Positions 1 to 64,000 of a DNA stretch of 64,000 bases are shown piece after piece. The notes under the pieces are model-generated. The model was not told the DNA's origin, made no database searches, and was given only the letters and a program-made list of their open reading frames with translations. The stretch spans positions 53,012,001-53,076,000 of the forward strand of contig OZ076409.1 in the NCBI GenBank assembly GCA_964187785.1, given 5' to 3'. Position 1 is the stretch's first letter; each line of letters starts with the position of its first letter. The position numbers and the translations under genes were made by a program. This DNA comes from Amphiscolops sp. MND2022. Taxonomy: Eukaryota.

Positions 1-1206
1 TGGTTGTGATTGCGATGTAAACACTCATGTAACTCCCTAAATTAATTAGTGCAATCAATATTAGACTATGTTGTTGCTACAAACACCGGTCTGGAAGACC
101 TATCCGGCTATGCCCACCAGTTAACATGTACAATCTGTGGCCATATCAGATAAAGATTAACATATGCAATAACATGTAATACTGTTGCTTACTAGCCAAT
201 TCTGTCTGTTAACGGGGCACGTGCCGACACAGGATTGTTAGCATTCCCCGAATATTAGCGGCTTGAGTAATTTATTTGATGTTATTTGATGCACTGCGTG
301 CCTTTCAAATGTTTACTAGTGTTGTCGAAACAAAAATTTGAATGGCCGCGTGGTTTTCCTGATAACATTTCAGCGGCACTTTGATGTTCATATAGCTGTG
401 TAAATCAGGTGCCTCCGGAATGTAGTCATCACATTTTTTAAGTATTTGTACTATGTATGTCACGCCCGAGGCAGTATATATAGGAGCTACTCCCTTGGGT
501 AGACACAATTTTGTTCTGCTCCTTAAAATCAGTTTGTAAAATAACCTTCTGTTACAAACCTCCAAACAAGATACTATTTCCTGGTGTTAAATAATTTATT
601 ATTTGACCAGGTTTATCTCAATGCCTACAACTAGAAAACAGAAGAAAGCGAGAAAGTCAAGAGGACTTGAAATGTTGTCAGATATCGAGAATTTAGATAT
701 TATGTAAGGTGAGAATCACTTCAATGCAAGGGAGAGAGAAAGTAGTTTAAATAGCAATTTGCCCAGGAGATCCAGAAGCTTTGCGAGCAATGAATCCGAA
801 AATGAAGATGGGGACATAGGTAGAAATCAGAGAAATGTTAACTCTAGAACAAATGCCGAATGTGACCGAAATTCAGTTACAGGCAACTCTAGTGCTGAGA
901 TGAACAGGTTGTCAAGTGAATTAAATTCTCGTATTTCACGAGAAATGGACGAGATGATGAATTCTGGGAGTGTCCAGATACAAAGGGCCATAAGTGATGC
1001 GATAAGTACGCAGGTGCTTCCACAAATCCAAAATGTAATTATGGCCGGATTAAGACACGGGACCAGAAAGGGATGGGACGTTCCGTCTGAGAGACCGGAA
1101 CTAAATTCCGAAGTTCAGCGAAATCTAAACGCAAAGAACAACTTGAGAAATGAACAGGATGAGAACCAGTTAAACAATGATTACCCTGATCTGAATGTTC
1201 ATGACA
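1..1206 (+). mobile_element. Diverged LTR (3' or solo, left end outside window) of a relative of the 2149-21328 Gypsy family, with a broken gag 5' segment
   Basis: ATG at 621 begins MPTTRKQKKARKSR as in gag at 3405; premature TAA near 705; ORF 759-1211 aligns to the Gag N-terminus (NRLSSELNSRISREMDEMMNS); TATA-like GTATATATAG near 474; similarity ends at ...CATGACA 1206 with no PBS after it. Confidence 0.85.
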
Positions 1207-2148
1207 GTTGATAAAAAGGGGTGAAACTCACTTATCCGACTGATTGAATTGGAGAAGGAGGACATTAGCGTGAGAAAAATGTAGTGAATATTAGATTCGA
1301 AAAGTCCTCTCGATATAGCAACAAAACTTTGAGAATAGGTAGAACCAACACTTGAAAACTTTGCAGCGGCATAGAAAAATGATGTAATAGTGGTAACACG
1401 CCGAAGCACAGAATTGCACGAAAACGAAAGAATTCAACGTGATAGAAAAAAAAATCAGAGAAGGTCGGATGCCGAGCAACAGAAAGAAGATAAAAACTCT
1501 TCATGAACCGAACAAAGTGACTGAGATACGAAATACACGAAATGAACAAAAGTTGAAAGAAATCTAACGACAGACAAAATAAAAACGATCAAGAAACCAG
1601 AGCCCCCCGCGAATACGAATATTTGAAATCATCACTTGGAGCCGTGCACGACATGGCAAAAATGTTATCGAAACTCCCATAAACGACAACCTGACCCAGA
1701 AGGTTCTCGTCGAGACGAAGACTTGATTGGATGGACTTGGGAAGGCGAAAAGTGTTTTAAAGAGACAAAAACAAAGGGTAATAAAAACACCATGTCTAGT
1801 ACATCACGCAAGAGACAAAGATAGTATCCCTAGTAAAATGGGACTTAGTATCACACTTTTGCAGAGACAAGAAGACAATATTTAATTAATCGAGAGTGTA
1901 AATCGAACATTACGAGTAAACCGGTTTACAGTTCCCACAGAACCGAAGATGACATCAATTGAATTACATCACGGTAGTAAAACGATTTACCAAACATTGT
2001 GAAAGACAGAAAACGTTAATCATCTGATTGTTCTGAACTGTCTTTTTGAGCACCACACAGGTTGAAATTAGTGATCTATGTCGGCCTGGATGCTGATTGC
2101 AAATTTACCTATCATATTTTGATTTCAAGAACTAAAGCCGACAAAAGG

Positions 2149-3996
2149 TGTCGCAGGCTGCCGCCTGTGACGGCACGACAGTAACTACTTCGGCAGTTGG
2201 TCAAGAATATGTACCCGGAACCTTACCTATTTATTAAGAACTTACAATTGATATCAAACTTTCACGCCATTTTGTTATTTTGTGCATTATGATCATTGAT
2301 GACGTTCACTTTATATACAATTAGTCTGTTAAATCTAACAATTGGAAATTTCAATCGAGTTGATGGAGTTGTAAAGGCGCTAATTTAAAGCGATAGAAAA
2401 TACAATGAAACGAGCGACTGTAAGGCAGTATAGGAAACGAGTTCAAGTGACGTACGGCAATGTACCGGCAGCGTCACTTGAGCACGTTACCTTAACCAAT
2501 CATATCGCAGTATGCAATCTCGTTTGTTGATGCTATTTAATTAATGGCCGAGTAAGGCCAGTTGCCGCGCTTTTAATATTCTCTTTTGGTACACTGGTCA
2601 AATGGCCGGTTCCGTCCCATTAGTTCAAGACTGAAATAAGGTGATAATTTAACATGAAACAAGTCATGTTTGTTGAGTTTGTGTTTTCATAATAGCCAGA
2701 TCTCTGTTCATAACTGATGCTTCGTCTTAATACTCAACCTTTTGTTAGGCCCTTAAGGCCATATTTCATTAGTACTTGCCTATTAATTAGCCGGCTATTT
2801 CCGGCCATTGAAATTGTTACGTTCCTTTGAAAAGTGATGTAGTACATATATTTGGGGCTAATCGGTTAATCAACGCATACAATTATTAATATGACAATTG
2901 GCCGTATTAGGCCTAATAACATGATGTGCTTCACACTGTTGCAAAGCTAATTTTAGGTCACGTGGTGGCACGTGCCTGAAAGGAATGTGTGCAATGTTAT
3001 TTATATTCATGATGAGTACTAGTTCCTTTGATAGACGGAAATTTCATTTGATGCACTAGTAAATATTTTGATGCCGCCTTTGATGAATGAATAGTTGTGA
3101 TTGTAAAATGTTAGGAATTTTCCCAATCGGGACATCACCCTAAAATAGTTGCTTTGAAGTATTAATACCCGATGCCGTAATAATACTTGTCACATGACCC
3201 GTTGAGGACATAACCACATGATATTATCTTCATCAAAGAATCCGTGGAATGTAAGTGTCATCTTTCAGGAGTATATATAGTTACTTTCCTGCAAAGGGAC
3301 ACACAATTTCCATAACCTTGCTTTGATAAAGATCGATTTATTACAACGACGTTTGTCAGTTTTCCGGTTTTAATAATTGAATTATTCAACCCGGTTCAAT
3401 TTCAATGCCTACCACAAGGAAACAAAAGAAAGCGAGAAAATCAAGAGAGGCAGAAATGTTGTCAGATATTGAGAATTTAGACATAATGCTTGGAGGAAAT
3501 CATTACAATAGAAATGAAAGAAGTGATAGTCTAAATAGTAACCAGGCCAGGAGACCTGGTAGTCCTTTTGGCGACGAATTTGAAAATGAGGATGAAAATA
3601 GGTTATCTAACTCTGAAAACAATGGACCTAGTCCAAATGCCGAATTAGGCCAGAACTCAGTTAGAGGTAGTTCTAATGCTGAGATCAACAGATTGTCGAG
3701 TGAGTTGAATTCCCGTATATCTCGGGAGATGGATGAGATGATGAACAGCGTCAGTGTGCAGATTCAAAGAGCTATAAGTGAGGCAATTAGTAATCAAGTT
3801 CTTCCCCAGATTCAAAATGCCCTTATGGCCGATTCCGGACATATGACCAAAGAGAGATGGAACGTTCCGTCTGAGAGACCGGAAGGATATTCTGAAGTTC
3901 TGCGTAATTCAGACTCTAGAAACAATTCGAAGAGTAAGACACTTGGTGACCGTCAGAAGGACGGATTCACATTATCGGACACCCGTGCTTACGACA
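2149..3996 (+). repeat. 5' LTR (1848 bp)
   Basis: Near-identical to 19481-21328 (offset 17332); one mismatch noticed by eye (3231 C vs 20563 G); TG...CA ends. Confidence 0.97.
3271..3280 (+). promoter_or_regulatory. Probable LTR TATA box
   Basis: GTATATATAG about 130 bp upstream of the gag ATG; the same motif occurs at similar positions in related LTRs (~474, ~42928). Confidence 0.6.
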
Positions 3997-5126
3997 TGGT
4001 GACAGGAGCAAACGAATCTCCAATTGAAGTTCCTGAGTTTCTCACAGGACGAATGCCATCCACTAGTCATCTCAACAGATCCTGTGATGACCTTCCGCTG
4101 CTCGACACGACGATCCCAGCACAAGAACGACCCGCTCTGGCATCAGAACAAGACCCCATCAATAGGCTAGCAGATGTTTTAACTAGTATGCAGAACCGCC
4201 CAACGGCCCAACAACTCACTATCCGCCCAGTCAACTCCAACACAATGACATTCGACGGAAAAAGTGAGAAGTTCGAGCTGTTTGAGGATTTATTCCATAC
4301 GATGATCAAGATGCAGCCTGAGATGACCGAACAAATGAAAATCAATCACTTCCATTCCTTACTGCGAAAGAATGCACTCCAAACATTTAGAAACATCAGC
4401 AACGCCAATAGACAAACTCTTGAGGATGTACTTGTTATTTTCAGACGAAAGTACGTCAAACCTGAATCTCAGGCAACTGCAAAACACAAATGGCATCGCC
4501 TAGTCTTTGACCCTAACACGACCAAATTGCCAGACTTCCTTGAAGAGCTTAACCAAGGAGCAGAAAAAGCCTTTGGAGACAATGCCCAAAAAATGATCGA
4601 CAGTCTCCTATACGCAAAACTGCCACCAAAGCTCAAAAGATCAGTCAACATGGCTAGACTAGAGAATGGCTCTTACGATGAAATCGTCGCTCATCTGGAA
4701 AGAGAACTGGAACTGAATGCACTCGAGGAGTCTGATGACCTACCTATAGCGTCAATGACATCTTCGGTTGGCAAGACAAAAACTGTTCCTTCCAATGTAC
4801 AGATGAGTGACATAACGTGCAATTATTGCAAGGAAAAGGGCCATATGGTCAAGGATTGCGAGAAACTGAAGAAGAAAAAAGAAAAAGATGCCCAACAAGG
4901 CAAACAGACTCAGAAAAAGACGTACCCGGAGTGTGGCACTTGTGGTAAAAAGAACCACCCCGAAGAAAGATGTTGGCAAGGCGCTGGTGCACATCTCAAA
5001 CCCAAACGCACCAGACCAGATGACGCCAATGATGGTAAGCCCCATTCAAAGGCGCAGAAACCACAAAACAAATCAACATCACCAAACTCCCAATCCTCAT
5101 CCTCTAATGATGAGTCAAAAAACTAA
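3405..5126 (+). CDS. gag: Gag (573 aa) with two CCHC zinc knuckles; first ~197 codons lie within the LTR
   Basis: Capsid-like region (FDGKSEKFELFEDLF); knuckles CNYCKEKGHMVKDC and CGTCGKKNHPEERC; upstream of pol. Confidence 0.95.
   Translation: MPTTRKQKKARKSREAEMLSDIENLDIMLGGNHYNRNERSDSLNSNQARRPGSPFGDEFENEDENRLSNSENNGPSPNAELGQNSVRGSSNAEINRLSSELNSRISREMDEMMNSVSVQIQRAISEAISNQVLPQIQNALMADSGHMTKERWNVPSERPEGYSEVLRNSDSRNNSKSKTLGDRQKDGFTLSDTRAYDMVTGANESPIEVPEFLTGRMPSTSHLNRSCDDLPLLDTTIPAQERPALASEQDPINRLADVLTSMQNRPTAQQLTIRPVNSNTMTFDGKSEKFELFEDLFHTMIKMQPEMTEQMKINHFHSLLRKNALQTFRNISNANRQTLEDVLVIFRRKYVKPESQATAKHKWHRLVFDPNTTKLPDFLEELNQGAEKAFGDNAQKMIDSLLYAKLPPKLKRSVNMARLENGSYDEIVAHLERELELNALEESDDLPIASMTSSVGKTKTVPSNVQMSDITCNYCKEKGHMVKDCEKLKKKKEKDAQQGKQTQKKTYPECGTCGKKNHPEERCWQGAGAHLKPKRTRPDDANDGKPHSKAQKPQNKSTSPNSQSSSSNDESKN
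3997..4008 (+). promoter_or_regulatory. Primer-binding site TGGTGACAGGAG (tRNA-Leu-like)
   Basis: Directly abuts the LTR CA end; same 12-mer at 43162 (+) and at 58449 and its duplicate (-); one mismatch to the complement of the metazoan tRNA-Leu 3' end (TGGTGTCAGGAG). Confidence 0.85.
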
Positions 5127-8100
5127 CTTCGCCACGACTCCAATATAACCAATTAGTCTCTGTCCGACAATACATCAAATCGGACCCTCCAACTCAAAGC
5201 TTTCATAACTATCAGCAGCAACTGATGGGCTACCCTTCTGTTGTCTGGCAGCAACAGATGGAAAAAGCTACCATTATTACCTATAATAATACCCATTTGT
5301 TCCAAAAACCAATTCCTGTATGGGACCCTGATTACACATCTGCTTTCAATAGCCGATTCAGGCCCATTCCCTTGGTAGATGACTACAATCCTACCTACAT
5401 AGATCCTGACTATGGACGAGATCCCTATTGGGACAACGAGCTTTATAACCAGGATTTGCTGCAATTCCAATACGTTATTGATGATATAGAACTCTATAAC
5501 AGATCAGTCCATGACAATCCACCAATCACCCATAACAAGAAAACCAGAGCATTGATTGAAACATGGCAGATGAATGATGGTACAAGCCATCCGGTATTCC
5601 CAAACCCCTTGGGGACCGAAACCTCAGACAAACAAGAAGAAACAATACCACACTCACTACTTGATGAAAGTCAGTTCCAGAACATCCTCATCACCAGAGA
5701 AGGAGAACCAGACTGTATTCCTCTGTCCACCAACATAAACTTGAAATGCAAAAAACGCATGCTGTATTTCCCTATGGACTTTGGGGAACTGACCATAGAT
5801 GGACTTATTGACACGGGTGCCTTATCCAGTGCAATCCCTGAAATGGACCTCCGGAAAATCAGGCTCCTATCACCGCAATCAGTCATCCGGGAAGGTCCAC
5901 CTCCGAATTTCCAGATAATGGTCGCAAATGGGCAACTAGAGACTCCAAAGAGTACTATAGAGCTCAAATTTGAAGTTGGTGACATAGAATTCCATGAAAT
6001 TTTCATAGTAATGGAACACTTGACAGGACCAATTATAGGACTGATGTTCCTACAGAGAAACCATACAGTTTTGGACATGAGGCAAGGAATACTGAACTTT
6101 CCATTCTTTTCGATGCAGCTCAAAACAGCTGATCACAAATACTCGAATGTACTTGAACCAATTTTGAACCCTACCGAAATAACCATTCCGCCAAACGACA
6201 GAGTCCTAATTAGGACCAATTCCCTATTGTACCCTGAAAACACGGTCACAGGGATCTTACAACCGAGCGACCTTCTTCATGAAGAAGGAGACATCACATT
6301 CTGCCCAGCCCTGGTTACTTTGAACGATGGCAATATACAGATACCGGTGAATAATTTCACAGATCACCCTTACAAGCTCAAAAAGGGACTCCATATTGCC
6401 AGCTTCTCAGTCATGACGCCAGAGCAGATGAAATACGTCAAACCAATAGACCCAGCTTCAACCTGGCATTTGTTACAAAATGACCAAGAACAGGCAGCCC
6501 ATTACGTCAGTAGTCTCATCAAGACTAACAGGAATCCACAAAATACCGAAAACTATTGGTTCCCAACCCCAGAGAACCCAGGGAACCCAGAAGAACATAC
6601 ACCAATCCAAAAAAGGATACTCCGTGAATTACAAGCCCTACAGGACCTAGAATCACTCGATCCCACAAAGGATGAGGAATCTAAGGCAAAATTCCTAGAA
6701 AACTTTGACTGGAAAGACTCCACATTGACACCTGATGAAAAAGAGAAAATTGAACAATTACTAGTGGAGTTCCATGATATCTTTGCAAGACATAGATTCG
6801 ACATAGGCATGAATGAGGAATTCAAAGTGAAGTTGACACCCAAGGACGATTCCCCAGCCTACAGCCAAAGCCTCCCTGCGCCGATTAACCTGAAGGAAGA
6901 CATTTTAGTCGAATTAGCCATGCTTCACAAATATGGCATCATAACTACCCTACCGTTCTCGAAATACGCCAGTCCAATATTTGCACAAAAGAAACCGAAT
7001 GGGAAACTGAGACTTCTGGTTGACTTGAGAAAAATCAACAACCTAATCTCTGATGATTATATTAACAATAATCATCCAGTCAGTACCCTAGTCGATGCCG
7101 CCCAACACATGGCAGGCAAGAAACTCTTTTGCAAGTTAGACTGTTCACAGGCGTATCATTGCCTTCCCATGGCCGACCAACGTTCAATCGAAATGCTGGC
7201 CTTTAACTTTGCAAGCCGCACATTCGCCTACAGACGACTGGCACAAGGCCTTAGTAGGGCACTGTCCGCATTCTCCAGCTTTATGAGAGAGTACCTAGAC
7301 AAAGTCATAAAAGCGGACCAATGTGCACAGTATGTAGACGACATTGGCATCGCAGCCAATGACGCCGATCACCTTATTGCTAACCTGAGAGCAACTTTCA
7401 AATGCATCCAGGAGGCAGGCCTTAAATTGACAATGCACAAGTGCCATTTTGGTGCCACAGAAATCGATTTCCTTGGCAGGACAATAACCGCACAAGGCGT
7501 CAAGCCCCAACGGCAGAATGTTCAGAATTTCCTAGAAAAGACCAAATTTCCGAAGTCGAAAAAGGCTCTACAAAGATATTTGGGTTTCTTGAACTACTAC
7601 CGGAATTATGTCCCAAGACTGTCTGAACGCCTTGCTCCGTTCTACAGGATGCTCAAGAGTGACGAAAAAGTCCTAGTGTCCAAGGAACTAGTTCAACAAT
7701 TTGAGGAAATCAATCGAGCTCTGGACAAATGCTGCGACTTGGCCCTACAACAACCCATCCCGAACAAACAAATTGCCCTAATGACAGATGCAAGTTTTGG
7801 TGCTGCAGGATATGCAGTACTCATCGAAGATGACCCGAGTCAGAAATTCACGTCAATCCGCAAATCATATGCACCGGTCGCTTATGGTTCAAAAACCTTC
7901 ACCCCAGCCCAGATAAAGATGTCGATTTATGCAAAAGAATTTCTGGCGATCTACTTCGCATTTAAAGAATTTGGATATATCTTCTGGGGAGCGCCGAAAC
8001 CGGTCATAATCCTAACTGACAACAAAGCCGTAACAAGATTTTTCCAAACGAATATCGTACCCCCAGCCCTGTGGAATGCGTGTGACTATGTAATTCAGTT

Positions 8101-10331
8101 CAATTTTGTCATCGCGCACATCCCAGGAGCACAAAATACGGCAGCAGATTATTTATCTCGATTGGAAGCCGAACCGAAGGACAAATTAGTCATGAAAATC
8201 CGCGAAGACGTACAAACTCTGCCAATAGAAATAAACGTCCAATCAGCCGGAGTCTCACAGGAAGAGCAAATCTTCTACACAAACGACGATGATGAGACTG
8301 AAGAACAATATTGGGCGAGAAAAGAAGCAATCAGGAAAAATCCTGTAAATGAAGAACCTACTGTTACAATACAAACTCTCTATACCAACTTAGTCAAACA
8401 ACAACCTGAAATACAAGTCCGACTGAGGAAAACCAACCTGATAATTATTGAGCAATCCAAAGATACAGTATTGCAACAACTGAAGGCGAAGCTCCTTCAT
8501 GAAGAGTACTCAGAAAACATACTGCAACAGGATGCTCGATACAGACATTATGCTAATAATCTGGAAAGAATTGTCATCAAGGAAGACATCCTAACAAGGC
8601 AATATTTTGACGAAACCGGGAATATAAAATATCATCAAATTCTTCTCCCGCAACACTTGCTGCCAGAATTGCTTCAGTCCCTACACGGGACAGCCCACAA
8701 GCACCCAGGCATCTCAAAGATGCTGCAGGAGATCAGACAGAGATATTATTACCCTAACATGGCGAAACATGTCAAAAAGTGGGTAGAAGGGTGTGAACAA
8801 TGTGCGAAGGACAAACGAGTCCCAAACGCAACAATCACGCCTGAACTACTCAATTTGCCCGAATGGGACCTTGGACCTGAAGACGCCATGCAAATCGACT
8901 TATTGCCGAATCTTCCCCCAAGTGGAGGATACGAAAATGTTTTAACTGCAATTGATGTCTTCTCTCGATACTTGTTTGCTTATCCTCTTACAGACGCATC
9001 AGCGATCAATGTAGCTAAAGCAATCATTGATATTATGACGAAACATTCTTACCTACCGACGACGCTCATTACGGATAAAGGAACTGCCTTTACTTCCACG
9101 ATCATTGCGGAAATTACACAGATTTTAGGCATTACCCTAAAATGTGCAACGACGAAACACCCGCAAACCATCGGGAAATTAGAGCGAACGCATGCCTCAC
9201 TAAAAACGAACCTGAAAATGGCATGTGGGGAATATCGCCAACAATGGCATAAATATTTTGCCTTTAGCAGTTCTCAACCATAACACAAGTTATCATGCCA
9301 GTATCGGATGCGAACCCACAAGAGTGTTCCATGGGAGAATCCCATACAACATCTTGGACCACAAACTTGGAATGAATCCAAATGAGCAAATCCATCCGAC
9401 TACTGAATTCGCAGAAGAAATCCAGAACCGGACCAAACTCCTTATTGACAAAACTAAACAGAACATCATGCAGTCATATATCAAATATAAGGAGTATTAC
9501 GACCGAAAAGCAAAAGCCGCCCCACTCAAAGAGGGCGATTACTGTTTTGTATTACAGCCGAAAGCGGATCATCAAGGATCAAAAATTCCATTCAGGGATT
9601 ATCGTTGGGTTGGACCATTCATAGTCCAAAAGACCTTACCTAATGAGAATTACATTGTCCGAAGGCTTAATACAAATAAAACGCAGATATTGCATCGAAT
9701 TCGTCTCAAAAAGTTTGTGCCAAATCAACCACTTGAGGACAATTTCCGAGAACAGCGTCTACAGCCGGATGACGAAATAATCATTCCGCAAGACGACTTG
9801 TATGTAATAACGTGGGAAACAAACTTTGGCGAACAACTAGACACACGAGGCAGCGAGCCTATTCCGACCAGCTTGACGAATGACGAACAGCAGACTACGG
9901 CAGAACCGAATGCAAGTGACGCAAGCGAGAATGAAGTTGATTATGTAATCACGAGTGACGAATCAAATTTCACTGACCGCGCGTCGCATAGCCGGAATGA
10001 ACGATTAATTGATGACGTCACTAAAAGAAATAAAGCTACTGAAGCTATTAGAAACGACGAATTTGATTGGCCAAATCCGGCCGTTTCCCCAAAAACCCAA
10101 GAAAAATCTGTGCCGAAAACGGCTGAAGGACTAAAAGACGATGCAAATTTTCCAGAAAGAAATTTGATGAATGAAAAAGATGCAGAAAATTCTCCAAATA
10201 GGGGGGATGATATTATCGTGCCCGAAATATCACAAAATGAAGAAGGAAATGAAAATCTGAGTCCTAGAGCTGGGAAATATAATCTCAGGCCTAATCCTAC
10301 CCCTAACTACTCAGAAGACTTTAGATACTAA
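5114..10331 (+). CDS. pol: Pol polyprotein (protease, dUTPase-like insert, RT, RNase H, integrase with GPY/F-type motif); one frameshift near 9256-9259
   Basis: LIDTGA protease, YVDD RT, TDAS RNase H, HHCC and D-D-E integrase in ORF 5225-9283 (frame open from 5114); integrase tail (WVGPF) continues in ORF 9225-10331. Confidence 0.95.
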
Positions 10332-10604
10332 AGGAAAGATTAAATTGTGCCCGAAAACGGACGCCGAACTATCTTTTCTCTTCCTTTTATCATTATTTCT
10401 TTTCTTTTCAGTCCCAGAAACTGGTATTTTTTGAATAAATATCGGGACGTTTGACAATGATCCCTTCAAGGGAATAATATGGGATCAAGAAATTGGCAAC
10501 AAATGGAATACAAATAAATGCAACAACAAGAAATAAAAATATAACAGAAACGGAAAGAAATCAACAAAGTTTACAACTGGTTGTACATAATTACATATGT
10601 ACAT

Positions 10605-13600
10605 TTAGTTTTTAGAAGAACTGGGGACACACTCATCCACGACAGAAGAGGCCCTAGATCGGGAAGCGCTCCGACTCATCCTCCTGCGCTTGCTAGCGCT
10701 GGGGGCTTTCAGAGCACATTCATCGGCGACACTATCGTCGCCCCTGGTTCCTGCCTCAGTGGAAACTGCCTTAGGCACAGAGAGAATGGACTTGTAGGTG
10801 GACAGCAGCGATTTGTAAATTTTGGAGCGGCCAAAATCGTCAACGTACGTCCAAGGGTCGTAATCGGCTGAGAAGGCAGATCGTCCAAAGGAGGAAGCGA
10901 ATAAAGAAAACTTGGACAGATTAGCTTCATTACAACAGAAAGCGGCTGACCCAGGAACTGAGCTTATATAACTCTGGACAGGCAGAATAACATCGGTAAA
11001 TCTGCCTCGGTGACCCGCCGTACTCACACTCCCGGCAGTTACTACTGGATAAGTAGGGGTAACAGAGGTTGCACACAGACAGCAAAGCTTAAACAAATAA
11101 AGAAGCCGCTCCCGTGACTGAAGGAAGTCCAAGGTCATCATGAAATCAATCAAGTCTCGAGAGACACTGGTGACGTCAAAGGTAGGGGGGTAATTCCCTC
11201 GAAGATGATCGAGAAGAGCCAAATAATCATCCCGACAAGCTGACTCATCGGCCTCGAGGACCCAAGAGCGGAGGAGGAAAGTGCTGTATAACAACTCAAA
11301 GTGCTTAAGAGCAATGTCGATTGGCCTCTTGAGCATGACAGTTGGATCAAAAGCAGCCAGACCTTTGATGATGTTGGAGCTAAGACCGGGTTCATGGAGG
11401 ACCTCTCCCAATAAGTACTTCAGGTAGTTTTGCCCGTCTTGGACAAACTTCGACTTGATTGCCTCCGCTGTCTTCTGGATTACGGAACGCTCAGTCTTTT
11501 GACCAGAATGGACCCCTTCTGACCTCTGCTTACTGGCTGTTGCGACCTTGTTGGTGATCTTGAGACGAGCCAGAAACTCCGCCTCGGGGATGAAAACTCC
11601 GTCTGAAGTACGGAAATTGAGGAGCTGGAACCATGCATTTTCCAATGGGACCGTATCAGCGGTGTAGATCCGGAAACAGAGTTGATGTATATAACGAGAG
11701 ACCTCACCACACAGGAAGAAGGACCCATCTCGTCGCTGTTGCAGGTTGACCGCAAAACTGGAAGTATCTACAACAAAGGCGGACCTTATATATGAGTTAA
11801 GGACACGTCCTAGAGGAGGTTAAGCAGTGATACTAACAGTCACTGACGAGCTTGCAAAAGAATTCCAACTTGATGGTGAAGAACTCATCACAGATGAGGG
11901 TCCACTCAAAGCTCTGTGCCTGTAATGGGAAAATATCAGTTAGCCTGAATTATGAGGACATTTTGAAAGGTACCGAAATTTAACGTTGGGACCTAAGGGG
12001 AAGGAAAACCAATCTCTTAGTGGACTTACTCTCGTTCGAACCCCCTGTCCTTGTTGTCGGGGTGAGTGCTCCGTTAGGTAGCGCACAACTGATTTCCAGG
12101 CGATGATGAGTTCCTGACATAGGACAGGAAGAGTGGGGAGATCCAATTTGCATGAAGCTATAGCCTAAATAACGTATTGTATTAGTGTCCGTAAGGGAAA
12201 TAAGCAGGGTCTCTTATCTGTCCAAGGTACAACATTCCTACCATAATCGGAAAGTCATTACCTGAGATAAGGTGGGGCTCTGCAGTACCCAATCCTCAGA
12301 GAGAGATCCACCCAGGGTGATGACTAAGGCATGTAGGACCGAAAAGAAGTCGATATGCCCGAAGACACTATAACTGGGTTTGTGCATCAGTCTGGAGAGG
12401 GACAAGGTCTCAAACCGGAAGGACGCCTGCACTGCTCTTGAGAAGAGTGGGGAATGGTCGATTGTCCTGACAAAGTCAACGGGGCAGCCAGAACAAGCCA
12501 CCACATCGCAATTGGTGGAGACTGCGGATAGGAGCCGTGAGAGAGACCCTAGTTCTCCTGACAATTCCGAAGAGGGTAGCTCGCTGCGACAGACGAGGAC
12601 GCGACACAATTCAGTCCCCTTCCAGAACCGTAGAGACATGAAGCGATTGACATTGCTGTCTTCAAATTCTATGGCAAAGCACTGTTCTGCAGCCACGCAC
12701 TCCGCTATTTCGCTCATAGCACAATTGAACAGGTGCTGGAAGATTGTCTGGAAAACAGACGAATGTTTCAAAAATGCAGAATGGATTGAGTCAACCTACA
12801 AGTAGGGAAAATAAAAACTTACCGTCATACGTTCTTCCCCCCAGTCGAAGTCACAGAGAGTAGCTTGGTAGTCTGTGAAGGAACTAAGGCGTGCCCATAG
12901 ATTGCGTAGCATCGCAAAATCGCCTTGGTCCTTGAGGAAGTCAATGACGATGCCCAATTGGGTCCTGGACCTGGACTCTGGGGTGACTATGGCAGTGGTC
13001 CGTCCCTGGATAAAATCGTCATAAAAGGGGAATCGTTCCCCGATGTCCACTAGCTCTGAATGGATGAAACGTGGGAGTTCTCTGGCTAACTCCCGGACTG
13101 ACTAAACTGTCTTTTGGTGAATTGTCAGTCAATCTGTAGCATTGAAAAGAGGCAAAATTTGAACAAGTTATGTACTGTCAACACTGTTTCTTTAGTCTTC
13201 TTAACGGAAACATGGCTTTCAAATGACGTAGTGAATTCTGAGGTTTTTCTGGGCAATTCTTTCACTGTTATCTCTCGCTCTGACCGTTCTTTTGGCTCTC
13301 ATGGTGGTGTTTTGATTGGTGCCTCAAATGATGTCAACCTGAATATTATGGATGTTTCTATTGTCGACTACGAATTCTCTGTAGCCTGTGTTGTTGTTGA
13401 CGTGAAACTCATATGCTTCGTTCTTATTTATTTCCCACCTTCTACATCTGAATACCGCATAGACTGCAAGGTTTTGACATCATGTCTACATTCTTATAAT
13501 ACGAAATTTGCCACAATGAGTTATCAATGTGGTTTTGGTGAAGATTATATCTTATTCATTCTTGGCGATTTCAATTTTCCTGAAATCGATTGGATTAATC

Positions 13601-16600
13601 TAACATCATCAAATACTAATGAGCAAAAGTTTATTGAAACCTCTGACCTGTTAGCAGTTTCGCAGTTAATCGATACCCCGACTCATAAGTTGGGAAATAT
13701 TCTTGACCTGATTCTAACAAATGACGACACTAGCTTTTTCAATGTTCACCAACAGTTGTTTTCTGATCATTTTCCAATATTATTCTATACGTCTTGCTGC
13801 CTGCCTAAACCAGTTTGTACTGAATCGTTCTCCAAATCTTCTTTTGACCAATTCCTTTTCAACAGTAATCTTGAAACCTTATTCAATTTCATAACACTTG
13901 ATAACTTGTCTAATCCCTGTTATCCTTACGAATGGTATGAACTTTTAACCCAATCTATTGGAAGCTCTCTGCAGCTCAAGCGTTCCAAAAGACTTCATTT
14001 TCCAGCTTTCTACTCATCACATACAATCCATATTCTCAATCTTGTTAGAACTAACCAAACAAAATTGAACAAAGGTTGGTCGCTCCACAATTCAATCAAG
14101 CATATTGAGTTGACACGTGCCCTCTCTGAATCTATTGAACTTGACAAACACATTTACATTGAGCAATTCAGCTTAAAGTCGCCAACAGACTGTTTCAAAC
14201 TTCTGCGTTCACTAGGTTTTAGTCAATCATATCCTTCTGTTATGTACTTTGAAGATCAAGTTTTACATACTGAAAGTGAGAAAGCAACCTGTTTTAATAA
14301 CTACTTCGGATCAGTATTTGGTCCCAAAACCATCAACCCACCTACTCTTTTCATGTCTTCAGATCACAAAATTTGTCTTGATGATGTTTCTATTCGGGCG
14401 GAAACTGTTACTTTCATGCTTAGTCAATGCAATGATTCGTCATCCCTTGGTCCAGATCTTATTCCCTCCTTCATTTTATATCGATGTTCTCAGATCCTCA
14501 CTCCCATAGTTACTGAACTCTTCAACTGGGTTTTACACAATAGAACTTGGCCTGCTATGTGGAAGTTGTCTTTTGTTACTCCTCTTCACAAAGATGGTCC
14601 ACGAACGCAGATAGAAAACTATCGACCAATAAGTATTTTGCCTAAATTGTCTCTTATTTTGGAACGTATACTTTTCAATTTTATTTATCCAAAAGTCCGA
14701 AATTCGATTACTAAAAACCAGCACGGCTTCATGACAAAACGAAGTACTGTAACGCAGATGATATTATATCTTGATAAAGTCTACCGTAATATTGATTCCA
14801 ACGTACCGTCATTAGCTGCATATTTCGACGTCAGAAAAGCTTTCGACTCAGTGCCTCATCACTTACTTCTGCAAAAACTTGTGAAATTCGGGTTCTGTCC
14901 AGATTTTATTCGCTTGTTCTCTTCTTACCTGGATGAACGCTCCCAGTGTGTAAAACTTAATAATACCTTCTCCAGTAAAATAACCGTTTCTTCTGGTGTA
15001 CCGCAAGGCAGTGTACTGGGTCCATTACTGTTTATCCTGTTTGTAAACGATATGCCGAACTTAATAGTTTATGGTACTCCTTTCTTGTTTGCTGATGATA
15101 TGAAGGTGTTGTTCGATGTTGATCCCCGCCAAATTCAAAGTGATATTGACAACTTGTATCTTTGGAGTATTGCCAACGGTCTGATTTTTCACCCTTCAAA
15201 GTGCAAAATTTTACCTTTTGGTTCCTCGTCTTTCGATGAGTCATTCATTCTTGGCGACAATGATCTTCCGGTGGTTGACAATTAAAAAAATTTGGGCTTC
15301 CTGATTACTCACAATCTAAGCTGGAACAGCCACATTGACCATAAATTAGCCACTGCTCGAAAAATATTTGGGTTTCTTCGAAGAAATGTTCCATTCAATT
15401 GTTCTTTTGTCAGAAAGAAACTGCTTTATCAAAGTCTTATTTTATCTGTTCTTCTTTACGGTTCCCCTGTGTGGTCTCCCTCCTCCACGTATATTGCAAG
15501 ACTAGAAAAATTCCAATATAAAGTTTTGAAATGGATGTTTTCATCAGAGGACTATGTTTCAGGTCTGCTCCAGCTACAGTTTCTTCCAATCTGCTACCAA
15601 CTCATCAAAGCTGACGTGATTCTACTGTGGAAAATTTACAATAGTGATGTTGATTGTGAATACTGTCCATCTAATGTTGCCTCTTGTACGCGTGCATCTT
15701 CGGCCAATCAATTTATTATCCCTGATACAAAAAAACTTGGCTCAAACGCTAACTTCTTCGTACGAGCCACACGTTCTGTAAACTTTCTCTTAAGTCAAAA
15801 TGTTATATCTTTAACCATGTCTCTATCATCTTTAAAATTATCTCTTGACTGTTATTTCAGTATGCTAACAAAGAATTTTAACATCGATAATTCTTGTTGC
15901 TTCTACCTCAAATGTATGTGCACTTGTTGTAGGTCCTAATTCACCTGATTTATGTTTTGTTCGCTATAATTATTTCTTTCTTTGTTAAATAATTTCCGTA
16001 ATTGGAATTGAGTCTTTTACTACTACTACTACTACTACTAACTCAATCTTGTTCAGAAGCCTTCCGTTTCGTCCTCTTACACGATGCTGGACTTGCTTGG
16101 TGACGGGATCAACACTCTTTAGATGCTCATATCGCCACCTCTGGTCTTTTCTTAGATGCCTCTCTGAACGGTGGTGCCTTAGGATTTCCATGGTGCCTTT
16201 GCTGCGGATGGAAAAGTTTCTTTTGCAAATGTGACACCAAACCATCAGAGGATTGTGGATGGGGTCCGCGGGTCCAGAAATGAAGGACCTTGTCCAACCA
16301 ATTTTTGCAAAGAATTCTTCACGCATGGGGACTCCTCTGTGGGTGGTGCGCTTGATGCGTTTCTGCCTCTGCGTCTTGGTAGTTGTTCTGGATTTGCGTT
16401 CCAGAACCTCATCGCGGACTTCCAGCAACGTGGCATCTTGGCTGCTGAAGCCTGATTGGCCAGGCTCTTCTTGTTGGGACTGACTTCCGGACTGCTGCGT
16501 GGGATTTGGTCCTAGATCCGTAGTGAGATTCTTCTTGAATGTCTCAGTGATCAGAGCCATCTCTCCGGAACTATCACTGTCTTCGAACCCAGCGGATGTA

Positions 16601-17733
16601 TCAGTGCCTTCCGCTCCAGACGAGGAACCAGCTAAGGGACAGGCCCCAGTGAGGTTATCAGTTTCATCGTCACTTGATTCACTGCATCCAAAGGGAGTGG
16701 GGACTCGAACTCTAGTCTGGAAGTGACTGGTCCTTGACGGGGCCACGGTCGGGGTGCCCTTTACTGCGTCCAACACCATTCGCTCCATCGTGGTATAAGA
16801 CATTCGGATAGTCTCGTCAGTAAGGGACCTTAAGAGGTGGTACATCTGTGGCTCAGTAAAAGCCACAGTTGGATGTCCGAGGGGTAGAGAGAATGGCTGT
16901 GCATCGTCAAAGTAGGTTTTGAGGATGGCGCGAGTCCTACCTGATAATTCAGGAAGCCTGTCATCTTGCTGTCTCCGGGGCACGCCGTCTTGGTTACTGA
17001 GCACCGAATGTGAGGGATTGATGCCAGTCTCACTCTCTGCTTCAGCTCCCGACTCAATCTCCAGTGGGTTGGTTCCGTACAAAGGAGGGCATCCTGCTAA
17101 GCTGCTTTCATCTGCAGTTTGCTCACTCCCACTGAAATCCGTAAGATAGAGGACTTTGGGCTTCACAACGGGTAGAGCAGGGACTTCGTACACTGAGGAT
17201 TCATTATCATCTCCAGATTGCCCCCTGGTTAAAGTTTCATCATTGGGAGGTGACGCTACAACGGCCACAAGTTCTGGGAGCTGGGAATTGGACGAGGTGG
17301 CTACTCTGAGTGCAGACTCCAATGCAGACAAGTTACACTGGGTCAACACTTCCTCATCAGGGAGCGTTGGGGTACTTGTCCTGACTAGTTCCTGAACTAA
17401 TGTTTCAGTCCTCTCCTGAGTTCGGTCATCCGCACCAGTAGAAGCGACAGTGGCAGTATCATCTGGGGAGCGAGCAATTGCCGTCTGAGCTTTCTCCATC
17501 ATGTCTACCATCTCATCGGCGAAAGTAGTCACATCTACCTCGCTATCCGTGCTCCCTTTGGTCTCTTGGGATTGCGTCAGAACAGAGGTATGAGGAGCTG
17601 ACACTACAGTTTCAACAGGGTTGTCTAGACTTGGGTTGGCTGGGACTTGGGTCTCATCACTTGTCTGGTTTTCTAAACAGAAGGAGATGAAATTTGGCGG
17701 TATGCTTCCTTGATAGAAATCCATTTGCCGCAT
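10605..17733 (-). CDS. Antisense five-exon accessory gene (~1274 aa): low-complexity N-terminus, BED-like zinc finger, degenerate hAT-transposase-like body; interrupted by a LINE in this copy
   Basis: Exons 17733-16045 + 13092-12823 (joined after LINE removal), 12747-12262, 12164-12030, 11919-11838, 11767-10605; four GT-AG introns of 75, 97, 110 and 70 bp; the joined 3825 nt form one open frame; motif WCHICKRNFSIRSKGTMEILRHHRSERH. Confidence 0.85.
13093..16044 (+). mobile_element. 5'-truncated non-LTR retrotransposon (CR1/L2-group-like LINE) nested in the LTR element
   Basis: 7-bp TSD CTAACTC (13086-13092, 16038-16044); (TAC)n 3' tail; APE endonuclease plus RT ORF. Confidence 0.93.
13102..15939 (+). 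pseudogene. LINE ORF2 (APE endonuclease + reverse transcriptase) with one in-frame stop at 15283-15285
   Basis: LTETWL, GDFNFP, SDH endonuclease motifs; NYRPISIL, GVPQGSVLGP, FADD RT motifs; ORFs 13114-15285 and 15292-15939 share a frame; terminal CMCTCC. Confidence 0.92.
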
Positions 17734-18786
17734 TAGAAAACTTCCGGAAGTGTTCGAAATTCTGAACGGACGTGATCAACACGTGTTCACCAAGTAGTGG
17801 AAACAGGAAGCAATTAGTGAACAAACTTAGCTCTGATCAAGTTAAACTAGTTCAAAAATATGAAAACCCAGACCAACCTGCTTTTGAAGACATTCTGTTG
17901 TGGAAGAATTCGTTCTAAGGGATTCTATCCAAATTCGGATGAAGAGTATGGGGAAGACGGCCTAACACGGCTGATGAAAGAGGGGCTCGGAGGGCTCCGT
18001 AAAGGGAAGAAGAAGCCAGCAACGAAGTTGAAGACCCAGATAAGGAAAGCGGAATAGCAAAGACTGAAGGATACAAATGTAAACAATTTAAATGGTAATG
18101 GAACTAAATGCGTGTTAACAATTGAAAGGAGATAAAAGTTGGAGGTCGTGGCTGAAGAAATTACCAGACTAATATTATTTAATTATCTACATATTTATTC
18201 GGTACATGGAGTCTGCCAGCGAAATGTACAAAGAACTTTGCTATTTACAGCTTAACTAGTTAGAGGCCGGTTATGGCCAGTTGACCTATCTTGTTTTGTC
18301 GTTTTGTCTAGTTACCCTAATTACCTTAGCTGAATCTTCGCCATTTTAGTTATTCAAATTATTATTTTTCGCCATCTTTATTATTCATTTTTCAAATTTA
18401 TCGAAGCTCAAATTTGATTGGCTGAAGCCATTTTAGTAGGCTTTACCTGACGCGTGCCGTTAATTGCTATCAAGCTTGATGTTAATTACCCTCTTGAAGT
18501 GGAGTTATTTGTTGTTGTTAACTTAACACCTCTCTGATTACCTACTTGAGAGGGTGGGCTCGGGGGGCAGCGTTCCGATATTCAAAGGGCGAACCGCCGC
18601 TGAGAAACCCCATTCAGAAAAGTTTACGACGGATCAGACCGATTAACCAAAGAATCTGCCGCTGAAACGAAACCCCGGGAAAACGGCCCGAGTCGGCCCG
18701 AGGAGAGTTTTATAAATTCATTCAACTTTGAATCTCACTTGCAGCTAGTTGCCTTCATAAACTTCAAAATAGCTAAAAAATTCATC

Positions 18787-19569
18787 ATGGATAAATACGC
18801 AAAATCTGGAAAACTCTTCGAGATGGCTGAACTGGACTCAGACTCATCAGGCGATTCAGTTATTTACATAAGCAGCGATGAGGAAACCTCAGTTGATTTG
18901 GACTCAGACTGGTCGACGGACACGGACGAAATGATCAGAAGGGTGGAGAGGCAGGTAGTGTCCAGCCCCATTCTAATTGCCGGACGTGTCATGACGACTA
19001 GCAGTATGGAGGAAGAAATGGTCACAGGACCAAGCACCAGACAGCCGGGGCAAGATGTGACTCCCAAGTTAGATACAAAATACTTTGATCACGAGAGGTG
19101 CTATGCCCCGTCAAAGAGAGCGGAGAAATCACGAATTGAGCTCTGCAAGACGCTGCTACCAGTGCTAGAATCACCGATGTCTCCACCAATCCATGAGAGG
19201 GGGCCAAGCCAGGACACTCCTCTGGTCCAGCCCGCAGTAAGTGATTTTCATGTGTCTTATCACGTGCAGAACTCGGTGCCCTACCAAAATGTCAGCGAGA
19301 CCCAATATACTGGGTGTATGGTTTGCGGCCGCTCTGTAGATGCAATCAAGAGTGAGAGAGTCAGATGGTATATGGAACGATCCACCCCAAGGAACGAGGC
19401 CGAGCACATCACGAAGTTGAGGAAAGAAGCCTACGAGAATGGGCTTAATGCGGGATGCTTCCTTTTCATAACACCCGCAGTGTCGCAGGCTGCCGCCTGT
19501 GACGGCACGACAGTAACTACTTCGGCAGTTGGTCAAGAATATGTACCCGGAACCTTACCTATTTATTAA
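18787..19569 (+). CDS. Accessory ORF3 of the LTR element (260 aa from first ATG), function unknown; last 89 nt inside the 3' LTR
   Basis: Long uninterrupted ORF with an acidic Ser/Asp-rich N-terminus and a CMVC motif; no signal peptide or transmembrane segment evident. Confidence 0.7.
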   Translation: MDKYAKSGKLFEMAELDSDSSGDSVIYISSDEETSVDLDSDWSTDTDEMIRRVERQVVSSPILIAGRVMTTSSMEEEMVTGPSTRQPGQDVTPKLDTKYFDHERCYAPSKRAEKSRIELCKTLLPVLESPMSPPIHERGPSQDTPLVQPAVSDFHVSYHVQNSVPYQNVSETQYTGCMVCGRSVDAIKSERVRWYMERSTPRNEAEHITKLRKEAYENGLNAGCFLFITPAVSQAAACDGTTVTTSAVGQEYVPGTLPIY

Positions 19570-21328
19570 GAACTTACAATTGATATCAAACTTTCACGCC
19601 ATTTTGTTATTTTGTGCATTATGATCATTGATGACGTTCACTTTATATACAATTAGTCTGTTAAATCTAACAATTGGAAATTTCAATCGAGTTGATGGAG
19701 TTGTAAAGGCGCTAATTTAAAGCGATAGAAAATACAATGAAACGAGCGACTGTAAGGCAGTATAGGAAACGAGTTCAAGTGACGTACGGCAATGTACCGG
19801 CAGCGTCACTTGAGCACGTTACCTTAACCAATCATATCGCAGTATGCAATCTCGTTTGTTGATGCTATTTAATTAATGGCCGAGTAAGGCCAGTTGCCGC
19901 GCTTTTAATATTCTCTTTTGGTACACTGGTCAAATGGCCGGTTCCGTCCCATTAGTTCAAGACTGAAATAAGGTGATAATTTAACATGAAACAAGTCATG
20001 TTTGTTGAGTTTGTGTTTTCATAATAGCCAGATCTCTGTTCATAACTGATGCTTCGTCTTAATACTCAACCTTTTGTTAGGCCCTTAAGGCCATATTTCA
20101 TTAGTACTTGCCTATTAATTAGCCGGCTATTTCCGGCCATTGAAATTGTTACGTTCCTTTGAAAAGTGATGTAGTACATATATTTGGGGCTAATCGGTTA
20201 ATCAACGCATACAATTATTAATATGACAATTGGCCGTATTAGGCCTAATAACATGATGTGCTTCACACTGTTGCAAAGCTAATTTTAGGTCACGTGGTGG
20301 CACGTGCCTGAAAGGAATGTGTGCAATGTTATTTATATTCATGATGAGTACTAGTTCCTTTGATAGACGGAAATTTCATTTGATGCACTAGTAAATATTT
20401 TGATGCCGCCTTTGATGAATGAATAGTTGTGATTGTAAAATGTTAGGAATTTTCCCAATCGGGACATCACCCTAAAATAGTTGCTTTGAAGTATTAATAC
20501 CCGATGCCGTAATAATACTTGTCACATGACCCGTTGAGGACATAACCACATGATATTATCTTGATCAAAGAATCCGTGGAATGTAAGTGTCATCTTTCAG
20601 GAGTATATATAGTTACTTTCCTGCAAAGGGACACACAATTTCCATAACCTTGCTTTGATAAAGATCGATTTATTACAACGACGTTTGTCAGTTTTCCGGT
20701 TTTAATAATTGAATTATTCAACCCGGTTCAATTTCAATGCCTACCACAAGGAAACAAAAGAAAGCGAGAAAATCAAGAGAGGCAGAAATGTTGTCAGATA
20801 TTGAGAATTTAGACATAATGCTTGGAGGAAATCATTACAATAGAAATGAAAGAAGTGATAGTCTAAATAGTAACCAGGCCAGGAGACCTGGTAGTCCTTT
20901 TGGCGACGAATTTGAAAATGAGGATGAAAATAGGTTATCTAACTCTGAAAACAATGGACCTAGTCCAAATGCCGAATTAGGCCAGAACTCAGTTAGAGGT
21001 AGTTCTAATGCTGAGATCAACAGATTGTCGAGTGAGTTGAATTCCCGTATATCTCGGGAGATGGATGAGATGATGAACAGCGTCAGTGTGCAGATTCAAA
21101 GAGCTATAAGTGAGGCAATTAGTAATCAAGTTCTTCCCCAGATTCAAAATGCCCTTATGGCCGATTCCGGACATATGACCAAAGAGAGATGGAACGTTCC
21201 GTCTGAGAGACCGGAAGGATATTCTGAAGTTCTGCGTAATTCAGACTCTAGAAACAATTCGAAGAGTAAGACACTTGGTGACCGTCAGAAGGACGGATTC
21301 ACATTATCGGACACCCGTGCTTACGACA
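19481..21328 (+). repeat. 3' LTR (1848 bp), with a second copy of the gag 5' segment (ORF 20737-21402 runs into the flank)
   Basis: Direct repeat of 2149-3996, followed by TSD AAAGG. Confidence 0.97.
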
Positions 21329-22033
21329 AAAGGCAACTTTCGACAGCACAAAAGTCACCGAAAGTAAAAACATCCGGCGAGCTATTAATTGTTCTTTGTT
21401 GAAACAGATACAAGAAAAAATTCACGCAACGTTCATCTCGGGCCGACTGTTCCTGAATGAAAAGAAAACCCAAAAAGATACGGAGCCAGCGGTGGGTGTT
21501 GACATGAAACCGAAGAACCGACATTACCTTCGCGTGCTAGAGGGGGAGTAAGTCCGACGGTATGAAAGCCTTAAAATTATACCCTAAATGGAAAATTGAA
21601 AATCGTCCGAAACAAACGAATGCAAAATTCCGAGGCTGAAGAAAAAGATGATGAATAGAATGAAGAAGAGAATCTAGAAGGAGCCGGATAACACCATCTA
21701 TGGTGAACAATTGTTCTTTTCAACATTTTTTCGTAAAATTTCTATTTTCGAACTAATATGACAAGAACTCCGAGCATGTATACATGCATTCTATGCGCAG
21801 TCCGATTCTCTTCTCAAACGTTTTCTTCAGTATACAATATAGATGTACTAGTTTCATAATTTTTATGAATTGCAGAGGCTTCTTTTCAGAGTAGCATAAA
21901 ATCTACACTAATAGAGTAACTGAAAACTGAGAAAGACTCTCCAAAGCGTGAATATTTTTCCACAGTAACCCAAGGGTTCCTCTCTACCCAAAGAAATTAT
22001 TTCAATACTCGCGCTTTTAGTTTTTAAACTAAC

Positions 22034-22230
22034 ATTTTGTTCTAGTTGCTGGAGTCGTGCAGCCAATTGAATTACACTCTGTTTGCTTGACCTCATGTTC
22101 TGATCAACTGTGTCTCTTGCAGAAACTTCACTCCTAATGTTTTCCTCCAGACGACGCATGCCCACTCGCATCTCGTTTTGCAGACGCACAACTTCTTCGA
22201 GGAGGGCTCGGTTACTTTGCTCAGTGGCAA
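22034..22230 (-). CDS. Internal exon of a probable host coiled-coil protein gene
   Basis: Acceptor CTGTTTTAG at 22231 and donor GTTAGT at 22033; encodes ATEQSNRALLEEVVRLQNEMRVGMRRLEENIRSEV...LAARLQQLEQN (heptad-like). Confidence 0.65.
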
Positions 22231-24115
22231 CTAAAACAGTTCACGAAAGTAACATCTCAATTCGCCAATCTCGTGGTTTGACGCCAATGTTTCGCTCTTC
22301 GAAAGCGACGCTCGTTGAAAAAAGTCTTCAGTCAATTAGTCTACGAATGTCTCGCTAATTGCTGAATACCACAAGTTGTCCTTTATGTTTTTTTTCTCCG
22401 CCAAAAAAGCTGTTTTTGTCAAAACAACATATATATCACTAAATTTGAGGACTCGCAAAATTCCCGACCAAAGGGAGTTTAGAGATTGAATGTTATGTGC
22501 TTTTCGATGCAAATTCGTTTCATCCGGATCCCTCATAACTTCATAGCCCTATTAATAAAATAATTACACTAGCTCTAATACTTAGTACTAGAACCATATT
22601 CAAAATCCAGGTCCATAAAACTCATTTTGTGCTATGTTGTTATTCATCAGTAGCTGTTGACATCAGGTTCGGAGATCATAACTCAAGATCAGGCCTAATT
22701 AGTTTAATTCCTACCAAATATATCAGTGAGTTGTCAGGACATTTCATCCTATGCAATTTCAACCTATGCAATTTCAACCTCTCACGTGACGAAATGTCAT
22801 GTAACCATTCAGTGACTATATCGAAAAATTCAGCCTTAATACTACCTTGAGTGCTTCATGAAAAACGTTGATTGCATGTTCGCACCACAAATTGACACGG
22901 TTAGAACTTTTATTGTTTTTCAAGATACCCAAAATAAATTATCACGACTTTGTACAATTTTGACGGAAAACAAATCGATAATATTTCCGTTACATAATAC
23001 TTTTATGAACCTGCATGAGCAATTCATGTAAAAATTTGCAGCATTTCGAAGTTGTGAGATCTCACCGGTTTTTATGTGCCAGTTCTTTTGTTTTACATCG
23101 AAATCGATTATAATAATTTAAACAAAAATACCTTGATATGGTGTTGGATCTGGAAAGATCAATATTTCCATTCGTTACGTCTGTCCTCTAAACGGAATCG
23201 AAGTCCTGTGCTTCGGTTATTTCAAAGTTGTTCAAAAACAAATCAAAAGGTCTGTGACAATCATTGTTAATGCAAAACCGGAAGAAAAACGTGTGCATCC
23301 TTTCTTCCAGTTTTAATAACTTTTAAATTTTTTCGCTCGGAATTGATTTTTTGTTGAACCAGGGAGACACCCAGCCTTAAAATCATCTCCTTTGAGTTTC
23401 AGTACAACATCTACAACTGCAAACAATTTTATTAACTTTGTTCATTTTTCTACATGGCTTGTTCATAAAATCCCCGGAAGTAAATCTACTGAAACTCTCC
23501 AAACATTTTCAATAAACTCATCTTCCGAAAGCTCAGTGAAAGAACCTTTGCAATAGCGTTTTGAAGTAAGCGCTAAAAAGCATTTTTGCATTTTCATTTG
23601 AATAATAGTGACGCTTTCAACAAAACTTTAATGACGACTTGGTCCACTCGTTCGCCTAATATCAAAAAGATCTCTGGTTGAAACTGCTTCACAAGTTTTT
23701 GTAGGTTGCCAAGCTAATCTATTTCTCAAGGAAACTTCCATGGATCAAAATTTCTCTGTTTCAATTGAATCAAAATTTCACTGTTTCAATTGAATTGTAT
23801 CAAGCTACCTGCAAGATCATCCTTGAATTCGGCGTCAATTCAGCGCCATGAAGTTTTGCAGATTTCATTAGGAAGCATTCTATTTTTAAATGTAGCGGAG
23901 AACTAATTGATTTCACCATTTCAGTGCTAATTAACTTCAGTTTCGTTATAAGCTTCAAAGTAGCGTCATATTCAGCGTGCAATTCGACAAACAGTGATTA
24001 CACAAGTTGATTTCTTGGGAAATTAGAGTGTGAAAACAAAGTAATCGAGACAGCGAGAGTGGAAATATTTTCAGTTTCAATTGAATTAGTGGAAGCTGCA
24101 TTGTAAATCTACAAG

Positions 24116-27100
24116 GTGCTTCCAAGCAGGCTTCCAGAATTTTTCATGTTGTTTGAAACAAACCTTTGTATGCATGGAAGCAGCCACTACTTTTGGCAAG
24201 AGGCTGAGAAAGAACCTTCTTACGACTGGGAACAGTGGCAGCAACTAATTGAAGTTGCAGTACTGGCTCGCCACTCAATTTCTGTAACCGAAATCATTAG
24301 GACTGTAGACGAACAAAACCCTCGTGTTCCAGCACTGATGGGAAACCTGGAAGAAAATGTGGCTGCAAGAAAGATTGTGAGCATACTTTACAAATCTCTT
24401 GGCAAAAATGGCAGAAAAATGATCATGGACAAATTCACTCAAATTAACATCCTGCTTATTCAATTACCTCACAACCTGCAACACTGTAATGAGTGCTTCC
24501 AAACGCGAAGAAATAGAACTATGGATAGACATACCTTTTTGGCAAGAAAGCAGAAGCCGAACGAATCCCTTAACTTGTTTTGGAATGCTTCAAACGGATT
24601 TGCAGCTAGATGTAATTTTGGCAATCAGACAGAAGGTCTAGTCCATGACATTTTCGTCCTCAACATGTCAAATAAATTGGTACAAGAAAAGCTCTGCACA
24701 GAGCCAAAAGATACTCCAGCAGAGGCTCTCCAATTTGCAATTGCTTTTGAAGATGGGCTAAAGAGACAGAAGACATACGGATACATTGGACAAGAGCCCA
24801 AGGTAAAAGAAGAACCAATCTGTGCAGTCAGCGAAAGCAGCTTCAATACAAGAGAGTGTTGGAGATGTGGCGCTGGAAATTTTACATTGGAACATCTAAA
24901 GTTCTGCAAAGGACCAAATGCGATGTGTAATTACTGCGGCAGAAAAAGACATTTGGAGAAAGTCTGTAATCAGAAGAAGAAAGACAAATTTCAATAAAAT
25001 GGCAATATCAGAGCAAATGGCAGCAGTGAGCAAACAAACCGCCGTGTACAATTAGTCGATCAGGAGGAAGAAGACGATTAAAATATAAAGGTTCTAAATG
25101 TAGAAAATGAAAACACGACACCATATTACATGGAAGGATTCATCAACGGAAACAGGTTCAAAACAAAATCGATTCAGGATCACCTGTCCTAATTTTTGCG
25201 CTAGATGAAATAAAGCAGATCATGAAGAGAGAAACCCTCCCTGTACGCGCGATGAAGGAAGGAGAGATGTATGTGGATTTTTATGGGGAACCATTAAGTC
25301 TACTGGGATATGTGTTTTGCGAACTACAAGTGGGCAACCAGTACAATGAGAAGGCGAGATTTCTAATTGCCAAAAAGGGAACAAAGTCCATTATCGGTCG
25401 AGAGTGGCTCTCAACGTTGAGATACAGGTTTACGCCAGTGAATGAAGGTGAGTTAGAAGTAAATTCAGTAGAAAAAGACGAGGAACTAAGTGCGGAAGCA
25501 AAGCAACCAAGTAACAAATTTCCCGATTTGTTCAAAAGAAACGGAAGAATAAAAAATTACCAGGTAAAAATCAATCTGAAATCAGACGCAAAATTTTCCC
25601 AGCAAAAAGGAAGGCGAATTCCAATACAATTACAAAATGCGGTAGACGCGGAAATAAAACAATTACTGAAAGACGGTCATCTTGAGAAAATAAACGAAAT
25701 TGAAGACGATGTCTTTATACAACCAACTGTAATAACGGTAAAGAAAGACCGTTCAGTGAAAATTGCTTTAGACGCTAGAGCGCTACACCAAGCGATTGAT
25801 AAAGATAAAGACCAAATGCCAAATCTAGATAATTAACTAGATATGGCAGCAGAAAAACTAGATAATGAGAATGGAGAGGCATGGTACTCGTCCGTAGATA
25901 TAACATATGAATACGGTCAAGTTCCTTTACATTCATTAACGGCAAAACACTGCAATTTTCAAATTATTGGAGGCGAATACACTGGAACAAATAGATTTGT
26001 AACAGGTTTTTACGGTCTGACGGTTATGCCGACAGAATTTCAAAAAGTAATGGATTTACTATTAGCTAAATTTAGAGAAGGATTTGTTTTTATTGATGAC
26101 ATTTTAATAGTAACCAAGGGAACTAAGAGCGAACATTTAGATAAGGTGCGGGAAATACTAAAAGTGATGAATGAAGCGAAATTAAAATTAAAGGCGGGAA
26201 AATGCAATTTTGCAAAACAAGAAATAGAATGGTTGGGTTTCAAACTAATAAGTCAGGCGTTTCGCCAATTAATACAAAGGTACAAGGAATTTCCGACAAA
26301 CTCAGACCAACCAATTTGAAAGAATTGAGGTCTTTTTAGGTGCGGTAGTTCAATTTAAAAGATTTGTTCCAGACTTAGCTACTATTTGCTTTCCCTTCAG
26401 ATCACTTTTAAAAAGAGACGCAGAATGGAATTGTAATGAAGAGCGTGAATCGGCTTTCAAAAAAGTAAATGAAGAAGTGAAAAAGTTGCGGAATTAACAC
26501 ATTTCAAAAAGAAAAAACCACTGCGAATAATCTGCGATGCGAGTAAACAAGCGCTAGGAGCGGTCCTCCAACAAAAGGAAGACATGGGCTGGAAGCAAAT
26601 TTCGTACGCATCAAGGTTTTTAACGGAACTCGAAGTGAAGTATTCAATAAATGAATTAGAATTACTTGCAGTAGTTTGGGCAATTGAACATTTTAAAACT
26701 TATGTCTACGGTGAAAATTTCGATGTAGTGTCAGACCACAAAGCCTTACAGAGTGTATTAAAAGTGAATAAAGGAAACGAAACTTTCTCAAGCAGGCTAA
26801 CTAGGTGGGTAGACAGACTACTTCCCTTTGACTATTCAGTAATACATGCACTGGGTAGAACGATAGGATTAGCCGATTACCTTTCGCGACACCCTTCCGA
26901 CTATTGTGGGTCAACAGTAAAAGCGGAAGAAAAGTTCAATAGCTGGTTTACAATAAACGTAGTCGATGAAATCGTTCCGCGATTGAGTAGAAAATTGGCC
27001 AATGAAATTGAACCAATCAGAATTAAGATTGAAGGCAAAAGAAACTCAAGCGTAAGAGAGAGTGTGCTGACAGTTCATACGCCTATGCGGTCGAGTGTTA

Positions 27101-29353
27101 TTAGTAAACAAAATACAAAAGTGCCAATTAGCAGGAAAATGTCCGAAGAAAGAGATTTGTCAAAATCTAAAATCAGCCAAAATTATGTACAAGCAAAATA
27201 CGAGAACGACCGTAACATTCAAAAAATCATCCGTTTAATCAATGATAAAAATCCTGCAGTAATCTCTCGTTTACCTCCCCCCTGGAGAAAGAAATTCAAT
27301 TCATTTAGCCTGGACTCGAAAAATTTACTATACATGGACCAACGGCTAGTAATCCCAAAAGATATGCGTGGAAACGTATTAAGGGCCATACATTTCGGGC
27401 ATGCCGGCAGAGATGCCATGTTACGAGAGGCATCCGATGTATGGTGGCCGAGGATCCACCGAAAGAGCGTAAAAAAGGCAAGAAATTGCTCCGAATTCGA
27501 AAAAGCAAGTAAGAACCTTAAATGTGTAAAGAGTCAAAAAGAGTTTAGAAAAATACCTGAGGCAAAAAGCCCAAATGATGAAATTTCGCTAGATTTCACA
27601 GGACTATTCCAAATTGCATATAAACAAACAAAATCTTTGCTAGTTTCAGTAGATATTAATTCCGGATGGACAACTGCAATGTTTTAACCGAACCCATCGC
27701 CAGATAAAGTCGTAGAATTTTTATTAGAATACATAGCAACGAACGGAATTCCAAAAAAGATTAGAACAGATCCGGAAACAGTATTCAAAGGTGAAAAATT
27801 TCAGCAATTTTGTAGCAAAGAAAGATTCAGCAAAGAAAGATTCATTCAACACATAATCTGTCCCATCCGCGATCATCGGTGTAACGGAAAGGTAGCAAGA
27901 ATGATCAGAACACTGAACGAAAGACTGAGAACAAATAGAAAAATAGTAGTTCAGAAAGATACATCGCGATTGTCAAGTATACTATTTGCACCGAGAACAG
28001 AAAAAGGGGTAGTAGACAACACATCGGCTTATGAAAGACAAATGGGTAGAAAACCGATCACACTAAAGTCTGCTATGATCAGAAAGTGTTTTTTAGAGAA
28101 AGACCGCCAAATCCAGATCGAGCCGGAAGACTTCAGTGAGGAGGCTGACTCAACAATTCTCGTTCGAGAAAGAGTAAAAGGCACGAAGCTTGAAGGAAAC
28201 TTCAAAAAGATAAATGCCATATAATCAGCCAGAGCGAAAACACCATAACAGTGTTACCCAAATCAGGTAAACAAACAATCTACTCAAAGCGCGATGTGGC
28301 TAAAATGGGACAAGATGCAAGCACAAACAAGAAAGAAACTATCAAAAAGAAACCAAAAACCCAAGAAAGGCCAGCAAAGCCAATACAACCATTTTGGCGG
28401 GAATCGACAAGCAACTCAGAAATGGGACAAATTCCAAAAACGCCACAAAAAGAACAGTAAACGGAAGAAGAAAACATTACACAAGAAGTAGAAAGAGAAG
28501 AAAATCCCGAGCAAACAATTCAAATCAAAAAGTGAAACAGGCGAAGAAACAGAGAAAGAAGGAGAAAAAGAAATGTTTGATGAATCAGAAAAAAAAGAAG
28601 ATACCCGTAAGAGGAGACATAAAATGGAAAAAGGAGAAAAAACCAACCCGACGTTCAACAAGAAACCACAAAAAACCATACTGGCTAGGTCAAAACATAA
28701 TGGTGACTAAAGTGGAGCCAGAATCGAGCGCAGGAGAAAGCCTACCAAGCGTGTTTGAAATCGCACCACCGGAAAACAAATAGACAAGAATTGATAAACA
28801 ATACAAAACATTGTTCTGTTGCTATCGTTAAATTGTTGAGTTAATACAAAGCCCCAAGTACTAACCACTCCGATTAAAATAACCCCACCACTATCTCGTA
28901 CTTTGCAGTATATATCTCGTATGTTGCAGTAAGTTTGTTTTGTAGAAACACTACTGATTTTAGTTGTTATCGTTATTGTATTTATTAAAGTTAATCACTC
29001 AGTAACACTGTAAATTACTACTATGAGCTTATTGACTAATACAGAAACCAATCCTGAACATAAACAAACCCTGTGAAATGAACTGATAACAAATTGGAAG
29101 TCATAACACTCCCCCCATCCTTCACTAATTAAAGAGGGAAGTGTAGTAGGGTCTAAAATACTGAACTTAATTACTGAGAAAACAGAAGTGTGAAAATAAT
29201 TAAATTACGCAATGATAACAACCTGCCAAACTTAGCCAAAGTGGCAAATTAACAGCAACTGCCATAACATCAGACATCATACTAATACACAGTTGTTACC
29301 GAATTCTCTTCTTTCACTATTAGTTCGTTAACGTCATCAGTTGTGCTAAAACA
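24116..29353 (+). mobile_element. Decayed Ty3/Gypsy element of a different lineage (gag-pol pseudogene, PPT, probable 3' LTR; 5' LTR not seen)
   Basis: Gag with knuckles CWRC and CNYCGRKRHLEKVC; RT FIDD; RNase H CDAS and YSINELELLA; integrase HFGH; many stops and frameshifts; PPT AAAGAGGGAAG 29131-29141 then TGTAGT at 29142; right end approximate. Confidence 0.88.
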
Positions 29354-30963
29354 TCGAGGCCTTGTTATCTTCCGCACCCACAATTTATTTTGTAGGAGGA
29401 GGAAAATCATAATCTGTGCTGCGTTTTTTCCAAATTCTGCTAAAAGTCCACTTTTTCTCCATTGTAAATTTAATATTGCGTTTTACTAAGGAGGAGGCAG
29501 AGGTTCGAAAACAATCGTTCCAATTTGTCCCAGCACGCTATATCCGATTTTTGACGTTATATCCGAAGTAAATTGCGTTTTACCAAGGAGGAGGTAAATT
29601 TTTGATTTTCGCTTTCAATTGAAGGCGGAAAATATCCTGGAGTATAGCAGGTGTCTTGTTGTTGTTGATTTGCACTGTTTGTCACGTTCCACTGTTCTTT
29701 GTCTGTTTGAATTTTTTGCGGCATCCTCAAGGTATTTTTTGTACCGGCTTCCTGTTTCAGGTTACGAAATCAAACCACAGTGTCATTGCCTCTTCTTTCA
29801 ACTTATTAATAAAAAAATCAAAAAAGCAAAAATGAATTGTGATCCAAGGGTAATTGAATCAATACTTGGAGCTGTTGATGCTTTTACAAAATTATTTTGA
29901 AATTGAACCGCCAAAAAGGTCATAGAATGAAATTGCAGTAAAACCCATGAAAACTTCAGTTCCGCTAAATTACAATGGTTTTTGCTGTTCAGTTTCCACG
30001 AAGTGTTATCAGATGGAGTGTTGCAAGTAGACATAACAAAACGGACCGTAGTTTTTCAAAAATTGATCGCTTCAAAGTCACTTCAACGACTTTCATTGAC
30101 ATTTTTAAGTTTCTCCAAAAATTAGGTGCCACACCCTTGCGATTTTTTCAAACCCTTGCGATTTTTCAGATAGGGTTGACAATTCTCCATTTGTTCTAAA
30201 ACCAGATGATATTAAGAACTTCGGAGCTAATAGCTGAAGTAGTTTGGTAATTAACGGTTACAAAAATTCGAAAATGCAATGTATTCTTGATACTGCAGTC
30301 GGACCTGAAAACTATTGGAAGTTCATTGCATAGTTCAGTATTTCTTTGAAGAGTTTGATACTTGAAGAATACTCTAAGTAAAAATTCATTTCTTCGAATT
30401 TCATGGGAAGGAGAAATATTTGAATCTAAAGTTCCTTTGAAGGGCCTTCGAAAAGTTGTTTTGACTTTGGAGAACGTTCGAAGACCTTCGATCAAATCCA
30501 AGGATCTGTAAAGGAGCTTTGAAGCAATCTATTGTAAAAATCTAGGGAGTAGAACCTAAATTTAATCGTTTTGAATTATGGTTTCAGTGGAGAGTCGTAA
30601 CATTCCAGAATTCGTGAAATTATAAAAAAGTACAGAAATCTTGAAAATATCCAGATTTTCAAATGAAAGATACATTTGTAATTCTGTATAAATTTTTATA
30701 TACTTTTTTGACCTATGACTTTTTTCTTCAACTGCATTTCCAAAGAAATATTGCGGTTCGAAAATTTTCGTGTCTAATTTAGGTGTCTTCAGCTTTCTAA
30801 CTTCCTAATGCATCTACTATTTAGTAAAATTTTTGAGTCTGGTTGATGTTTTGAAATCAAACTATGTTCAATAAAGTTAATGCATTGTTTCAATATTACA
30901 ATCTTTGCAGACCCTTTCCGGAATGAGTTACTGTGCGGAACAAGCGTCAAAACTTCAACTAGC

Positions 30964-31201
30964 CTAATCTAAGCTCCAATGCTCGAACTCGGGAAGTCTC
31001 GTCATTTCCATAATTGCCGCCAAATTTCGGAGGGTTGCTGGCCATAGGTACTAAAGCATTATTGAAGGACGGCATGCTGGTTGTGGCCAAAGAGGCATCT
31101 CCGGCATTGAACATTGACCTTCTGGGTGACAACTCCGGCTCACCCCTGGATGAAAATATTTGAGGGAGGGCGTCGTATTTGGGATAAGACATGGATGCCA
31201 T
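30964..31201 (-). CDS. Probable first coding exon of the host coiled-coil gene (splicing to 22230)
   Basis: MASMSYPKY...SRVRALELRL; phase-compatible with the 22230 exon if AG/GCTAGT at 30963 is a GC donor. Confidence 0.5.
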
Positions 31202-32460
31202 GGAATAAAATAATAGAATATAAAAAGAAAATGGATTTATAAATTATAAAAACTTATCTGGATCCATGCAGGTCATATCTGTGATAGAGGGTGGTAAGAA
31301 ATGAAGATAGAAAGCTATCTTTATATACTATAGCAACTGTAGAGATGCTTTGTGTACTGACAGCCTGTTTTAAGTTAATTCAATCATGAAAACCATAGGA
31401 AGCGTAGCCACGGCAAATTATCGTTTTTTGAAGGTTGTCAAAGGGCAATGACTTTGAAATGGTAACAAATGTATAAAAACAATCAGGTCTGGAGCTCAAG
31501 AGGTTGAATAGAAAAATTTTAAAGGATTTATCTTAGATCATCAAATAGGATCCCAATTTTTCCGTGACCAATAATAATTTCAATCACAAATGCTAGCTCT
31601 CGAACTGATTATAACAAATTGTGCCATTGTAGTAAAATGGCAAGGCAAGCGAAATTCATTTTGATGGTATAAAAACGCTCCAAGTTGTACGTAGTTTATG
31701 AGAGTGACGAAAATTTTCTTCATATTGTAATTCATATACCGCACACTCTACTGTAAGCTGAGCAAACGTCGCGCTAGCAGTTCAACAGTGCTGCTCTGAT
31801 GAAGCGAGAATACATGGACAGGTGTTTCATTCGGTTTGAAGCTAGAACATTTTTTATATACGCAAAAAAACGACCTCAATAAATAGCTCTGGTATCCAAC
31901 GCACTGATACCTTTTACAATTCATTTGAATAGTTTTTTATTGACTGCTTTGACTCAATAGAACTCAATAGAGAATATTTTTATACAGTGTTACTAGTACT
32001 GTTTTTGAGTATTATACTAATATCAAATAAACTGGTAGTTTTTTAAATAAAAACTTTTCGATCATCCAGTGATTTCAAGTTACACATTTGTTTGAAAGCT
32101 TTGAAGTCATTTCTGACTTTCCCTCAAAAAAGTTTTCCAACCAAAGACAACAAAAACACCTTTTAAAAGTTAATAACGCTGAAACTTTGTGAAGAAATCT
32201 ATTAAAGCTCTTTTAACTTTTGTCTTTTTCTCTTCATAAGTTAAAGAGTTTGGTCTATGAAATATTTCAGGATTATACCAACATAGTATCAAAAAGGAAC
32301 TTGGAAAACCCAATCTATATATGAAACTGTTTAATCTATAAAAAAATTTCTTTTACATCTTCGAAGACATCCTCTGAAGCTTCAGACACTTTGTTGCATT
32401 TGGTTTTGTATTTATCTGCACTGTGCTTGGTTTCCGATTTATTGGAAACGATTTCCAAAT

Positions 32461-35400
32461 ATGGAATGTGATGTCATCGGGCACAGGTTCTCCAGGACGA
32501 CCAACGCCATCCGGGTCACCCCTCGAGCGAAAACTGCCAAGAGTTACATGTTTACTCTGGACACACCATCTGAGTCATCAGAAGACGAATTGGAGAACAG
32601 CGAACAGAAAAAGTCACGTGGCGAAATAGACAGAAATGAGTCATCGGCTGCAGTTAGATTCCAGCTGGATTACGAACATAGAGCTGAGAAGAGAAATGAA
32701 TTAGTCAACGAATATCAGTTATCTGCCAGGGAAAGCCAAAGAGAGCAAGCAGGTTTGCAATTCTTTTTCAATAAGTTATGTCTCAAGTGATGAGCAAATA
32801 TAAAATTGATAAATCACGAAGGTAAAATGAAATATTTTTATTCCATGTTCTTCACAAACGTTTAATGTCTTTTGTATGACTAATCACAGTCAATCCTAGG
32901 AGCTATGAAATAAATTTTACAGTGGGAGTCATTGACTGATTAATGATGCCAAATTGAACATTTTATTGGCGTCCAATGGAACAAAGTTTCTGCAAGATCG
33001 CCATTTGATGAATCATTTTTGGATAGAGACTCGTTTAAGGTAATATATATTATGTCACACGAGTTGACAACCCAGGGCAACCAATCGGTGGCCACCGGGT
33101 TACCCAATACATTCCCACAGGCGGCCACCACGGCGCACATAACACCTTTTGTGAAGGCCATGAGTGGGCCACCGGTGGACTGGGAATGGGAATATTCAAA
33201 GTGCTATTCAAAAAATGTAGAAACATTGCCTCGAACATGCATTGTATTGCTCAACAGTCCGGCATTTCACTCCTCAACTTTTTGTTATTGCAATTTGTTT
33301 TTGGAAAAATTCGGGTTCAATCAGATTAGAAGAACGAAGATTAGGACATTATTTTGGGGATTTTTCGGAACTTCATGGGATATTGAAATATTGTACATTG
33401 TACATGGGATATTGTAAATTCATGTCTCGAATTCTAAAAGATCTTGCATTCCGAGCTACACTTGATTAAATAAGTGTTATCAGAATTTTCAAACTTAAGG
33501 GTTTCAAATTTCTTCAACAGACAAAACGTTTGAAAATTGTGCGAATGTCTTCTTACAATGGCGGAACAAGGCGGTAACGTCTAAGTAGAAGACCCCGCTT
33601 AAAGGTAAACAAGCTGGAAATGGCATATGGCTCAAAAAGAGCACCAGTACTCAGTATTTCAAAGCATCAGGATCCTCTTTTGAATCAAATCTAATTTCAA
33701 AGTACCGAAAACAACCCAAGGGGATCTTTTGGGCTTAAAACGTGGTTTTGCTTTTATTTTCGTGAGAAAGATCAAAAATTGAAACGCTTTCGCTTCTTTT
33801 CTCACCAGAAACCATAAAACCGAAAGGAGAACCCTTTTGTGATTTAAAAAATATCACAAAACCAAAGAAAGGACAATTCGAGAAAATTGTTTTTTTTTTT
33901 TAAAAAAAAAAGTGGCACAGTGACAAAAAAATCAAGACAGCTTAAAACGCTTTCTTCGATCCAAAAATATTTAAAAAGGCCCCTGTAGGCAACATTATTA
34001 TTTCGGCTTTTATGCTTTCATGTTCAAAATTAGAAGCATATCTTAATCATTTATATAGTGCACAATTAATCACTCTACCAGTTTAGAAGCATGTTAGAAG
34101 CATATCTTGATTATTTATATATTGCACAATGAATCACTCTGCCAGTGTACACCGCCTTTAATTCTTCTCGGACTAAAGAAAAAATAACTACTAAGTTTAG
34201 ACGAAGTTTCGTATTCGCATTTGAATGCAGGCAAAGCTCTCGGCGAACGAATGATTAACACTCGTTCACTTCATCTAAATAACTCGGCGTACGAAATCAT
34301 AATTACGAACATTCGCTCGCTTCATCTCAATGAATTTGGCGTACGAATGCATAATTACCACTCACTCGTTCCATCGCAGGAGAAACGAATTGTTGTAGGC
34401 AGCTTGAGAAATTCAAATGTCTCGCTTATACTCACTGCCGAACAAAATATCTGAATTTTTCAGTAGGTACTCCAATTACCGACGAAAATTGAGCTGAAAA
34501 AAAGTTACATAATTGAGATTGATATATTATTCCTGCTAGCGCAGAAATAATGGAATCCCTAAAAAAGGGCCCTTCTGGAAAACCGATTTTTTTTTCGAAA
34601 AAAAAACACTTCCGAAAAGAAAAAAAAATAGTTTTCCTGGGTGAAAACAGGAAAAACCCAAGGGACTCTTTGACGATAGAAATTTTTCCAACTACCTCCT
34701 GGTTGGGAACAAAACACCCTAACCACTAAACCAAGTGACCCCAAGCGACATGAACAAACTCTATTCAAAAATGAACCAATCACTGTGAGGTCTGTGGTAT
34801 GCCAAACAGGACGGGAACGTCTAAAGTCGTCGCTATATCTAAGGCTCAAAAGGCACAGTTTCTAAAATGTGCGTAGGAAGTTTTCATGAAAAACTCATGT
34901 TTTCGAAACTCCGCTTCCTCCCTTTTAAAACGCAATATATTTCGGATATAACATCAAAAGTTCGGTTATAGCGCTTTACTCCGAACATAACGAGCGCGGA
35001 CTTCAATAAAATCGAAACGGGGACCCTTCGGAGACAAAAAAATTTCGAAAAACAGTCGCACAGAAGGGGGGATCCTTCAGTCTCGTCCGGGGACCCTTCA
35101 GTCTCCTCCGGGGACCCTTCAGTCTCCTCCGGGGACCTTTTGCAATAACTTAGATGCGTTTCCGAGGTATTCGTTTAGTTGAACAAACTGAACAGAATTT
35201 TTGTCGCATTCGAGACTGTCTTAAATTAAAAAATGAAGAAACGACCCTTGTTGAACATGCTTGAACTTTTAACATGTACTTTAATGTTGCCAGCAACTTT
35301 TATTATGATTTTCTAAATATCTTACGGAAACTTTATTGCGTTAATTTTTCCCTGTTGCCGCCAACTTTTATCAAGCTGCTTTAAAGAATCATCACAGTTT

Positions 35401-38400
35401 CGACGGCAATTTCAAGCCACGAAGTTCTGCAAGTTTCAATAAGCATAAGTTCTAATTTTAAATGCAGCTGAGACGTCAACAATTTTGCCGCCATTTCAGT
35501 GCAATTTAACTTCATTCACAATGTAAACAGCAAACTAGCGTCATCTTCAGCGTGCTATTTGAGAAGCGGTGATTAAATCAGATGAGTATTTGAGAAATCA
35601 ATGTGTGAATACACCGTGATCGTGTCCGTAAAAAAAGTGGGAAATATTTTCAAATTTAATTGCAGTAGTAGAAAATGCAGTGTAATTCTACAGGATTTAC
35701 CTCCGGAACTTTACTGAATTTTATAGGTTTTATAAAAATTACCCTGCATGCAGGTCTGCAGCATGTAAAAGGTTCCAGCAGTCTCACCTAGGGGAGTGAC
35801 TGTAACAGTCGGGCTCTTATTTTCTAAAAGCGCCGACTAAAAACATGTCACTGCAAGATTTGAGCGCTTTTTTTAGTAAAAGATCTGTTCAAAAATACTA
35901 AAGGGGAACCTTCTCGGAAACGAAATTCATTTCGAAAAAGTCGCCATTTGCCAAAAAACATCAGTCTCTTTTGTAATTTAGCAATCCAAAAACTATCTGA
36001 AACATCCAAAAGTAGTCCAAACTTTTTAAAAAAAAAACGTTCCAAAGTTGATCAAAAGTTGCAGCATTTAAGAATTGGAAATGAAGGCATTTTTTTTTTG
36101 CTTTTTCGTGGCAATTTTCTTAAATAAGCTTGGGATTTTTTCTCTAGAAGGTATCCTTTAAAAGCAAAAAAGATTTTTAAAGAGCTCTGTAGATGTTAAT
36201 TCTTACAAAAACATTCAAATCGATATATTTAAAGCGTTCAAAACCTTATAGCGTTTTGAAACCAAAACATCAGATGCTTCTACTAAATAGATTGTGGGAT
36301 ATCTTATTGTTGCGTCGTAGAGCTCTGTGGATGTTCTAATCTTAAGAAACAGTAAAAAAGGGAGAAAAACCATAAAAGTTTCAAAAAAATTGTCAACTTT
36401 CGAAAATTTTAGGGTTATTTTGGTGTAATTTCGAGGCCCTTTGGAAAATTTGTTTTCCAAAACAGTTCAAAAATATCGACAGATCATTGTTATTTAAACG
36501 TAATTGGATGACGGCTGAGTTCTGTGGAACAATCACTATAATTTGGGTATGAAATTGGAAAAACATGCATACCCCAGTCGAGACTGCTTGAACTTTTTAC
36601 ATGCTGCAGGCCTGCATGCAGGGAAATTTTTGATAAAACCTAGGAAATTCTGACTGCGCGCATTGAAAATTCTTGTACAACTTCCCTGCATCTTAGAAAA
36701 TCTTCGATGTTTTCACTGCACCTTGAAACAAGCCGGGAACGGCCCAGGTCGGCGCAATATCTAAGGCTCAAAAATAGCAAAAACACTTCAAAGTGTCAAG
36801 TACTCTCTTCTACAGTACCCGAATGAGGAAAAAATTTTCTAATTTTTTTCGAAATTATTTTGGAGTCTCCGGTAAGTCACATAGTGCCGAAAAATGTAAA
36901 AGGCCCTTTGGGAGTTTTTGAACATCCATTCTTTTACAAAATAGAAAATTGAAGGGGGACCCTTTGGAGACATTAAAATATTTTGCGAAAAAAGTCTCAC
37001 AGAGCCGAAATAACCTGCACAAAAAACTTTTGGTCAAGGGCGGGACTCGAACCCACGTCCTTCGACTTGTCAGACCTCAAAAAAGCCTAATTAAACTCTA
37101 TGCCAAGTGCCAGTAGAAGTAGTGTGGCAGTTAGTGTTAGTGCAAGTCAGCTTATAAAGCTTATAAAATCTGTCAGTTCGTTGGTCTTAAAAAAGTCACC
37201 ACTATAGTCTGCGTTTTTCTACGAAAAGCGCCGACTAAAAAAGTCCTGCAACTTTTAAAAAAAGTGAAATAACTTAGAAGCGGGATAGAATTCAAATTTT
37301 GACTCAGACACTGCAAAACAATATCATATTATCTGAATCCTATTATTTCCTGCAAAACTGCTTCTCAAACGCTAGAGTTCTCATATGAAAAAAGAAAAAA
37401 AAGTTATATTATGAAACGTAAACATTAAAACATCACGAAACAATTGTAATTATCCTTCAAAAAACTGGTATTATTGAAAGCTTTCGGATTCTGAGAACTT
37501 TGCTGGCGTCATAAACCAAGGTCACACAAGCGTCGGAGCAGATCTGTAGCAGTCACCAGTGAAACTTCTCCATCAGAGGGTTGGATTCAAGATGAAAGCT
37601 TCTGAAACAAAAGGACTTCTGAGTTCAAAGACTGTAAAGAGGCTGAGCGGAAGGACAAAATAGTAAAAGCAGCTCCAAAATCACTTCAAAAACCAACACG
37701 TGTTTTCCAAAACTCGTAAAAATCTTTCCGCAACCATCAGAAACTTCAAACGTGAGGAGCAAGACAAAGCAAAATCATTCAACGAGAATAACAACATTGC
37801 TCAAAATTTCGAAAACGAATTTTTCACTATGCTAGCGAGGTCTCTTATCGAAACACTGAATCTCACAATTTTGACTTCAAAAATTACCAAACAGAAACAG
37901 TGATAAAATAAGGAAAAAGACTGTAAAAAGACTAAAATCGATAAAGATATCTCTAAACACAGGTTTAATGGCTAAAATAATTGCGTACAGTACATTTAGG
38001 GCCTATTTTACTAAATTAAAGTGATTTTAGGCCTTATTTTAACACTATAGTGATTTTATCAGAATAAGGACTAAACTTAGAGAAAAAATTTCCAAACACT
38101 GGAATAACGACTAAAATCGATGAAGATATTTCTAAACACGGAAATAACGACTAAAATCAATGCGTACAGTACATTTAAGGCCTATTTCACCAAATCAAAG
38201 TGAGTTTAGGCCTTATTGTACCACTATAGTGATTTTATCAGAATAAGGACTAAATTGAAAGAAGGTCCAAACACTGGAATAACGGCTAAAATCCATGAAG
38301 ATACGTCTAAACACTGGAATAACAAATGGAATCAATGCGTGCAGTACATCTAAGGCCTAGTTCACCAAATATAAAAGACTTTAGTCCTCATTCTAACACT

Positions 38401-39946
38401 ATAGTGATTTTATCAGAACAAGGACTAAATCTAAAGAAGATCCAAACACTGGAATAACAACTAAAATCGATGAAGATATCTCTAAACACGGGAGAAACGA
38501 GTAAAATCATTGCGTACAGTACATTTACGGCTTATTTTACTAAATTAAAGTGTTTTTAGGCATTATTCTAACACTATAGTGATTTTTTCAGAATAAGGAC
38601 TAAACTTAGAGAAAAAGTGTCCAAACACTGGAATAACGACTAAAATCGATGAAGATATGTCTAAGCACGGGAATAACGACTAAAATCAATGCGTACAGTA
38701 CATTTAAGGCCTATTTCACCAAATCAAAGTGATTTTAGGCCTTATTCTACCACTATTGTGATTTTATCAGAATAAGGACTAAATTGAAAGAAGGTCAAAA
38801 CACTGGAATAACGGCTAAAATCCATGAAGATACGTCTAAACTCTGGAATAACAGCTGGAATCAATGCGTACAGTACATTTAAGGCTTATTTTACCTAATT
38901 AAAGCAATTTCAGGCCTTACTCTACCACAATAGTGATCAGAAATAAATTGAGAGTGCTAGAGATTTGACTGAAAGTTTTGGATTACAATTTTTCATTTTG
39001 TTAGTCTTGTTGTTTTTTTTTTCAGAAAAAACCACCAAAAAGTTCAATTCTAGCAGAAAATTCAGTAAAAAAACTAGCAAAATTCTCTGATAATCTCGAT
39101 TGATGGTTTTCATTGTTTTATCTCTAACAAAATGTTTGAAAATTCACCCAATCAAAAAATCTGATTTCTGATATAACGCTCTCAAAGTAGTCCCAAAAAT
39201 AGTCTTCCATAGAACATTGATAGCAGTTTTTTGTGTTCAAAAACCTGAAAGTGATAAATTTCGAGTTTCTTAACAGTTTGGGTGAAGAAAAAAAATTTCA
39301 CACGAAAAAATTTTCTGTTATACGAATTTGTTTGCCACACAGGCAGTTTTTTTTACGTTTTTTTGTAGTGTCTGCACTTACAAAAGTTGAGGTTTTGCCC
39401 GCGAAAATAGGGAAAATTTCGCGGGAGTTTTTTCTTCAATTTCCTTGATGTTGCTTTGAAAGCCCGCCAAATTGTGTAGAAATCCTAATAAATACCTGAA
39501 GAAATATCATTGCATCAGGGAAAAATTTTTCTTGAATGATTCTCTATGAAACTTCAAAAGTCATGCTAAAAGTGCTTGGCAACCTTAATGAACATGTAAA
39601 ACTTCCCAGCAAGTTCAACTAGGGTAGGTGGAAAATATTAATACGCGTCTTGATTTTTCCAGCTTACTTGAAGCAACTACAAAGCAGTTTGAGTGACGAA
39701 GAACTAGATAAGCTAAAAAGTGCAGCTGAAACGGCTGCCGATCTCAAAGTGCCCGACTTTCGCATTGGTGGAAGCGTTGTGATTGGAAACTACTTGCAAA
39801 ATTTGCAGAAGATGCCCGATGAAGTTGAAATAAGCAAAGCTGAAAAGTTGAATTTAGTTTCAACAAATCTTCATCGCACTCTGGCAGAACACGAATCGAA
39901 ACTTCAGCAGTTAGAGAAACGTCTCAGTGATCTCATAGCTGAGTAA
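32461..39946 (+). CDS. Probable two-exon host gene (32461-32752 + 39663-39946; 191 aa), coiled-coil-like, function unknown
   Basis: Donor AG/GTTTGC at 32753 and acceptor TTTTTCCAG ending at 39662 are both phase 1; joined frame reads ...RESQREQA-AYLKQLQSSL...LQQLEKRLSDLIAE*. Confidence 0.55.
35069..35138. repeat. Short tandem repeat, ~21-bp unit x3
   Basis: GGGGACCCTTCAGTCTCCTCC repeated. Confidence 0.8.
36727..37240 (+). mobile_element. Non-autonomous dispersed repeat (HINE/DINE-like); related copies at ~34805-35842 and 47243-47648
   Basis: Shared left end AACA(A/G)G..CGGGA..CGCTATATCTAAGGCTCAAAA and right end AGTC..GC...GCGCCGACTAAAA. Confidence 0.55.
37905..38938. repeat. Tandem satellite, 175-179 bp unit, ~6 copies
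   Basis: TGCGT(A/G)CAGTACAT at 37982, 38161, 38336, 38511, 38690, 38865. Confidence 0.92.
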
Positions 39947-41705
39947 GTTTTAGTAGAACTGTTAGCGAGGAAATCTGTCGGACATTTTAATAATTCAGTG
40001 TATGAACTGATTTTTGCATTTTTAGCTCATAAAATGCTTCAAATTTCAAAATTCAACTAGCAATATTAGTGAACTCGCATGGTTTTCACCAAATTATTGC
40101 AGTGGTAAAATCAAAATCTTCTGATTCTCCTCCAGTTCACTCAAATGGACTTTTATTGCATTTACGTAGTTTTTCGGAATGGCTTCTAAAATTTTACTTC
40201 AGCATGTACTTTTGAACATTATCACAAATCTTGAAAAAAAAATCAACAAATTCTGAAAAAAAATCACAAATCTCCAATCAGCGTTCCATGTAGAAAGTTT
40301 CACGGAATAGGGTGCATTAAATAGCACTGCTAATCTGAATATTTTCATGGACATGCCTCCGATCATAGTAAACTCTTCCTTATAAGTTACTATAGTAACC
40401 AATCATTGACAAAAGAGCGGATTTACAAACACTAAATTCCAAGAGAAAAAGATGTCAGTCAGTTGGGTCACAGAGAAAAGTTCTACTAGGATTGTTGTTA
40501 GACAGAGTTCAGCCTTTATAATTGAACGAATTGTTTAGGATCCACAAAACGAAAGAAACGAGAAATAAGAAGTTTTCAATTCTGTGTTTCAATAAACTTT
40601 TCAACCTAACAAAATCACTTTGATTTTAAACTTCCGAACGTGGAAATTTGTTTCGGATCCTTTTATGAAATCAGACAAATCAAATGGACCGAATGATGAA
40701 AAAAATCATGAGTTCATTTTCATGAATTGAAACAAAATTTCCGGGTTTTTTCTCAAAATTTCTTGTTGTTAGGCAAGTTTCAAAGGTGAAGGTAATTAAG
40801 CTTGATTGTTTTAGGAAGCAACAACCATCTGCAAAGGTAAGCTATCAATCAATTTGTGTTCAACTCCAGTTTTATTAATCGCGCCACAATTGAAAAAATC
40901 AATTTGCATAACTTGCCATACATTTTTGAGGTTTTGCTTACCAAAGAACTTGCCATACAATTTTTTGAGGTTTTCTGTAAAAGTGAAACTATTTTTCAAG
41001 TTTTAAAGGTGGCCTCTTTGATTAGTATTTGGCCCTGTGGAACAGAAGAGTTTTCCTAAAAACCGTGCAAAAGCGCCACATTTTTTCGGCAGTGACTTTT
41101 TTTCGAAAAATGTTTTATTTTGTCAAAATAGGCCCTTCCGGGGCTCAGTACTATTTCTGCTTTAATCTTTCAATAATAATAGAATCATATCTGGAATACC
41201 AAGCAGGATCACATCTGGATTTAGCGCACAATTTAGCATTGTACCAGTTTATACCGCCTTTAAATCTGTTGTTTAAAAAAATCTGTACATGTAAATATCA
41301 TCAAGTATTTCTTTCTAGAATCAATTTCTGACTAGAATCAATTCAGTCTTTTAGTAGTAATAGTAGTAAATCTCGGACTAAAGCAAATATATATTTGAAT
41401 GCAGGCGAAGCTCTCCGCGAATGCATAATTACTACTCGCTCGTTCCATCGCACGAGAATTGAATTGTCGTCGGCAGCTTGAGAAATTTAATTCTTACGCT
41501 TACAGTCACTGACGAACAAAATATCTGAATTATTCAGTATCGTGCCAAGAATTGTACTGATAAAAAGTAGACATTTTGAGATTTCAATAATATTCCTGCT
41601 AAAGCAGAAATAATAAAAAGAGCTCGACTTAATCAGTGACTAGTTTTTTTGTCAGCCTCACAATGAATCGTCCACTTTTTGTGCACTTTTACCATAAGTA
41701 CTAAG

Positions 41706-44700
41706 TGTCACAGTCCGCGCCCGGACTGGATTGAATTAAAAGCAAACTAAAACTAATATAGGTCACCGCTTCGCCAATACGATTGAATTTGCGTCGCGAC
41801 TACGCTACGTCACAGCTATGGCAGCTAGTCAGAAATTCATTCCAAAATGTGACGTCAGCATCTCGTCTAACTTGGCAACTAGCTAGAAAGTATTCCAAAT
41901 CAGACGACGATATGACGTCACAGCTATGGCAGCTAGCTAATTTTCATTCCAAATTTACGTCCACTATATCGGCGGACTAAGTCTAATACTAATACGTACG
42001 TCCACGTTACGTCGCAAATCCATCAAAATAGCTAATTTAATCCATCCAAAACACCAAATTTACGTCCACTCTACGTCCCAAATTTATAAAATTAGGCGTT
42101 TTAGTCTGTATTAAACTTAAAAGAAGCTTTATTTTACTACGGTAAAACTAATCGAAGCTAGAATATGAATCAACGTCAACACTACGTCGCAATTTAACTA
42201 ACCAAACCAAATTTTGAATCTACGTCAGTATTGCGTCGACTAAGATTCAATTCGAACGGAATATGGTATTTAAGCCAGGATTTTTCAGATTTACTCAAAA
42301 TAACAGTGTTTTAATACGATTTACATTGAAAAGTCACAGTTTATATTCAATTTGTGTTAATAAAGTGAAGTCCAAGCTGGATTTTAAATGTACGTTTTGA
42401 CTACCTAATTTCATAAGTTCATATGCTGTTTGACGATGTCACGTCGTCTTTTATTGTTGCTCAAAGGTGTTGCTCCTAACTTTAATCAGATAAATATTTA
42501 TCAATTGTTGAAATATATAATTGTTTAGCCTCATGTAAATCAGTCACTCTCTTAGCATCACCAAATTGCCTAAATCAAGATAATTAGTCATAATTTTCTT
42601 CAAGTGGGAATTCAAAATCAGGTATTAGTTGTTCACGTCAGCGTCATCTCCGCGTCGGTTTCTTACGAACCAAAGCAGAAAAACGGGGAAGTATTTCCGG
42701 TTTGACAGACTGAAGTAATATCTACTTCCTGCTTGGGAGGAAACAAAAGGACGCCGGAATGAAATGATATGATCATGATTGATGTCTAATACTAGATTAG
42801 AATTGCCGTGTCTTAAAAATTGACGAAATGCTGACGAAGATCAAAGTTTTGCCGCAAAATTACAGGAAGTGACTAATATCTCGATGGAAATTAAAGTACG
42901 CGAGTATGAACAGATGATGCTAGGAGGGTATATATAGCTTGTACCTGTAAACTTATGAATTCAATTTCTGATTCAATCTGCTGTCTTGTATCAAATTCTA
43001 CTTTGTTTTGTTAAAACAATTACTCTGCAAACTTCAATTCAAAAGTGATAAATCCGAAAATCTTTTCATCAAGAGAAGCTGGAAAAGAAGAATGTCTTTC
43101 AAAAAAGCAACAAAAATAATCAGAAATGTACAGAACAACGACCCTAACAGGAGTCGTAACATGGTGACAGGAGTTTTGGACCTTTCAACAAATGTACCCA
43201 AGAAAACCTCAGCTTAAACTACCGTCCAAAGAGCGTCCCTGCACATTGCGGAAACTCTTCGCCCCAGAAACGAAGACGAACATACACTAATTGAGCAACG
43301 CAACCCAAACGGCAAATGAAGACTACTTGTTGACCTACTGATGATAAACGAGTTGAAATTCGACGACTACACCAATAACACTCAACCCGTCACCGTCAGT
43401 ACATCGTCAGATGCAGTCCAACACCTGTTGAAGACATCGTTTACCACAACACGAGGTTCCAAAAGCTGGCAACAAACCCCTGGGGCGTTACATTTGCCCA
43501 GAGTCGGGTGAATTAGCTCACATCGGTAAGTATATAAAAAAAGAAAAACTAGACTCTTCCTGAGGCCGAGATGTGCGTTCGAAAGATGACAAAGACGTAG
43601 TCACTGAAGCACACATTCCCAAATCGACGAGTCAGAAAATCTAAGCTATGAACATACAAAAGCAGAAAAGGCCTATCTGCAGTTTCGTATGATTCAGAAA
43701 AGATTAATGGAACGCGGAATGTTACAAACCTAAGGGTTGTTGAAAAACCAGCGCGTTGGCGTCACTAAGACGCACACCTCCCTCAGAGAACAAAAATGAG
43801 TCCTATTATCATCTTGCAGACCATGACCTTTTAAGATCATATGGATCCTAAATTGACCGGGTTATAACAGCCCATATGCAAAGACGACGCAAGATTGACG
43901 TCGCAAATGACCGGGTTATAACAACCCAAATACAAAGACGACGCAGTATTGACGTCGCAAATGACCGGGTTATAACAACCCATATACAAAGACGACGCAG
44001 TATTGACGGTGCAATTGACCAGGGTTATAACAGCCCAATATTGATACGACGTCTTTATGACGTCAACAGTGACCGCAAAAAATTGAAGTTGGCTTATTGC
44101 TAACAAAATTGACGTCATCAAAACGGTGACAAAACCTAAAGTTGGCTAATTACCAACGAAATTGACGTCGGCATAACGTCGACACAAAAGTTATCAGGGT
44201 TAAAAATTAATCCTATAATCTATAATGACGTCATCAAAACGGTGACAAATTCAAAAGTTAGCTATGCTAACGAAATTGACGTCAGCAAAACGTTGACAAC
44301 TTTGGTCAAACGAATTAATTTAATTCGTGGCCAATAAAAACGTGACGTTGGCAAAACGTCAACACCTGGAACTATAAAGGAATTAAAAGACAGCTTCTAC
44401 CACCTCCCAAAAAGTGCTATACCGAACTACAGAGTTGTACAGGAAATGTCACATTCCTCTGGGAAAGCGTACAACCAAAACAACCCTCTCTTCAGTTTCG
44501 ACAACCCCACGAGATATCTTCGTCCCATGAAGGTGGCCCTGTCACAGTCCGCGCCCGGCCTGGATTGTGGTTGCCAAGAGGCACAGTTTGGACGTGATCA
44601 TGGATGCATTATGAAAACAGTTAGACTATCTTATTAAACTGAAATAAACTGTGACAAGTTAAAACCATCAAAATCTAAATTATAAATGATTTCAGAACTT

Positions 44701-46418
44701 AAAAACATTCCGAGATAATTTCACACATTTCCGGACATGCGTAGTGATGACTGTAGAATTTTTATCATTTTCCTGCAAAATACAACCGAGACATATCATT
44801 GGAATTACTTGTCGCAAAAAGAACGAAACTACGTCAAAATTTGGGACTAAAGAAAACAAAAACAATTTGATAACCAATTAATTGACGGTACAATACTTCC
44901 CTAACATCATCTCTTTCATTTTATCAAGCCCCCGAGAACCATTCGTCCTATGAGAGTGGCCCTGTCACAGTCCGCGCCCGGACTGGATTGAATTAAAAGC
45001 AAACTAAAACTAATATAGGTCACCGCTTCGCCAATACGATTGAATTTGCGTCGCGACTATGCTACGTCACAGCTATGGCAGCTAGTCAGAAATTCATTCC
45101 AAAATGTGACGTCAGCATCTCGTCTAACTTGGCAACTAGCTAGAAAGTATTCCAAATCAGACGACGATATGACGTCACAGCTATGGCAGCTAGCTAATTT
45201 TCATTCCAAATTTACGTCCACTATATCGGCGGACTAAGTCTAATACTAATACGTACGTCCACGTTACGTCGCAAATCCATCAAAATAGCTAATTTAATCC
45301 ATCCAAAACACCAAATTTACGTCCACTCTACGTCCCAAATTTATAAAATTAGGCGTTTTAGTCTGTATTAAACTTAAAAGAAGCTTTATTTTACTACGGT
45401 AAAACTAATCGAAGCTAGAATATGAATCAACGTCAACACTACGTCGCAATTTAACTAACCAAACCAAATTTTGAATCTACGTCAGTATTGCGTCGACTAA
45501 GATTCAATTCGAACGGAATATGGTATTTAAGCCAGGATTTTTCAGATTTACTTAAAATAACAGTGCTTTAATACGATTTACCTTGAAAAGTCATAGTTTA
45601 TATTCAATTTGTGTTAATAAAGTGAAGTCCAAGCTGGATTTTAAATGTACGTTTTGACTACCTAATTTCATAAGTTCATATGCTGTTTGACGATGTCACG
45701 TCGTCTTTTATTGTTGCTCAAAGGTGTTGCTCCTAACTTTAATCAGAAAAATATTTATCAATTGTTGAAATATATAATTGTTTAGCCTCATGTAAATCAG
45801 TCACTCTCTTAGCATCACCAAATTGCCTAAATCAAGATAATTAGTCATAATTTTCTTCAAGTGGGAATTCAAAATCAGGTATTAGTTGTTCACGTCAGCG
45901 TCATCTCCGCGTCGGTTTCTTACGAACCAAAGCAGAAAAACGGGGAAGTATTTCAGGTTTGACAGACTGAAGTAATATCTACTTCCTGCTTGGGAGGAAA
46001 CAAAAGGACGCCAGAATGAAATGATATGATCATGATTGATGTCTAATACTAGATTAGAATTGCCGTGTCTTAAAAATTGACGAAATGGTGACGAAGATCA
46101 AAGTTTTGCCGCAAAATTACAGGAAGTGACTAATATCTCGATGGAAATTAAAGTACGCGAGTATGAACAGATGATGCTAGGAGGGTATATATAGCTTGTA
46201 CCTGTAAACTTATGAATTCAATTTCTGATTCAATCTGCTGTCTTGTATCAAATTCTACTTTGTTTTTTTAAAACAATTACTCTGCAAACTTCAATTCAAA
46301 AGTGATAAATCCGAAAATCTTTTCATCAAGAGAAGCTGGAAAAGAAGAATGTCTTTCAAAAAAGCAACAAAAATAATCAGAAATGTACAGAAAAACGACC
46401 CTAACAGGAGTCGTAACA
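41706..46418 (+). mobile_element. Non-autonomous LTR retroelement (LARD/TRIM-like), 1456-bp LTRs
   Basis: LTRs 41706-43161 and 44963-46418 with TGTCAC...GTAACA ends; TSD CTAAG (41701-41705, 46419-46423); PBS TGGTGACAGGAG at 43162; 1.8-kb interior with only a short RT relic (~43300-43430). Confidence 0.95.
43854..44053 (+). repeat. 54-bp tandem repeat (~3.7 copies) inside the non-autonomous element
   Basis: Units start at 43854, 43908, 43962, 44016; each has GGGTT-ATAAC-A(A/G)CCC. Confidence 0.9.
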
Positions 46419-47874
46419 CTAAGTACATGATTTTGAACGCATCCAAAGCCTCTTACATGAAATACAACACCATTCCAAAGCAGAGGGGATTCCCCTTCCC
46501 CTTTTTCGACTTTGTGAGACTTTTTTCCGATAATTTTTAATGTATCCAAAAGGTTCCCCTTCATTTTTTGGTATTTTGCAACAGAATGAAGGTTAAAAAG
46601 GTTTTCTCAATTTATTAAGTTAATGTCCGAATTGCATTATGTCTTGCCGAGAACTTACAATAGTGTAAGAAATAAACTGAACCTTTATTTGTTAAAAAAG
46701 AATTTGACCAAAACAAAAATAGCTCTGATTTCTGCTATCATCCGCACTTGAAATGTAGGTTTGCAAAGATTGAAAACTTCCTAATTTCATATTTCATTGA
46801 TTGTATTTACTACTGAATTAGCATATGGGACATCAGATAATTACCACTCGCTCGTTCTATCGCCCTAGAATTGAATTATCGTCGGCAGTTTGAGAAATTT
46901 AATTCCCACGCTTACAGTCACTGCCGAACAAAATATCTAAATTATTCAGTATCGTACCAAAAATTGTACTGAAAAAAGTAGACAGTTTGAGGTTACAATA
47001 AAATTCCTGCTAAAACCGAAATAAAAAAAGGAACCCCCTTCATTTTTATAATCTGTTTCGCTTGAAAGTGTTTTCCGAGCTTAAAGTGTTTTTTTTTCAG
47101 CACTCGAGAATTTTTTTCAGAGTAACAAACTTTCGAAAGAACTGTTTTTTAATGGGCTTTTGATGTTTCCAATTAAGGCCCATGCGTAACTAAGTAACAT
47201 TTTTCCTCTAGGCTTCAACCGCTATTAGCTTGATTCAATGATAACAAGACGGGAGCGTCTAAAATCTGCGCTATATCTAAAGCTCAAAAAGCGCAAAGTT
47301 TTTGAAATTGTAAAAGGGGGTCCCTTTCGACTTTGTGAAAATCCAGTTTGCTGCAAAATATCAAAAAAAATTGAAGGGCGACAAAAAATTTCGAAAAAGT
47401 CTAAAAGTGCCGAAAAAAAATCAAAGGGGGACCCTATAGTCCCGTCCGGTTTTGTATTTTACGTTTATAATTTAGTACACGAAAGGGGGATTTTTTACAC
47501 TACCTTAAATGCGTTTCCGCTTGCCGATCCAGTAGTTTAGTTGTTCTGTAGAAAAAGTGTCCACTACGCATAAAGTCTGTTGTCTGACGAAAAAAAACTT
47601 GCCACTGTAATAGTCGGGCTCATTTTGTTAAAATGCGCCGACTAAAAACATCTGAAATATTTACATTTTCTTCTTATTTCATTCTATAGCGCACAATTGA
47701 TTACTGTACGTTTACACCTTTCAGTCTTCTCGGACCAAAAGATGTTACTTAAACACAGAGGCGAAGCGGTGCTTCGCAACACATGACGAAGACATCGATT
47801 ATTTTAATATGCGTATATTTATTATTTTAATCGCATGCGTATATATTCAACAGTTCAACTTTGTTCAATAACGT

Positions 47875-47942
47875 CCCTATGGCACAGTGGTCAACACTTA
47901 TGCCGTGCAATCGGGAGGCTGCAGGTTCGAATCTCTCAGGGG
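47875..47942 (+). other. tRNA-derived (SINE-head-like) sequence
   Basis: A-box-like TGGCACAGTGG and B-box GGTTCGAATC, but the cloverleaf arms pair poorly. Confidence 0.55.
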
Positions 47943-49827
47943 TTTTGGCTTTTGTCTAAAAGGCGCTCATTATGAAGTTGACTATTGTGGAAAAAAAACT
48001 TTGTTAGCTGGACTGCAATGCACATTGACTTCGTCATGTGCAACAAAAGAAAGTGAGAGCACTTGGCGCGTGTTTCGCATTTGTATGAGTGCAGGCGAAA
48101 CTCTCGGCGTAGCATCTTTATAAAATCCTTCCTTGTCATTCACTGTTACCGCATTAATTTTTTAGCCGCATTTATACCTTCATTGCTATCGGTAGTTTCT
48201 CAAGAATTTTTTCGATTGCAGGAGCGTTCGAATGAAGTTCATTTTTTTGGTATTCGCTTTTTGGAAAATCTATCAAAAAGACGCTTTTTGCTCCCGTTTA
48301 ACACCAACATCCGCATTTCTTCAGCGCATTCAAACAACAGTTTAGTTAATCTGCAAAAGGTTCCCAATTTTGGTTGTTTTTTGAACAATTTCCGAACTGT
48401 TTTAAAGTGGAAATGAAAATAGCTACCCAGCATTTTTCTGAAGTAAATCTGGAGCTTTTTGTTTAAGATACTCCTCTGAAGTTTTTCAAATTACGACTTT
48501 TAATAAAATTTTGTACAACTTTCGAATTTTTTAGGTAGCGATATCTGGAATTTTTTTAAGAGGAACAAATATATCCCAAGAACTTTTTCATCTATAACAT
48601 AGTTTGGACAATTTTGGGCAGCTTTCCAACAAGCTTTTCATGTGTTTGAGGGTGGGTAATTAATATACAGGGTTCAATTTCATGTTTGTTCATTTAGCAT
48701 TCTTTTGTTTCGAACGTTTGATGCAATTTTTGTGTTTCTGTGGGTATCAATACCGAGAGCCGAGTAAGTCAATAGTTAGCAGCTACTTAGCTGGAGAGAA
48801 AATAAATTCATTTTAAATCATGCCTGAAGTGTTAAGCTTTTCATTTTTTGGATGCTTCATGCATTGGACAGAGTCGAACTACATGTAATCACGATGATGT
48901 GATCAGCTATGTTCACATACCTTCACAGCGAGGCGACGTGCCATTTTTGCCAGTTTCGCCGATGGCCGACCAGTAGGGGGGTGAGCCGCCGAGGACGGAG
49001 AAAGGCCGAGTCGTGCAATCAATGTGATGAAATTTAACCATCCTATGTCGTACCAATTTTATTTTCGGCACAATGGAAGTTATTTTTCGGCGCAATAAAC
49101 AAAAGGACCGTGTGTACTGAAACCCATTCTCAATGTTGGGACAAATACGAGAGGAGCCCCTTAAAAGTCGAGTGTTGAAAAGGGTGTCGTATACGCTGCA
49201 ATCTGCAGAAGAGCGAGTAACGTTTAACCCTAAATGGACCAGGAAAATTTCAGGATTCATCCAAAAATCTGGTGCTTAAACTTCAAACCGCAATATCTCC
49301 TAAACTACTCAAGTCCAACAAACGATTTTTAGCGCGTTCAAAAGAAGACAACCAGGGCTTTCAATTTAATTTTTGAACTGTTGGGTTGGGGGCACGCCGC
49401 ATACGACTCGAACTACTTTTTCAACAATCATTTTACACCACCTTAGGGCCCTATTTGTGCAATGACATCAAAATCACACGACTGGGATCTGAGAAACAGC
49501 CAAAATCCTAGAGAATCCTGCGACAATAAACTACGTACTTTTTCAATATTTTCATCCGTTTCCGATTCTTGTGGTATTTTCACCAGTAAAAAAGGAAAAT
49601 TCAGAAACTTCAACCCCCCTCCCGAGGGTCTAAAAATGTTTTTTTCCTCAGAAAAATGGAAGGGCGCCGCTCATACTTCGAAGTTTTCGATTTAACACAT
49701 TTGGTCACCTTTCTTCAAAGTACTCTGACGCGTCCGTCTCTTCACAATCACAAAATACTCTATACTGTATCGTGAATATTTCCGTCTACATAGCACTTTA
49801 AATTGTAGATGGCAGAAAATTTTAGCA

Positions 49828-50330
49828 TAGTAGTAGTAGTAGTAATGGGGATTCAATTTACCCCTTGGGGAGTTTACACAAAGAGAGATACAGATTTACA
49901 GATGGAGAGATAAGCAAAAAGATATTAAAGCTCCCAGGATACACAAAAAGAACATTTACATTTTATATGCCAAGTACAGGTTCTGTTGAAGTCATACTTG
50001 GTTTGAGTTAAAAGAAGAAAGTACTGTCGAAGTTGGTCTTTGAAGTTATGCGAAGGAGTGATCAAGTCGATTTCAGTAGAGTCATGAAGATCATTGACCA
50101 GTTGAGTTACTCTTGGGAAAAATATCGGCGCGACGAGTTTGGGTTTCACATTACTTCACAAGGATCGGTTGTCACAATTCAGTCATCATTTTGATGTTAT
50201 CTAAAATTTTACTAGCTCAAGCCCAATCTGGAGTTTTATTATCTCAAAGCAAATCGGAATGTACGCTCACGATGAAAAACAAATTGGGGGACTCTTATTA
50301 GTCACTTGAGCAGAAAATCTGGAAAAGTTT
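49828..50330 (-). mobile_element. 3' fragment of a LINE with (TAC)n tail
   Basis: (TAG)n on the plus strand at ~49828-49845; minus ORF ends WHIKCKCSFC, like the Cys-rich tail of the 13-16 kb LINE; 5' limit approximate. Confidence 0.65.
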
Positions 50331-51097
50331 TACTTACATGTGAGCCTACCATAATTTAAAGCAAATATTTTCAGCAACATGAAGATGGCACCTCAGACCC
50401 CAAACTGGGAGGCAGAATGTTGACGACCAGCGATTGGCTTTCCTACGGACTTCCCAGGAAAACTCTGGAAAAAGGAGATCACACCGCCATGATCCGAGAC
50501 ATCGATAAAATTGAGGCAACTGATGGTGAGATTCGTAATTACAGTTCCTTTTTCGCCAAACATTATTGACCTAATCGACTCAAAGGCTCTTCACCAAATA
50601 CTGAAGAAAATTTATTCGAATTTTTTTCAACGTCAATAAAAATAGCATATTTGGGAATTTTTCATCATCAACTTTATCCATAGAACTATGAGAATATCCA
50701 AATACAACCATTATTAGCAAAAAACATTGACATGGGCCTATTTTTTTGTAGGAAAAACAGCAAAACATTTCGCAAATGATTTATTGAATAAAGAAATATA
50801 TTTATTACTAAGCAGTCTACGAACAGTCCTTTATACTAAACTTTGTGCACTTTCCAATGATTCTAAACCTTACCATTTGTTTGACTGGCAAACCCAGCAC
50901 CATTTACATGCCGAAGAGTTGATATAAAACGATTGAGATTCGGACGAATAAGTAGTTTTTCACATTTGGAACATTTTACTTTGATATTCTATTGAACAGC
51001 AATGTCTCCGTAGACCTTACGACTGATCTTTCAAAAATAGAATTCAATTCCAAAAGCCCGCCACCACACCAAGAACGTATTGACAGACTCTTTATCG

Positions 51098-51811
51098 CTA
51101 ATCACTTGTTGCATTCAGAATTGTCAGAATGTAGAGAAAGATGTTGATGATATCTAAATATAGATTAAGTGCAGCGAAGATGTACTCCTCGGGGCTGATA
51201 GAATATTGATGATTTCCACCGATCATCATCTGCGTATCCACGACTAGATACGCTGAAAATAGAAGCGCTCCAAGAGACCCATACACAGCCATCATGATTT
51301 GCGAGGGGAAGATCATAGCGATTATCCCAAAAATGAATAGACAGATGAGAACGACAAAGAGTATTCCACTGTAAACCGTGAAATCTATCTTGGTTTGAAA
51401 CGCGAATATTGTGAGAGAGATCGTGATTACAGCCGTAATTGCGATAGCAATAAAAACGATTTTTGTATCATACTGGCCCGATATTACACCAAGTAGAAAA
51501 CTTTCGCAGATTGTGAAAGTGATCAGAAGAATGAAGTTAATTGGCGAGGACCTCCGCAGATTCTCAAAGCATACTAGTGTAAATAATAACACGAATGTAA
51601 GTACCATAGCCAGAATGAACAACCATGGATTTTTCTCCGTGTAGTCTTTGACTGGATCTACAAAAACGAAAAGCGAAATGAAGCCGAGGGTGATGAGCAT
51701 TTGGACAGACAATATTGCGTACACTTTCCTGATGAAGCCATGTCGAACTGAGGTTTCATCGAAGCTGAAGGTGGCATCATTTTCCACAAGGTTGTCGCTT
51801 TCATAATACAT
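51098..51811 (-). CDS. Bax inhibitor-1 / TMBIM family, protein Lifeguard-like (237 aa, multi-pass membrane)
   Basis: RHGFIRKVYAILSVQ, FAFQTKIDFT, DTQMMIGG, SPEEYIFAALNLYLDIINIF motifs; about seven hydrophobic helices; no intron in the ORF. Confidence 0.95.
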   Translation of the reverse strand: MYYESDNLVENDATFSFDETSVRHGFIRKVYAILSVQMLITLGFISLFVFVDPVKDYTEKNPWLFILAMVLTFVLLFTLVCFENLRRSSPINFILLITFTICESFLLGVISGQYDTKIVFIAIAITAVITISLTIFAFQTKIDFTVYSGILFVVLICLFIFGIIAMIFPSQIMMAVYGSLGALLFSAYLVVDTQMMIGGNHQYSISPEEYIFAALNLYLDIINIFLYILTILNATSD

Positions 51812-52354
51812 TTTCAGAGCGCTGGAGTAGCACTGACACTTTAAACAACACTTTATACTATCTAGAAAAAATATATAGTTAAAAGTACCAACTAGACAAA
51901 TGAGCTCAGGCTTCAGGTGAGTGTTTTTTCAGTGGCGCAGAAAAGCATTGAATACTAACCACCAAGAGCAGTGATCACAGAGACGAAATTATAAGTTCAT
52001 AATCCAAAAAAATGAAGTGGATCTTGTATGTTAATGCCCCCTCTCCCCAAAAAATCCGTATTTTCAGTGTAAAAACTGATAGGTAGTTATTGTTTCGGTA
52101 ATCATTTGGGACCGAACTATTTTACGAAGTGACCAGTTTCTCAGAAGTGACGAAAAATTTCTGAGGCTCAGGTTATTCATGCAGCGCAAGTATGACTTCT
52201 TTTTCGAATCAGTGATCGCTTTGTCTGACTCAAGAACCTGACTCATGCTTTCTGACATGACTACAATTTTCTGATAAGAAATATTGCGGAACACTTCAAC
52301 ATCATCTCAAATCGAGGTCAATATTTTGGTAGAGAGTATGAGGGTGGTGATGAG

Positions 52355-52704
52355 GGGTGGGCGGAAATAGGTCGAAGGAACGGGATCGAAAATCAGAGTT
52401 AGTCCTCAGGTCGACAATATCAAATTTTTGAATGGGATCGAAACAACTCGGATCGAAATTTTAATAACGTAGTCAGATATGTTCACATACCCCTAGTGCC
52501 CTGAATGCAGGAGCGAAGCGAAGCGGAGCGACGTGCCATATGGCCATGCCTCAATGTTGCTACTTGGCGAAGGGAGCGAAGCGACCGAGCCATACAACAA
52601 ATACGATAAAATTCGACCGTATTCCATTCGATCCCTGTAATTCGATCAAGAGGTTCGACCTCAGTCCTTTCGACCAGAAAAATTCGACCTATTTACAGCC
52701 ACCC
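52355..52704. mobile_element. MITE (350 bp) with ~22-bp TIRs and 8-bp TSD
   Basis: Left GGGTGGGCGGAAATAGGTCGAA, right TTCGACCTATTTACAGCCACCC; GTGATGAG at 52347-52354 and 52705-52712. Confidence 0.8.
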
Positions 52705-52719
52705 GTGATGAGTCGTTCA

Positions 52720-55465
52720 GCTTTTGCCCAATAACAGAAAAAGATTATGATATTCTGAAACAAAAAAACTCCTCACAAACCAACTGGCCCTTGCAAAGTA
52801 CCTCCTTGGGCAATTCTTGACGGTCAACAAATCTTAGTCCCTCATCTGACATTCGTTTTGAATGAATGCAAGGACTGTGTGTTCCCCTCATACTAAAAAG
52901 GGCAGTGATAACCCAAATTTTCGAAAAAAAAGATGACATCTTGGACCCATTAAATTATCGCACCTATTCTATCACTACTCTCATCTCTAAAATCCTTGAG
53001 AAATGTTTGCACAAAGAAATAACTGCTAACGCAGAGAATCGTGGGATACACACACCACAAGTTTTTGCGCAAGATGCTATTTTGTATTCTATTGAAACAA
53101 TCCAACACGAGATCGATATTGGAAGAATTGTACACGCTGTCCTACTTGACCTATCAAAAGCATTTGACTCACTTTCACACCAAATTCTTCTCAAGAAACT
53201 TCAGTCGTTGCATTTTTCGCCTTCAGCGATACAAATCGTGGAATTTTTTAAAACAGGTCGATTGCAACAAGTGTCTGTAAATAATGTTCAATCTGAATGG
53301 GTTGAATTGAAACAAGGAGTTCCCCAAGGAACCGTCGAAGGGCCGTTATTTCTTAACTTGTGTGTGAATGATCTTCCAGAACTCATGAGCGAAACTGCTC
53401 ATGTATTACAGTATGCTGACGGTTGTTTTTGTAGTGGTAAAAAATCTGAGACTGCTCTTGAAGTTTTTCAAGAAACTTTATGTAAGTTAGCATATTTTTT
53501 TCGCCTCAATAAATTGAATTTGAATGCAAATAAAACAGAATTCATCGCCTTCTCCCTCAAAAATGATAAACGCCTCGACGACTTAGAGACAGTTATTGTA
53601 GGCTCCACCATAGTGAAGAAGTCAGACATTTCAAATAATTAGGTGTAACCATTGATAAACATCTTGGATTCCAAACGCAAGTTAAAAAGGTGCAAAAAAT
53701 ATGGCAGTCGGTATAAAAACTGTTGAAACAGTGCAGCACAGGTTTCCAACACAAGTTCTTCTTTTGACCTTCCACGCACTTGTGTTGAGTCACCTGGACT
53801 ATTCTCTTCTGTTTTTCTTCAAAATTAGTTCTTCTTTATTGCTCTCACTAGAAAAACAGATGAATTGGGCTTTGAAGAGCGTCTTTTTTCGTTCAAACAT
53901 CAAGTCGTCCTATGAATTGAGAAAAAACAAGGGTATAATCAGGATACGTCACTTGGTTATGTTCAAATCTCTGATTTACTTCTTTCAGTACATTAATAAG
54001 CAGAAAAAAAGCATTTCAAAATCAGTTGAAATTACCTACGGCATCACATCGATGGAATTCCCGTACCAATCATGTTATCTATATGGGTAAATCTCAAATG
54101 TATAAATGTTGCTCTGTATACCAAACAAGCAACGCAACATTCTTACCTAAAGTTGAAAATCCTCAAGTGTTTTTGCATGATATGACAATTCAAATTCCGA
54201 AGGTTAAAGCATTTCTTTCCAGTGCATCCTCTAATTGTTCGAGCTCTGATCCCATTCCCACGTTCGTTTTAACTCCTGTCAGGGCTACTAGCTCCACTTG
54301 TCAACCGTCTTTTTCATACCATTATCATATCAAAACAGTGGCCTGATCTCTGGAAGTGTTCTACCAAAACCCCAATTCTCAAAAACGCAAAATTTTTGTC
54401 TATTTAGCAATTTGCCTCAAATATCTCTATTTCTTGAAAAATTTATATATTGTTTCATTTATTCTCAAATACTACCATTGATTTGAGACAAACAACTCGG
54501 TTTTTCAAAAAAAGTTCAACAGTTACACAACTACTTAACTTGTTTGTGAATGATCTTCCAGAACTCATGAGCGAAACTGCTCATGTATTACAGTATGCTG
54601 ACGGTTGTTTTTATAGTGTTAAAAAATCTGAGACTGCTCTTTAAGTTTTACAAGACAATTTTCATAAGTTAGATTTTTTTCCGTCTCAATAAACTGAATA
54701 TGAATGCAATAAAACAGAATTCATCGCCTTGTCCCTCAAAAATGATAAACGCCTCGACGACTTGGAGACAATTATTGTAGGCTCCACCATAGTGAAGAAG
54801 TAAGACCATTGCAAATACTTAGGTGTAACCCTTGATAAACATCTTGGATTCCAAACGCAAGGTAAAAAGGTGCTAAAAATATGACAGTCGGTAAAAACTG
54901 TTGAAACAGTGCAGCACAGGTTTTAAACACAGGTTCTTTCTATGACTTTCCACGCACTTGTGATGAGTCACCTGGACTATTCTCTTCTGTTTTTCTTCAA
55001 AATTAGTTCTTCTTTATTGCTCTCACTAGAAAAACAGATGAATTGGGCTTTGAAGAGCGTTTTTTTTCGTTCAAACATCAAGTCGTCCTATCAATTGAGA
55101 AAAAACAAGGGTATAATCAGCATACGTCACTTGGTTATGTTCAAATCTCTGATTTACTTCTTTCAGTACATTAATAAGCAGAAAAAAAGCTTTTCAAAAT
55201 CAGTTGAAATTACCTACGGCATCACATCGATGGAATTCCCGTACCAATCATGTTATCTATATGGGTAAATTTCATCTGTTTCAACTTCTTACTCATTGTT
55301 TCTCATTATACTTCACTGAAGTGGAACTCACTACCGCTGCATATGCGAGATCCAAGTGTGAGCCTACATGTAATCAATGTCGATTAAAAATTGATCTGGA
55401 AAAAGAGTCAAATGCAATTCCTATCCAAGTAGCTAGTAAACGGCGTGATTTCCGCTTCAAATAAA
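52720..55465 (+). pseudogene. Decayed, internally duplicated LINE RT fragments
   Basis: DLSKAFDS, GVPQG, YADG motifs; block ~53350-54090 repeated at ~54530-55270 with frameshifts. Confidence 0.85.
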
Positions 55466-56749
55466 CCTGTGTTTTTCTTTCTTTCTCAAAATTGGTGGTT
55501 AAAGTCGAGAAAACTACTTATGCTTGCATAAGCCTTTTACACTTATTGTATGGTAAGCTGTCAGCTATCCCGTTACAACAATATTGTGTTGTCTTTCTCA
55601 ATACGTTTTAATATGGGAAAGATTTTATTTCTACGTAGGTGGATATTTTGTGCTGAAATTTTGGGGGACAGATAATTTTTCTGGCAGTAGGCCTGGGGGG
55701 GCAGTAGCAAACAAGATCCAGCGAAGTCTTTGGCGATAACCGGCAAGTGTGTTTTGGGCTGAAATGAGACATCGAGCGCCCAATACACAACCTGAGAGAC
55801 ATTTTGAAGCCATGGTTTTGATTGATGAAAAATGCATCCGATGCTCGACAGATACAGTTCTTCGTAACTCTTTGCAGCACAGTAACTACTAGGTTAGCTG
55901 CTATCCCAGTAGACAGACAGGTTACAAGTCACTTGGCTTGATACTATTTGGCCCAATTTTTTTATACCGGAACATCAGAATTGGATCGTCGTCATCAATC
56001 AGCGTTTTTTAAAAGCGCTTCTTTTTTCATCATGTGCCCTCATCTCGGGCGGCAGACAAAAAATCCAAGCAACATAGCAAACAAAAAAATTAAGAAGCAA
56101 GATCATGCAACCAGAGGGTTCAGTGGACCCAGGACAAATCTCAATTCAGAAACTCAATGAGGCACGTGAAATGGTAACGATTACAAAGCAGAGAAGACAT
56201 ATATTTCTCGTTGAAACAGCCTAATTTTTTCTCCGAGTCTTTTCGCTTAATAATTTTAGGCCAAATGACCACAAAATTAAACCAAGTCCATTTTACACAA
56301 GTAATTAATATTATCGGGTTTTCAGCCTAAGTCAGGGATATTCTCCAAAAAGACATAGTCTGGTCAGAGTTCAAAATTTCCAAGTTTCTGGAATATGATG
56401 CCTGTATCGTTCATTGAAGTATTTCCAGAATTAGTACAGTAGTCTGATTTTCAATCCGTCGATGTGTCCAATATCCAGATTGCTTGAAAAACGGTTGATC
56501 AAACGGGTCAGGGACACTTCGCCACCAGCCATTTGGGCAACAATATGGCGTCGCTCACTTGGGCGACAAAGTGTCAACAAAATGGGTTGATCAAATTGAT
56601 CACTCAACTGATTTACTTGAAGGGGTTTGTATCTTTGTGGTATAGCTCGCTCCGCTTCGCTCCTGTATTTAGGACACTAAGGATATGTGAACATATTCGG
56701 CCATTTCGTCGGCATGACATTTGGGCAATTTATTGTTTCTCTACATATG

Positions 56750-58003
56750 ATTAAAAACCTTCGCACTGCTGCCAAATACAAATATGAACCAACATTTTGA
56801 AAGAAGTTAAAGGATGACATACAAAATTGTATTGAACCCGACAAAACCATTTTGATTGATAGTCTATCACCCAATTCGACTTGATTTTGCTTCAAGTACC
56901 TGCGCTCATTCTCTCATAATCATTTACCCAACCAGATGCATTGGAAACATCAAAGCTAGCACCAATATTCAAATCGCTAACCTCTTCAATTCCTACTTCA
57001 GCTCTGTATACCAAACAAGCAACGCAACATTCTTACCTAAAGTCGAAAATCCTCAAGCGTTTTTGCAGGATATGACAATTCAAATTTGGAAGGTTAAAGC
57101 ATTTCTTTCCAGTGCATCCTCTAATTGTTCGAGCTCTGATCCCATTCCCACGTTCGTTTTAACTCCTGTCAGGGCTACTAGCTCCATTTGTCAACTACCA
57201 TTATCATATCAAAACAGTGGCCTGATCTCTGGAAGTGTTCAACCAAAACGCCAATTCTCAAAAACGCAAAAGTTTTGTCTATTTAGCAATTTGCCTCAAA
57301 TATCTCTATTTCTTGAAAAATTTATATTTTGTTTCATTTATCCTCAAATACTACCATTGATTTGAGACCAACAACTCGGTTTTTCAAAAAAAAGTTCAAC
57401 AGTTACACAACTACTTAACTTGTGTGTGAATGATCTTCCAGAACTCATGAGCGAAACTGCTAATGTATTACAGTATGCTGACGGTTGTTTTTGTAGTGGT
57501 AAAAACTCTGAGACTGCTCTTGAAGTTTTTCAAGAAAATTTATGTAAGTTAGAATATTTTTTCCGCCTCAATAAATTGAATTTGAATGCAAATAAAACAG
57601 AATTCATCGCCTTCTCCCTCAAAAATGATAAACGCCTCGACGACTTAGAGACAGTTATTGTAAGCTCCACCATAGTGAAGAAGTCAGACATTGCAAATAA
57701 ATAGTTGTAACCATTGATAAACATCTTGGATTCCAAACGCAAATTAAAAAGGTGCTAAAAATATGGCAGTCGGTATAAAAACAGTTGAAAAAGTGCAGCA
57801 CAGGTTTCCAACACAAGTTCTTCTTATGACTTTCCACGCACTTGTGATGAGTCACCTGGACTATTCTCTTCTGTTTTTCTTCAAAATTAGTTCTTCTTTA
57901 TTGCTCTCACTAGAAAAACAGTTGAATTGGGCTTTGAAGAGCGTCTTTTTTCGTTCAAACATCAAGTCGTCTTATGAATTGAGGAAAAACAAGGGTATAA
58001 TCA
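56750..58003 (+). pseudogene. Further copy of the chimeric LINE fragment
   Basis: Same sequence as ~54110-55120 (NDLPELMSETA.VLQYADG; LSLEKQ.NWALKSVFF). Confidence 0.85.
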
Positions 58004-60297
58004 GGCCACATCCTTGAGATCTTCTTTGGCGAACTCTTTTCTGAACAAGTCTAATACGTCTTTGAGCGTTGTGACTGGCGTGATTTGACTTGACTGCCAG
58101 TATTCTATCGCCTCATCTCGCAGAAGACTTTGGAAGAAGTGAAGCTTGTTCTCCTCTGTTATTTTATTGGCGAGTGGGCTCAGGTGGTTTAGAAGGAGGT
58201 GCTCAAATTCCACAAATTTGTCTTTCTGGCCGCGGGAGTTTGGAACATGCGTTTGTATCAGTTTGGTGTTGGTAGTTGAAATCTTGATACGCTGGGGAAT
58301 TGTTTCGATTGCGTTCAAGAGTCGTTCTTCGTGGCTTCTTGGGGTTGCATCTCCGTCGTCGTCGGTGCCGTCGTCATTATATTGGTGGATAGTGGAGGTG
58401 AATGTCGGTACCGGGTGGGTGGAGTGGGTCTCTGTAACTCCTGTCACCATGTTTTGCTTCAGTTGAGGCGGCTTTAAAAGACCCTGGGTGCTACTTGAAG
58501 GAATGTTTTCGTTCGATTTTCTAACACCTGCCATCATGAGGTCTTTCAGCTGACAAAACTCTGAATGCAATTCATTAATTTTCCTCTCGTAGTTTTCCTT
58601 CATTTCAGTTAACTGGGAGGAATAGTCGGAGTTGTCATTGATGTCAGAATCAGTAGTATTGGACTCTGCCAAAAGTAGATCCGTGGAGGTATTTTCTTCT
58701 ACTGGAAAATCGACGATCTCACCGTTTCTGAGCCTGGTACTTTGCTCTAAACTCGTACGAGAGGTGAAAAGTAATTGTGAGCGAAGGCCAGAATATTTGT
58801 GATGATTTATAGATGTTTTCTTTCATTTTTGTTTGATCGGTAATCATCGCCAAGAATTCAGTTTACAATAGTCGGGGAATCAAACTGAGATACATCAGGA
58901 GGAAGTCATTTATCTTCATCGTAATTTAAATCGAGCAGAGGTTGATTGACCAGTTGCTGACTTGACTAGTTTGGAGACTATAAATGGATGAAAATTGGAT
59001 GTAAATCTGTAATGAAGCACTGACTGTACTGTAGCTAGTCGCAATCTTCTTCTGACTAATCAATTATGGCGGTTCAAATTACAGCATTCGCGCGTTTCGG
59101 CTGGGTGGTAAAACTCAGCTCTTACCAACTTCGTTCTCATTGATTATCCCAGCTGGTGTTAATTGGTAAGTCACGTGACTACCAGTTGTGGTGCGAATTG
59201 CCGCAGGATGGCCACCTCGAATGCCAAATCTGCATACTCACTAATTTAATAATAAATCACAAGATTTACAGCTTTGCAAATTGCCTGCACATACCAATGG
59301 TTACTATGGAGATAGAAACTAGATAAAAATGATAGGTATTGCTCTAACACTGAGTCAATATACAATGAACGCGTTAAACGATGGTAAAGCGATGTTCTTC
59401 CAAGCAATACAATCAATGTTAGACACTATTTCAAGTACACGGATGGATAAGTGATGGAATCTAAACAATATCTCCTAAGATCCAGAACCAATTTAGCATA
59501 CGATGTAAAGACAATGAATTCCCAACTATAATTATTCAAATTCAGCACTAGTTGGGTTCACGATGAAAAAAGGATGGACTTCCTCCTATCTCGGCTATTC
59601 CACAACATTTCTGATCTGACTATGAATCATCGATGTGTTTAAACTCATTAAAGTAAATCCAGTACAATCGCTCTTTTGATGATGAATTTAAGATGTACCT
59701 TCTCATTTTCCCTGCTTTCTCTTGTATGGCGATAATTCAGTGATGTGTTTTACGTTCAGAAAATGAGAAGTACATTGGTTCTAAAAACCAGATTGAATAA
59801 AAGCATGTCAAGCAAGTTCACTGATGAGCTTCCGATGTGTTTCATGTAAAAGCATTAAATCACAAACCAGCGATGGTTTTACGATGTAAATAGATAAGTA
59901 AGTCCTAAATATAAATTGTTTGCAAACCCGCTGTAGGGTCCGCGATGAACTTTTGGAAAATCTCTAAGTAATGCTGCAAGCAAATCCGCTGATGGATTTG
60001 CGATGAATTATTGCAAAATGGTAACTGACGTCACCAACAGAATCCGCTGTTGGATTTGCGATGAACTTTCATTGAAGGCACCAAATTATGCGTGATTTGC
60101 AGTAACTAGTCTATTGGATGAGAAAAAGATGAACTTTTCTGTTTACGGGTCGCATAAAAAAGTATTGATGGTTACGAGATGATCTGTCACGACGGTTGCT
60201 CTGAGGCGGGAGCTTACGAAGTAACTTAGAATTCCATCCCTTTTCTGTCCGTCGGTCCAGTCTGATCGGAAAAAATATTACTCCCTTTGTCATGACA
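58004..60297 (-). mobile_element. gag: Truncated Gypsy element: LTR (58450 to about 60297), PBS at 58449, gag fragment
   Basis: ORF 58001-58672 resembles the 3405 Gag (GQKDKFVEFEHL, KLHFFQSLLRDEA, TLKDVLDLFRKEF); CA|TGGTGACAGGAG junction; the far LTR end at TGTCATGACA is tentative. Confidence 0.8.
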
Positions 60298-61437
60298 AAC
60301 CACTTTATTGAGGGTAGGACTTTTTGCCATAAGCATGATCATAATTGCGGACACTGGTACTAGAGTGCTCAATATTATTTAAATAGGTAACTCATACTCA
60401 AGAGGGGGGAAATGGGATTATGTACAAGTAACGTAGAGTTGCGCACAACCACTGCTCTTAATATATGACTTCATATTGCCCATATCTAAGTACAAAAGAC
60501 ATAGTATTTACATTACAGATGCTTAGTAGGTTATATTTCCATCATGTTGGCATGACACTCCCGGGGGAGAGATTTGGAATGAGAGTGCAGAATTCAAATG
60601 CGAAGAGGATGGTTGTCTCAGCGTGGGCCTCGAATTTGTCCTTCGTTAGTCTGGGGGAAAATTTCCTTCGTTGGTGCTTGTGGATATTGTCCTTCGTTAG
60701 TTCTGTCCCTTGTGGATCTTCTCTGAGAAGGAGACATCGGTCATCGTTTGTTTCTGGCATTAACTGGGTCATCTCGGTTAAATTAGTTAAAGTCTAGTTC
60801 TTGGCCCATCTAGTGTCCGCTGATCAGCATATTAGTGGCTGTCATACGTTTACTCGAGAGATGGGTGGTCTATGTTTCCGGTGAATTTTCGTTCGTTTAT
60901 TTGTTTAACTCCTCTGCGCTTCCCGCGCTCAAAAAACAATCAGGAGGAGAATCGTTGTTGTATTTGTAGCAGGCTTGCGCCGCTTACTTTCACTGTTCAA
61001 AGAGAAGAGTTGTTGCCATAGCAACCTGTGCGTGATCTGATTGGCTGAGTCTGAATTTTGTAACTGGAAATCAACAACTGTTTGTCATCAATAATTTCTT
61101 CGTGAACTACTCAGTATAAAGTCAACTTTTGATTTCACCACAATTTCTCTTGCGCGTTTTCCGCTCGTCTTTGTAGTAATTGTCTTGAGACTGGCAGCTG
61201 TCGTCAAATCAAATACTCGAAGAGTTTGTAATAGTTTATTTTGGGGTCGTAGTCCAATTCAGAAGAAAACGTGACAAGTTGTCTTTTGGAAGTAAAGTTT
61301 AATTCCGTCCAAAGTTGAAGGTTTTTCATCGTTTTTCTATCTTGTGATTTTTCCGAGTGTTTGGTTTGACCATTTCTTTCAACCTGTGAATGCCTTTTGA
61401 AGTCTTTCGTGAAATTAGCAGTTCGTTTTACCTCCTG

Positions 61438-64000
61438 TCCCACGTTCGTTTTAACTCCTGTCAGGGCTACTAGCTCCACGTGTCAACTACTATTGTCATA
61501 TCAAAACAGTGGCCTGATCTCTGGAAGTGTTCTACCAAATCGCCAACTCTCAAAAACGCAAAATTTTTGTCTATTTAGCAATTTGCCTCAAATATCTCTA
61601 TTTCTTGAAAAATTTTATATTTTGTTTCATTTATCCTCAAATACTACCATTGATTTGAGACCAACAACTCGGTTTTTCAAAAAAAGTTCAACAGTTACAC
61701 AACTACTTAACTTGTGTGTGAACGATCTTCCAGAACTCATGAGCGAAACTGCTCATGTATTACAGTTTGCTGACGGTTGTTTTTGTAGTGGTAAAAAATC
61801 TGAGACTGCTCTTGAAGTTTTTCAAGAAAATTTATGTAAGTTAGAATATTTTTTTTCGCCTCAATAAATTGAGTTTGAATGCAAATAAAACAGAATACAT
61901 CGCCTTCTCCCTCAAAAATGATAAACGCCTCGACGACTTAGAGACAGTTATTGTAGGCTCCACCATAGTGAAGAAGTCAGACATTGCAAATAATTAGGTG
62001 TAACCATAGATAAACATCTTGGATTCCAAACGCAAGTTAAAAAGGTGCAAAAAATATGGCAGTCGGTATGAAAACTGTTGAAACAGTGCAGCACAGGTTT
62101 CCAACACAAGTTCTTCTTTTGACTTTCCACGCACTTGTGATGAGTCACCTGGACTATTCTCTTCTGTTTTTCTTCAAAATTAGTTCTTCTTTATTGCTCT
62201 CACTAGAAAAACAGATGAATTGGGCTTTGAAGAGCGTCTTTTTTCGTTCAAACATCAAGTCGTCTTATGAATTGAGGAAAAACAAGGGTATAATCAGGCC
62301 ACATCCTTGAGATCTTCTTTGGCGAACTCTTTTCTGAACAAGTCTAATACGTCTTTGAGCGTTGTGACTGGCGTGATTTGACTTGACTGCCAGTATTCTA
62401 TCGCCTCATCTCGCAGGAGACTTTGGAAGAAGTGAAGCTTGTTCTCCTCTGTTATTTTATTGGCGAGTGGGCTCAGGTGGTTTAGAAAGAGGTGCTCAAA
62501 TTCCACAAATTTGTCTTTCTGGCCGCGGGAGTTTGGAACATGCGTTTGTATCAGTTTGGTGTTGGTAGTTGAAATCTTGATACGCTGGGGAATTGTTTCG
62601 ATTGCGTTCAAGAGTCGTTCTTTGTGGCTTCTTGGGGTTGCATCTCCGTCGTCGTCGGTGCCGTCGTCATTATATTGGTGGATAGTGGAGGTGAATGTCG
62701 GTACCGGGTGGGTGGAATGGGTCTCTGTAACTCCTGTCACCATGTTTTGCTTCAGTTGAGGCGGCTTTGAAAGACCCTGGGTGCTACTTGAAGGAATGAT
62801 TTCGTTCGATTTTCTAACACCTGCCATCATGAGGTCTTTCAGTTGACAAAACTCTGAATGCAATTCATTAATTTTCCTCTCGTATTTTTTTTTATTTTAG
62901 TTAACTGGGCGGAAATGTCGAAGTTGTCATTGATGTCATAATCAGTAGTATTGGACTCTGCCAAAACTAGATCCATGGAGGTATTTTCTTCTACTGGAAA
63001 ATCGATGATCTTACCGTTTCTGAGCCTGGTACTTTGCTCTAAACTCGTACGAGAGGTGAAAAGTAATTGTGAGCGAAGGCTAGAATATTTGTGATGATTT
63101 ATAGATGTTTTCTTTCATTTTTGTTTGATCGGTAATCATGGCCAAGAATTCAGTTTACAATAGTCGTGGAATCAAACTGAGATACATCAGGAGGAAGTCA
63201 TTTATCTTCATCGTAATTTAAATCGAGCAGAGGTTGATTGACCAGTTGCTGACTTGACTAGTTTGGAGACTATAAATGGATGAAAATTGGATGTAAATCT
63301 GTAATGAAGCACTGACTGTACTGTAGATTACAGCATTCGCGCGTTTTGGCTGGGTGGTAAAACTCAGCTCTTACCAACTTCGTTCTCATTGAATATCCCA
63401 GCTGGTGATAAGTGGTAAGTCACGTGACTACCAGTAGTTGTGCGAATTGCCGCAGGATGGCCACCTCGAATGCCAAATCTGCATACTCACTAATTTAATA
63501 ATGAATCACAAGATTTACAGCTTTGCAAATTGCCTGCACATACCAATGGTTACTATGGAGATAGAAACTAGATAAAAATGATAGTTATTGCTCTAACACT
63601 AAGTCAATATACAATGAACGCGTTAAACGATGGTAAAGCGATGTTTTTCCAAGCAATACAAACAGTGTTAGACACTATTTCAAGTACACGGATGGATAAG
63701 TGATGAAATCTAAACAATATCTCCTAAGATCCAGAACCAATTTAGCATACGATGTAAAGACATAAATTCCCAACTATAATTATTCAAATTCAGCACTAGT
63801 TGGGTTCACGATGAAAAAAGGATGGACTTCCTCCTATCTCTGCTATTCCACAACATTTCTGATCTGACGACGAATCATCGATGTGTTTAAACTCATATAA
63901 GTAAAACCAGTACAATCGCTTTTTTATTGATGAATTTAAGATGTACCTTCTCATTTTCCCTGCTTTCTCTAGTATGGCGATAATTTAGTTATGTCTTTTA
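61438..64000. repeat. Tandem segmental duplicate of 57146-~59750 (LINE fragment + gag/LTR fragment), offset ~4.29 kb
   Basis: Identical LINE/gag junction GGGTATAATCAGGCCACATCC near 58003 and 62296; second copy has a ~43-bp deletion near 63326 and a gag frameshift. Confidence 0.93.

Follow-up and report, generated by a model that had tools for sequence, protein, structure and literature searches.

The window, that is, the whole stretch of 64,000 nucleotides of Amphiscolops sp. MND2022 DNA that was analysed (GCA_964187785.1 OZ076409.1:53012001-53076000), harbors a Ty3/Gypsy LTR retrotransposon in which gag and pol are followed by an antisense gene and by an additional sense ORF, the two arranged head to head. 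Its features, numbered from the first nucleotide of the window, are the following:

2144-2148, plus strand: left target site duplication (TSD), AAAGG, the same as 21329-21333
2149-21328, plus strand: whole retrotransposon, defined by sequence comparison as an LTR pair with TSD
2149-3996, plus strand: 5' LTR, 1,848 bp, TG...CA, with a TATA-like box at 3272
3405-5126, plus strand: gag, 573 aa, with a zinc knuckle (zf-CCHC, Pfam)
3997-4009, plus strand: primer-binding site (PBS), directly adjoining the 5' LTR and starting with TGG
5114-10331, plus strand: pol (PR-RT-RH-IN), with a frameshift near 9.25 kb in the window copy
10332-10604, no strand: gap of 273 nt between converging stop codons
10605-11767, minus strand: predicted antisense exon 5, 386 codons after a phase-1 junction
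11768-11837, minus strand: predicted antisense intron 4, 70 nt
11838-11919, minus strand: predicted antisense exon 4, 82 nt
11920-12029, minus strand: predicted antisense intron 3, 110 nt
12030-12164, minus strand: predicted antisense exon 3, 135 nt
12165-12261, minus strand: predicted antisense intron 2, 97 nt
12262-12747, minus strand: predicted antisense exon 2, 486 nt
12748-12822, minus strand: predicted antisense intron 1, 75 nt
12823-17724, minus strand: predicted antisense exon 1, 650 codons without the LINE
13093-16044, plus strand: nested LINE, 2,952 bp, endonuclease-RT, with one in-frame stop and an ACT-repeat tail
17725-18786, no strand: head-to-head spacer of 1.06 kb between the antisense gene and the sense ORF
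18787-19569, plus strand: sense accessory ORF, 260 aa, ending 89 nt inside the 3' LTR
19481-21328, plus strand: 3' LTR, 1,848 bp, without a canonical polypurine tract in front
21329-21333, plus strand: right TSD, AAAGG, 5 bp

Pairwise comparison of the two LTRs of the window copy reveals one mismatch which, together with the TG...CA ends and AAAGG on both flanks, bears out the paired, near-identical LTRs and the clean TSD of the initial annotation. That annotation also took the accessory frames to be open, but this copy is defective: pol carries a frameshift near 9.25 kb, and the LINE interrupts the antisense gene within exon 1. The LINE is private to the window copy and no part of the element family, since its site is empty in 28 of 29 other near-identical copies (the remaining one was not matched by the probe, and none carries the LINE); without it the element measures 16,228 bp, as had been estimated (about 16.2 kb). 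Intact frames occur in other copies, with a pol frame most commonly of 1,738 aa (150 RT matches in the genome) and an antisense exon-1 frame of 675-677 aa.

The presence of gag was correctly predicted, whereas its placement had to be corrected: it starts 592 nt inside the 5' LTR, so that its first 197 codons belong to the LTR. The final 29 codons of the sense ORF are likewise contained in the LTR, at its 5' end. The gag/pol overlap is located at an A-AAA-AAC heptamer, which we assign to the class of slippery motifs and which is probably a -1 frameshift site. The Pfam domains of pol (protease, RT, RNase H and integrase) follow the Gypsy order, and Ty3 is the best PDB sequence match for RT-RH, with the foamy virus and caulimovirus enzymes narrowly behind, in agreement with the proposed Gypsy gag-pol. 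No Pfam match to env was found in the window or in the sense ORF, and hydropathy averaged over 19 residues peaks at 1.34 in the sense ORF and at 1.63 in antisense exon 2, giving no sign of an env anchor. The 273-nt gap behind pol contains three AATAAA hexamers on the plus strand and none on the minus strand. No purine run precedes the 3' LTR in the subfamily of the window copy (L053 has a run of 7 nt), despite which the copies are young and complete.

The sense ORF comprises an acidic N-terminus with a stretch that we regard as SIM-like, and a conserved C-terminal domain containing CxxC; it showed no family match and no clear transmembrane helix. The spacer that separates it from the antisense gene carries motifs, presumably of the YY1, CCAAT, ETS and E-box types, in most of the four subfamilies (3 of the 12 YY1-like matches of the window fall within it), and these motifs suggest that it is probably a bidirectional promoter.

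The cassette is copied with gag-pol under purifying selection

The antisense gene and the sense ORF are copied between the LTRs together with gag-pol by standard LTR retrotransposition, are protein-coding and are under purifying selection. The initial annotation had supposed that the cargo moves with the element, and other copies do keep it at fixed spacing between paired LTRs. Among 32 near-identical matches to the last antisense exon, the sense ORF was found at the expected distance and strand in at least 30, RT in at least 27, and both in at least 25. Four elements at a greater distance were also read to either side, and three of them have the whole layout between paired LTRs. L034/L035 has LTRs 99.8% identical, a 5-bp TSD and a complete layout; so does L053/L054 (LTRs of 1,489 bp, 99.7% identical, 5-bp TSD), although its identity to the window copy is 70% in pol, 27% in the last antisense exon and 32% in the sense ORF. 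L036/L037 shows the layout as far as the contig end, and L032/L033 kept the cargo and lost gag-pol.

The element family is high-copy and recently active. The exact PBS 13-mer has 2,890 matches in the 1.07-Gb genome (3 for the control), and a degenerate motif placed behind the zinc finger of the antisense protein has 2,338 (none for the control). Among the sites listed for contig C1, 29 of 76 motif sites have a correctly oriented exact PBS at a distance of 8.2-10.9 kb, whereas two controls of 76 sites each gave none; in the reverse comparison, the motif is present at only 29 of the 100 PBS sites listed, so that relatives devoid of cargo may exist, part of the shortfall being explained by the use of PBS variants in other subfamilies. 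The last-exon profile yields 616 clusters at 50% identity, of which the 10 looked up are all ENA records, and no relatives of it were found in JGI metagenomes or IMG/VR.

Selection was estimated as dN/dS by the Nei-Gojobori method, with ranges taken from unsaturated pairs (three window-versus-distant pairs, saturated in dS, were excluded). The values were 0.044-0.19 for exon 5 (9 pairs), 0.021-0.097 for exon 2 (8 pairs), 0.12 for the whole of exon 1 (1 pair), 0.075 and 0.085 for the sense ORF, 0.07-0.10 for gag and 0.03-0.18 for pol; pairs with only 2+2 changes gave 0.30-0.31. This check on the cargo, to which the initial annotation had pointed, thus indicates purifying selection on both the antisense gene and the sense ORF. 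Exon-5 variants shared among 25 near-identical copies comprise 28 synonymous and 8 non-synonymous changes, in contrast to 20 and 25 respectively among the singletons of the same copies, so the antisense gene, like gag and pol, is under selection while the element transposes and decays once inserted.

Antisense alleles are exchanged between backbones. Sixty copies share at least 97% identity with the window copy in the sense ORF; of these, 28 have its antisense allele, while three diverged alleles account for 20, 5 and 4 (3 were unassigned). L034 is a clean swap, with a backbone 98-99% like the window copy and an antisense gene like that of L036 (dS 0.2-0.29). The exon-5 tree, a quick search with 51 of 70 rows, is informative for deep subfamily structure only.

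Structure and probable origin of the antisense gene

The antisense gene comprises five coding exons and four introns, encoding by arithmetic a protein of 1,271 aa over about 4.17 kb without the LINE; the spliced gene of about 4.2 kb proposed earlier therefore stands, with its detail corrected to this number of exons and introns. Splicing is inferred from the pattern of conservation: in the subfamily alignment (from which locus L041 was left out) conserved exons are separated by unalignable introns, and in 34 loci spanning the family GT or AG occurs at 244 of 263 projected splice sites and exon lengths are almost constant. Rows with stop codons were removed from alignments A2, A3 and A7. A first intron of 27 nt was considered and rejected, as the conserved acceptor sits 75 nt downstream. 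One search of protein databases returned matches to exon-1 products only, from ENA records, and the absence of a full-length spliced product among the longer proteins of these databases is weak evidence.

Exon 1 encodes a conserved start peptide, followed by a long acidic and Ser/Thr/Pro-rich region and, near 16160-16240, a C2H2/BED-like zinc finger with invariant CxxC...H...H, which lacks a zf-BED Pfam match and reaches an Atlas score of 0.85-0.86 to BED-type clusters. Exon 2, as read by eye, would correspond to the first half of an RNase-H-like core, whereas exon 5 encodes a helical domain and a basic NLS-like tail. The C-terminal 270 residues, comprising the helical domain, align with Hermes residues 368-609, and a language-model search and a structure search agree on the hAT superfamily in the expected region and order. 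This similarity lies below HMM detection, and the hAT profiles used for comparison were shallow and mostly of Ac/BED type. Foldseek gave no match at E<=0.001 against PDB and BFVD, PDB sequence searches with cargo profiles gave no credible match, and an early fold prediction from a 16-row alignment had a pLDDT of 38.5.

At the catalytic positions, placed by eye, the protein has Glu/Ala/Gln and then Ser/Thr/Leu for the projected second Asp, with no His at the positions so placed; the CxxH and Glu-Arg motifs were not found. Exon 2 has one near-invariant Glu nearby, and eight columns of exon 5 are rich in acidic residues. No terminal inverted repeats are shared around the gene in four loci, and the TSDs are of 5 bp and flank the LTRs rather than being of 8 bp around the antisense gene. 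The antisense gene probably descends from that of a hAT transposase, which would have inserted backwards behind pol in an ancestor of the element and then have been stripped of its terminal repeats and its catalytic residues.

It is also conceivable, though unlikely, that the antisense protein is functional and of other origin, either an orphan or a captured host zinc-finger gene, in which case the likeness to Hermes would be due to chance; the convergence of both searches on one superfamily argues against this, as does the finding of no non-element host paralogue among the elements whose context was read. Neither allele swapping nor the probable hAT origin had appeared in the earlier reading, which was made from sequence only.

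Proposed mechanism and competing explanations

The mechanism proposed would begin with the insertion of a hAT gene backwards behind pol in an ancestral element, followed by loss of its ends and of catalysis. Introns that genomic RNA reads backwards cannot be spliced from it and so pass on to new copies, which accounts for the antisense orientation and for the persistence of the introns. The gene itself may have been retained for the DNA binding native to a transposase and for its capacity to stimulate transcription, as described for AtMu1 and Spm TnpA in the accessible text of bioRxiv 10.64898/2026.08.24.746577. The internal bidirectional promoter would drive the antisense gene, whose product would enter the nucleus, where its zinc finger and transposase body would bind element DNA and its acidic N-terminus would activate the element or shield it from silencing, an effect exerted in trans on copies of its own kind; the product of the sense ORF would be a co-factor against host silencing, and template switching would exchange the antisense gene between subfamilies.

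Given a hAT origin, we lean toward this role of a nuclear, DNA-binding activator or anti-silencer, with the sense ORF as co-factor. The full model, a Ty3/Gypsy lineage with a two-gene accessory cassette encoding a hAT-derived regulator or anti-silencer, falls a little short of an even chance. More tentative still is its most specific form, in which an LTR lineage domesticated the gene of a hAT transposase together with its introns and uses the product, devoid of catalysis, as a sequence-specific self-regulator, with a second anti-silencing gene head to head, alleles exchanged between subfamilies and thousands of copies.

A hAT-derived and catalytically dead protein might instead act post-transcriptionally, as a tether that helps the pre-integration complex to choose its target or to enter the nucleus, or as one half, the sense ORF being the other, of a Rev-like switch for read-through past the poly(A) signals behind pol. 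At least two plus-strand AATAAA hexamers follow the pol stop in all five elements checked and none occurs in the LTR, a 16-kb RNA with internal signals would presumably need regulated processing, and transposases bind both DNA ends and target DNA; however, the gap is A-rich, so the hexamers may have arisen by chance, and allele swapping that is independent of integrase and LTR ends suits a host-facing role better than a partner of integrase. This explanation is rather unlikely. It is improbable that competition between subfamilies maintains the accessory genes as a module for addiction or self/non-self recognition, whether by excluding superinfection, by controlling copy number or as toxin and antidote: the head-to-head pair, the four or more antisense alleles on one backbone and the 616 clusters would be in keeping with it, but antisense alleles vary against an unchanging sense ORF, unlike a cognate pair, the low dN/dS of every pair compared gives no hint of diversifying selection, and no toxin-like fold was found.

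Still less probable is a still-active transposase (a dual class I/II element) or a plain nested hAT transposon. Intact hAT transposons are present in the same genome and the conserved acids of exons 2 and 5 would fit; against it stand the lack of terminal inverted repeats at the four loci, the 5-bp TSDs at the LTR flanks whereas Hermes makes 8 bp, and the substituted second Asp and missing motifs (with placement by eye). Finally, a one-off capture or an assembly chimera, suggested by a window copy both defective and nested, is refuted by the cargo kept in other copies, with thousands of motif matches, fixed spacing, the same layout at 27% identity and purifying selection, and is hardly credible.

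Relation to known systems and significance

The proposed self-regulator resembles hAT elements (Hermes) and their domesticated derivatives ZBED, FAM200 and GTF2IRD2 in a BED-like zinc finger followed by a core that partly aligns with Hermes, and resembles the domesticated genes also in apparent catalytic loss; it differs from them by the absence of terminal inverted repeats and of an 8-bp TSD, by an acidic extension of 500 aa and by being kept by a retrotransposon and not by a host. In complex retroviruses, nef and bel genes overlap the 3' LTR. The element likewise combines an antisense gene (as HBZ of HTLV-1, cited in PMC11963269) with an accessory ORF running into the 3' LTR; unlike complex retroviruses, it shows no env, its RT-RH is nearest to Ty3 and its antisense promoter is apparently internal and not in the LTR. 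There is no sequence relationship, and the likeness is an analogy only.

Plant Retand, Grande and RIRE2 elements (TRP28, Gene23) share a long region between pol and the 3' LTR with conserved antisense ORFs (PMC11963269, PMC7264820). Since such ORFs were already known there, the designation of an undescribed lineage is only partly right. According to the accessible parts of these papers, this region spans 2.9-6.6 kb in Retand, the Grande antisense ORF has its own promoter and a nuclear product, and a regulatory role has been proposed; the word intron is absent from the main text on Retand (PMC11963269, PMC7264820). Unlike Retand/Grande, the present antisense gene lacks TRP28 (profile searches found no match to PF04195 in its ORF), has four introns, a zinc finger and a probable hAT fold, and is accompanied by a second divergent gene overlapping the LTR in a non-plant-like context.

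Planarian Burro/GYPSM1 and Ogre are likewise Gypsy elements of excessive size that are present in many copies and have room for additional coding sequence (PMC6431247). The Burro extras are described as domains of a polyprotein of about 4,900 aa, including env-like, BIR and BCL2 domains, unlike the separate genes on both strands found here, where env was not detected; the words "antisense" and "hAT" are absent from the text available (PMC6431247). In bdelloid rotifers, Gypsy-like LTR elements carry captured non-env ORFs recognized by remote homology (GDSL/DEDDy ORF3), but as a single ORF3 of enzyme origin, and the accessible text contains neither "transposase" nor "intron" (PMC5408684). For an acoel genome, LTR elements are given as half of the genome, and the text seen does not give element architecture (PMC9911081). 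TnpA (Spm) and VANC (VANDAL) are likewise accessory and element-encoded, TnpA being transposase-derived; as far as these sources describe, they serve plant DNA transposons and stem from the element's own transposase or from a host MAIN-like gene (bioRxiv 10.64898/2026.08.24.746577; PMC13547354), whereas the present element, of class I, would be served by a gene of class II origin. In the openly accessible literature searched, no report was found of an LTR element whose antisense gene derives from a hAT transposon or contains several introns.

These findings suggest that a jumping gene of one kind tamed another kind as its own regulator. PMC7264820 treats the origin and function of antisense ORFs in LTR elements as unsettled, capture from a nested transposon having been proposed there but left without similarity support; if the present reading is true, the family would supply the missing case of an antisense ORF captured in this way, its intron positions being conserved in over 600 protein clusters, and the route from transposase to regulator would extend from hosts and DNA transposons to retroelements. 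The family also shows that a gene with several introns can persist without limit in an LTR element as long as it lies antisense. Additionally, the natural allele swaps on near-identical backbones offer ready comparisons for the effects of the antisense protein on expression, silencing and copy number.

Repeats surrounding the main element

Upstream of the Ty3/Gypsy element (2149-21328) lies a relative of the 3' part (554 bp) of its LTR, at 74% identity, and further repeats are distributed through the second half of the window.

Repeats of the window outside the main element
577-1206: LTR relative
35734-36631: MITE-like inverted-repeat pair, 60-bp arms 778 bp apart
37916-38937: tandem array, 5.8 copies of a 175-bp unit
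41706-45319: direct-repeat pair, both members identical, separated by 3,257 bp; tandem units of 54 bp lie internally
53255-64000: repeat in four copies, partly tandem, 80-97% identity, spacings of 1.2, 2.9 and 4.3 kb

The LTR relative contains a decayed gag start and ends in CA, with no PBS behind this end, which marks it as either a solo LTR or the 3' LTR of an element from an older subfamily. The direct-repeat pair is a candidate small LTR element or else a local duplication, and the four-copy repeat probably represents LINE fragments.

Sense ORF and 3' LTR junction

No polypurine tract was found at 19466-19480, just before the 3' LTR of the main element, and this junction consists of coding sequence of the sense ORF (plus strand, 18787-19569). 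LTR bases 1-15 are identical between the window element and even the most distant subfamily read. The sense ORF also carries, at 18850-18890, a SIM-like stretch, hydrophobic and then acidic; it is retained in three subfamilies, and a stretch of the reversed type occurs in the fourth.

Antisense gene, other copies and hAT frames in the genome

In the related copy at L071, another locus of the same genome, exon 2 of the antisense gene runs in frame straight into exon 3 (L071:188-808), with intron 2 precisely missing. Past reverse transcription of a spliced antisense mRNA, followed by recombination, would be expected to leave such a pattern. Upstream of the antisense start, a splice-donor-like site near 17877 on the minus strand is conserved in four subfamilies and might belong to an additional 5' exon. 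The L032/L033 copy, also elsewhere in this genome, retains both accessory genes with nearly all of gag-pol gone, and is possibly a non-autonomous derivative. At other loci of the genome (L055-L059) there are transposase frames of the ordinary hAT kind, 597-697 aa long; therefore, hAT donors exist in the host lineage.

Follow-up and report, generated by a model that had tools for sequence, protein, structure and literature searches.

A Ty3/Gypsy element of a probable acoel flatworm with a gag frame that begins inside the LTR and is read through the primer-binding site

Element A, located at 2149-21328 of the window (the whole stretch of DNA analysed, 64,000 nt long), is a young Ty3/Gypsy element of a large family in a probable acoel flatworm. 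The first-pass annotation had placed the start of its gag about 590 bp inside the LTR, in a frame running through the primer-binding site (PBS). The question raised by this locus is whether the LTR codes for a part of Gag, and whether one or two Gag proteins are made. The element has direct LTRs with TG...CA ends and a 5-bp target-site duplication (TSD) at 2144-2148 and 21329-21333, outside the full 1848-bp repeats, as in Ty3/Gypsy elements. Its features are:

2149..3996, plus strand: 5' LTR, 1848 bp, TG...CA ends, one mismatch to 19481-21328
3272..3308, plus strand: candidate core promoter, TATA box at 3272 and CAATT initiator-like motif at 3304
3305..3404, plus strand: leader of 100 nt, putatively R and the start of U5; no ATG in 3273-3404
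3405..3996, plus strand: LTR-encoded Gag N-terminus, residues 1-197, with basic start, disordered stretch, helix 85-142, and linker
3996..3998, plus strand: junction ATG (Met198), formed by the final base of the LTR with PBS bases 1 and 2
3997..4008, plus strand: PBS-like 12-mer with zero spacer, read as protein; identical at 4/4 junctions in the window
3999..5126, plus strand: remaining gag, with linker, two-lobed capsid (about residues 271-444), two Cys/His knuckles, and an A-AAA-AAC slippery site at the end
5114..10331, plus strand: pol (protease, RT, RNase H, integrase), in the -1 frame relative to gag
10605..17775, minus strand: antisense frame pieces with a zinc-finger-like motif and a weak hAT-like lead
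18787..19569, plus strand: ORF3, 260 aa, entering the 3' LTR by 89 nt
19481..21328, plus strand: 3' LTR with promoter motif, ATG at 20737, and 197 codons as in the 5' LTR

In this copy, the pol frame is broken within the integrase near 9216-9283, and a plus-strand LINE at about 13090-16040 interrupts the antisense frame pieces. Pfam gave no match for Gag residues 1-197, for ORF3, or for the antisense frames.

The gag ATG at 3405 is 592 nt inside the 5' LTR and opens a 573-codon frame with the stop at 5124-5126. The LTR ends at 3996 and the PBS follows at 3997, and the earlier placement is borne out, as is the in-frame ATG annotated at the junction (3996-3998), which reads D197-M198-V-T-G. The element A lineage does not have the canonical layout of non-coding R/U5 and a PBS in the untranslated leader; its PBS lies within the gag ORF, a Ty1-type layout. 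The primer is probably tRNA-Leu(UAG/AAG), as 10 of the 12 PBS bases are those of its 3' end tabulated from other animals (PMC13524379 supplement); the exact 12-mer is absent from seven supplements of that paper, and no host tRNA was found in the 64-kb window. With this PBS, reading across the junction meets a stop (TGA) in one frame and is open in the other two, so that a read-through element has an approximately even prior chance of an in-frame ATG.

Four other copies with this junction or LTR end are present in the window:

1..1206, plus strand: A0, terminal part of a related LTR, either solo or 3', with TATA at 475, ATG at 621, and one in-frame stop
41706..46418, plus strand: element B, non-autonomous, with 1456-bp LTRs, 5-bp TSD, and a decayed RT fragment
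58001..58822, minus strand: C1, truncated gag copy with promoter motif at 58811, junction ATG at 58450, and the first half of the capsid
62294..63114, minus strand: C2, truncated gag copy and duplicate of C1, with promoter motif at 63103 and junction ATG at 62743

A0 ends after His-Asp at 1206, with no PBS next to it. The codon-level comparison proposed earlier, of 621-1206 with 3405-3996, gave a positive result: differences by codon position over 180 codons were 38/44/80 (binomial p 1.8e-5), and dN/dS was 0.17 with a bootstrap upper bound of 0.28. This substitution pattern shows that constraint acts at the protein level on the 197 codons borne by the LTR. The in-frame MVTG had also been reported at 43161 and 58450, both on the minus strand; the two junctions are confirmed, but 43161 is on the plus strand and only 58450 on the minus. 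The junction at 62743, also minus, comes in addition. Element B has TATA at 42929, and its first ATG at 43092 is in frame with the junction ATG. Its frame is short, as the first ATG is 23 codons inside the LTR and the stop at 43217 is 18 codons past the junction. C1 and C2 have no paired LTR within the window, and their LTR ends are placed by inference.

The same start and junction are found in database homologs, which supports the suggestion of a lineage-wide design. Among the best 120 of 2667 homologs, 110 have an MPTTRK-like start motif, and nine are called from the next Met instead. Of the 72 database matches whose start precedes profile position 120, 30 run the full length, 18 stop within 180-219, and no other 20-residue bin holds more than four ends; by these alignments, the similarity of database frames drops at the LTR end. 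The MVTG junction is found again in Gags of as little as about 40% identity, and xVTG stands ahead of the capsid in 22/149 representatives. Residue -1 is D, H, N, or Y (NAC codons) in 22/22 of them, compared to 23% in the background, because the LTR ends in ACA, and residue +4 is compatible with the 12th PBS base in 21/22; these 22 junctions are related sequences and not independent trials, and the distant relatives are known as proteins only, without LTR DNA. H-G-D-R, which the second open frame would give at the PBS, is absent among 311 proteins, so the MVTG frame is common by descent and its recurrences are not independent coincidences. The Gag N-termini, 114-223 residues long and partly unrelated, are joined to one capsid. 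A metagenome scan with the Gag alignment returned 16 loci, every one a short zinc-knuckle match. The 35 viral-contig matches of a 15-base junction pattern were rejected as chance, as none had a tblastn match to gag, pol, or the extra ORFs.

Two Gag isoforms had been suggested as well. By this alternative, a 376-residue Gag of capsid plus knuckles would also be made from the junction ATG on a separate RNA, arising by an internal U5 start or splicing, in the manner of Ty1 p22 from Ty1i RNA or as a short structural Gag. The entire capsid and both knuckles do follow Met198, which is present in 119 of the best 120 of the 2667 homologs and is in strong context in the element A family, and Ty1 has a second Gag product made from an internally started RNA (PMC5408680). 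However, conservation of Met198 is wholly explained by the DNA ends. The ATG arises because the terminal CA of the LTR meets TGG, which pairs with the CCA end of the tRNA, and the nucleotides encoding M-V-T-G are dictated by the integrase end (CA) and the PBS, which accounts for their conservation. The -3 base varies between families and is a pyrimidine in 7/22 junctions. Sixteen ATGs, three of them in strong context, lie between 3405 and the junction ATG and exclude simple leaky scanning, an argument also made for Ty1, so that a second isoform would need its own transcript; yet no second TATA box occurs in 3405-3996. Two isoforms are thus not borne out and are considered unlikely, and the junction ATG is best read, from the sequence, as a by-product of CA next to TGG, with Met198 internal and no regular second start.

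The TATA at 3272 is the only TATAWAW in the LTR of element A. CAATT at +31..34 accompanies 7 of the 84 TATA-like sites in 64 kb, and all seven are in LTR ends of the lineage, in sense orientation. The CAATT motif was defined after viewing these LTRs, and the independent test is its recurrence in B and C, with p of about 0.003 by our estimate from the background. The motifs suggest a transcription start near 3305, about 33 nt past the TATA, with a counterpart predicted at about 42962 in B. The gag ATG is the next ATG after them in A0, A, and B, and the one at 3405 has a weak Kozak context; in C1 and C2, the ATG nearest downstream of the motif is in another frame. The coding U5 and long strong-stop DNA (about 690 nt) proposed earlier are supported insofar as the conserved core-promoter motif marks the start. 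Genomic RNA might instead start further downstream and give a short strong-stop DNA, the LTR codons then being in U3 and translated from a longer RNA of an upstream promoter. The start near 3305 is deduced from motifs, and the poly(A) site, hence R, has only a weak candidate, GATAAA at 3325 with cleavage near 3345, as neither AATAAA nor ATTAAA occurs in the LTR. This arrangement needs two promoters, though, whereas one motif is seen, and in A0, A, and B that motif precedes a leader free of ATGs and then the gag ATG; we regard the arrangement as very improbable. Chance read-through is countered by third-position bias over 197 open codons and by a start and junction recurring in homologs. A boundary artefact, with a shorter LTR extended by duplication or misassembly and an ordinary gag only apparently in the LTR, would fit a copy otherwise damaged in pol and by the nested LINE, but is almost certainly wrong given the TG...CA ends, the TSD around the full repeats, a PBS that adjoins 3996, and the shared end point of the independent LTR A0 and of many database frames at this codon.

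The LTR-encoded part of Gag is predicted to hold a long helix, and the whole capsid fold is encoded downstream of the junction. The model of full-length Gag was poor (mean pLDDT 40), and only helix 85-142 (pLDDT 77-88) was used from it; the capsid core was refolded with a deeper alignment to pLDDT 81. A trimer model of helix 90-143 scored 0.77 versus 0.01 for the best control (contact agreement at least 72%, pLDDT at least 81), a mark reached in calibration by 21/30 solved one-chain pairs and 0/23 single chains, and in eukaryotes by 17/29 pairs and 0/30 single chains, three copies being outside this calibration. The heptad score exceeds shuffles in four or five of nine N-termini, that of the element A family not among them (51/150 shuffles as high). 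By these models, the helix probably oligomerises Gag ahead of the capsid. In VIA-align, the capsid matched dArc1 (Z 10.0, rmsd 8.9, 156 aligned), PNMA2 (Z 9.3, 7.9, 163), and Ty3 CA-NTD (Z 7.9, 2.9, 71), and ranks 1-35 were all retroelement capsids or domesticated forms. Foldseek gave no capsid match at E <= 0.001 (best PNMA2, 6e-3), and zf-CCHC in Gag, at E 0.003, was below the cut-off. By structure and sequence, Gag has the two-lobed retroelement capsid and Cys/His knuckle expected of Ty3/Gypsy. Gag-Pol would be made by -1 frameshift, judging from the frame and the A-AAA-AAC site, with a weak hairpin only (z -2.0) folded after it.

The pol domains are in the Ty3/Gypsy order of protease, RT, RNase H, and integrase (Pfam 221-315, 626-791, 860-981, and 1179-1350). 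Ty3 Gag-Pol is the best PDB sequence match (E 6.6e-41), which is a similarity ranking and not a tree; the element homologs returned were all unnamed ENA records. Membership in Ty1/copia (Pseudoviridae) was rejected, as the integrase follows RT. ORF3 has 220 homologs, with the boundary-crossing residues kept in about 100-110/120, and crosses the position where a polypurine tract would sit. No such tract directly precedes the 3' LTR, the nearest purine run of at least 9 ending about 50 nt upstream, and in element B no run of this length occurs in 44500-44970, the region checked. The LTR of element A is coding at both ends.

ORFs overlapping the 3' LTR are known as HIV nef, MMTV sag, and in plant centromeric CRM elements, and ORF3 likewise crosses the plus-strand priming region into U3. 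Those systems keep the polypurine tract and a non-coding U5, whereas element A shows no tract and has coding sequence at either end of its LTR. Like yeast Ty3, element A has PR-RT-RNase H-IN order, an Arc/PNMA2/Ty3-like capsid, a CCHC knuckle, and overlapping gag/pol frames. It differs in the extra ORF into the 3' LTR, in having no adjoining purine tract, and in its coding U5 and PBS, the 5' PBS segment of Ty3 adjoining the 5' UTR outside GAG. The premise that gag normally starts downstream of the PBS stands with an exception, since in Ty1 the PBS is inside the GAG ORF (PMC4974528). Ty1 gag thus also begins in an LTR-derived leader, but its PBS occupies nt 94-104 of the RNA, with fewer than 94 nt involved, compared with about 690 nt predicted for element A and 197 codons with a folded helix in the LTR. 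The superfamily differs too, and the Ty1 primer is initiator Met rather than the probable tRNA-Leu. A PBS in gag is thus known from Ty1, but not on this scale or in a Gypsy setting as far as was searched; no Gypsy precedent or acoel element of this layout was found in print by title and abstract, in a search run outside Repbase/GyDB and most subscription papers.

Overall, we favour, with a probability of about 0.8, a Ty3/Gypsy lineage in which U5 of the LTR is gag coding sequence, with one 573-residue Gag and an internal Met198. Pol II would start about 33 nt after the TATA, near 3305, and ribosomes would scan the 100-nt ATG-free leader, begin at 3405, and make the single Gag, with Gag-Pol by frameshift. 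Residues 1-197, coded by the LTR, would give the basic N-terminus, disordered stretch, and long helix, the last with a presumed oligomerising role. The primer tRNA would bind within the ORF, so a translated RNA could not hold it, and priming would come after exit from translation, as in Ty1. The strong-stop DNA then produced by reverse transcription would be about 690 nt long and consist mostly of gag.

Each cycle duplicates the LTR, so every 3' and solo LTR carries in its sequence the candidate promoter, the ATG, and a stop-less Gag N-terminal frame; in the 3' LTR of element A, the 197-codon frame continues into flanking DNA to a stop at 21400-21402. Many such LTRs might be gene cassettes, transcribed and translated into a Gag N-terminal domain that has a self-associating helix and reads into flanking DNA. 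Capsid-less fragments might co-assemble with full Gag and limit the spread of their own family, with control rising with solo-LTR number, and the LTRs might give a steady supply of chimeric proteins, and plus-strand DNA may be primed without a classical polypurine tract. Taken jointly, this is a speculative and rather improbable set. Element-encoded partial Gag, p22/p18, restrains its own family in Ty1 (PMC5408680); there p22 is the C-terminal half from an internal RNA, while the hypothetical candidate here is the N-terminal third from 3' or solo LTRs.

The finding means that an LTR is able to carry a whole protein domain, with a third of gag in the repeat and a second gene overlapping its other end. 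It bears on the limit of strong-stop DNA length and on the ordering of translation and primer binding on one RNA. A fast-changing LTR could swap the Gag N-terminal module between families, and annotation seeking gag only between LTRs would truncate such proteins at Met198. In one acoel, Gypsy elements account for 28% of the genome (PMC6451197), so many transcripts and peptides of these animals could come, unnoticed so far, from solo LTRs that combine a promoter with an open gag start.

In element A, a variant of Ty3/Gypsy, the first third of Gag (residues 1-197) is encoded within the LTR, and the arrangement is real, conserved and lineage-wide. The features annotated in and around it are as follows:

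2149-3996 and 19481-21328 (+): LTRs of element A, 1848 bp each, TG...CA ends, differing by one base
10605-17775 (-): long antisense frame pieces inside element A, with a zinc-finger-like motif
about 13090-16040 (+): LINE with endonuclease, RT and TAC-repeat tail, within element A, between LTRs that have a single mismatch
24107-28783 (+): second, decayed Gypsy-like element, a remote relative of element A (RT/RNase H about 23% identical)
37900-38940: tandemly repeated sequence, unit length about 177 bp
43851-44075: within element B, a non-autonomous element, a 54-bp unit repeated three to four times in tandem
51098-51928 (-): frame of the lifeguard / Bax inhibitor-1 family, free of interruptions; the host gene itself is at 51101-51928
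53255-64000: nested tandem duplications spaced about 1.2, 2.9 and 4.3 kb, carrying both truncated gag copies (C copies)

A 5-bp duplication flanks the LTRs of element A. As the first-pass annotation had read it, gag opens inside the LTR, at ATG 3405, and runs through the PBS; the frame has 573 codons, 592 nt of it inside the LTR, and stops at 5126. The pol gene follows in the -1 frame at A-AAA-AAC, which we take, from the general form of such sites, to be a slippery site. Its protease, RT, RNase H and integrase domains (Pfam) stand in Ty3/Gypsy order, with Ty3 Gag-Pol as the nearest solved relative, and element A does not belong to Ty1/copia. The pol frame of this copy is interrupted within the integrase, and the LINE is inserted in the antisense frame, with a candidate 7-base duplication around it at 13086 and 16038. 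For the antisense pieces, which may be cargo or a nested insert, Atlas offered a weak lead to a hAT-like transposase (score 0.90 at low recognition). The family is large and young: 2667 Gag homologs were recognized at E <= 0.001 among 8000 scored candidates, and the three homolog clusters looked up had 281, 89, and 71 members. Lifeguard proteins of two named acoels share 74-75% identity with the host gene, and those of other named animals about 60% or less, which makes an acoel flatworm the probable host.

The LTR segment is a genuine coding sequence. The codon-level comparison with the related LTR end at 621-1206, proposed in the first-pass annotation, revealed constraint, with 38, 44, and 80 differences at codon positions 1, 2, and 3 (180 gap-free codons; p 1.8e-5). 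Bootstrapping put the upper bound of dN/dS, estimated at 0.17, at 0.28; dS is near saturation and the lower bound is thus uninformative. Four other frames of the same comparison gave 0.98-1.35, and the antiparallel frame, which shares third positions, gave 0.34 and contains stops. Among the best 120 of the 2667 homologs, Gag starts at an MPTTRK-like motif in 110, at the next Met in 9, and further in for one; column conservation there is highest in the capsid (0.95-0.99), followed by residues 81-140 (0.78-0.85) and the disordered parts (about 0.5-0.6).

A PBS-like 12-mer stands directly after the LTR with zero spacer, and the last A of the LTR with TG of the PBS forms the in-frame Met198, in D-M-V-T-G. 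The junction recurs at 43161 (plus), 58450 (minus), and 62743 (minus); recurrence at the first two had been noted before, but on the minus strand for both, which is right for 58450 only. In element B (41706-46418), the first ATG is 23 codons into the LTR and the stop is 18 codons past the junction at 43161. The copies at 58450 and 62743 are truncated and without a paired LTR within the window.

Database proteins carry the same boundary. In a set of 191, the match to the profile begins ahead of position 120 in 72, of which 30 are full length and 18 stop at 180-219 (any other 20-residue bin holds at most four); the latter are frames of 3' or solo LTRs continuing into flanking DNA. An H/Y-D-like end is present in 16 of 17 frames stopping at 185-205. 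The next residue is compatible with an A-starting codon in 13 of these 16, one of which goes on with MVTG, and in two of the three misfits a suitable site lies a few residues before. Ahead of the capsid, xVTG was found in 22 of 149 representatives (50% clustering), always preceded by D, H, N, or Y (background 23%), as expected of an LTR ending in ACA; in 21 of 22, the following residue agrees with the 12th PBS base. Identity to the Gag of element A is as low as about 40-45% in some of them, and their N-termini have 114-223 residues. N-termini of representatives P0167, P0171, and P0176 resemble those of the element A family; those of P0188, P0208, P0220, P0260, and the C copy had no BLAST similarity to them or to each other. 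The first 15 residues include 4-8 basic ones in seven scored database N-termini and in element A Gag. The LTR end is fixed at one codon across the lineage and the LTR boundary is evident, in agreement with the lineage-wide design suggested earlier; as the junction-bearing sequences are related, and known as proteins only, they represent one inherited design and not many independent events. Distant Gags P0171, P0185, P0208, and P0295 have tandem degenerate H/D-M-V-x-G repeats, as if LTR end and PBS were duplicated in frame.

A short Gag isoform from the junction ATG, the second of two proposed in the first-pass annotation, is possible and would contain the whole capsid, but it is unsupported. 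With zero spacer, CA followed by TGG necessarily reads ATG. Across the PBS of element A, one frame is stopped and two are open, and the other open frame was absent in 311 proteins searched. Met198 is kept in 119 of the best 120 of 2667 homologs, but the neighbouring residues, set by the same nucleotides, are kept as well. Seven of 22 junctions have a pyrimidine at -3. From 3405 to 3996 there are 16 intervening ATGs, of which seven are in frame and three have a strong context by Kozak rules. In the comparable situation of Ty1, PMC5408680 argues that scanning to the internal AUG is precluded and that p22 requires its own RNA.

Transcription of element A probably starts near 3305, as suggested by motifs. 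The LTRs of element A and of A0 (the related LTR end, 1-1206) have one TATAWAW box each, aligned and conserved unlike the remaining U3. In A0, the two LTRs of A, the two of B, and the two C copies, CAATT follows 31-34 nt past the box; of the 84 TATA-like sites that the 64-kb window has on its two strands, no others than these seven show such spacing. As the motif was picked after inspecting these LTRs, it has test value only through turning up again in the LTRs of B and C, which are unrelated. The reading as a promoter follows general rules of TATA/initiator spacing. The first ATG past CAATT belongs to the gag frame in A0 (114-nt leader), A (100 nt), and B (129 nt) and is out of frame in both C copies. 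From the motif position, R+U5 would measure about 690 nt in element A, 200 nt in element B, and 330 nt in the C copies, and the strong-stop DNA of element A would take its length from the same start. Neither poly(A) signal, AATAAA or ATTAAA, is present in the A LTR.

Coding sequence also crosses the other LTR boundary. ORF3 (18787-19569, +) encodes 260 residues with a CxxC motif, belongs to no known family, has 220 homologs, and extends 89 nt into the 3' LTR; about 100-110 of 120 homologs retain the residues that span the boundary. Neither element A nor element B has a polypurine tract next to its 3' LTR. The sequence around the start of the 3' LTR of element B is found a second time inside that element, about 420 bp upstream (44520-44565, +); this copy may mark a second site of plus-strand priming or be left over from an earlier LTR end.

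ORFs that overlap the 3' LTR are also known from HIV (nef), MMTV (sag), and plant centromeric CRM elements. In titles and abstracts, with subscription journals and repeat databases outside the coverage, no Gypsy element with a long coding U5 and no acoel LTR elements were found. According to PMC4974528, the Ty1 PBS lies in GAG (nt 94-104 of the RNA) and the 5' PBS segment of Ty3 adjoins the 5' UTR. Element A resembles Ty1 in reading through the PBS, and its layout is thus known in kind.

The LTR-encoded part of Gag has no Pfam match. AlphaFold2 gave a helix at 85-142 (pLDDT 77-88) as the sole confident feature, the rest of the model being poor, and the simple heptad score of this helix in the element A family was not above shuffles. 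Three copies of residues 78-150 were modelled as an in-register bundle (contact agreement of 72% or more, pLDDT of 81 or more) with a score of 0.77 (best control 0.01). In the calibration, 21 of 30 solved one-chain pairs and none of 23 single chains reached the score mark, the figures for eukaryotes being 17 of 29 and 0 of 30; the three-copy case is outside this calibration. The trimer model supports self-binding of the helix, short of demonstration. The capsid fold, at about residues 271-444, is entirely past the junction. The LTR may thus supply an N-terminal oligomerisation and targeting module before a complete capsid.

Follow-up and report, generated by a model that had tools for sequence, protein, structure and literature searches.

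What is an intron-containing gene resembling a DNA transposase doing on the antisense strand of a retrotransposon, and is it a passenger or a working part of its carrier? The question is raised by the window analysed here (the entire stretch of 64,000 nucleotides), in which the original prediction pointed to a catalytically dead hAT-like protein co-opted by a retroelement.

The antisense gene and its carrier

The carrier is a 16.2-kb Ty3/gypsy element, itself nested in an older gypsy element. Its assignment follows from LTRs with TG...CA termini (5′ LTR, 2149..3996; 3′ LTR, 19481..21328; both on the plus strand), which differ by 1 mismatch in 1,849 aligned bases, a 5-bp TSD (AAAGG at 2144-2148 and 21329-21333), a PBS, and a plus-strand gag (3381..5126), starting within the 5′ LTR and encoding a zinc knuckle, followed by pol (5114..10331, plus strand) with the PR-RT-RH-IN order of Ty3/gypsy elements. 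The pol of the window copy contains a frameshift near 9.2-9.3 kb; in 4 of 5 siblings, pol is one uninterrupted 1,738-aa frame. In the space separating pol from the 3′ LTR, the minus strand carries a gene of five exons, ending ~270 bases from the pol stop; counted in an uninterrupted sibling, it comprises 1,274 codons from the first ATG (17733), and the exon sum (653+162+45+414 = 1,274) reproduces the length previously given for the spliced protein. All the peptides quoted originally are indeed encoded antisense and lie within the interval initially delimited (10605..16330), but the gene start falls outside it.

Exon 1 begins (16038..17733, minus strand) with a ~450-aa acidic, S/T/P-rich region containing one conserved island, followed by a C2H2 BED-like finger (WCHIC...HHRSERH, 16239-16156), and resumes at 12823..13092 (minus strand) beyond a 2.9-kb LINE (13093..16037, plus strand) that splits it. 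The LINE encodes an endonuclease and an RT (13102-15939), and has a (TAC)n tail and a 7-bp TSD; because it interrupts exon 1, any product of the window copy must be truncated, stopping at 15985. It is missing from all 5 closest siblings; the disruption is limited to the window copy. The remaining exons are likewise on the minus strand. Exon 2 (12262..12747, 486 nt), which includes CFAIEFED...LRFW (12681-12622) and VVACSGCP (12504-12481), covers the first strands of an RNase-H-like core, with the first and second catalytic Asp and the CxxH substituted; exon 3 (12030..12164, 135 nt) contains a degenerate RW position and is followed by exon 4 (11838..11919, 82 nt). Exon 5 (10605..11767) encodes the helical insertion and the C-terminal region and includes AAFDP (11357-11343); LFKLCCL, at the end of LIDF...LFKLCCL (11153-11076), occupies the position of the third catalytic motif of hAT transposases, and the C-terminal KRRR (10691-10680) is likely a nuclear signal.

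A second accessory ORF, ORF4 (18787..19569, plus strand), encodes a conserved CxxCG...SQAAACDG motif and runs into the 3′ LTR. The non-coding stretch separating it from the divergent antisense gene (17734..18786) displays local conservation peaks and likely harbours the antisense promoter; a scan for bacterial promoters was at chance level and is irrelevant here. An env identity was rejected for both accessory products, given that no strongly hydrophobic stretch was detected (maximum 19-residue hydrophobicity, 1.61 in any exon and 1.75 in ORF4).

The antisense gene is more than a product of chance because, in 16 copies, 63 of 64 introns at shared positions have GT-AG boundaries, even though the proteins are only ~60% identical, and because comparison with a sibling across 1,266 codons gives a pN/pS of 0.15 (p 2.6e-13). 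The corresponding value for pol is 0.14, and purifying selection on the antisense gene is as strong as that on gag and pol. In close pairs, dN/dS is about 0.05, and the protein is conserved while synonymous sites are saturated, the BED-like finger being its slowest-evolving part. Antisense homologues occur in gypsy clades with RT identity as low as 69%, in constant position and orientation; lying antisense in the segment from pol to the 3′ LTR, conserved and found in most copies, the gene conforms in these respects to an antisense 3′ accessory ORF. It is co-inherited with pol at deep splits and recombines against pol within clades, and the cassette carrying it, in the form of divergent alleles, is swapped independently of the LTR. 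LTR pairs are 95.9-99.9% identical in 34 loci, indicative of recent bursts in every gene-carrying clade; first-look searches of the 1.07-Gb genome returned 7,118-7,806 candidates each, which are not copy numbers. A search for longer homologues yielded none, which is weak evidence, and no relative was present among the 217 pattern matches of a metagenome scan.

A second carrier and the possible role of the product

The same antisense gene is borne by a 35-kb CACTA transposon, together with a remnant of the gypsy pol tail, and this association is new. The pol-tail remnant beside the gene indicates that the gene came from the retrotransposon; patches of the non-coding stretch upstream of it are retained as well. 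The element belongs to the CACTA/EnSpm group, as judged from its Tnp2-type transposase (Pfam DUF1258, E 3.9e-9; Transposase_21, E 0.0018; DUF4218, E 0.0034) and, in all 4 copies having both ends, a TIR of ~37 bp and a 2-bp TSD, and it lacks an integrase. Homologues in TIR-flanked elements had been named at the outset as an observation that would count against a retroelement gene; such homologues exist, but they do not refute it because the CACTA has its own transposase and the pol-tail remnant by the gene. An 88-bp piece of the pol tail has been amplified into arrays, found only in the cargo-bearing CACTAs and in none of the LTR elements; the expansion is reminiscent of that of VANC targets. 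No common motif emerged from 7-mer enrichment across 19 elements.

From these sequence features, we propose that the product may well work in the nucleus by binding DNA, as an activator or anti-silencing factor of elements carrying its sites. Under this scenario, a hAT transposon would have inserted antisense in the 3′ region of an ancestral gypsy element and lost its ends and active site. The antisense orientation would let introns survive because the genomic RNA presumably reads them backwards, so that they are not spliced. Transcription would start in the region between the gene and ORF4, with the protein entering the nucleus by means of its C-terminal basic motif. The BED-like finger could then, with the dead transposase body, bind short repeated motifs in element DNA, whereas the long acidic N-terminus would recruit activating machinery or keep silencing off, and the 88-bp unit, amplified by the CACTA from the donor pol tail, might hold a candidate binding motif. 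Exchange of the cassette independently of the LTR casts doubt on binding of the product to its own LTR, as suggested previously, and also weakens strict co-adaptation between the protein and its LTR. A bolder extension, which we regard as possible but on the unlikely side, is that a whole DNA transposase was domesticated by a retrotransposon lineage, in which it serves as a factor for transcription or anti-silencing and its divergent alleles are traded as cassettes, and that the cassette was captured, probably on two occasions, by a DNA transposon from a third superfamily, which multiplied the binding site into arrays. This would amount to an animal VANC-like system that crosses transposon classes, with the 88-bp unit as the target.

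Several other functions have to be considered. The finger and the dead transposase body might have element RNA or a silencing protein of the host (from the PIWI pathway or among chromatin repressors) as their ligand instead of a DNA motif, in which case the divergent alleles would reflect an arms race. We consider such counter-defence unlikely: the finger evolves the slowest of all parts, the low dN/dS in close pairs reveals no positive selection, the predicted structure behind the supporting matches has a pLDDT of 35, and the matched fingers share the BED fold. Less probable still is a cofactor through which the gypsy pre-integration complex would be anchored to particular chromatin or brought into the nucleus. 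The basic C-terminal motif, the finger with its predicted DNA binding and the co-inheritance with pol at deep splits are compatible with such a role, which has been proposed also for plant antisense ORFs (PMC7264820). However, integration targeting, one of the functions envisaged originally, is weakened by retention of the gene in a CACTA devoid of integrase and by recombination against pol within clades; furthermore, TSDs compared by eye share no target sequence. To much the same degree, it is improbable that the element is held back by the protein, or by the antisense transcript encoding it, to spare the host. A DNA-binding dead transposase could, in general, block as well as activate, and read-through across the ~270 bases to the pol stop could produce double-stranded RNA, a possibility discussed for other elements (PMC7264820). 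Yet, recent bursts have occurred in every carrying clade, selection acts on the protein and not on RNA alone, and an acidic N-terminus would seem better suited to activation.

Probable affinity with hAT transposases

Whichever function applies, the antisense gene is likely the descendant of a hAT transposase whose catalytic residues have been lost. The evidence consists of atlas neighbours, the rank of Hermes in a fold search, a zf-BED match and the order of motifs read by eye; the link is put at likely rather than certain because profile-profile tests failed. Both halves of the protein, independently, have hAT families as atlas neighbours. In the fold search with exon 5, Hermes (8edg), named beforehand, ranked first in the expected register, although no Foldseek E was below 0.001 and a repeat reading of the Foldseek list gave no Hermes row. 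The succession of finger, helical linker, three-strand core, insertion helices and C-terminal helices is that of hAT transposases. The finger pattern C-x2-C-x16-H-x5-H is invariant in 26 of 26 rows, and the most distant member matched zf-BED with E 0.021, below the curated cut-off.

When the Asp, CxxH and RW columns were mapped by eye onto a hAT of the same genome, the first catalytic Asp column read E23/A10/V1 and the second S25/T9 (34 rows each), whereas the third position showed no conserved acid in 125 rows, nor in 32 rows including distant ones. Two residues ahead of the first Asp, one Glu is unchanged throughout the 34 rows and is replaced by Ala in a deeper clade. The CxxH column reads F/P...E/S and the RW column K/Q/R/D-L/I/F, neither motif being preserved; the C-terminal ERxFS is absent, and PF05699 matched 0 of 125 rows. 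The predicted loss of the catalytic acids and ERxFS thus extends to all copies examined.

At the level of sequence profiles, the searches were negative. Neither the window ORFs nor the family rows matched anything in Pfam, with no hAT family in 125 exon-5 and 22 N-half rows; sequence searches of the PDB gave no real match; the family HMM did not match the hAT loci of this genome (30 and 20 more); and HHalign against Ac-type and ZMYM-type hATs, the only template types tested, performed no better than reversed controls. PF14291 matched nothing, controls included, and is uninformative. These profile and Pfam results, along with the Foldseek values, would be expected if the gene were a genuine accessory gene in which a C2H2 finger and generic alpha/beta and helical domains had converged on a hAT-like layout. 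We find this highly improbable, considering the independent indications from the two halves, the top rank of the predesignated Hermes and the hAT order of domains from the finger to the C-terminal helices.

Among 109 11-bp inverted pairs flanking the gene, none had an 8-bp TSD (7/8 or better) and none begins like a hAT end, in agreement with the lack of a TIR and 8-bp TSD noted initially. The idea of an active or decaying hAT transposon carried passively can be dismissed as already contradicted: nesting is common here (the LINE within the gene, the element within an older gypsy), but there is neither TIR nor 8-bp TSD, position and orientation are constant across clades, and the catalytic motifs are gone from a protein that remains conserved with synonymous sites saturated. 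The gene is not a nested transposon but an accessory gene kept by the retroelement, as predicted; selection resembling that on gag and pol and co-inheritance with pol at deep splits attest to this.

Relationship to known systems

Domesticated hAT genes, such as the ZBED family, ZBED5/FAM200 and GTF2IRD2, act as regulators. These genes, which are among the atlas neighbours, combine a BED finger with a transposase body, as the present protein does, but ZBED-type genes are single-copy host genes, whereas the present gene was probably domesticated by a mobile element and occurs in hundreds of copies. Hermes shares the motif order of the antisense protein, which differs in the absence of catalytic motifs, the extra 450-aa acidic N-terminus and the lack of ends to act on.

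The extra ORFs that run antisense in LTR retrotransposons of plants and fungi (Grande gene23, RIRE2, Retand TRP28 and Boty) are of unknown origin, with no similarity to other TEs noted (PMC7264820). They also lie antisense between pol and the 3′ LTR in most copies, and a nuclear or DNA-binding role has been proposed for them, as for the present gene (PMC7264820; PMC11963269). By contrast, the present gene, with 1,274 codons and introns conserved at four positions, has a whole transposase-like architecture and resides in an apparently animal genome. VANC of VANDAL and TnpA of Spm are, like the present protein, TE-encoded accessory proteins that diverge fast and are associated with tandem arrays in the carrier (for the present protein, in the CACTA only), and TnpA is likewise transposase-derived (PMC5735166; bioRxiv 10.64898/2026.08.24.746577). 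Both act for DNA transposons from the superfamily to which they belong, with binding and demethylation demonstrated; here, the probable donor is a hAT, the first user a retrotransposon and the function predicted, and no sequence kinship was seen. The plant mobile domain, an accessory domain of both Gypsy and MULE elements for which an anti-silencing use is suggested (PMC5418596), parallels the sharing between gypsy and CACTA; the MULE version was, as stated there, taken from host genes, whereas here the DNA transposon took the gene directly from a retrotransposon, as indicated by the pol remnant. In the openly accessible literature searched, no LTR element was described as carrying an antisense gene derived from a hAT.

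Until now, neither origin nor function had been known for the antisense extra ORFs in LTR elements, and those sequence-specific anti-silencing proteins that are well studied belong to DNA transposons of plants. The present case offers a traceable, if probable, origin, from hAT to gypsy to CACTA, with one transposon domesticating the enzyme of another. The candidate target, the 88-bp unit, and the natural allele swaps make animal retrotransposon activity at very high copy number testable, and the antisense gene may have helped drive the size of this 1.07-Gb genome.

The antisense gene and its retrotransposon carrier

The window element is a Ty3/gypsy retrotransposon (window 2149-21328) that encodes gag and pol (PR-RT-RH-IN) on the plus strand and is flanked by the target site duplication AAAGG; its LTRs differ at a single site among 1,849 aligned bases. 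Alignment of 16 copies of the five-exon, minus-strand gene located between pol and the 3′ LTR bears out the 1274-aa spliced protein of the original prediction: the exons total 1,274 codons, exons 2-4 usually measure 486, 135, and 82 nt, and 63 of the 64 introns are GT-AG. The peptides quoted in that prediction were all found in the window and, as it had stated, the gene is not bordered by a TIR with an 8-bp TSD. The same five-exon structure was recognised by eye in 7 distant copies. Exon 1 of the window copy is interrupted by a 2.9-kb LINE that is missing from the five close siblings of the element, each 16.2 kb long. Introns could persist in a retrotransposon because the gene is antisense, so that the genomic RNA would leave them unspliced.

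The 1.07-Gb genome appears to come from an animal, since one of its ordinary hATs has named relatives in Hydra, insects, fish, a lizard, and a tunicate. Searching it with exon 5 yielded 7,118 candidates, of which 140 were scored; among these top scorers, hence biased to intact copies, 32 matches show 97-100% identity and 108 show 58-64%, and 131 candidates contain a stop-free match. A 25%-identical relative has a large family of its own (109 scored). In 40 loci picked to span the subfamilies, pol follows downstream of the gene, in antisense, in 36; one is a deleted LTR element, and 3 belong to another carrier. Two further, distant gypsy elements, found by chance in other loci, harbor a homolog at the same place (E 3e-11, 5e-9, and 4e-24 in the element with RT identity of 83%; E 1.4e-5 in that with 69%). 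At locus L131, the pol end is covered by a 2.1-kb tandem duplication. Distant protein homologs, at about 30% identity, include P0140, P0202, P0139, P0151, P0158, and P0180. For P0140 and P0202, the two searched, no close match was found in this assembly, and short contigs are the source of five homologs of this group, so that the family probably occurs in other organisms.

Three deep clades appear in both the pol tree and the exon-5 tree, but inside each clade the two trees conflict. Sliding identity shows that the antisense gene has been exchanged as a unit, a cassette that in some pairs moved without the LTR. In subfamily pairs such as L141/L025, L109/L119, and L069/L077, the elements are mosaics that break sharply where the gene begins and ends, and synonymous sites have diverged more in the gene than in RT.

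Capture by a CACTA transposon

The carrier at the three exceptional loci is a CACTA transposon of 35.3 kb, two copies of which share 99.5% identity. It has TIRs of about 37 bp and encodes a Tnp2-type transposase, and 2-bp TSDs were seen in all four copies in which both ends are present. Of 14 transposase loci that match at 91% or better across 250 residues or more, 12 have the antisense gene 19-36 kb away, as counted by comparing two result sets. Adjoining the CACTA-borne gene is a frameshifted, 61-codon remnant, 52% identical, of the end of a gypsy pol, and patches upstream in the CACTA copy match the LTR element L129, so that the transfer ran from a retrotransposon to CACTA. The gene occurs in CACTA in two versions, and LTR-borne copies enclose each of them in the tree; the best fit is with two captures, a single capture not being rejected (p-AU 0.084). 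In the CACTA-borne copies L125 and L127, the introns are enlarged and the exon frames open: intron 1 spans about 1,010 nt, and the exon 2-5 span is 820-886 nt versus 421-520 nt in 10 LTR copies. Selection on the gene within CACTA is weak.

The pol tail of the donor clade contains a repeat to which an 88-bp unit is homologous. This unit occurs 20-75 times, in 4-7 arrays, in six CACTA stretches, 7 times in a short CACTA derivative, and twice in L129, and is absent from the other 36 LTR loci and from the window. Four sister CACTAs contain neither the antisense gene nor this unit within the 30-40 kb fetched, and three of them have arrays of their own. Tandem arrays are the form in which targets of the anti-silencing protein VANC accumulate (PMC5735166). 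SET-domain-like ORFs, possibly a chromatin-modifying accessory, lie beside the transposase in the 35.3-kb element (L145-L146, L125-L126; E 0.015 and 0.075) and are present in all four sister CACTAs.

Selection and possible function

The antisense gene shows a pN/pS of 0.15 against one sibling (1,266 codons, p 2.6e-13), compared with 0.14 for both pol and gag. L017, alone among four other siblings divergent enough to test, yields 0.20 against L011 (p 4e-8), the three remaining siblings giving no significant pN/pS. Among six subfamilies with saturated synonymous sites, the structured part is still 64-79% identical; across clades, RT is 90-98% identical and exon 5 down to 27%. Conserved in the protein are a BED-like finger, a transposase-shaped body lacking the active site, and an acidic N-terminal region (450 aa, 14-16% D+E) that has a single conserved island; members of the window clade also keep a basic tail.

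We tentatively favor a protein that would bind DNA in the nucleus and serve as an activator or anti-silencing factor, while giving this reading slightly less than an even chance. Cooperative binding to short repeated motifs is known for the BED domains of hATs (PMC10368747), and transposases can activate their own elements, with regulators arising by loss of catalysis (bioRxiv 10.64898/2026.08.24.746577). An LTR motif specific to one subfamily is an improbable target. Counter-defence acting through RNA or host proteins is an unlikely alternative. If CACTA does benefit, the gene is of use to a retrotransposon and a DNA transposon alike, so that dependence on integrase or particles is unlikely; a role as integration cofactor appears doubtful, and self-repression of the carrier improbable. 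The gene is not an active hAT. An origin outside hAT is unlikely, and that the gene is a mere passenger can practically be dismissed.

The antisense protein belongs to neither the VANC nor the TnpA family and might at best work like such accessories. The antisense 3′ ORFs of plant and fungal LTR elements share its placement, their origin and function being left open in PMC7264820 and PMC11963269, and a domain common to Gypsy and MULE elements is already known (PMC5418596). In the open literature searched, we found no report of an LTR element that carries an antisense gene with introns and hAT ancestry, nor of such a gene having moved to CACTA.

ORF4 and the surroundings of the window element

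A second conserved accessory ORF, ORF4 (window 18787-19569, plus strand), has a frame that enters the 3′ LTR; no ordinary polypurine tract was seen at this junction in the window clade. ORF4 matched no Pfam family, is 29-72% identical across clades with motifs CxxCG and SQAAACDG, and has a pN/pS of 0.17. At the other end, gag starts inside the 5′ LTR, its frame passing through the primer-binding site (window 3381-3996, plus strand). The window element was inserted into an older, decayed gypsy (window 577-1211 and about 21.9-28.8 kb), and a family profile search found no antisense homolog in window 21.3-48 kb. Farther downstream are an intronless ORF of the Bax inhibitor-1 family, probably a host gene (window 51098-51928, minus strand), and 4.3-kb units in tandem repeat that contain LINE RT fragments (window 52.9-64 kb).
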